44,050 nucleotides of DNA from contig JAFGJY010000034.1 of assembly GCA_016928875.1 (NCBI GenBank), positions 1-44,050 on the forward strand, written 5' to 3'. The notes under the pieces were generated by a model. It ran no database searches, was not told where the DNA came from, and worked only from the letters and a program-made list of their open reading frames with translations. Positions 1 through 44,050 of this stretch are shown here, one piece after another. Source of the DNA: Candidatus Omnitrophota bacterium. Its GTDB lineage: Bacteria > Omnitrophota > Omnitrophia > JAHJGZ01 > JAFGJY01. The first letter of the stretch is position 1. Every line of letters starts with the position of its first letter. The translations under genes and the position numbers were made by a program.

Positions 1-2877
1 GAATCTATGCTCTCCGCTTGCCGTCCAGGTGAAATACTTGAATTCTTCCATCAGCATAGAAAGGAGTTTTTCACGGTCGCGTGCCTTATAAAGGGCCCTT
101 AGGGCCTCCAATGCCTGCGCGTGCCGGTCGTTATCGCTCCCCTGGTCGATCCCGAATGTACCGGCTATATATTCAAGCACACATCCGTTCTCCGTATGAT
201 ACGGCCCTCTCCATTCGAGGAGATATTTATACGCTTCTTCATTACTTTCAATAAGCCGCTTCATTAAATCGTTGAATATATATTGATCTGAGTGATCGAC
301 CAGTGATTTCAGCTTCCTCCCGGCTATGGTCGCTTCCGGATCTATCGTATCGTAATCAACGCTCAGGTCAAAGCGTCCATACCGCCCTTCGAGCGTAAGC
401 GAAAAGTAGCCGTAGTTCACGCTCCGATGGTCGGTTGAAATGATCGTTATAAGACGTTTTCCAAAATTCGTATGGTCCCACGGCGCCTCGCCATCATGTC
501 CGCGCACCATGATCCGCGCCCCGATAGCATTCATGAACGAATCAAACGAATCTCTGCCGACCCATTGATGATCGGCATCTTTAAATATCTTACCGCGATC
601 ATCCTGCTGTTCGTTCCGATTAACAAAGGTAAAATATAACTGTTCTAATATCTCTTTATTGTGCGCAATGCCCGGTAAACCATTATTGGTAAGATCATAT
701 TTATCCTGAACGGTCTGTGGCGGCTGGCTCGCATGCATGATCGCTATCCCTTTTTTGGTCACTGCCAAAACCGGGAACTTTTCAAAAAGTCCTACGAATT
801 CTTTTATTACTACATCGCCATCCATCGAACCGAAGTGTTCAAGCAGCTCCTCCTCGAATGAATTATTTTGCATATCCGTTGCCAGGACCGATCTGTGACC
901 CTTCCACCGTTCGGTTTCCTCGTGGACATGAACGCGATTTTCATGGTTCCCCATGAGCAAGGTGACTTTATCAGGGAACGCGCATTTAAGCGCTAAAACG
1001 GTCTCAAGAACGCTCGAGTTTGCATTACCTGCATCTACATAATCCCCGACAAACGCAAGATGGCACGGCTCACCGCGAACAGCCTTGCCGATAAAGTCCA
1101 TGTCATTCAAAATTGCTCTTAAGTAGGTAAGGTCTGCGTGAATATCACCAATGACATACAGATCACCCTTAGTATCCGGAATATAGGCAACTCGGCCTTC
1201 GGTAAAGTAGGCGACCTCTTTTATGTCAGCGATCTTGGGCCGTAGAGAACCTTGTTTACCTTCGGCCGTTAAGATCCCTTCGACATCGCGGATCAGTTGC
1301 AGGGTCTCGGCAGCCGTCCTTTTACCCGCTTTATCAATTATCTCTGATGTATATCCAAGGGCTTCCGTATCGCCGGATGATACGTGCTGGTCCTGACGAG
1401 ATGCCCCTTCTTCTTCATGGGCGGGTGCATCTCCGGGCTCATCACGCTTGGTCGCGAACATGATGACTGACGTCGCCTCATCACGGCCGCCTCTCTCTGT
1501 TTGAATAACATCTACGCCATCCTGCCGCATGATAGTATCCGCGCCGTTACAAATAAGGAAGAGGTCCGTTACATCATCGTCCTTGAGGTGTTGTTGCGTG
1601 ATGACCTCCTCCCGCGCAGTCTCAGGCGTAAAACCTTTTTGTTCTATTTTATTGCCGGCCAAGACTGCCGCGATCACATTATTATTTTTTGTGATACCAA
1701 TGAGTACATGTTCCATATAATTCCGTTTAAGACGTACCTTAAGGAGCTCTTCGCCATCAACTGTTTCAAATTTATATTCGCCTTCATTGTCTACGGTATC
1801 TTTGCCTAAAGCGGCAACGTCAACATACTTCCAACGTTTAAGCGCTTTTAAGACGTATGAGCGATCATATTCTTTAAGCGGAACTGAGGTGATCTCTCCA
1901 TTAAGCGCATCTCTGACCAAAACCCGATCTAATGGTTGGCCATTGACCATAAGATCCTTATCAGGCAATCCTTGATACAATTCTCGCGCCCCGAGCGCCG
2001 CGCCATAGCTCGATGTGGTGATCTTTTTAATTTCGTCATATGTATCCGTCTGAGTTTGCGGAAATCGAAAAAGGTGAAAAAGGTCATCGAAATCGTTAGC
2101 GAGATCTTGTATCGGAATGCGATCCCCCTTGACGAGCAATTGCTGCCCATATATGGCATATTCGATATCTCCCGCGATATCATTCGCCGCGATCTGTTCA
2201 ACTCCTGCTCTATACACCGCGTCATGATCCTCACCAAAAGCAAATGTAAGCCGCTCCGCGCGCACTTCTTTTGGTTTATCTTGTGTAGCCTTCATCACGA
2301 CAAAACAGGTATATTCTCTTTCAGTCTCAACAGGCTCCGACCTCCGGCATAAAAGCCTTCTGGTAGCGCCGTCATACAGCACAAAGTGATCATTAAAGAA
2401 CAAATTGCCGTTTAAGATCGTGGCCACAGATGAGTATTGAGGGTCCGATTCAGTTGAACCGACCAAAGAAGTAAGCGGCGATTTTATGAACTTCTGTTCC
2501 TCTTTACTCTGCTCTTCATCTAAAAGTTTCCCTTGTTTATAGAACTGAAGTTTATTCCCAAGCTTTCGATCGACATCATATTTTCTATTGGCCGCTACAT
2601 TCACTGCGACTTTGATATCGGTCTTTTGAGGATCAAAGGATTCGACCCTTATGAGTGGATTGGTATTAATGGCTTCGGAAGGGCTGGTAATAACATTGTT
2701 GTTTTCCGTTGAGTCGGAAAGCTTCTTCTTGATGTCGCGGTTCTTAAACCGCGTAGCCAGTGTTGCCCGGCCAAGAACATCGGCATTGACAGTCTGCGGC
2801 ATGCCTACAAAGCACACTATCAGCGCCACAGATACTATGCGTACAAATCTATTCTTGTGTAGAAATATAGAAGCCAT
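1..2877 (-). CDS. Secreted multidomain protein, 3'-partial (>=959 aa): signal peptide, NAGPA-like domain, PPP-family metallophosphatase, then an unknown continuation
   Basis: Manual translation: ATG at 2877-2875 (MASIFLHKNRFVRIVSVALIVCFVGMPQTVNADVLGRATLATRFKN...) with no stop down to base 1 (...YFTWTASGEHRF). Missing from the ORF track because it has no stop in the window. AAAGG lies 8 nt upstream. Confidence 0.93.
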   Translation of the reverse strand, partial: MASIFLHKNRFVRIVSVALIVCFVGMPQTVNADVLGRATLATRFKNRDIKKKLSDSTENNNVITSPSEAINTNPLIRVESFDPQKTDIKVAVNVAANRKYDVDRKLGNKLQFYKQGKLLDEEQSKEEQKFIKSPLTSLVGSTESDPQYSSVATILNGNLFFNDHFVLYDGATRRLLCRRSEPVETEREYTCFVVMKATQDKPKEVRAERLTFAFGEDHDAVYRAGVEQIAANDIAGDIEYAIYGQQLLVKGDRIPIQDLANDFDDLFHLFRFPQTQTDTYDEIKKITTSSYGAALGARELYQGLPDKDLMVNGQPLDRVLVRDALNGEITSVPLKEYDRSYVLKALKRWKYVDVAALGKDTVDNEGEYKFETVDGEELLKVRLKRNYMEHVLIGITKNNNVIAAVLAGNKIEQKGFTPETAREEVITQQHLKDDDVTDLFLICNGADTIMRQDGVDVIQTERGGRDEATSVIMFATKRDEPGDAPAHEEEGASRQDQHVSSGDTEALGYTSEIIDKAGKRTAAETLQLIRDVEGILTAEGKQGSLRPKIADIKEVAYFTEGRVAYIPDTKGDLYVIGDIHADLTYLRAILNDMDFIGKAVRGEPCHLAFVGDYVDAGNANSSVLETVLALKCAFPDKVTLLMGNHENRVHVHEETERWKGHRSVLATDMQNNSFEEELLEHFGSMDGDVVIKEFVGLFEKFPVLAVTKKGIAIMHASQPPQTVQDKYDLTNNGLPGIAHNKEILEQLYFTFVNRNEQQDDRGKIFKDADHQWVGRDSFDSFMNAIGARIMVRGHDGEAPWDHTNFGKRLITIISTDHRSVNYGYFSLTLEGRYGRFDLSVDYDTIDPEATIAGRKLKSLVDHSDQYIFNDLMKRLIESNEEAYKYLLEWRGPYHTENGCVLEYIAGTFGIDQGSDNDRHAQALEALRALYKARDREKLLSMLMEEFKYFTWTASGEHRF
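400..1290 (-). other. PPP-family (calcineurin-like) Ser/Thr phosphatase domain
   Basis: Motifs in canonical order: GDIHA (1149-1135), GDYVDAG (1047-1027), LALKCAFPDKVTLLMGNHE (GNHE 951-940), IAIMHAS, DRG, IMVRGHD, LITIIST. These correspond to GDxHG, GDxVDRG, GNHE, HGG, RG, RxH and LxTxFSA. Confidence 0.9.
1450..2450 (-). other. Degenerate phosphodiester glycosidase (NAGPA-like) domain
   Basis: ILNGNLF near the start, then HVLIGITKNNNVIAAVLAG...KGFTPE...DLFLICNGADTIM...GGRDEATSVIMF. This parallels the NAGPA pattern (NGxxF; RTAIGI...LLVxVDG; GxT; AxNLDGGGSTxM; RxVxxAI), but the catalytic-type residues are not conserved. Confidence 0.45.
2782..2877 (-). other. Sec/SPI signal peptide (~32 aa)
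   Basis: Basic n-region (HKNR..R), hydrophobic IVSVALIVCFVGM, and a V-N-A|D cleavage-type site. Confidence 0.75.
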
Positions 2878-2885
2878 AGAAACTG

Positions 2886-2890
2886 CCTTT
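2886..2890 (-). promoter_or_regulatory. Ribosome-binding site of the <1..2877 ORF
   Basis: Minus strand reads AAAGG-cagtttct-ATG (8-nt spacing). Confidence 0.55.
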
Positions 2891-2985
2891 TGGTAACAAA
2901 TAAACAGTGCCTATTGATACTAAATAAAGTATGACCGATGGAAACTATGATCGAGAGAAATTTCGATAACAGATGCTTTGTCTAA

Positions 2986-3013
2986 AATATAACATATCCT
3001 ATTGGCATTACAA
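2986..3013 (-). promoter_or_regulatory. Putative sigma70 promoter with extended -10 for the <1..2877 ORF
   Basis: Minus strand reads TTGTAA-16 nt-TATATT, with TG-t directly before the -10, in AT-rich intergenic DNA ~110 nt upstream of the ATG. Confidence 0.4.
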
Positions 3014-3083
3014 GACTTGCAGAGTTTTTCGTGATGTTTATAAAGATGCTTAAATGATTGAATTTGCGGTAGTTATAAAAACA

Positions 3084-3540
3084 TCATGTTGAATGGGGAT
3101 TATTTTGAACGTAATTGCGAATAGTGTTCAGTTCATCGAGGTTGCGGATCACACGATCATGAAATGAACGTTGCCATTGAAATGCATTATTGTTATGGTC
3201 ACGATGAATGATACGTGAAACCGATGATTTGTAAGCATGAATGATTTTTGACAGCGTCATTTTGGTGCGATCGGTACATGTATTCCCGGCCCCAAGACGT
3301 AATATCCCGTGAACATGATCCGGCATGATCACATATTCATAACACGAAATATTATCAAAATGTGCCGGTAATCGATCGCCAACAGCGGTCCGCAATATCC
3401 CCATACGCGTTTAACCGCATAATACCATCGTTAATATCGCCAAACCACGGTTGATCGCACTTGGTTTTAATGGTAACAAAATATAACCCCGGTTGTGCAT
3501 AATCGTGTTTGTTGGATCTGTTTGATTTTCTCCATCGCAT
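3084..3540 (-). pseudogene. rayT: REP-associated tyrosine transposase (RAYT/TnpA-REP, Y1 HUH family), frameshifted
   Basis: N-half ORF 3355..3540 (DYAQPGLYFVTIKT..FG.I..G.MRLNAYG) and C-half ORF 3084..3404 (VIMPDHVHGI HUH motif, LSKIIHAYKS, WQRSFHDRVIR, catalytic Tyr in RNYVQNNP). Removing one base at ~3369-3372 joins them (CWRS[I/L]PAHF) into 151 aa. Confidence 0.92.
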
Positions 3541-3587
3541 ACGCGATACATATATGTATATTTTATGGTTTATTGTATGTATGTGTG

Positions 3588-3617
3588 TGTAGGGGCCGCA
3601 GATCTGCGGCCCCTACA
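3588..3617. repeat. GTAG-family REP element, perfect 30-bp palindrome
   Basis: TGTAGGGGCCGCAGA|TCTGCGGCCCCTACA is exactly self-complementary, starts with GTAG on both strands, and lies 47 bp upstream of the RAYT start. Confidence 0.9.
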
Positions 3618-3657
3618 TACGCGGTTTTGCACCCCATACGCGGTTTTGCACCCCATA
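3616..3657. repeat. 19-bp exact tandem repeat (~2.2 copies) between the two REPs
   Basis: CATACGCGGTTTTGCACCC at 3616-3634 and 3635-3653, followed by CATA. Confidence 0.9.
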
Positions 3658-3678
3658 TACGGTATTAATCGCATTTTT

Positions 3679-3702
3679 GGGCCGCACATGTGTGGCCCCT
3701 AC
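3679..3702 (-). repeat. Second GTAG-family REP (imperfect hairpin)
   Basis: Minus strand reads GTAG-GGGCC-A-CACA|TGTG-C-GGCCC with one mismatch. It starts 5 nt after the giant gene's stop codon. Confidence 0.85.
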
Positions 3703-3707
3703 AAACT

Positions 3708-4410
3708 TTACGCTGCGACCGCGAACAATTCGTTGAACTTCTTCGCCTTAGCAAGCTGCTTCTTGAAGACCTCAACCAGGCGTTTTGACATTTCACCGCT
3801 CATCGTAAGTTTCGTTTTTTCAACCCGACGATCGGCGACTCCCTCGGCGACCATCTTAACGACACGCATACCTTGCACATCAAGCGTCGGCGCCTGCTCG
3901 AATCGATACACCATCATATCGTCGTCTTTGGCGCTGCTGAAGAACTCAACATCCTCGGCTTCAGGTAACGCCGCATTATTATCTATCCCGGCATAATACA
4001 TCCCCTCACGCGCCAGACTATCGTCCTTATCCATTAACACATTGACCGCATCCGCCTCGATCAAGGCCGTTATATCAAGCATGAATGAACGATTTGATGC
4101 GATCTCGATCGAACTGAAAAATCTCTCTAAAGCCTCATCCGATATATCAGGCTGTCCGTTCTTCATAATGGCTTCAAGTATACGTCTTGAAGTTTCTTCG
4201 TTATACTTACCTGAGAAAATAGTGACCTTGGCTGTAGCGCTCGACCATTTCATCGTATTTCCGACAGCCGCAACAAAGTCCTTAAGCCCTTGCACCTTTT
4301 TATCAAGCAACACGTTATTATTGGTCGCAGGAATAACGATCGTATCCTTACCGATCGTCACGCCGTGATCAGGCAGCAGCGTATCAAGGTTCACTATGAA
4401 ATTAAACTGC
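3708..4410 (-). other. C-terminal alpha/beta domain, possibly a degenerate HAD-like fold
   Basis: After a P/T/V-rich linker: FNFIVNLDTLL (cf. hhhDxDGTL with the nucleophile Asp replaced by Asn), a helix, VTIFSGK (cf. motif II), then RRILEAI. Confidence 0.35.
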
Positions 4411-7400
4411 TTCGACTCCGGCACAGGCGTTACTACCTGCTCTTCAACAACAGTTACTTTACCGGCTCTTACCGGTTCAGTCACTGTCGGTGCTGTTATG
4501 TTAAACAACGTATTGAACGCAAATGCCGCACCTTGCGTTGCCAGGAAGATACCCGTGTCTTTCTCGATCATGTACGCATCACGCGCTTCCTTCATCAGCG
4601 TTGTCAAATAGCCGTCGAAGATGCCCGTCATAAAGGCGCCCAGAGCGTCAGCATAAAGCATCGTATTAAACCGTTGCACCGTAAACTGCGGATTTATGTC
4701 GCGCACGTAGTCGATGATCGTGTTCCTCCGTAATGTATCACCCGCAATACGCCATTCGCCTGTATCATCCGTCTTATACGCAAAGGTGACCTCGATAAGC
4801 CGTCTTAGGGCTTTAAAGTCGATCCGCGTATTGTCCGATGAGAGATAATCCCGCAGCCCAGTGACCGCATTCCTGAACGCCGCTGCACCTTCGAGCCGAT
4901 ACACATCCTTTAATTCAGCCCGCAAATATTCCATTTCTACGGTCGCAATGAACGCTTCCGTGGTAAACGCATCGATCTGTTTACCAGAATCAATATAGAT
5001 CCATTTGTGGACGAGTTCATGCAGTATTTCGGCCCGTAAGAGATACGGATTCGCAAAGATATCGATATCTATATCGATATACATTGTACCTGCTTCCTGA
5101 TAAAATCGGGCTCCACGTTTATTAGAAAGGTTATTGAATACCCTGACCTCGACGTCATTTATGAAGGGTTTGAATTTCGGGAACTGCTCCATAAGCTTGT
5201 ACAGTGCATTCTTGACCATTGTTTGTGCATTCTGGAACTCTCTGCGTGAGAGGACCCCGCGATCGCTCCACACATTGTTCTTCCCAATGAACAAGAGCTC
5301 TTCCGCCCCCTTTGGTTCCTCCATTACAAGCTGTGACTCGTCAACTGCTCTATCCTCATTTCCCTCACGCTGTTGTAGTGCCCTCATAAGATTTTCATTC
5401 AGTATAGTCAAGGCTAAATACACTGATTCATACAATTTCCTTGCTTGATTATAGTTAGCATCATTGAACTCGTTATCAGCTTTAATCAAAGCATCTTCAA
5501 CATCTTTTTTATAATTTATATCAGGGTTAAGATAAACCTTTCCATCATCAAATTTAGACATGTTTGAAATAAATTTTTCAAACATCATGTACGTTTTAGC
5601 CTTACTATTAATTGCCTCAATACCCTCGCTTTGTTTTTTGAAAAACTTAATAGTTTCCTTCTCATTCGCAGCATCTAGGAAACCGGGAGCTTTACTGAAA
5701 ACAAGATCCCTGATCACCACATAATCTCTCGTCACAATGTCATTGTGCTCTTTCTTTTGTAAATCATTCTGACGAGCGTTGCATTCGCTCATCGTACTAC
5801 TTAATTTAATGAACTCCGTAATAATACGGAGGTTTTTCATTAACACATCCAAAGTGGTGCGTGCATCTGAATATCTGTTTTGGCGCATAGACGACTTAAC
5901 CATTTCTAGCAATCTTAGTACATCATTTTCATCTAATGCTTTATTAAGATCTCTTAAATCGCTTTTTTTAACTTCCTTTTGCTTTCTTGTATCGTTATAT
6001 TTACGCAACAAATCAAGAGTATCATTATATTTAATTAGGGCATCTATCGCATCTTGGGCTTTACGGAACTGCTGTATTGAATCGCCAAATCCCTCTTTTA
6101 CGAGCAACTTATTGGCTGATTTAAATAATGTAGCAACAGTCGTATTATAATGATCGATCATAAAACTTTCTTCGTCTGACCTTTCAGTTTCATTCTTTCC
6201 TCTTACCTCAGTCGTATAATTTAAATATGTCTTCATCATCGACTTTGTTTTAAGTTTCTCAAACAAGGCAATAACTTTATCTATTGTCAACGTAGCATTT
6301 TCTTTAGCTTTAAGCAATAAAGCCGACACATATTCCTGGTCTGATAATTGCATAACACTCTTACCATCTAATAGCATATCGTCCTCGACTTTCAAACCCT
6401 CCTTCTCGAGATATTCTTTCATAAAATACTCTTGCTCATTATACGCAGCATTTATTTCCGCATTCAACTTTAGGCTATTTTCGAAAAGCTCTTTATACAA
6501 CTTATTAGATGCTTCGTATAGACCTTTTCCACTCTTTTCATTCGCTTCTTCTATTTTCCTTTTGATCCCCCTGAATCTCTTATCGAACTCTCTTCTTTTC
6601 ATGTCAATCGCAATACCATTGATCCTCTTGCTCATTTCATCAGTAAGTAAACTATTCACACTCCATCTGTGGAAATCATTAAGGATCTCAATATTCTCAG
6701 GTAATAGCATTACGATCTGTATTTCGGCCTCTTCGAATTCCCAAAGCATAATGCGCAATCTTTCGAAAGAAGTCTTTTCTTTCTTATTTAATAAATGCTC
6801 TTTCTTATATTTTTCTACAAAATCTTTTACCTTCTTGAAATTGAACTGCCTTCTATACGGATGATCCTCGCCCAATGATCCTACCCACGTTACAAATGAG
6901 TCCCAATATTCATATTGCTCGCTATAATACTTCAGCCGTTCTATGGTCCTCTTTTCTTCCTTATAAAGGCTTTTTTCCTTATCTTTATCATTCTCAAATG
7001 CCACATTCGCCATCTGGTGGATCCGCCACGAAACACCATAATAAAAGCGTAGCTTCTCGGACGTGCTAAATATTATGTTTGATAAAACTCGGCTTAGCCA
7101 CTTTTTGAAGGTTCCTTCGGGCCATGCGGGTGACATTACCTTATACTTTTCTACATCCTGAGCAATCTTATCATACTCGTTCTTCAAGACCTTCATAAAA
7201 TCGTCATCATCTGTGCGCCCTGATTCTTTCTTATATTTATCAAATAGCGCTTTAAGGACCTTGAGATCGTTATCAAGTGCCTTTGTTTGTTCTACGGCAA
7301 TGCCAAGATATTTCTCCTTATCAGCCATCAACTTAAATTTCCTTTTTTCGTCCTTTACTTTCTTTTTGGCATCGTTATAGCTCTCTTTCACCTTTTTAAA

Positions 7401-10400
7401 TGCAACACGTGCGGCACCATCCTTCTTGTTATTTAACATATTAAACTGAGCCGCTATATATTCCTTGTATTTATTATCCAAATCTTTCTGAGCTTCAACA
7501 TATGAATTATTACCAGTGAGAGCCGTTTCATACTTCACGATCTCATCTCTCAATGGTTTCGAATATTTCAAATATCGTGTCAGGCTCTCTATTTCCTTCC
7601 CAAGTTTATTTTTCTTCTCATGCTGAATATCCCCTGTGGCCGCAAGCTTCTCTTTCTTCCCTCTTAACTCATTCTCCTTAGTCTCATAATCCTGCTTGAA
7701 CCCTGTTATCGATTTGATAATTTTTTCATCGATCATGACCGATTTGTATTCTTTTTCATCCATTGAGGCCTTGAACTGTTCAAGCCTATCAAGCATACGG
7801 GATAGATTATTGATCTTAATGATCTTATTCCTTCGGTAATGGACCGAACCTGTATCATCCGCATTTTTGCCGTCAAGTTCTGCTATATCTTTAACATCCT
7901 CATACAATTCTGCGGCTGATACTAACTCATCTACTATAACTTTTTCATCGCTCGTTAAATCCTTCGTTGGGTCGATCTTTGATATTTTCGCGAATCTCTC
8001 ACCAAGGGATTTGATATTACTGCGTATGGTATTATTCTCATTTAAAGCTTTATTGATCGTCTCTAATTTGTGATTGAATATAAGCATCTGATACAAATTA
8101 TCTACAAACGTAGGTTGATTATTTTGCGTATACTCGGCATAGCTTTTCCTCTGATCAACATATTTTTTAATATCGTCCATTATCTTTTTGATCTTATCTG
8201 CAGATACAATGGCCCCGTAATCCTTCCTGACCGCATTATCTATATTTTTCTCGCTACTATCCTTGATCTGTCCATCTATCGACCTTTTTAGTTCACAAAT
8301 ATTCTTATAAACCTCTAGCATCTTTTTGAGTTTATGCGAAATACTGATCAAATGAGCGGGAACATCGCTCCTTTCTAATATCTTATAAACGTCATTCAGT
8401 TCTGAATAAAAGCCCTTTGTTTTGTCATCCGAGGCCGAGGCCAAACCTTTCATTATAAAGTTCTGTATAGAGATCAAGGCAAGGTATGGGTTCTTATCTT
8501 CATAATCGGTCACATCATCGATCGTCAGATACAACCATACCGCGACCGCTTTAGCGACCTGTGCCCTTGTCTCCCCGACTCTTTGGCCTAATGCTAAATA
8601 ACTCTTAAATTCTTTTGAACCTTCCAGCTCGTTTATCAACTTAATATAAATATCTTTAAGCGCAGGGTCTCTTATCTGCTCTATTTTTGATCTAATTTCA
8701 AAGACCATCACTGGCACATTTATCTCGTTGAATAATATATTCACCTTCTCATTTAAGTTCTCAATTGACACTTCGATATCTTCCGAAATGATATAGTTAT
8801 TATTTAAGACCCTAGACCATATCCCGATCAATGACTGTTTATATCCTTCCAATAACTCGGTCTGTTGATCATGCTTTTGATCTGATATTTCGATCATTTC
8901 ATTGCCTGATAGAAGGATGTTTTGAATAAATACGATCTTTTTCGTAACAAGCAACAACCATTTATAATCAAGGTCATCGAGCCTGTTCATATAATACTGG
9001 TATCGTGCTTCAGGCCGATCATCACTTTCGAACTCTGATTCACGTTCAAATCCGATCTCGTTTTCGCTCATGAATTTCTTTAGCTCATTATAGAAATCAG
9101 CACCATTTATTTCGCCTTTCCACACCATCTCTTTAAAATCATTAAGCGATCGTGTTGCTCTCGCTTTGTCACTCCTTATATACATTTCATTTTCCTCCAA
9201 CGCATCATTCACTTGCAACATTGTCTCATCGTCCTTAAAATAATCGATCTGTTTTTGCACTCGGTCGCTTTTCTTAAGGATGTCCGCGCAATATCCAAAG
9301 ATCTCATCCATACTACTCCCTAGGTCTCCTGGAGTCGTATATGACCCTTTAAGCTGGAGAACATACATAATTTTATTAAGGATTGCCTGATGTTCATTAA
9401 TATCAAAGTGAGCGGTTTTCTCAGCTGCACTGGATAGGGCATCTGAAATGAGTTTTACTTTTTCATTGTTCGAGAGGACCTTTTCCGGATCAGGGTCATC
9501 CCATCGCTTTTGTATGCCCCATCCGTAATGTGAGGCGATCGCATGCAGTGTTATTACAGCAAGAAGCGCCAGAGCTATAGCACTAAGCCATGGCAAGGAA
9601 AGCATAAAATGGACAATAGCAAGTATGCCAAAAAATACGACCGGAGGTGCTATCCGTTTCACGAATGGATGCGCGATCCCGACCAACGATACCTTCTTCC
9701 AATGCGGCTTTGATGGCCCCATGTAATCGAGTATGCCTTTTTCGATCGCCTTAAAATAATCGAGTTTTTCAAGCAATCCCTCCACATATTTATTGTCCTT
9801 GATCAAAGTATCCCTCTTGATGTCGCCTTTCATCGTTTCCAATAATTGCAATCTGCGGTATACGCTTATCGATCCCCAGTGAGTCTCGATATATGAATAT
9901 TGCGACTCAAACATTATCCTGCGTATCTGACGTTGAATGTACTGGAAGAGCTTAAAATACTCGATATCAACAATGCCGTAATCACCATATGGTCTGCCAT
10001 TGATAGTTCTTGCCTCTTCATCTATCTTAGCAAAGATAAGGTCCTTTTCTTCATCCGGTGTTTGCGCTATATCCCGGAATTTCATAAAGTTAAGATCTTT
10101 CTCCTCAAGAGAGGCAATATCCGTCATATCGACGAGTAAAAGCCGCAATTTTTCCCAATCATCTAATCTCCCTTGTTCATGGGGCTTAGCTCCGGGCATT
10201 TTGGTTATTGATATATCAAGTATATGCTCAGCACCGTTTTCAGGCGGGGCTCCTTGCAGATCAATATATTTTTGTTTCCAACGCTCATAAAGCCCGATCC
10301 TCGAAACAAATAAATTCGATCGATAATGCTTTTGCTTACCATACATCATAGTATAATAGGTAAGATATTCACCTATGACCCATGAAAAGATATAGATCAA

Positions 10401-13400
10401 CCCACCGCGCCATAAAAGCACCGTATCGATATTAAACACTTGTACCAAACTAATGATGAGAATACCGTACACCCATGGCCGCAGCCACAATGTTGAAGGC
10501 TGACGGATACGCTGAGCATCATCTTTCGGATCGAACTGCGTCATGGTTATGATGTATTTGATCGGTGTTATAATGAGCCCTGCCATCATCAATACTATGA
10601 TCAGGCCATGCATAGAACGGAATAAAATGCCCCATCCTACAGGCAATCCTGTGGCAAAAAACGCAAGATACAGGAACGCTGATGCCACATACAGTCCTAT
10701 CCCGGACCATACCAAAGCCTTGCCAAACTTATTTATGTCTCCGAAATACACATCCCAAATAGAAAATCCCTTCGCCAAGGTATCCTCGATCTCTTTTGAC
10801 GTATCGGCTGCAGATATCCATAGCGGTTTCTTGCCTTTAATGACCGTATACACCCCGACTAATATGGCATTTTGGACAAATAAAGGCCACATGAGGAGTT
10901 TCTGAGAGAAGAACGTTTCCTTAACTGAAAGTTTGAGACGTTTCGCGGTCAATGAAGTAATATCAAATATATTCCATCGTGTTTTTATATTAAGCTTTCT
11001 ATATATCCAATCCCACCTTCTGGCAATCCACCCCGGTGCCGCAAGAACGGCAACGAACGTAATAAAACCCGGTATCCCGTACACGATAAGCGCGCGTATC
11101 ATATAAAACATAAATGCTGATACACGATTGCCCAATAGATAATCCTGGATAGGGCTTATGAACGTAGCAATGGGTGTTTGAGCGATAAGGCCTACGAGCG
11201 GCTGCCACAAATACACACTAAGGAAATAAACCGCTACTGCTGCGGCAACAGCCATAAGCGTAAGTACTATTAAGTTCGTTAGCTGTTCACGGATAGGTTT
11301 TTTCTGGGCCTCACCGAATATCGCACCGACGGTCGCAGGTACGACCTTCGATAACGGTATCATGGTAAACATGACAAAGGCAAAGATAAGGGCTGAAAAG
11401 AGCGGATACGCAGCACCCATGATCCCTGAGGCAACGACCGCCGGCATACCGAAGAGTATTAACCAAATAAGGAACTGCTGCGGGCCGAGGATACCGCCTG
11501 TCACGATCTCCAGGTATTTACGCGACCCGGGCCGCAAGGTGCTCCGGTCATCCTCAACGCCCATGATATCATCGTACTTTTTATACCTAAATTCATTTTG
11601 TAAACGCTCAAGGTGTTGTTTACGTAAGATCAGTTTTTTATATTCATATAAACGTTGATCTTCAATCGTTTGTAATTTTGCTTTGATCGTACGCAATTCA
11701 TCTTCAGTGGCCTTCTTTTCTTCTTCGCTCTCTAGCTTACGCAATTTCTCAGCTGTCAATTCCTTCTCTTTTGTGACTTGGTCGAATTGCTTTTCAAGCG
11801 GTTTTAACGATTCTCTTATGTTAATCTCTCCGCTTTGGATCTTACGTCTGATCTCTTCGGTGCTCATATTCTGAAAGCCCTCAAGCACACGGTTGATCCC
11901 GTCAAGCAGCTGGATCTGTTCCATCATGACCTCAAGAGCTGCGTCACGGTTCTCCCATTTCTTCCCCTTGAACCATGCGCCGAATACGGTATCAGCATGT
12001 AGTAATATGACGTCACCCGGCAGCCATCCCTGCGCACGTTTAATGACCGAATACATGTCGTTCGGATTGTCGCCGATTATCGTATTGAACTTTTCATCAT
12101 CAAATGACTTTATAAGGCGCGCAAAGGTACGCAATGCTTCCCAGTGATCGTGACTACGCGCGATAAACAGCACCGATTGCTTAAAAAGTATATTTTTCGG
12201 ATACAAGACATTATCCATGAACATCTTGCCCCAGGCCGATGATTCCTCGAAGATCTCATCATGGCGATATGCCACATAACGAAGCACGTCTTGGGCAAAT
12301 GCCTGTTCTTCCACGTTCAAATTATATCCTCCGTTGGTGATCGCAATGAATTTCTGCCAAAGCCCAACCACCTCTTTTTTATGTTTACGGACATACGCAG
12401 AGGCTACGGAAACTGAGCTCTTTGTCGATCCGCGCAACATACGCTCTTCAGCATCGGTCTGTTCGAGGAACCTAAACTGCTGCTCAGCCCAAACACGCTG
12501 CGGCGACCCTATTCCGTTGGCTGATACTTGATCGACCTTCTCTCCTGTGTCTGCGTCAACAACCTTCTTCCTGTCAAACAAATATTCGTTTTGATCCCCT
12601 ACGCTTATATGTAAAAAATCACCGATATACGCGATATCTTCGTCATTCGCGTTAGATACCGCCTTCCCGTACATACTGCCTTCTTTTTCTTCGGTCTGGA
12701 TAAATTTGAACTGACCACGACCCGCAAGCTTCTTATAGATAACGATATCTTTCGTTTTATAATGGATAGAGTGTATATCCTTGTCATACACACCAAGATA
12801 CTCATCATCATCATGTTTATTAACATCCCATAAATTACCTAACTCATCGACAAGGTACGTATCAGGCGATATACGAACACCGTCAAGCTTCCTGCAATAC
12901 ACACCCTCATCATCCATAAAAACTTCCTGCACAGTATAAAGCAAGGACCGCTTCCTAATATTTATAGTGCCGTTCCTGTCGGGCTTATCTTCTATATAGA
13001 ACGTATTGGCATGTGCTAACCGCGAGTAGCGGAAAAGATCGCCTTTCTTAGCCATGGCGCCTGTGCCCTTCAAGCTGTGTGTTTGGTAGACCTTATCAGT
13101 TGACTCAATAGCGATCTGGTGCGGCATTACTCCGATAAAGTTAAACGAGAAGCCCGTAATATTCTCTACAAATGAAAGATAATGCCCCCCCGCCCCCGCA
13201 CGATACCTCATTGAGAACCCATCACCACTATTAAGCACATATCCGTCTTGATACGGATATTCACCCTCTTTAATATCCGTTTTCGGATACCGCACTAAGC
13301 GTGCATGGTATTCGATATCTGCTAGTAATTTATCAAGCATAATACGCTTTGAGGTAAAGAGCTCGGAATTAAAATCGTAGATATTCCTAAGTTGTCGTAT

Positions 13401-16400
13401 CATTTTCTCATAATCATCGACTGTTATGAACATAAGGTTCTCACGGCCGCTCTTCTTGATAACGAGTCCCGTTCCGTCATCCGTCCCATCGAAAACTCCA
13501 TCCTCATCAAGCCGGTCCATCATTTTCTTATTAAATCCGGTCGCATAATACCCTCCTACCTCTCCCGCATTCGGATCAGGATTTTGATTCTTTGCAAATG
13601 TCCCTTCGCGTGCGATCACCTTACGCACACCCCAGCCACGAAACATTCCGCGTATATCATAAAGTGATACCATCCCCGACTTGAGGATCGATCCCTCATT
13701 CGTTTCAGAAAGACGTTTATTTTCCGTAATTGTTCGAAATTCCTCTCGCCCAAAAACCTTCATTTCCGCTAACGTCTTCATATCATCGTCTGAAAGTTCT
13801 TCCCCGACAATAAACTGTGGCATGGTAATCAGATCACCCCGGATATCAACAAATGCTTCACCGGCTTTTGCTAATAGTTGCGGCCCGGCTTGTATTTCCT
13901 GCTCCGTTTCACCAAGCATATCTTCATGATCACCTTGTGGAATGGCATTCTTGTAAACTCCGTGATAAAATTCGCGCCACACGATTTCGCCGTCTTCTTC
14001 GACATAATAATACGGCCTGTTAGATACCTCGAATTCACCGGATCTATTGACGAAGCCCACAACGCCATCATTATCAACAACTTCTCTATCGTAAAACACT
14101 CTCATAGTAGGATGGTCTTTCGGAAAACACATAAGCGGCTCTATCGGCATGAGGCGTCCGTCAAGCCCGAACCACGGGAAACTTGCTTCCTGCCACTCAA
14201 CCGCAAAGAGCTCGTCTTTCTTTTCCTTATCGCTGATCGTTGAACCGATATATTGCGCTAATCCCTCGAACTGAGATACTTTTTCACCTTTGGCATTGAG
14301 CGGCGCAGTGACCGAACCGGGCCATGGCTGTATGTCACCTTCAATGACCTTCTGCCTACCGTCCTCTTTAAATTCAATAAAATCATTAGTACGTTCATCA
14401 TAATTATAAAGCTCATACCGTGCCCATACATTACTGTACCCAACGTCTCTGTTATTTGGGCTGACAATATCAGTTATATGGCACATATAGGTCCGACGGG
14501 ACCTGCCGGCCTCTTTATCTTCTTCATATACATTACCGTCCGTGTCGACCAGGAAATAATACGGGGACGGATGCAAAGGATCGATGATCTTTTTATCTGC
14601 AAGCACATTTTCTTTAGGGTCATAATCTTCGCGCTTTCCTTCGGCTATCATAGTGGTCGCTATTTCAAAGCGGACCCTCGGAAGCGGTTTACCGCTACGG
14701 TCAGTAACGATCTCGCCGGCAACTTTGCCGAATCCGCCCGGCCGCCTCAAATATCCTTCTTCATCGAATATATAATCTCCTTTGCGCGCAACTAAATACC
14801 CTTCATGATCATAGAGGTCACCGCCCGACTCAACACGGATAGAAGAATACGCGCTATCAGGCTCTATGGGGACTAAGCGCAAGTTGTCTTTGAAGGTAAC
14901 ATCATAATACCAAACACCATTGATACGCACATCAAAGGTCTCACGCGCGTACATTCCGTTCTTAAGCTCAAGATACGCGTAATAGTCCTCATCATTCATG
15001 ACCTCTTCGTGCTTTGTAGGATCCCACGAAGCATCTTGGTCGTGCTTAAATACACGATAGGTACCGTCATTATTCGGCAACTTGCTCTTTAGTCTCTTAA
15101 TACGCCAGTCATTCATACGTGACATGTAATGCATATGATAATTCGTACCATACGCAAAATACATCATACGGGCCTGATACGCTCTTTGCTTTGCGTTCAA
15201 TGCTTTATAACGATTGTTAATAGGTAAACCAAAACCAAATATGTTCGCATTGTTGCGTTTTGAGATGATAACCCTATTTCTTCCCACATCACGACGGAGC
15301 CGTAAAAATCCGTTCATATGTTCTATAAGAGAACGCGCCTGCGTCGGATCTATCCTATGGTCACTCGAGAACACGGTATAAAATTCGTCAAAGGGATCAT
15401 AATTCCCGAACTGATCTTTCTTCATGTTGGAACGGTAACTACTCTCCCAGATCCCTTCATACACCTGCGATCCATACGTGGATTCAGCAGCCGCAAGGTC
15501 AGAATTAAGGAACAAGGTGGTCTTAAGGTTCGGCGGAATGCGGCCCGTTACTTCGATCTGTTCATTGCCCTGGTAATCAAATGCCTGCTCTTTCTTGTGG
15601 TCTTTAAGGGACGAATGCCACAATAACACAAGCCGCGGCATATAATAAATGAGCGCTGTGATAGCAATGATCAGCACAGTAGCGCCAAGCGTTGTATTGA
15701 GGAACCATATATTCCCGAATAATTGCCCCGGATGGAAGACAGTAAGCAATGACGTAAACCAACCAATATTGCTCAACGGAGTAATATGAGCAGCCAAATT
15801 TACACATAAGGTCAGGAATCCATAATAAAGCCCCAGGGTGAACAGGTTGCGAAAGATATGCTTAACAAACGTTGCTATGATCGTATAAAGCAGGTTCACA
15901 ACGTCCTTATTGATAAACCGGAAGATAAGTGTCGCGGCCGCGAGCACAATGCCGATACTTTGTGCCATGTCAGCCGTGACCAATGAATAGAGCAGGACCA
16001 AGATACCTAATAAGAACGCCTCATGAACAAGGCCATAGGTCGCGCCTTTAATGTAATTCCAGAAATCCTGAATGCGGATCCGCACATTGACGTTCGCCTC
16101 AAAAGCCTTATCGGTAGGCGTACGTTCCATATCACGTTCATCAGGAGTAATATAGCGCCCTGTTTTATTGAAGACAGGACTAAATATACCGAAGAACGTG
16201 GCAACCTGCCGCACAAATTCCTTTAAGCGATCAAGGAAGAAATATACAAGCGAAATAAAAGCAGCCCCTATCAATATGTTTGATAACAACTGATATTGTT
16301 CTATTATTTTTTGACTTATATTGATGAGCAATTCCAGATCCTGTCCGAGATGCACGTTGAGAAGAATTAAAATGATGATCGGAGCCATAAAGACAGTAAA

Positions 16401-19400
16401 TTGCAACACCTTCAAGAAAAAGGCCCGTGTCGATGCCCTCTGCCATGCCTTTCTATCGATCGGCGCACCTTTTCTATCGTCCGGCTTGATCATCGCCAAA
16501 CTCTGTGCGGTATCCGTATCGACTTTCCGGCTCATTCGCTGCAGATAGTTATAGACCGGCGTGTTATAAATAAAAAGATATCTCGTCCCGTGCCAAAAAT
16601 AATACAAAGCGAGTGCAACAAGATAGAATATTGCGAACTGAAAGAGGTGAGGATCAAGAGCAAATGCCATCACGGCCCCTATACCTAAATACACTATTTG
16701 ATGGACCACTCCTTTACGCAAACTGACGATCTGATGTGTCTTGGTCTTCTTAGAAAGCCTCTCAAAGCGGTCCGGTATCCAAAAACGGCGCTGTTCCTTC
16801 ATTTTGAATTCACGGGTACTGTCATCAGTATCTTTCTTAGCGATGTTTTCTATATTTTTCTTAAAACGCCATTTATCATATCTTTTATTTATGAACCGTC
16901 CTACACTGATCGCTATACCGACCGTAAGCACAAAAGGCACAAATGTCGTAAATGCCACATAACTGCCAATGACGAACTGGAAGAAATATGCCGAGAAGGC
17001 GATCAGCGTGAGTACGATACCTGTGTTAAGTGCATGCACAAAACCGCGGGATACTATCTTACGTGCTTCATGCCACACATTTTGTCCTTTAACGTCATTT
17101 CGCCACCTGACGTATGTAATGCCCAGATTAACGAGCATACGTACGCCCCATACGATCCCCATATACATAAGGATGTCGCTGCCTATGCCTAGCGCGAAAG
17201 CGCTTTGAAGGAGTGGTCCAGCATGAAGAAACGCACTGCTAAATTGGTAAGAAACGATGAACATCGGCCCAAAAAGGAGGATATATACAAATAACTGCTG
17301 CAAGAATACCCATAACTGGTGCCATAACTGTTGCAAGAATACCCATAACTGTTGCAAGAATACCCACGCTTTATTAGGTTCTTTAGGTCCCGCGCGTGCC
17401 TCAACTTCTCCTATGCCGGCAGTTGTCCCCTTACCACCATCATCGGTTGAAGCGATCGTACCCGTTTCATCGGCTTTCGTAGGCTTCTCCGCTTCATCCC
17501 TAGCATCTCCTTTACCCTCTTTATCACGTGGCCGTCCATCGCCAGGCTGTTTTTTGATCTTATCTTTAACAAAGCGTGAGACCTTCTTTTGCTTACGCAA
17601 GATCCACTGGAAGATCAGCAATAAACCGGCAACTAAAGCAAGCACCTGAGTCGCATATTTCTTGAAACCCGAAACAAAACCTCTCAAAGGCTGTTCGATC
17701 TTTTCTACAATATTCTGGCCTGCTCGTTCTTCGTAGGCACGCAGCATCTCCGCACCTTCTGCGCGTTGTTCATTAAAGTATTTAAAATAATTTACGAGCA
17801 GTTGCTTTTCAGTATCGTTGAGTGTGACTATATTATTTATGCCGAGCTCACTCCCCAGCTGACCCGTAACCTTACGTGCGAGATCTTGCATAATGTTCTT
17901 GCCTAACACATTGAAGTGGTCTTTCTTTATTACAGTAGCAGAGTACGTATCATAAAGTGTTTGAGCAGACGAGAAATATGGCGTACTGCTCATGCCTGAA
18001 TCATACCCTTCGTCTATAAATACGAGCAATGCCTCGATATCGATCTCTGCTGTACTGACCTGAAGATATCCCGCCATCGTATCAAGGAGCGCCGGTAATT
18101 GCCGCATTAAATACAGCGCTTTCGGTACATCCGCTACTTTCGCGCGCCCCGGCCTGTCGGCTGATTGATAGAGCACATAATAAACGACATCGTCAACAAC
18201 TTTATCAAAACCGTCAAAGGTCGCGCCTTTGTCTTCTTTGAATCCCGACATAGCCGTAACGTAATTCTTTAACAGTGTCTTTTCCGCTTCCGTTAACGGC
18301 GCCTTCGCTATCATCTTTCGAATAATGAGCGGCACCGCAGCATCGACTGTTTGCGTCTTCATGCCTTCCGGCAGAACTGTGATCTCCGGAACACGTACGA
18401 TACCCTTATACACCATGTAGATCGCATCTATTGAGAAATCGCCTGCCTTCATATCGAAGATACGCGCTATTTCTTCGCGAATGGCGAACATGGCCCGATA
18501 TGCCTCAAACGTACTATCGATCTCCGCCTGCGTAGCGTTAGCCGCTGCTATCTGCTCGCGGAAATATACCGTAAACATGTTCTTGGCAAATTGGTCATAC
18601 TCACCTTCCTGCCCTTCATACATCTTCAAGAAATCCTCGAGCGCCTTGTTGAATTCGCGCGATTGCGCCTCAAGGTATATCCCTTTCGCACTGCGCGGAT
18701 TGTTCTCGATCCCGTATAACGAATACTGCGTTTGCGGAAATACTTCTTGCGCTATTTCAAGGATACCGATCTGTCCCCGCTCATCCCTGTGGTCAAAATA
18801 CGCGAGAGCTTGCATATCCTGCTCATCGAACTCCTTCGCATATTTCAAGCGGCCTTCCTGTATATTGATGATCTTCCGCAGTACCGGCGGCATATCATCG
18901 GTCTTCGCCCGTGCGACCTTAAGATCACGGCGAACCGTTTCCTTTTTCTGCCAGATACCGTATACCTTGTGCTCAAGCAATTCTAACGGCATATTCTTAT
19001 CAAGCATCCTCACTGCCAGTGATCTTGTGAATTCTGCGGCTTTGATCTTATTTACCTTAGAGACTGCCCAGCCTGTATCATCATAATATGTGCGGTATTC
19101 TTCGAGACCGATCCATTCACCTGCTTCGTCATAGTGCTTTGAATACAGTATAGAATGTACCTTGTTCGCGTAAAACTCGATTATCTGTTTCTCTAATGTA
19201 TTGATCGCATTTGTCAATGACTCGCCTTCGCTTATTTTGATCATATGCAGCAATGGATCTATTTCAGGATACTGATCGATCATGTAGTCATACTTGTTCA
19301 TGGCTTCGCTGAGCATAACAAGATAGGGACGGGCATCCTCGTCAGCTCGCAACATAGTATCTAATTGCGCATATACGCTGCTAATCTCAGAAACAACATC

Positions 19401-22400
19401 CTTTTTATCTTGTGCTGCGGTTGCGCCCTCTAAAGCATTTAAGATATCATCGATCCGAGCGATCATCTGTGCATTAGCGCCATCTACTCCAATATAATTC
19501 CGCATATCTTCTAACGATGCTTTCAGCATGTTCTTGTCGGCATTGTAAACCGATGAAAGGATATCCAGTATCAATCTGACGTCATTCGCCGTATTATTGG
19601 CATCTAATTCCTTCATCTTTTGTACGAGACGATATATACGCGTCTCAGGCAGCTCGTCAACCGTTATCCCTGCAAAATTGACCCTGAAGATTGTAGCCAT
19701 GGCATCAAGAGATTGGCTCGCGAGGTATTTTTTCATCTCGAGCGAAAGCGAATCGAAGTCGATACCTTCCCCGATCACATCCGTCATGAGACGATCACGG
19801 TATTTCATTGACTCTTCGATCACCTTGTCAAAACGGCTCATATCCAAGACATACTCTTTCACATATTTACCCTCAACGATATTGCCCTGCGCATCGATCA
19901 TTTGCAGTATTTCGGCTTTGTACGTAATAACCCCCTGACTGAAAAGCTGTCCAACGATACCGGAAAGCACGCCGTCCTGTTCGACCTTTTTACGGATAAG
20001 CTTGTTGCGAGCATCGATCGACGGGACATCGTCGCTATAGGCCGGTATAATGATCTCTTCGATAAGCCCTAACCGTTCAAATGAACGCTTTACATGCTGC
20101 AGCACGCTTGTTTCTTGTTGTAATTCGCCGGGCAATGTTGTTGCAACATCGCGTCGGCCTAAATAATACATTAAACGCCCACGCTCATCAGAGTTAACAC
20201 GGGTAACCTCATCGTCATTGCGGCTGCTGTGCAGCGAAACATATCCAACGCGGATCAGATCGGTCAGTATCTGTAATTCGCCGATCAAAGAAGCCATTTG
20301 TTGTTCGTTCTGTGCGCTAATAACTACATCTTCTCTTCGTTCATAGCGGTCCGTCGTCGTGTTCAAAATATAATATTTGTTAAATAAAGGATGCTTAAGA
20401 GCCTCATCGCCCATTATCCTTTGCCGTTTCTTCGATATGACCTGCGGCAAAACATACATGTCCCGGCCCACGCGATATTCACGCTCATTCTCAACCTGAT
20501 AGACCAAAATGTAGCTCACGGCATCTTCCACGGAATACCCCTGGGTCATGATCAGGCTCACGATAGTACTGACCGTATACGGCTTGATCTCATTCGGTGT
20601 TGTCGTGCGGGTAGCATTACGCGTGATATTATCGAAGAATTGCGTTATATTAAGGCCGTCCCTCATCTGCACATCATAATAATAACTGTCCATCCGCGCA
20701 CGTATATCGCCAAAAATACCCAACTCTTCAAGCTCAGCCCTTCTTGACCAAACCTCTCGTAGGACTTTTACTTTGTAGTCATTCTGCAATCTGAGCCACA
20801 TCTCGGAAAAAGCTTGCGGCGTTTCCTCACGGCCGTCCCTTTTCGTCAACTCAGCAAGCGTGTTCATCAACCTGACCTCGCGGTCATGGATCTTGTCCTT
20901 AGAGCGATTTTCACGATACCGGCCGTTCAACTCTGCAAGCAGGGTCTCGTTATCCATCTTTCTGTTCTCTTCACTGATGCGCCATTGTTCTGATAATGTC
21001 AGATAATAATCGGCAGCATACCGCACAGTGTTATCACGTATCGCTCCCTCTATAAAACTCTGTATATCCGGAGAACGCACATCTTGGCCACGTTCCTTGG
21101 CAACGGTGATCAACAATCTTTCTGTAGCTTTCTGAAAACCGCTCAAGTCTTCTGTTATTTCCTGGAGTTTCTGCTCCCATTCATCGGGTTGATAATGTGC
21201 CTCAACGGCTTTTCGGAACATCTGGTTGATCAATATAAATATTTCTTCAGCAGGTAATTCTTCCGTTTCATTGCGATACTTCGATGCAATAGCACGAAAG
21301 TCTTCAGCTAAAACACCCAGGTTCTTATCCAAGTGAGAAATGGTCACCTTGCGCAGATCTCGTTCGAATCTCCATTTTTTCATACCGCCCGCGCCCCATG
21401 TCTTATCAAATTGTTCCGGCAGAAAATACGCGATCGCCATGGGATCAAGGTCTTTACCAACCAATATCAAGTATTGCGTTAAGACATAGGTGCGGCGCTC
21501 AAAATAATCCTTAAGCCACGCCGATAGCTCTTCACGTTCCAAGTACCCCAGATCATAGACCTGTTCGTACAATTTCTCTACCAGCCCCGAAACTTGCCCT
21601 TCGGTCAGTTTAAATATCCTGCGGTCAAAGAACGCCTGCTGTTCATTAAACTTCTCTTGCACGTCTTTATTCTTAGCGATCATCTCGAGCTGCGCATCTT
21701 CGAGCGCCAACATTTCCTCTTTAAGGCGGATCATGTCCTCATAATATTGGCGGGTACCGGCCCTGAACGCTTCTTCGTAGCCTTCCTCGCCTTCTTCGAT
21801 ATCCAAAGTGTTCTTGATCCGCTGTATCGACTTTTCGTTCGTTTGTGAACGCGTCAAAAGCTCTCCGATACGGCCCGTATTATTGTAATTGAACAAGGCA
21901 TCGGTAATGATCATGTGCAAAAGCATGGTGTGGGAATCACTATCAGCCTCGTCAAACACTTTACCCGTCACCAATTCATAATATTCCGTATATTCGCCCT
22001 GATAGACATAGCGCGCGATATCATATGCAGAAGGAGCGATCTTTTCATTGTCTTTTGAGATCGTGGTATTTGCGGTCGTAAGTTCAACGATGATAGTCTC
22101 GACATATTTGTTTATAATGGCCTTATTGATCACATCCCGTGCATCTTGCGTAATGAGCCGTTTCTCGATGAGCATAACAACGAGATCATATCCTGTATCC
22201 TCAGTCCCTGTCCGCTGAATGTAACGTACCAGGTCGCCATCAAATATCTTGGATGCCAATTCACCGCACATTGCATCCGTTACAGGCTCTGCCTTAGCGA
22301 CCCCATAGGCATCACATAGATAATTTATAATAACAGCATCTATTACCTTATATTCGTTCTCCAACTGATTGATGACCGTCTCGGTGCGTTTATACCTGTT

Positions 22401-25400
22401 CATCGCGGCATCGAACCACATTGAATATTCGAAATCACGCTCTAGGTAGCGATCGACATAATTCACAAGATCATCCGGTGTGAAATGGCGCGATAATTCA
22501 TCTTCTTTGGTGAACGGACTATGCTCACCGTAAAATGTCGCGTCTCCCGTTGAAAGCCGCTTGCGGTTCTTGTCGATCTCGACAAAGCGCATCTCTTTGA
22601 GATTCTCATCTGAAGTCTTCTTGTAGAACTTTCTCATCTGCCTAAAGTCAGCATTAAATATTCTTTTAAATAAACATTTCATCTCGTACAATATCCGCCC
22701 CAAGAACGTTCTCGGCTGTGTCGGCCTTGCCTCTTCATATGCATTATTACGTTCTTTAACATACTCGATCATCTGTCTGCGCAAAACAAGGTCATCGGCA
22801 ATCTTCTTTTCCTGATATTGCTCGATCCGGTTCACAATGCTGAAATACTGGTTGACCTTAGCAAACGCATTGGTAACCATAAGGTCGCCAACAGACTTAC
22901 TTACGTCGCCGCTTTTGTAATTATCCTGTAAATAAATTCGGTCAAAGGTATCGAGCGTTAACTCGTTATACAACGCTCTCAGCTCTTTTACTACGCTACG
23001 ATGTTCGTCCGTTTCCCCCAAACTAAAGACAGCCGTGTCAAGCTTGAGCTCTTCTACATTCTGCCCGTTTTCTTCGGGTAATGCCTCAATGGCTGATATC
23101 AGCTGATTGATGAAGTACTTTATCTGGAAATACTGTCCCATGAGCCGCTGATAGTGTTCATCATCAGGCGTACCAAGACGGTCTGCGGTTTTGATCGTAT
23201 TAAGGTTCCTGAGGAACGTAAACTGTAAATCGTTGAATTGCTCAATTATGTTCCGAATGTTACGCCAATACGGCGAAATGGTCGTTACTTCTTTGACAAC
23301 GTCTGCTATCTCGCCTTCAACCGTTATATCCTTCATGGCCCGTTCAAGGTGGGTAACATTTGTTTGCATGACGGAATTCACATATATCACCGCGAGCAAG
23401 CTCACTTTATACGCATCCTCATCGTTTTGGGTAATCACATCGAACTCGGCCAAAACGTCCTGTCGCCGTTCATGAGCAGCGACAACGTTTTGTTTAGCCT
23501 CATCATTACTAAAGACAAGCAACAAGAGCTCCTTGGCCGTATCAAGATCAAGCGCCCTGAGAGCCTTATAAAGCGCTTCTTTATGCTCATTACTGACCAC
23601 AACACCTGCCGCAAGAATCTCTTCGGCTGTCTCTAATAAGTTCAACAGATCACTTGCTAAGTCCTCGCGCGGCGTTTCGATCGTCAATCCTTCTTTGTGC
23701 TCAAGGTAACGTGCCACTTCGATCTTTTTCACCTCGGAAAGTCCGATATTCTTTGCGATCGTTTCGATCGACATAAGGACGCGGCCTTTCTCGTCTACGG
23801 CATTAACACCCTTTAAATAATCGTCCTCGGACGTGATCACATAGCGCCCTTCCGGGTTCTTCTCCGCGTCATAGATCTGACGCCGGTATATGCTGATGGT
23901 GGCAGGCTCAAGAGACCTAAAATGTTTGGTAAAATAATGCCGTATATACGCTTCCTGCTCTAACGCAAGTTTGATATCGTCATAATTCCGGATGCCTTCT
24001 TTCCACAACCGGCGCAGGTCGTTCTGGACAACGATCGAACGATAGAACGCGGCAAATTCATCGGTCTTCACCTTCTCGCGCAGATACCTATCGAACATTT
24101 CTTGTGTTTTGTTCCCTTCCTCCGACACCGCATCAAGTGTCCATCCATTGATGAATGTGATCGCAGCATCTCTCTCGGCATCCGTAACGAACAATGTTAT
24201 ATTTCTGATCAATATTTCTTTATACTTAGCGAGCGTTTCATCATCTATCATAGGTTCGGATGTATCGCTTGTTTGCTCGCCCATAGCTGCCGTGAAATAT
24301 CCGTCTATATTCCGCGCGAACGTGCGATAGCCACCGTCTTCTTTCACACGGTTGACATTATTCTCGCCGGCCGGCTGCCAGTCATTGACGAAGGCAACCA
24401 GCGATTCATCCCACATACGGGCATCCTTGATATTCTGCAGCATTGATTGCTTTAAGGCCTCGAGATAATAAAGGTCCTTTTCACCCTCGTATTGCCAGCC
24501 ATACGGCTTAAACGTCATATAGCGCTCATTACCGATAACGCCTTGATTGACAAGTTCTACATCGATGCGTAAATATGAATCAAGCCATGAGGATACCTGT
24601 TGTTCTGACAACCGCATCTGTTCTGCATAGTTAGGCCCTGGGTTGAGATTACCGTTAATCATCATGTCTTCAAGGAAGAGCGTTAAATAGGATTGCGCAA
24701 CACCGCGTACATACCATGAACGGTCACGTTGTGAAACGGCAAAAAGATCCTGGCGTTCCTGCGGGCTAAGTTCTTCACCGCTAAAATTAGCGATGACGCG
24801 GTTCTTTAGGAAGTTATTGCGATCGGTGATCGCACTCAATTCACGGTCCGTGGTAGTAATGAGCCCTCGTTTATCAAGTTCATCGATCATGAACTGTAAT
24901 AAGTGAGCAAAGGCTTGTGAAGAAATATAATACCGATCCAATCCCACGTTCTGGAAGACCTTGGCAAGCGACATACTTTGTGCGCCGAACTGCTCGGTCA
25001 ACCTACTTGCTCCACGAGCGATCTTGAACTCTTCTATAGACCCCGTACCGCCGCGCGCGATATAATCTGCATATGCACGGCTGATCTCGTCTTCGTTATC
25101 CAATTCCTCTGACTCTGAAGAAGCCCCGCTAAAATACGGCGCTTTCTCAACAGCACTCTTGTAGTTATTGATCGTGTTGCCTATCGCATTCTTGACCCTC
25201 GAATCTAATTCCTGGCTCTTTATGCTCCGTAATTTGATCGTCGGTTTCTGGATCGTCGTATCCTGCGGCGTTACAGGCTGCTGGTCCTGATCTTCATCCT
25301 GCATGATCACGACAGGTTGTGTTTCATAGGCGGTTATGGTCCCCTGCATTTCCGGGTAGATATACTCATCAAATGCCGCAGCATACGCCGCTTCGTCCGC

Positions 25401-28400
25401 ATATACCCCGCCCACATAATTATCCAGGCTTGCAAGCAGCGGCCCACCCGGGTTAGCCTGTCTAAATGCGATCAGATCACGACGCATCCGGTCCCTATCA
25501 TATACAATATCGAGCCTATCGTTGATCGCCAATTCCCTAAACCACCGCTTAATAATGTATTCCCGATCGATCGGCGTCAGGCCGTAATTTTCCAATTGCA
25601 TCCGGTCAACAACAGATTCAAAGGCAAAGACGAGTCGATCATCGTCATCCATGATCTTAAAGGGCACATGACCTGTCGTCGATGCCTGTACCTGTTCTGT
25701 TGAAAACTCCAGATGCGTGATGATGATCTTGCCCTCTGATCTTTTGGCTGTCTTCTGGTCACTGAGAATATCGATCTGATCTATAATGCCTAAAAGTTTC
25801 ATCTCATTGAGAGGTATCTGGATCATATCGGCACCACGCGTGATCGTGACCTCATACACAGGCAGATCTTTTCGCTTGAATTGAACAATAAAGCCATCAA
25901 CGGTCGTTTGAGCCCAATCGATCCCGATCTTAACACTCTTATACCCCGAGAGGTTCGTCTTAACGATTTTTCCCCAGAATCCACTCTTAATGTCCCCTAC
26001 CATACCTGCCAGGTCAAGCTCAAGGCGTGTCTGATCAGCCGATAATGTGGCATTATTCCGCATGATATTAGCCGTGTTGGTATAGTCTGTCGTAAAAGCA
26101 CCGTATTTAATGAATTCTAATCTATCTACCTGATCCTCATCCTGAACGCTTACCGACGGGATCGTCCTGCGGGACTTCGCTGTCTCGACCCTTGATAGTT
26201 CCATTTTTCTGATATTCGCCGTTGAGAAATCCCTCTGCAAATAATGGTCCATCCACTGTATCATGTTCATCCCGACATTAAAGGTAGTGATCGACCTATT
26301 ACCTCTAAAGGCAGTCTCATTCATCAAACTTTCCATATATCCCGATAACGGTGTATTCCCCGTAAGATCTTGTTTGTAGTTATAAAGGGCTATCATCTCA
26401 ATGATGGAATCAAATGAATAGACAACTTGGTTCCATGGCTGCGAGGAAGATGTGTCGTTGTGCATACCGGTAAGATTGTTCATTACCGCCTGCGGCATGA
26501 AACGCATGAGGAGCGCTGACGCATAGGGGGCTTCTTTCTGCTCGCCGCCCTGAAGGGGCACATACCCCGGAAGACCGAGGGTGGGTTCGCCGTATTCATC
26601 GTATACGACCTGACCTGCGCTATTGACATAGCCTGTCGGCGCCCGTCCCCAATACGCCCGATTTTCTCGTGTCTTTAGATCAAGGCTAGCTTCACCGTAA
26701 TTCATCGCACTCTTTACGAAATACGGCGAATATTGCATCAAGCCCAAGAGCTCATACGGCAACATATGTTCGAACGATGTGCCGCCTTTTGACCCCAGGA
26801 TCGGAATGATCGAACCATCAGCCTTCTCAAAATGAAGCACGTTCTTTTGCGCGCGCACGAATGCGTCATACGGTACACCGTCAAAAAGAACACCGAGCAT
26901 AATGGCTGTCAAAGCTTCGGAATTGAGGTTCCCATAATTGTCTCGTGACCATTCGCCGTTCTTATACGCTAAATTAAGCAACTGTGAACCATCCGCACCG
27001 CGTGCGAAGAAAAATCGCATGTCGATCGACTGCGCAAGCGCGAAACAACGGTCCGCGAGTGCATTATTACCAAGAGTTTCGCGCGCATATTGGCCTGCGA
27101 TCAATAAACCGGCTTTTAAATTACCGCAATCAACGGCCGATATTTCTCCATCACCCGATGGCACCCAAGCACCTGCCGCATTGACGCTGTAGAAACGATA
27201 CGGCATACCACTTACGCCCTTCGGCATTCTTTCAAGGGCTGAGACCTGTCTCTCTAATGTTGCCGAAACATCCTTCCCCTGCATAATGGTCATAAGCAAA
27301 CTCATGCCGAAGTTAGAAATGGTCGAACGCTTTTCGGCAGGTGTCTGAACCGTTCCGTTCCTGATCAAAGCAAAATCATAATACAATCCGCTCGGTTCAT
27401 GGCGCAACGCGTTCAACTGCTGCTCTATCTTGCCTGACTGTTCATCGATGAACCTGATCTGCTCGGCCTTCTCGATATCTGTCACTTCATACGTCGGTTT
27501 CACTACGTTCTGTGGGACCGGAGCTTCGAAGACCTCATCATATTCACCGCGCGGTGCGAACAACGCTTGATACTGCCGATCACGATAGATCTCTTCATTA
27601 ACGGCGTACAATATCGTCATAGGCAAGCTGCCCTCAAAGATCCACGACGGATCATTCGTATACACATCCTCCATCGTCTTTGTGACCGCCGCTAGCAGAT
27701 CCTCCGGGCTCAGTCGCGCTATATTCTTAATGTCGAGAGCCATAGCTAGTTCCCGGTCCGTGACCCCACGTCTATGGAGAGAATAAAGCTCGACCTCAAC
27801 CATAGTTTTCACCCAATATTTGAACAATGGATCGTCAATAATGACGCCGACTGAACGAAGGCCGGCACTGATCGCGGCCTTTTTCTGCTCCGGTGTCATT
27901 CCCTCGATATCAGGACGTAACTGATCGACGATCTCGCCCAATATCCCAATTTGTTCGCCCAACATCTCCGTACTAAAGGCTTTCATCGCGACCAGAAGTG
28001 CGGATGAAACACCTTCAGAATACCAGTTCGGTATGAACTCCATGTCCTTATCGAGCATTTCTTCGATCTCGTTTTCACTGATGATGTGGCCGCCCTTTCT
28101 GAGCTGGCGCTTGATCTCCGCAGTCGCTATCTTCTTCTTGAGTATAAATACCTCTGACGTTTTATCAGGCTGAAAAGTCTGTGCCGTCTTTATCTGCTCA
28201 TTAATGATCGCGAGCCGATTAAGCGCGTATTGCGTCCCGTTCACCACCCCGAGGCCGAAGGCATAGTCGTCATTCTGTAAATAATCATAAACCAGCGGCA
28301 GTAAACCGAAAGCCTCCGACTGCCGGTACCAATTATGCATTACTGAACCGTTAAGGTCATCATTGAGGGCCGTTTTGATATCATCTTCAGTGAAATCAGG

Positions 28401-31400
28401 CCCTTCTTTGAACCCTTGTAATCCCAGCATGCGCTTCTTTGCATCGACCATTCGATCGAACGTAAAGCGATACCGCGGCGTTTCAGTGTTTATCGGGATC
28501 AGCATTCTCGGCTCGCCATTGACGTCCACATTCTGGCTCGTGACCATCATGATCGCGTTAATGATCTCAAGCTGCTGGGTGATATCCCCTTCAAGGCGCG
28601 CGTTGATAATGCCGTTCGAACACGCAAAATAAAGTGCTGAAAGCATGACCCCGCCGTCTTCGAAACGTTTCTTGATCTCTTCGGTCTTTGCATACTCTTC
28701 GCTCTCTTCAATGATCCCTTTCTTGACGAATTTCCGTGCGATCGAACGGGAAGCATAATCAATATCGAACGTAAAGAGCGGACTATTAACATCCACGATA
28801 TTCCGCACCAAACCGGTCTCCTTGTCAACATCGACGGTCTCGACATAGGTATCAAAGAACGTATCAATATCGTCCTTCGCGGTAATATCTCCCATAGCGA
28901 GAGAGAGCGCAAAACTGAAATAGACCCCTTCAAGCATGAACTCGTTCTTCTTGTTCTCATCCTGATCGGTGTGTAATGATGCGACCTTTTGCCCGAATGT
29001 CATGCGTGTATTCGTTACCGGATCGAAATAAAGATCTTTATCAGCATCAACAATGATCCGGCGTTTGATAAGATCAGCGAGCATGAATTCGACCGCATCG
29101 CCGCGCGATCCTTCTTTGTACCTATCTGACGGCACGAGGAAATAATTGATCGTATCGGTGCCCTTGTACTGGCCGATCGCCTCCTTGACGTTCTTGTAGG
29201 CACTAAAGAACGGTATCAGGTCCGGCATGACTTGCAGTATCCCTTGCTCGAGCAGCGAGGCAGTGATCGCAAACCGCACGCCGCTCTTTGTCCATTCCAT
29301 GGTATTAAAGAGCGCAACGATATTCGGATCCGTTTCAGCAACATCATGTCCCTTCTTCCTTAGTTCACTCACCTTTTCCTTGATCGCCATCTCACGGCTG
29401 AACCCAAAAAGCTTTGCATCTCGGTCCGGCAGGAAGAACGGCACATAGTTCTTGAGCTGGGTGTAAATATTGAAGAAGCCATCATGATCAGTGATATCTT
29501 CTTTAAGAAGCGCCTTGGTCATCGCGAAGATCTGCGCATCGATGTTCCATGAGACGTTCCTTCCATACAGATTGAGCATCGCATCGTATTCATATTTATA
29601 CTCACCGGTCTTGACCTGGTCGAGCGTCAGATAGACGCCACGCTTGCGGTATTTGATTATGACCTTCTCAGCCGCCGCAAGTTCAACATCGAACCTGAAT
29701 TGTTGGCTCGTCGTATCGACATCAAAGGCGTTCTTGTACCGCGTATTAATGGTCTTATAGAGTTCGATAAAATCGCCGACCTGCGATTCGGTGATCGCAT
29801 CGGCCTGTATCGCTTCCTGAATGGCTTTGGCAAAGCTGAATGCCTTGGCCCTTGTGTACCACGCACTGTCACCGTTCATATACAGGTCTTGATAATACCT
29901 GAACTCGGCCCGGCGTTCGATCTGAGCATCGGTCAAATAGATACCGCGTCGCGCATAGATCTGCCAGGTACGTTCACGTGCCGCGTTCCGCGCGTCATAA
30001 TAGAACATATTGTCTTTTACCACGGCGCCGAAAATATCTCCGTCCCTTAAGACCATCGAATAGATCCGCAAGAATTGGGCAACCGCGGTCCGTTTCAATA
30101 TTATCTTCTCGGCCTTCGTCTTGCCGAGTGCATCCCAATAGGCGTCCATCTCAGCCGTAAAGGCCTCGAGTTCTTCGCCAAGCGACTGCGCGAATGACGC
30201 TTCGACACCGCGCTTAAAGTAATCTTCATACGCTTTCCAGTATAATTCCATCTTTTTCTCGTCATTAATACCGAACGCCTTGTCGAGTTGAGCATAGAAC
30301 GTTTTCCATGCGGCTTCCGTCTTGGCGGCATCCGTCTTGGCGGTCCGTGCTGCTGTTTTATACCATCCCCAGATCAATTCATTTGACACGTTCTTGACCA
30401 GAGAATCGCGGTTCTGGATGGTGAGCGGTTGTTGTCGTACGGCACGCTGATCACGCTCGGACATGGCCATCGGTGCTTCGCTTAAACGATCTATGTCCTG
30501 GTTGAAGAGATATTTCTGGGTCGCGAGAAAATCCTTGAACCCTTCGAAGAACACCTCATCCTTTAAGAACAGATCGGGATAATCGGCCGCGAGGTTGACG
30601 TTCATCTCATCAAGGATGCCGCGGGATTCCATAGCACGTTGCAAATTATCGAACGCGAATGACAAGTCGTCGCCGACAGAGGTTGTGCTATTGACCGGAT
30701 GATACTTCTTGAATATCACCGAATAGCCGCCGGACTTCACGACGATATCATCGGCATAGGCCGAAATAACGCCCATGCGATACAGTTCCCGGTCATGAAG
30801 GTTCTTGAAATATTCGATATCGCGCGTATCGGTAACCCATGTCGGCTGGGTGATCTTATATTTCTGATCGCCGACTGCGGACGTCGACAAGAAACCCGGT
30901 TTGCTGAAGCGGCTCATATCATCGATATATTGCCGTAACGAGAGGTTATATGCATCGCCGCTCGCTTTAAATTCAGACTCTAGTCCCGGCAATAGGCCTT
31001 TTTTATAGCGCTGGTGTATGTCGATCATGATATCAAGTTTAAGACTCGCTTCTTCAACGGTATTGCAGCCGCGGGCGACTTCACGCGCCAGATATTCGAT
31101 CTGCGCGTCGTGCTTGACGTTCATGTCCGTTTGCAGGGTAAGCTCGAGCAATTTCTCGAGCTTATCGATCAACATCAGTTTCACGACGACCATTTGAATG
31201 TACTGATCGACGTCACCATAGAGTTTATTCGGATCCCCGCCTTTTCCGTCACCGATCATACGCGCGATCGCCATGATCTCATTAAAATCACGCGGATTAT
31301 CCATTTCGTAATTATTGTTGGCTATATCAATGAAATCACGGTTCTCTCTGAGCTCGCCCGCGATCTCGACCGTATTCAGAAAATCTTCAACAGTAGCATA

Positions 31401-34400
31401 CGGAGCCCCAATGGCCGCGATGTCCTTGGCATAGGCCAGGGCTTCTCCGAATACATCCGGCTCCATGATCAGCGTTATTAATTCATCAAAAATATCAATA
31501 TCATCAAAAATGCCCGGATATTTACTAAAAATAATGTTCTGACGATACCGGTCATCTTTGATGAGATCGATCGCGATCTTGAACCTACGTATATATTCAT
31601 ACACGTCGATCTTGTCGTATGTCTTCCATTTCTGTAATTCCTGGATCCACAACGTCACGGTATCCGGCCCTCTGGTCGTTACGAACTGCGCCATGCCGAG
31701 CAGGACCGCAAGCATTTTTGAATCAGCGCGCGCTTCTTCTTTCGACGCACGGAGATCATTGCTTACTTTTTGGATAAAATCAAACGGCGATGTATTGCCG
31801 TCAAAAACCTCGTCTATAAGATCCTCCCCCAGCAGCGGTAACAGATAATCTTTAATGACAACTAAGGCGTCAATATAATCGTCAATATACCACTGCGGTA
31901 TTTCAATGATCTCGGAATCCAAGCCATTGACATAATCAAGCGGATCCTTATAAACGAACAAAAGCCCCGCATCCTTTGTATCCAAAACCATATAATACGC
32001 GGCACCGAAGAGCAGGCCTGATATCATAAAATCCGTGTACAGTTCGGCTCCCACCTTCATTTCGGTGCTCAACATCCTCTCCCTGAAGCCCTGCAAACCG
32101 TTAACCGGATTACCATACACGGCCAAGAACCGCGGGCTGTCAAGAAGCGCGAGCACCACTTTCACCTGCCGCATATATTCGTTAAAAGAGAATATACGTG
32201 CCGGATCGTTCTCGTAATCATATAAGACTATGTCGCCCGTGGATGAATCAATGAACGGTTTCTTGATGAAATGCACCCCATATCGGCCGCTCACCTCGAT
32301 CGGATCTCCCGGTATCTCGACGATCTCGGCAACGCTGAAATAGATACCCTGGACGACCGCATTACGCACTATTTTCTCGTCATTGGCACGATCATCATAG
32401 GGAAGCTTGGTCGGGAAATGATCATATAAACGCGTAAAATCGTTATCTGTCTGGCCTGGCTGAACTCGTTTAAGTTCCAATACAACACGCACCCGGCGCA
32501 CGTATTCGTCGATCTGTATCGGCTGTATCCACGTCTCGCGGATAAGCGCCCCGGTCTGCGAGCTGTACAGTCTCAGCGGGATCGCGCCGCTTACCTCATG
32601 GGCAATCCCTGGATTGACCCGTTCTATATCGCCCTGCATCAATTCCACGATGGCGGCAGCACCAAAATATGCGCCGATGCGATACTGAATATCGTATTGT
32701 CGTATCCTATACTCACGCAGCGGGTCTGCCGCATCCGGATAGCGCGCGTTAGCAGCTTCCAGCATTTCCTGCGTTGTCGGGAATGTCCCGAACAGTTCCG
32801 CGAAAGCGCTGTAGCGCGGATTATCCCGCAGTTCAAGGATGACCTCAAGACGGCGGTTATATTCTTCATAGGTAATCGCATCCATGAATGATTTCGTGTG
32901 CGTGCTCGGGCCGGTATAATCACGCAGTTCGATCGGACGGCCTAATTGGTCTATCTCGGTCTGTGTTTCGTACACGGTCGCGGCTGCGGCAAAGTAACGG
33001 CCGCTCTCGACCGCTATCTTGCGCCGCGCGTCAAAGCTCCCCCTGTTCTCAAACGTGAGTGGCTCAGGGAATTCACCAAAAAGCTTTATAAAATTATCAT
33101 TTGTTCTCAGTTTATTGACGATCGCTACGCGCCGCATATATTCATCGAACTGTATCGGCTCCTGCCAGGTATTGTATTCAACGATAATGTTGCCATTGTC
33201 ATCGTAGGTCCGTAATGGAACCGTTTCCTGACCGCTTATGGCCTGGATATCGCCTTTGTTAAGCTCAACGATGCCTGCTACCCCGAAATATGCGCCGATA
33301 CGTACTTGCCGATCGAACCGTTCACGTTCGATCTGATCCTGAGAGACATCTTCACCCGGCATCTGTATCATCTCTTGAACGGTCGGGAACGTTCCAAAGA
33401 GATCTATAAACTCGTCTGATGATTGCCCATCATAACCCTTGATCAACGCGCATACGACCTTGAGTTGACGCTCGTATTCCTGAAGCAATATCGGCTCGAT
33501 CCAGGTCACGTAATCAACAGCTCCGGTCTCCCAATTGAAGGTCGTAAGCTTGATAGCTGTCTTTGCATCATTCGCGCGTTCACTATTAGTCCGCATGATA
33601 TCACCACGTTGCAATTCAACCATGCTTGCAATAGCAAAGTATCCGCTTATGATCGTATTACGCGCATAGAGGTCCTCATCGCTTATATCGTTAGTAAGAG
33701 TATATTTTCTATATTCACCAAAAAGTTCTGTAAAATCGTTTTTCACGCTTTCTTTGAGCGGTAATAAACTTTTAATAACCGCCATACGGCGGATATATTC
33801 GGTGATATTGACCGGTAAATAATAATTGGTGTTCTTGATAACTGCCCCACCGTCAACTGCCTGTTGACCATTAATGCTCTTGTATTTCTTATACTCTCTG
33901 AACCTCACCGGTTGATCAGGATCAAGTTTAAGCGCGGTATACGAATCGTCGTATACTAATGCAGCAACAGAGAAATAGCTCGCCACAATGATCTGACGCA
34001 GTCTTTCATTGTCAAAATCGAGAATGCTGTATTTATCGACGTTACCGTACAATTCAAGAAACGTCTCATCCTTAAGCAGTTTATCGATGATATCGAGACG
34101 GCGCTTGTATTCTTCTATTTCAGTTGGCAGGAAGCGGCTCACTTCATTTAAGAAGGCCGGTGTCTGGCCAAGCACAGGATTATCAGCTGCCCTATATTTC
34201 TTATATTCAGCGAACCGCACAACTGTATCAGCATTGACATTCCCAACTCCCTGTTTATATACCAACGCTGCGGTCGACATATAGGCCGCGATGATGACCT
34301 GGCGCGCTTTCTGGTCTTGTTCGTTAAGCGCATCTGCCGCATACTTATCAAGATCACCATACAACCGTTTAAAGGTCGCGTTCGTGATCAGCTCATCGAC

Positions 34401-37400
34401 AATGCCAAGCCGGCGTTTGAACTCAGTGAGGTTAACCGGTAAGAACCAGTTCACTTCATCAATGACCCGCGGCGTATTATCCTTCGTCAAGTCCCCATCA
34501 TCCTTTATCGTGTATTTCTTGAACTTCACAAATTCGATCGGTTCCTTGCCAAAATCAGGATGGGTCTTTTCATCATAGACAAGCGCGGCGGTTGAGAGAT
34601 ATGCCGCAACAACAATACCACGTTTCTTGATCAATTCATCCCATAGCGATGGGTCCTGCTTAAGGATATCGTCGATGTTCGTGAGAGTACCGTAGAGTTT
34701 CGTAAAGATCGTGCTGATGTTGCTATCGTTCATAAGATTATCGACGATAGAAAGACGGCGTTTGAACTCACTGAGTTCAGTCGGCAGATAGTAATTCACT
34801 TCTTCGAGCACTTTCGGCGTATTGGCAAGCGTCAACTCACCGTTCTTGGCAATAGTGTATTTCTTATACTGGGCAAAGCGTATCTCTTTATACTTCCACT
34901 CAGCATCACTGCTGACATCCTTATCATAGATCAGCGCCGCTGCCGAGAAATAGGACGCGATAATGACCTGGCGCGCTTTTTGGACCTTCTCGTCGGTCGA
35001 ATTGATCGCATATTTATCAAGATCGCCATACAGCGTCTTGAACGCCGGTTCTGTCATGAGTTCTTTAATAATAGCCAGCTGGCGTTTGTATTCCTTGAAA
35101 CCGGTGCGTAAGAACCAATTGACCTCTTCCAGTACTTCAGGATAGTCGGTGATCGGGTTTTCGGCCGTGCCCGTATATTTCGTATATTTGACGATACGGA
35201 TCGGCTCATCGCCGCCGGTCGGATCGGCAGTCTCATCATAGATCAGGTTTGCTGTAGCAAAATATCCGGCAAGCACAATGCTGCGCTCATCCAAGAGCGC
35301 TTCCCATTCAGAGCGCGGACGACTGAAGATATCGCTCAGGCTCCTGAGTGTTCCATAAAGGGCCTGGAAGGTCGCGGAAACATTGGGATCATTAAGGATG
35401 TTGTTGAACACCGTTATCTGACGCATGTAATCCTGGAGCTCGGTCGCCATGAAGCGATTGACCTCGATCAGTTTCTCGCCCTGATCGACTGCCGGTGCGG
35501 CCGGATCATCGCTCGTATAATTCAGATATTCCTTAAAGATCACCGGCTTGTCTATGTCAAAGCCCGCAACGTTACTTTCATACACCAGAGCCGCTACCGC
35601 GAAATAAGATGCAACGACAACCTGACGGGCCGCTTCTTTGGCTTTATCTCCAAGAGGATAATCAGAAAGCTTACCGTAGATCGCCGTGAAATCATCGTTC
35701 GCTATCAGCTGGCCGATAACATTGAGCTGGCGAGTATATTCGGTCAGGCCGGTCGGCACATAACGATTTACGGACTTAAGGGACTTGCCCTGGTCAACGG
35801 CCGCCGCATTCGGATCATTGCTTTCATATTTGAAATATTCGTAGAACACCACAGGATTATCCAATGACAACAACTTCGCTGTGTAGGTACTGTCAGAGAC
35901 AAGGGCCGCAGCCGCGAAATAGCCGGCAACGACAGCCTGACGTGCTTCCTTGGTCTCGGCATTCCCCAGCGCATAATCATTGAGGTTCCCGTAGATCTTA
36001 AGGAATGTCTCATTCTTAATGAGCTTGCCGATCATGTCCAAACGGCGTTTATACTCTTTCAGCTCCGTCCCCTGATAGCGGCTCACGTTCTTCAAGACCG
36101 GCTCATCGACGACTTCGGCTGTTGGGAAATATTCCTTGAAAACGACCGGTTCTGCAGCGTCGAACCGTGTATCGCCGTCTGCATAAATAAGTGCTACTGC
36201 CGTCATATACCCGGCGACCGCATCACTGCGAGCGTCCCCTGTGAGGGTTGCTATATCGCCGTACAATTGTTTGAAGATCGGCGCGACAGTCTCGTCATTA
36301 AGGATATTGACGAGAACCTCAAGACGGCGTTCGTACTCAGACAGCTTGACGCCGAGGAAATAATTGACCTTGACGATCACGGCTTCATCATTGCGCTCCT
36401 CGAATTCAATGAACGGGATCGGCTTGTCCGTCACTTCATTATCCTCGAAAACGATCGCGGCAACGCCGAAATACGTTCCGACCGCCTCGCTCACCGCGCG
36501 CTTGGCCTCAGCATTATTGCGGTCTTCATACGACACCTGTTCCGGAAAGGCGCCGAAGATAGCAACGAAATTCTCGTTCGCCTTTAATTTATTGGCGATC
36601 TTCACCTGGCGGATATATTCGCTCAAAAGTATGGGAACCTGCCAGGTCGTGGAAATGATCTCGCCGGCCTCATTATATTCGCGCAGCGCCACGACATCCT
36701 TCCCCGTCGTTTCCTTAATATCACCTTTACTCATCTCGATCATCCCAGCGACCCCGAAATAAAGGCCGATCCGCTGCTGTATCTCAAAACGTGCAATCGC
36801 CCCTTCTTCGCCCGGCATCGCTTCCGCAGCCCTTATCTCCTCTATCGTCGGGAAGGTCGCATTGAAATCGCCGACCGTGAAGAGTTCCGCGAACTTTTCT
36901 TCGTTCTTCAGCGCTATGACGACATTGACCTGGCGGATATATTCATCGAGCGTTATCCCCTCAACGTATGTTGTCGTGTATTCCGTCGCACTCGTATAAT
37001 TCTTAAGCGCGATCGCGCCTTTTATCTCCGCCTGGGTCTTAAAAACGATACCTGCCACGCCAAAATAGATACCCACCTGTATCGCGTCATCCGGGTTAAA
37101 CGTATCATCCAAACCGTACAATGTCTTGAAGGAGGCGTATTTCTGATTATTAACAAGTTCCGTCACGATCGCGACCTGACGGACATATTCCGTAAGGCTC
37201 AGCTGCTCCATCCACGATTCTTTAACGAGATTCCCGTTCTCATCGAATTGCATAAGATGAACGACATCGGCCGTGGCACCTTCCACACTGTCATCATACA
37301 GCATCGCCGCAACGCCGAAATACCGTCCTGTGGTCGTCGGATTATCAGGATCAAATCCGGCGCCGAGTTGATACAACGCCCTGAACTGATCGTATTGTTT

Positions 37401-40400
37401 GTTTGACAGATCCGACAACTTGCTCACTATATTTACTTGGTCTTCAAAATCATCAAGTTCTATCTGCATCATCCAATTCGTCTTAACAAGATTGCCCGAT
37501 GGATCGAATTCCTTCAGATTGACCTTGCGCGGTTCTGCCTGAACTGTTTTATCGTAAAGGATACCGGCAACGCCGAAATAACGTCCCACTTTTATTGGAT
37601 CATCAGGCTTAAAGCCGGTGCCGAGGTCATACAAGTCGCGGAAGGGAGCAAAGCGATCATCGTTCACCAATTTCGTGACAATGGCAACTTGGGCCTTGAA
37701 CGAACTGAACGCGATCTGTTCGAGCCATGTATCTTTTATCGGATTTCCATTATCATCGAATTTTATAAGATGTACCATCTTGGGCGTCGCACCGGCAACA
37801 CTGTCATCGTACAGCAGCGCAGCGACACCAAAGTAACGGCCGACCTGTACCGCATTATCCGGATCATATTCTTCAGGTAATTCGTATAACTGCCTGAATG
37901 GTTTAAAGTCGGGATCTCTAGCCAGACGCACCACCACATTCGCCTGATTTGCGAAATCATTCAGTTCGACCTGCATCATCCAAAATCTGCTTGTAACGTT
38001 CGTCGGCGAATCATAGGCCCTCAATTCTATCGGTTCTGTCGGCGCTGACTGAACGGTCCTGTCATAAAGGATCCCGGCAACACCAAAGTAACGGCCAACG
38101 CTTATAGGATTGGTTACAACAAATTCTCCTATAAGGCTGCGGTAACCATCAAATCTCCGATCATTGATGAGGACTTGCACGATGTGAGACTGGCGTGCAT
38201 ATTCACTCAATGCGATCGCCGGATAAAATTTACTCGTAGAACTCGTCTCGGACGTATAGGCCTTCAGCTCGACCGCCTCGGTTGGCAAGCTCCCGTCCTG
38301 ATAAACAAGGGCCGCGGCACCAAAATACGAACCAACCACATCCTGATCAGCCGCATTCCACGCACCAAAGAGATTGGCATTGCGCAGATCAGCGAACCGC
38401 GCCTCACGCGCAAAGGCGCGCACGATCGCAAGCCGGCGTTGATATTCGGCGAGCGATATCCTTTCATAATAATTCCCTTTTTCTGTCCTTAATACGCCGG
38501 TCCCGATAAAATCAACGGCACCGAAATAGCGACCGATACTCTCGGCATCACCAACAGTAAATTCACCAAATAAATTTATAAAATTCGGGTCATTCTTCAG
38601 TTCATACACCGTAGCGCATTGAGCGAGATAATCCTCAAGCGGTATATTATGCTCTTGGATATATCCGGCTGCTCCAAAATAGACGCCAACGGTCGTTGCA
38701 TTGTTCGGGTTCCATCCGCCATAAACCGCGGCAAAACGGCCGTTCGGGAATTTGGTCGTATCTGGGTTGTTCACATCGTCAATAAGATCGCGCACCATAC
38801 CGCATTGATCGAGGTATTGCGCTGCCGTCATCCCGTGCGACTGAATATATCCGGCAGACCCGAAATAGACGCCTACCATATTCTGATCGTTCGCATTCCA
38901 AGCTCCGAAGAGCGAGGCAAAACGGCCCTGAGGGAACCGATCAGTGTCAGGATTGCCCTCATCTTCAATAAGTTCAAGCACGATACCGCATTGATCGAGG
39001 TATTGCGAAGCTGTCATCCCGTGCGACTGAATATACCCGGCAGCGCCGAAATAAAGCCCAACCACAGCAGGGTCATTCGCATTCCAGGGCTTTTCAAACA
39101 ATGCCACAAAGCGGCCGTCCGAGCTCAATTGTTGAACGATGGCGCACTGCTGGAGGTATTGATTGACGTATTCGTCAACTGGTATATTATTTGTCGCGGC
39201 AGTTTTCTGGATATTCCCCGCGGCACCGAAATAAACGCCGATCATCGTCGTGTTGTTCTGGTCCCATACTCCAAAAAGGGTAGAAAAACGGCCGGCTGGA
39301 TCTGATCTCAATTTCTGAACGATATCGCACTGCTCCAAATATGCCGGTGCCGAGACGCCATGTGCCATATTGTAACTGGCAGTCCCGAAATAGATGCCGA
39401 TCCTCGTTTGATTGTTTCTGTCCCACGTCCCAAAGAGAGTAGAAAATCGATTTTGCTGGTCCGCTGCTAAAGTGTGTACATATGCGCATTGTGCAAGGTA
39501 TGTTGATGGCGATATATTATGCGACTGAATATACCCGGCAGCGCCGAAATACTGGCCTACACTAGCGGTATTTGTACTACTCCATACGCCATAGAGATAT
39601 TGAAAATCAAGGTTACTTCTAAAATAATTCTGAACCCAGTCGGCTTGCTCAAGGTAATTATTGACATTCGTCAGATAATTGCCCGGTAATCCGCTCAAAT
39701 AATTGACGAGATTGAGAACAGTCGTCTGATGCTGAGCAGGCCAAGTGCTGAACGGTACTCCTATGTAATTCTGCATGCCAAACAACGTCATATAATTCAC
39801 ATCATTGATCAATAACACAAAGCCCTCATAGATCTCGTCAAAGCTCAAAGCACTGGTAGTGATCTCATCGCTCACGGCTGTCGCGCTGGCTGCAAGTTCG
39901 GTCTCAGCCGCGGCAGTACTCGTTGCCGTTGCCGCTGCCGGTACGGCCGTCGCTGCCTTTGTGGTCGGAGAAGCTGTGGCTGATTTAGCGGTCAACGTCG
40001 GTGCTGTCATTAATAAAGGACTCGTGCTGGTATATGCTGCCGTTGATTTCAGACTGCCGCCCGAAACCGCGGGTGCTGTACTCGTCAGGTTGCCGCGCCT
40101 GATCAGCACCTTCATAAGCTCGTTCGTCGTCTCTTCATCCTTATCGACGTTCGTCTTGAGCTTCTGGAATGCCATCAGGTTGATGAACAACAGTTCACCG
40201 GTCAGCTGGTTTTGTTCAGCCATTGAGCTGAATAACGCGCTCACGCGGTTTCTGTCGATCAGTTCTCCATCTTTAACAACGCTCCTTGTTATTGCATGAA
40301 GGGTGTCATTGACCCCCTTCATGCCGATGGCGCCGCGACCGATCGATGCATTGTAGTTCTCCGGGAATATCTCTCTCAAAATATCATTACAAACACGGAC

Positions 40401-43400
40401 ATTTTTAACATAATTCTCATACGTGCCGCCCCCTTGATAGAGACGTTTGGTGATGAAGGTATGCATGATACTACGATAGTATGGATTATTAACTGCCATA
40501 TCGTCAGATGAAAAACCATCAAAGATATTATTTTTGATCAAGTCGTCAGCGACCTGGATCGCGGCTTCGTAATACTTACTATCCGCGTTCTTTGCCAAGG
40601 CATAGCACGTTTCCGCCCACAGGTCATCAAGGTCCTCGGCTACCGTCATATCCAGACCTTCCGTGCGGCCGTATAACGCCTCGACCGACGGTTTGATCTC
40701 TGCCATGCGCGCGATGAATCTTGCGGCACTGAACGATATCTTGGTAGTGCCGGCTATCCAGCGTTCGGTCATCTCTTTCAGTAAGGCTTCCTGGTCCTCA
40801 AGCGTGAGCCCGGAGAGGAGATCTGCTGTAGCGAGCGCATCCTTCATTTCCCGTAAATAGGTAATGTAGGTATCATCAGTGACCGTCATACCGTTCACCG
40901 TAAACCCTTCGCCCAGGGCGATCTGTACAGCCAAAGCTTTTGTATTGACCGCGCCGCTGACGATCGGTTTGCTCTTTGTCGGAGCAATATCCTTGATATC
41001 ATTATGTATCTTAGCGAGTTTCTTTATGAAAGTACGGTAATTATCCCCGTTGTAAGTAGCAGTTGTATGAATGGCGCGCGAGGCGTATTTAAAGAGGGTG
41101 TTGATCGCTTGAGGATCATCAAGCAGGCCGGTAGCAGGAATGATCTCGAGCGCTATGAGATCATCCTTAAGCGACTTCATGGCCGTAAGAATACGTAATT
41201 GCTGTGTTTTATCCTGGACCGAGAGGCGTGTAGCAATATCAAGCATGGTCCTGATAAACCGCTCTTTATTCTCGGCTGATATCGTGATACCGAGATCATT
41301 AAGGACGCTGGCCGCATTCCGCACGTCCTCTTCCTGCACGCCATATGCCGCGACCTGGAATACCGGCGCTTCCGTGTTAGTGGCATTGCGCATCGAGAAG
41401 TCAATGCCTTTTCCGTCAAATACCTTATCAAGCACTATTTTTGCCTGCGCCATGTGTCTGATGAATTCAACCATTTCCTCCGGCTTGTAGCCCGCGTAGC
41501 TCGCAATGAACGAAAAATCTTTGCGGCCATTGTTCACGGCCACTCCTTGTATCGTCCTTAATTCGGCTTTCAGCGACGGATAGTCGGCGGCAAAGCTGAC
41601 CAATGATGTCGCCACAAGCGCACTTCCCTTCTCGCGGAGTTGTGTTATCGTTAACGCCGCGATAAAGAGGAAATCGAAATCCTGTTCATTCGTCAGATCG
41701 AACCCGCTCGTATCGATCTCGCTTATGACCGCGAGAATGCTCGTCAATTGTTCGCGGCTTAAGCCGCCCGCATCCAGCAAGCCGGGCGTAATAAAACGGG
41801 CAAAGGCATCGATCGTCTGATAATCGTTCATCGTAGGTGTGTGGCCCAATATCTTGGTGAAATTCACGTCTCTTAGTAACGCGATCATGTTCTCAAAATG
41901 AGCGACCACATTCTCATCGCTCAGTTCTTCAACTTTGGCAGCCGCCCACGCGAAGTACACGTCACGGCTCGCGCTGTCCTTTAACGCGTCGATCATGCTC
42001 AAGGCTGTATCGCCTAATGCAACGCGAATGGTGTTCAGGTATGGATTGAACGTACGAACATACGTAATAAATTCCTCAATATCTTCGACATCGGCAAGTT
42101 CTTCAAGGATAGCGATCGTTTTGTTCTTGACCTGCACCAGTTCATCAGAGGTAAGCGCGCGGGCCTCATCATTCCGCATGAAACGCGCGACTTCCTGCGT
42201 GGTTCTGAGGACATCTTCTTCCGTCGCTTTTGTAATGCCTTTTTGTTTCAAAGCGCTCACGACCTCAGCTGCCCATGTCTGCCAGCGTTGCATGGTTATC
42301 GTATCCTTGCCGAACGGCTTTAAGAGATCAAGCGTCGTATTCTCGATATCCTCGATCGAGACTTTCATCGATACCATCTTGGTGATCAAGGCCTGCACTT
42401 CTTCCTTCTTGAACTCGCCGAAGGTGATCATGCTTTCCCAATCGAAGAGCAGCGACGAGTCTTCCTGCCGCGTCACATCGAGCTTGTATAGCGGATCTGA
42501 ACTTAATTTCGGAAGTTCATCCATAAGCCACAGCCGCGTTTCGATAATGCCTTTGACCTTCTCGGCACCGTCTTTCAGGCCGAATTGATACGCGTTAACG
42601 GCCCAATATATAAGCTGCAGTTTGTGCTCCGGATTCTGTAAGGACACCTTATCGACCCCCAGATACGCGCGCACATATTCCGCAACATCGGCCATCATGC
42701 GCATAATATCCTCGGCTTGTTTCAGCGTAAGCCGGCCCTCGCTCACGAGTGCGTTCCAGAACATCAGTTCTTTTTCTATATCAGGGATGGTCACCGCAGC
42801 CGCGGCACCCAGTAAATAATCCATCGCGCTCTGAAGCCCCTGATCGGCGATCTCGGTATCCGCAACATAAAGGTCAGCCGTAATATCTTCGGCGATCATC
42901 GTTACCAGCCGGTAATGCTGGCTCCGTTGATCAACTGTCCGGTTAACGCGTTCCGTGAAAGCCGTACTACCCGCGTTCGTCGTTACTTCAACGTTCTGGC
43001 GCGTGCCATTGACCGCTTGCTCCATATTGACATAATCACGATGAACACGTTCGATCTTGACCAGCAGGTCTGCAAGCTCTTTCTGCATCGTCTCCAGCTT
43101 CTTCAGGACCTTTTCGTTCTCGTCATTGATCCCGCCGAGTTCCTCCACTATGGAAGCGATCGCCTGCTGGGTCAACTTGATCTTATCACCGATGATCGTC
43201 ATCTGATATTCATACGCCGCAACGTACGCCGCAAATTCTTCGTCGGCAAGCTGCTCGAATTTCATTATCTTATTGAACACCTCGCCGCGGTATTTATTCC
43301 ATTCGATCAGCTCTTTGTGGATCTTATCGAGCGCATCTGACTCTATACCGGCCGTACCTGATATACCTATAAGAGAATTCGCAACGCCATTGACCGCATT

Positions 43401-44050: not shown

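Follow-up and report, generated by a model that had tools for sequence, protein, structure and literature searches.

Solenoids, the class III tandem-repeat proteins, are built from units of ~5-60+ residues that do not fold on their own and stack into one elongated body. In the α-solenoids, including TPR, Sel1-like, HEAT and ankyrin repeats, each tandem unit consists of two or three short helices, and the units are often irregular with loop insertions. The leucine-rich repeats (LRRs) combine one parallel strand with a helix in each unit. The repeat array analyzed here resembles both, being predicted to form an elongated stack of short-helix units that may present strand and helix faces along its length. 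Unlike the α-solenoids, the array matches no Pfam repeat model at E ≤ 0.01, and no solved helical repeat reached Z 5 against its models. In addition, most of its units carry a β-hairpin and the unit length doubles along it. Unlike the LRRs, the array combines two antiparallel strands with three helices, contains no LRR motif, and is missing the strand element in its first six units.

Giant, membrane-associated and partly Pfam-dark proteins are described in Omnitrophota in the accessible text of two reports (10.1101/2023.11.21.568195; 10.64898/2026.06.07.730766). As far as the accessible text of the first describes it, a hollow antiparallel β-helix of ~1,500 aa is predicted for Omnitrophota giant membrane-associated proteins (10.1101/2023.11.21.568195). 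Like the array, which measures ~2,800 aa, this West-Roberts tubule contains antiparallel strands and paired helices and is known from AlphaFold2 only. Compared by description, however, the tubule has a β-helix core with external helices, whereas the array has a helical core with added strands. In the accessible text of the second report, a survey, 137 of 916 proteins of at least 10 kAA are without any domain hit, and repeats are sorted by Pfam copy number and described as ancient rather than recent DNA tandems (10.64898/2026.06.07.730766). Its Pfam-dark Omnitrophota giants are similar to the host of the array in having more than 10,000 aa, transmembrane segments and no domain hit. The array unit is not described in the accessible text of the survey, and the word ‘solenoid’ is absent from that text.

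The window, the whole stretch of 44,050 nt that was analyzed, is one whole contig, probably from an uncultured sediment bacterium of the Omnitrophota lineage. It is nearly filled by a single ORF on the minus strand (3708..44048, 13,446 aa), with the stop codon at 3708-3710 and the 5’ end off the contig. A Logan contig from the likely source run reaches 1,471 nt past window position 44050. All features described below are on the minus strand. A Kyte-Doolittle scan found about 22 hydrophobic segments in two clusters. Transmembrane-like cluster 1 (15666..17666, aa 8795-9461) contains about 13 of them and cluster 2 (9552..11507, aa 10848-11499) about 9. In the same scan, aa 1-8700 are without a transmembrane-like segment, save one repeat helix at aa 2810. 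The protein would be a giant that crosses the membrane many times, with the array in its soluble N-terminal portion of ~8,800 residues.

A conserved ~190-aa module shared with other giant ORFs of the phylum is located between the two membrane clusters (11937..12539, aa 10504-10704). It has 15 invariant columns in 6 of 6 sequences and no match in Pfam or PDB. The membrane module (aa 9346-11403) is collinear, at 24-30% identity, with P0006, a 4,224-aa hypothetical protein that NCBI names Candidatus Omnitrophica bacterium and whose genome belongs to the same class as that of the window. Open frames of 1,006-13,898 aa that match the membrane module are also found in 17 of 400 other genomes of the phylum. 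With an ORF of 13,446+ aa, about 22 segments and homology to giant ORFs, the protein belongs with the Omnitrophota giant membrane proteins. The conserved membrane module links this domain-less giant to giant ORFs with ordinary enzyme domains.

When all 13,446 aa were compared with Pfam, no family was found at E ≤ 0.01, and at E ≤ 5 none was above the cut-off. Nothing in NCBIfam was above the cut-off, and PDB sequences gave zero matches anywhere along the ORF. A Pfam LRR_LRWD1 match (E 0.0061) is below the cut-off and falls outside the array, elsewhere in the protein. SecA DEAD-like, glycosyl transferase/hydrolase, peptidase, NUDIX and dockerin/TSP3 domains are absent by Pfam from the 13,446 aa present, and SecA_DEAD is absent from the 78%-complete genome. 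An assignment as an Archaeovorin-type or Dockerin-type giant (West-Roberts 2023) was rejected, as the defining domains were not found in the 13,446 aa present, although the N-terminal part that is off the contig may contain them. With the array, roughly one fifth of this 13,000-residue protein is annotated, which is otherwise without a recognizable domain.

The repeat is directly visible on translating 31500-39662. The whole array (31479..39842, aa ~1403-4190) contains about 31 units, close to the ~30 proposed in a first-pass annotation. A G.YFG.A-type anchor is found 28-29 times, from aa 1498 to 4010. Self-BLAST of 200-aa chunks gave E values down to 1e-57, only within aa ~1413-4017. The repeat is far beyond chance. 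The units appear to share a constant three-helix core, composed of the YFG helix, an EY.RQ..IV..L helix (helix B) and a short F..LYG helix.

The units fall into blocks. One or two degenerate leading units (39558..39842, aa 1403-1497) were recognized by eye, with a partial profile match at aa 1460-1496 (E 0.005). Block S (units 1-6, 38535..39557) is composed of units of 51-62 aa (in order 53, 53, 60, 62, 62 and 51 aa) with three helices and without a hairpin, as modeled in units 4-6. Each of the six contains one Cys at the same position of helix B. Units 7 and 8 (38097..38534) are transitional. Unit 7 is 67 aa long with a predicted 3+3-residue hairpin, and unit 8 is 79 aa long with a predicted 7+7 hairpin. 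Block M (units 9-12, 37074..38096; 85, 85, 86 and 85 aa) has a tight 7+7 β-hairpin, modeled in units 9-11 and read by likeness in unit 12. It forms a two-unit super-repeat, in which unit 9 resembles unit 11 and unit 10 resembles unit 12. Units 13-14 (36480..37073; 102 and 96 aa) represent the X/Y subtype, whose YFG helix is preceded by a long insert. Block L (units 15-23, 33648..36479) has units of 88-117 aa (in order 88, 96, 105, 114, 104, 117, 106, 102 and 112 aa), in which a hairpin with a long tip loop is accompanied by a helical insert that merges with the YFG helix. A two-unit super-repeat is also found here, with units 18 and 19 resembling 20 and 21, respectively. The X/Y subtype returns in units 24-27 (32349..33647, 98-117 aa; in order 117, 98, 109 and 109 aa). 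The array ends with units 28 and 29 (109 and ~75 aa) and at least one degenerate trailing unit (31479..32348, aa 3901-4190), the latter with a partial profile match at aa 4137-4170.

Unit length is strongly correlated with unit index (Spearman rho 0.90, p 6e-11, n=28). Length increases in steps from block to block and reaches a plateau after about unit 17. The progressive growth described in the first-pass annotation is therefore retained as a rise in length, but not as a steady one. Its unit lengths of 52-62, ~85 and ~106 aa agree with those measured, and the longest unit is 117 aa rather than ~119. Segment lengths, parsed by regular expression with unit 14 read by eye, place the growth at the two insert sites it had named. 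The insert after the YFG helix increases from 18 aa to 29, 43-47 and then 51-63 aa, and the insert before it from 10 aa to 13 and then 14-37 aa. The segment from helix B to F..L[YF]G is constant (23-29 aa, 34 aa in units 4-5; rho -0.09).

Two multi-unit windows were modeled with AlphaFold2, using pseudo-alignments of paralogous, non-overlapping windows from the same protein (6 and 4 rows). The model of units 20-23 has a pLDDT of 84.5 and a pTM of 0.84, with the five models at 82-84.5. For units 4-11 the best model has a pLDDT of 80.8 and a pTM of 0.72, with mean pLDDT of 64.6-80.8 among the five. Structure predictors are known to favor regular solenoids for repeated sequence, and this bias and the pseudo-alignments may have inflated the model confidence. 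The four- and eight-unit windows are both predicted to fold as single confident bodies, as stacking units would give; modeling of this kind had been proposed earlier. Units 4-6 are predicted to be without strands of at least 3 residues, the short units consisting of three helices. In units 20-23, the predicted order is long helix, strand, loop, strand, helix and short helix, with a wider hairpin and a longer helix. The insert segment VHLIKF-DDNGN-PIKDTW is predicted to adopt a strand-turn-strand conformation. In the long units, a single predicted helix runs across the unit boundary (H103-125, H213-232 and H315-334 in the model of units 20-23), joining the YFG helix to the insert that precedes it. 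These predictions bear out the helical core, the β-hairpin-like insert after the YFG helix and the helical insert before it that were read from the letters alone. The repeat had also been called unrecognized, and the profile and sequence checks (Pfam, NCBIfam, PDB) indeed gave no family match. Foldseek searches of the PDB with both models gave best E values of 0.33 and 0.11. VIA-align against 48,161 chains gave best Z values of 4.6 and 4.2, none reaching Z 5; single-domain matches can be overlooked in such searches when a model exceeds 400 residues.

The repeat is rare. A unit profile was searched against 1,835,955,588 representative proteins and matched four at E ≤ 0.001. Three of these are low-complexity or coiled sequences and were rejected as relatives. 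The only true relative is P0002 (E 3e-62), a 3,904-aa metagenome fragment. It begins inside the array and carries just its last six units. Residues 46-1370 of P0002 align with residues 3496-4892 of the giant protein at 34.5% identity. This single collinear alignment includes both the last units and the non-repeat region directly after the array (29373..31478, aa ~4191-4892). The unit profile found the repeat in 0 of 98 other genomes of the class and 0 of 400 sampled genomes of the phylum, and a 2,721-aa protein query found 0 of 40 relatives with it. There is no second copy in the same genome, where TPR models match other large ORFs in a comparable scan (E down to 7.5e-21).

The comparison with P0002 also addresses the hairpins, which had been described as variable. 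In presumed orthologous units, 60 of 176 hairpin positions are identical, compared to 41 of 103 in helices B and C; for unit 24 and h2 of P0002 the hairpin count is 23 of 44. The hairpins are conserved about as well as the helices, contrary to that description.

We constructed an unrooted tree of 35 units. It consists of contiguous subtype blocks rather than a ladder, and the subtype labels need 9 changes on it, compared to a shuffled mean of 22.2. Units 15-23 form clade L (support 95/85, starred). The four 85-aa units (97/90, starred) and the short units (94/88) also group together. Clade L is flanked on both sides by a single other subtype (units 13-14 and units 24-27), and the closest partners across it are units 13 and 26, and units 14 and 25. 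The nearest unit pairs share only 50-66% protein and 59-74% DNA identity, and Tandem Repeats Finder detected no unit-period DNA repeat. Judging from these likenesses, the blocks were evidently built by one- and two-unit duplications. Units 24, 28 and 29 pair with h2 (97/86), h5 (96/95) and h6 (100/99) of P0002, respectively, all starred. Since these three of the last six units pair one-to-one with starred support, they were already distinct before the giant protein and P0002 diverged to ~35% identity. The tree has no root, so it gives no age order for short versus long units.

In the first-pass annotation, the order of the units was taken as the evolutionary history of the array, with units added successively, inserts inherited and enlarged, and position equivalent to age. 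Length does rise along the chain. Units 7 and 8 are intermediate in length and hairpin size and stand precisely where the short units give way to those of 85 aa. In the tree, unit 7 splits off between the short units and all others. In an AU test, a positional split (units 15-28 versus 1-14), defined after the tree had been seen, was not rejected (p 0.082), which leaves an ordered history some probability. However, the length plateau from about unit 17, the placement of clade L within another subtype and the two-unit steps of duplication inside blocks make such a history improbable. The supported one-to-one orthologues of three of the last six units in P0002, at 34.5% identity, also argue against it. 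Loss of hairpins toward the N-terminus fits equally well, because no outgroup gives polarity.

Two other explanations concern the fold. Units 8-29 could form the ~1,500-aa West-Roberts type of hollow antiparallel β-helix with external paired α-helices, the hairpins being the load-bearing tube. The array shares its host lineage and protein class with the tubule, and two strands and paired helices per unit fit the description in the accessible text of that report (10.1101/2023.11.21.568195). Two strands per unit would take up about as much of the stack, ~1 nm, as one helix layer, making a continuous sheet geometrically plausible. Here, however, the helices are the invariant core, the hairpin-free units 1-6 belong to the same array, and the window spanning from them into the hairpin units has a pTM of 0.72. 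The unit profile also finds nothing in 400 genomes of the phylum, and we regard a β-helix as rather unlikely. Alternatively, the units could be small domains that fold independently along the chain, an architecture of many giant adhesins, and the confident models would then be an artifact of repeat prediction. AlphaFold2 was fed shallow pseudo-alignments only, and confident predicted folds were reportedly obtained in a study even for repeated random sequences. Nevertheless, autonomous domains would need to be larger and less tightly linked than the short units, which have 51-62 aa, two or three short helices and 10-aa connectors. With continuous helices predicted over three unit boundaries and a pTM of 0.84 over four units, such an arrangement is very improbable.

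We therefore favor the interpretation that the array is a new, nearly orphan solenoid-type repeat family, amplified in blocks and likely structural, in an Omnitrophota giant membrane protein; on balance this is probably correct. Neighboring units most likely pack into one continuous rigid stack. Four or five subtypes would occupy contiguous blocks: bare (units 1-6), tiny hairpin (unit 7), 7+7 (units 8-12) and extended (units 13-28), the last with a lengthened hairpin tip and a helical insert prolonging the YFG helix. Unequal recombination in one- and two-unit steps may have amplified subtypes that were already differentiated, in events that are probably old. As the units fall into contiguous subtype blocks, the length gradient can be explained by block-wise amplification. 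The per-unit content of the models suggests a tapered object, with a thin N-terminal end and a thicker membrane-proximal end. The rise per unit of an α-solenoid is usually ~1 nm, and at that rise the array would be a few tens of nm long. We regard the repeat and its rarity, the positions of the inserts, the predicted secondary structure, the blocks and the orthologous terminal units as demonstrated, and infer the stacking geometry, taper, membrane side and function. The array most likely serves as a stiff spacer or scaffold that presents a conserved hairpin face, a structural rather than an enzymatic role.

The array would be new within a known kind, the solenoid; it lacked a profile and a solved relative, and among 1.84 billion representative proteins it has a single sequence relative. 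The same core occurs block by block in one chain in four or five states of elaboration, from no hairpin through a stub and a full hairpin to an extended hairpin with an extra helix. This is rarely so clean, and provides a natural case for the gain of inserts without breaking a stack and for the design of repeat proteins of varying cross-section.

A bolder interpretation, which we consider a long shot, is that the array shows one solenoid fold as a natural ‘growth series’. In it, a bare stack of three-helix units, with a Cys/His ladder to which every unit contributes a conserved Cys and usually also a His, would continue without a break into a helix-plus-β-ribbon stack of about twice the mass per unit. 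The product would be a tapered, needle- or funnel-like appendage of tens of nm, with which a small, possibly predatory or epibiotic Omnitrophota cell may reach or hold a partner. Binding would take place on the hairpin ribbon, and a metal or cofactor would be carried at the Cys/His tip. If true, the array would represent a new fold class, show in nature how repeats become decorated, and serve as a template in the design of tapered repeat proteins.

Immediately upstream of the array, a low-complexity linker rich in Ala, Thr and Ser is read from the sequence (39855..40088, aa ~1321-1398). One 151-nt contig from a metatranscriptome run matches positions 39912-40062, inside this linker.

The repeat is evident directly in the translation of 31500-39662 on the minus strand. 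Its G.YFG.A-type anchor recurs between aa 1498 and 4010 of the giant protein. Units cut at this anchor measure 53, 53, 60, 62, 62, 51, 67, 79, 85, 85, 86, 85, 102, 96 and 88 aa (units 1-15) and 96, 105, 114, 104, 117, 106, 102, 112, 117, 98, 109, 109, 109 and ~75 aa (units 16-29). A search with a profile trained on 28 units finds every unit again, together with partial matches before (aa 1460-1496) and after (aa 4137-4170), and one or two degenerate units can be recognized by eye ahead of unit 1, from ~aa 1403. Because of these flanking matches and degenerate leading units, we place the array at ~31 units, aa ~1403-4190 (window ~31479-39842, minus strand). Self-BLAST of 200-aa chunks gave E values down to 1e-57, with such matches only within aa ~1413-4017. 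An Ala/Thr/Ser-rich low-complexity linker is located directly upstream of the array (39855-40088, minus strand, aa ~1321-1398). A second internal duplication is found downstream, at 29370-30248 on the minus strand (aa 4601-4893), where chunks 4601 and 4701 match aa 4721-4893 and 4601-4804, respectively, with E ~1e-11.

Units lengthen along the array (Spearman 0.90 for length against unit index, p 6e-11, n = 28). To locate the growth, units were divided at two landmarks, the EY.RQ helix and F..L[YF]G; the segment lengths of unit 14 were read by eye, not by pattern. All growth occurs at two sites, after the YFG helix and before the next YFG helix. Along the array the segment after the helix lengthens from 18 to 29, 43-47 and then 51-63 aa, and the segment before the next helix from 10 to 13 and then 14-37 aa. 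The middle segment shows no such trend (rho -0.09): it measures 23-29 aa, or 34 in units 4-5. The first-pass annotation had described a graded repeat of ~30 units that grow progressively. The description is accurate, but the growth is a stepwise rise that reaches a plateau after about unit 17.

The same annotation regarded the repeat as unrecognised, which is borne out by profile searches of Pfam, NCBIfam and Protein Data Bank sequences. For the whole giant ORF no Pfam family was found at E<=0.01, and none reached its gathering score at E<=5. No NCBIfam model scored above its cut-off on the giant protein, and neither the unit profile nor the whole protein matched any Protein Data Bank sequence. 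TPR models readily match other large ORFs of the same genome in this kind of scan, so the blank Pfam result does not reflect weakness of the tool. In the literature, no such graded array was present among the matches listed for tandem repeats or solenoids with insertions, and a search for solenoids in Omnitrophota found nothing relevant.

Searching 1,835,955,588 representative proteins with the unit profile gave four matches at E<=0.001. Three were rejected as low-complexity or coiled sequences, and the sole true relative is P0002, a metagenome protein of 3,904 aa (E 3e-62). Its residues 46-1370 are collinear with aa 3496-4892 of the giant protein at 34.5% identity, a span that includes the array's last units and ~800 residues downstream of them; no likeness was found beyond the aligned span. 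P0002 is a singleton known from one 30.5-kb contig, and a homologue search with it as query returned only P0002 itself. A search for longer homologues, covering proteins of 4,763-5,000 aa only, gave none; giant homologues are invisible to it because the range stops at 5,000 aa. Six-frame profile searches found the repeat in none of 98 other genomes of the class and none of 400 genomes sampled across the phylum, and a six-frame search with the protein itself found it in none of 40 relatives. There is no second copy of the repeat in the same genome. Patterns derived from the giant/P0002 alignment matched 42 times in genome contigs and 118 times in metagenome contigs, with none confirmed. The repeat family is real and well delimited, nearly an orphan, and unusual in its graded architecture. 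At its C-terminal end (residues ~3458-3904), P0002 has a cluster of hydrophobic segments of its own and, behind it, a stretch around residue 3800 that reads like the start of a GT2-type glycosyltransferase, with no match in Pfam; this region is unlike the window protein.

Searches of the ESM Atlas gave no usable match for units 20-23 or the region between the membrane clusters. In place of a true family alignment, of which there is none, multi-unit windows that do not overlap were taken from the array and aligned to each other and the unit-to-unit register was checked, so that the alignment rows for both models are paralogous windows of one protein. Pseudo-alignments of overlapping windows, and one including the whole of P0002, were discarded, as MAFFT aligned identical overlaps or stretched rows. 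AlphaFold modeling of multi-unit windows, proposed in the first-pass annotation, gave confident models. For units 20-23 (437 aa, 6 paralogous rows) the mean pLDDT is 84.5 and the pTM 0.84, with five models at 82-84.5. For units 4-11 (577 aa, 4 paralogous rows) the best model has a pLDDT of 80.8 and a pTM of 0.72, with five models spanning 64.6-80.8. Structure predictors tend to favour repeated sequence, a caveat that applies to both models.

In the model of units 20-23, the pre-YFG insert of each unit is continuous with the YFG helix and forms one long helix with it (e.g. H103-125). Next come two strands joined by a loop of ~13-20 residues, then the EY.RRL helix and the short F..LYG helix. In the best model of units 4-11, units 4-6 consist of helices exclusively, unit 7 has a hairpin of 3+3 residues, and in units 8-11 the hairpins are 7+7, with turns of five residues. 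The beta-hairpin-like insert proposed after the YFG helix is reproduced: the example originally singled out is modeled as strands MVHLIKF and PIKDTWLE around DDNGN. Foldseek searches of the Protein Data Bank gave best E values of 0.33 (units 20-23) and 0.11 (units 4-11), and VIA-align against 48,161 chains gave best Z scores of 4.6 and 4.2, respectively, with no neighbour. The lack of a match in these searches does not show that the predicted fold is new. The family would fall among the solenoid repeats, a known protein kind.

These models suggest that the array would form one continuous, rigid stack of three-helix units, thin at the bare units and thicker where units add a hairpin arm and a longer helix. 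Alpha-solenoids usually rise ~1 nm per unit; estimated from this value, the array would be a few tens of nm long. Functionally, it may be a stiff spacer or scaffold that presents a conserved face of hairpins. In the main rival explanation, the units with hairpins would correspond to the hollow antiparallel beta-helix tubule that has been reported from giant proteins of Omnitrophota. The structure of the array is solely a predicted one: we infer, and do not see, its stacking, its taper and a possible continuous sheet.

The first-pass annotation had also suggested that the evolutionary history of the array is laid out in order. A maximum-likelihood tree of the 29 units and six P0002 units (78 shared columns, no outgroup) shows contiguous subtype blocks and no ladder. 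Clades are formed by the short units 1-6 (support 94/88), the four 85-aa units 9-12 (starred support 97/90) and the long units 15-23 (starred support 95/85), and units 8, 13, 14 and 24-27 form an unresolved set with two P0002 units. Subtype labels change 9 times on the tree, compared to a shuffled mean of 22.2. Best-partner scores reveal two-unit super-repeats, pairing 9 with 11 and 10 with 12, and 18 with 20 and 19 with 21; they also link 13 to 26 and 14 to 25. By insert type the order is X Y [nine long units] X Y X Y, so that the block of long units is enclosed by another subtype. The length gradient would thus stem from block-wise amplification of differentiated subtypes, not from a unit-by-unit chronicle. 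An AU test did not reject a tree in which units 15-28, a group picked after the tree was seen, are kept together (lnL difference 18.1, p 0.082), which counts against the block reading.

The closest unit pairs share 50-66% protein identity and 59-74% DNA identity, and Tandem Repeats Finder detected no DNA repeat at the unit period. The unit duplications are old. Units 24, 28 and 29 have one-to-one partners in P0002 (starred support 97/86, 96/95 and 100/99, respectively). Because each pairs with a single P0002 unit, the three were distinct before the split of the giant protein and P0002. Segment identities were counted over four presumed orthologous pairs, two of which (u24-h2 and u28-h5) have starred tree support. 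Identical residues number 25/48 in the YFG helix, 60/176 in the hairpin segment (23/44 in u24/h2), 41/103 in helices B/C and 28/109 in the pre-YFG insert. The hairpins had been described as variable. With 60/176 compared to 41/103 in helices B/C, they are conserved parts rather than free-varying decoration.

Cysteine is scarce in the giant protein, with 23 residues in 13,446 aa. Six of these occur one per unit in units 1-6 (38535-39557, minus strand, aa 1498-1838), at an identical helix-B position, Y-L-x-Q-C, and histidine is found at unit position 13 in five of these six units. At the array's thin end, the Cys/His residues could make up a ladder that binds metal or a cofactor.

Except for one repeat helix, aa 1-8700 contain no transmembrane-like segments. 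Two hydrophobic clusters follow, of about 13 segments (aa 8795-9461) and about 9 segments (aa 10848-11499). This region is shared with other proteins. Giant aa 9346-11403 align collinearly (24-30% identity) with P0006, a hypothetical protein of 4,224 aa under the NCBI name Candidatus Omnitrophica bacterium. The exact coding sequence of P0006 is on contig C45 of genome G023, from the same class as the window's genome, which supports assigning the latter to Omnitrophota. In a scan with RpoB, the best match (74%) was to an 'uncultured bacterium', and those ranked after it, at 45-65%, came from mixed phyla. Open frames that match the membrane module, 1,006-13,898 aa in length, occur in 17 of 400 further genomes from the phylum. 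Because P0006 has the module but no repeat units, the array is best regarded as an addition specific to its lineage, made to a giant-protein chassis that is shared. Ordinary enzyme domains are present in three of four module-bearing giant ORFs examined, the exception being P0006, which has no domain match. The three are L101-L103 (G070:C1, G245:C18 and G043:C4), with cytidylate kinase, radical SAM/SPASM, PEP-utilising enzyme, phosphomannomutase, glucoamylase and HD domains, all of cytoplasmic type and on the same polypeptide as the membrane module.

Between the two membrane clusters is a conserved module core of ~190 aa (11937-12539, minus strand, aa 10504-10704). It has 15 invariant columns in six of six giant ORFs, including QTD.E.E, GK, R.HD.WEA and GW.PGD, and no match in Pfam or PDB. 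The core looks like an unrecognised active site common to Omnitrophota giant proteins. A glycosyltransferase reading of the module was rejected, with one weak match in one of six members (Glyco_trans_2_3, E 0.039). Two reports describe Omnitrophota giant proteins as membrane-associated and partly without recognisable domains (10.1101/2023.11.21.568195; 10.64898/2026.06.07.730766), and the giant protein fits these descriptions. Unlike named subtypes, for which SecA-like, dockerin and enzyme domains are typical, it has none of these in the part present.

The giant ORF (3708..44048, minus strand, 13,446 codons) fills the window, and its 5' end is beyond the contig. The contig, C51, belongs to a metagenome-assembled genome of 1.73 Mb in 131 contigs, 78% complete. 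Among DNA sequencing runs, the sole run containing the stretch is its likely source. An independent assembly of that run continues 1,471 nt past the window end, so the gene is longer than 13,446 codons. In the search for the missing 5' part, no other contig of the genome shared an exact end overlap of 15-150 nt with C51, and none carried similar sequence. Very long ORFs cut by contig ends on three other contigs were considered as candidates for it and are unrelated (L091-L093). The C6 ORF (2,661 aa), which is open on both sides, and the C106 ORF (3,105 aa) are TPR-rich, and the C100 ORF (2,295 aa) has C-terminal GH94 domains as in cyclic beta-1,2-glucan synthases.

No RNA sequencing run is listed as containing the stretch. 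Two metatranscriptomes come from the same study: one gave nothing, and the other a 151-nt contig on the linker plus two short, loose-ended pieces. The 151-nt contig (39912-40062), within the Ala/Thr/Ser-rich linker, is the only one free of loose ends or a joint. These matches are not evidence of expression. Downstream of the giant gene, about 300 nt from its stop, is a fragment of an IS200-type Y1 transposase (3084-3404, minus strand), whose 106 aa match positions 40-121 of the 121-position profile. Next comes a calcineurin-like phosphoesterase ORF on the same strand (1-2877, 959 aa), truncated by the contig end.
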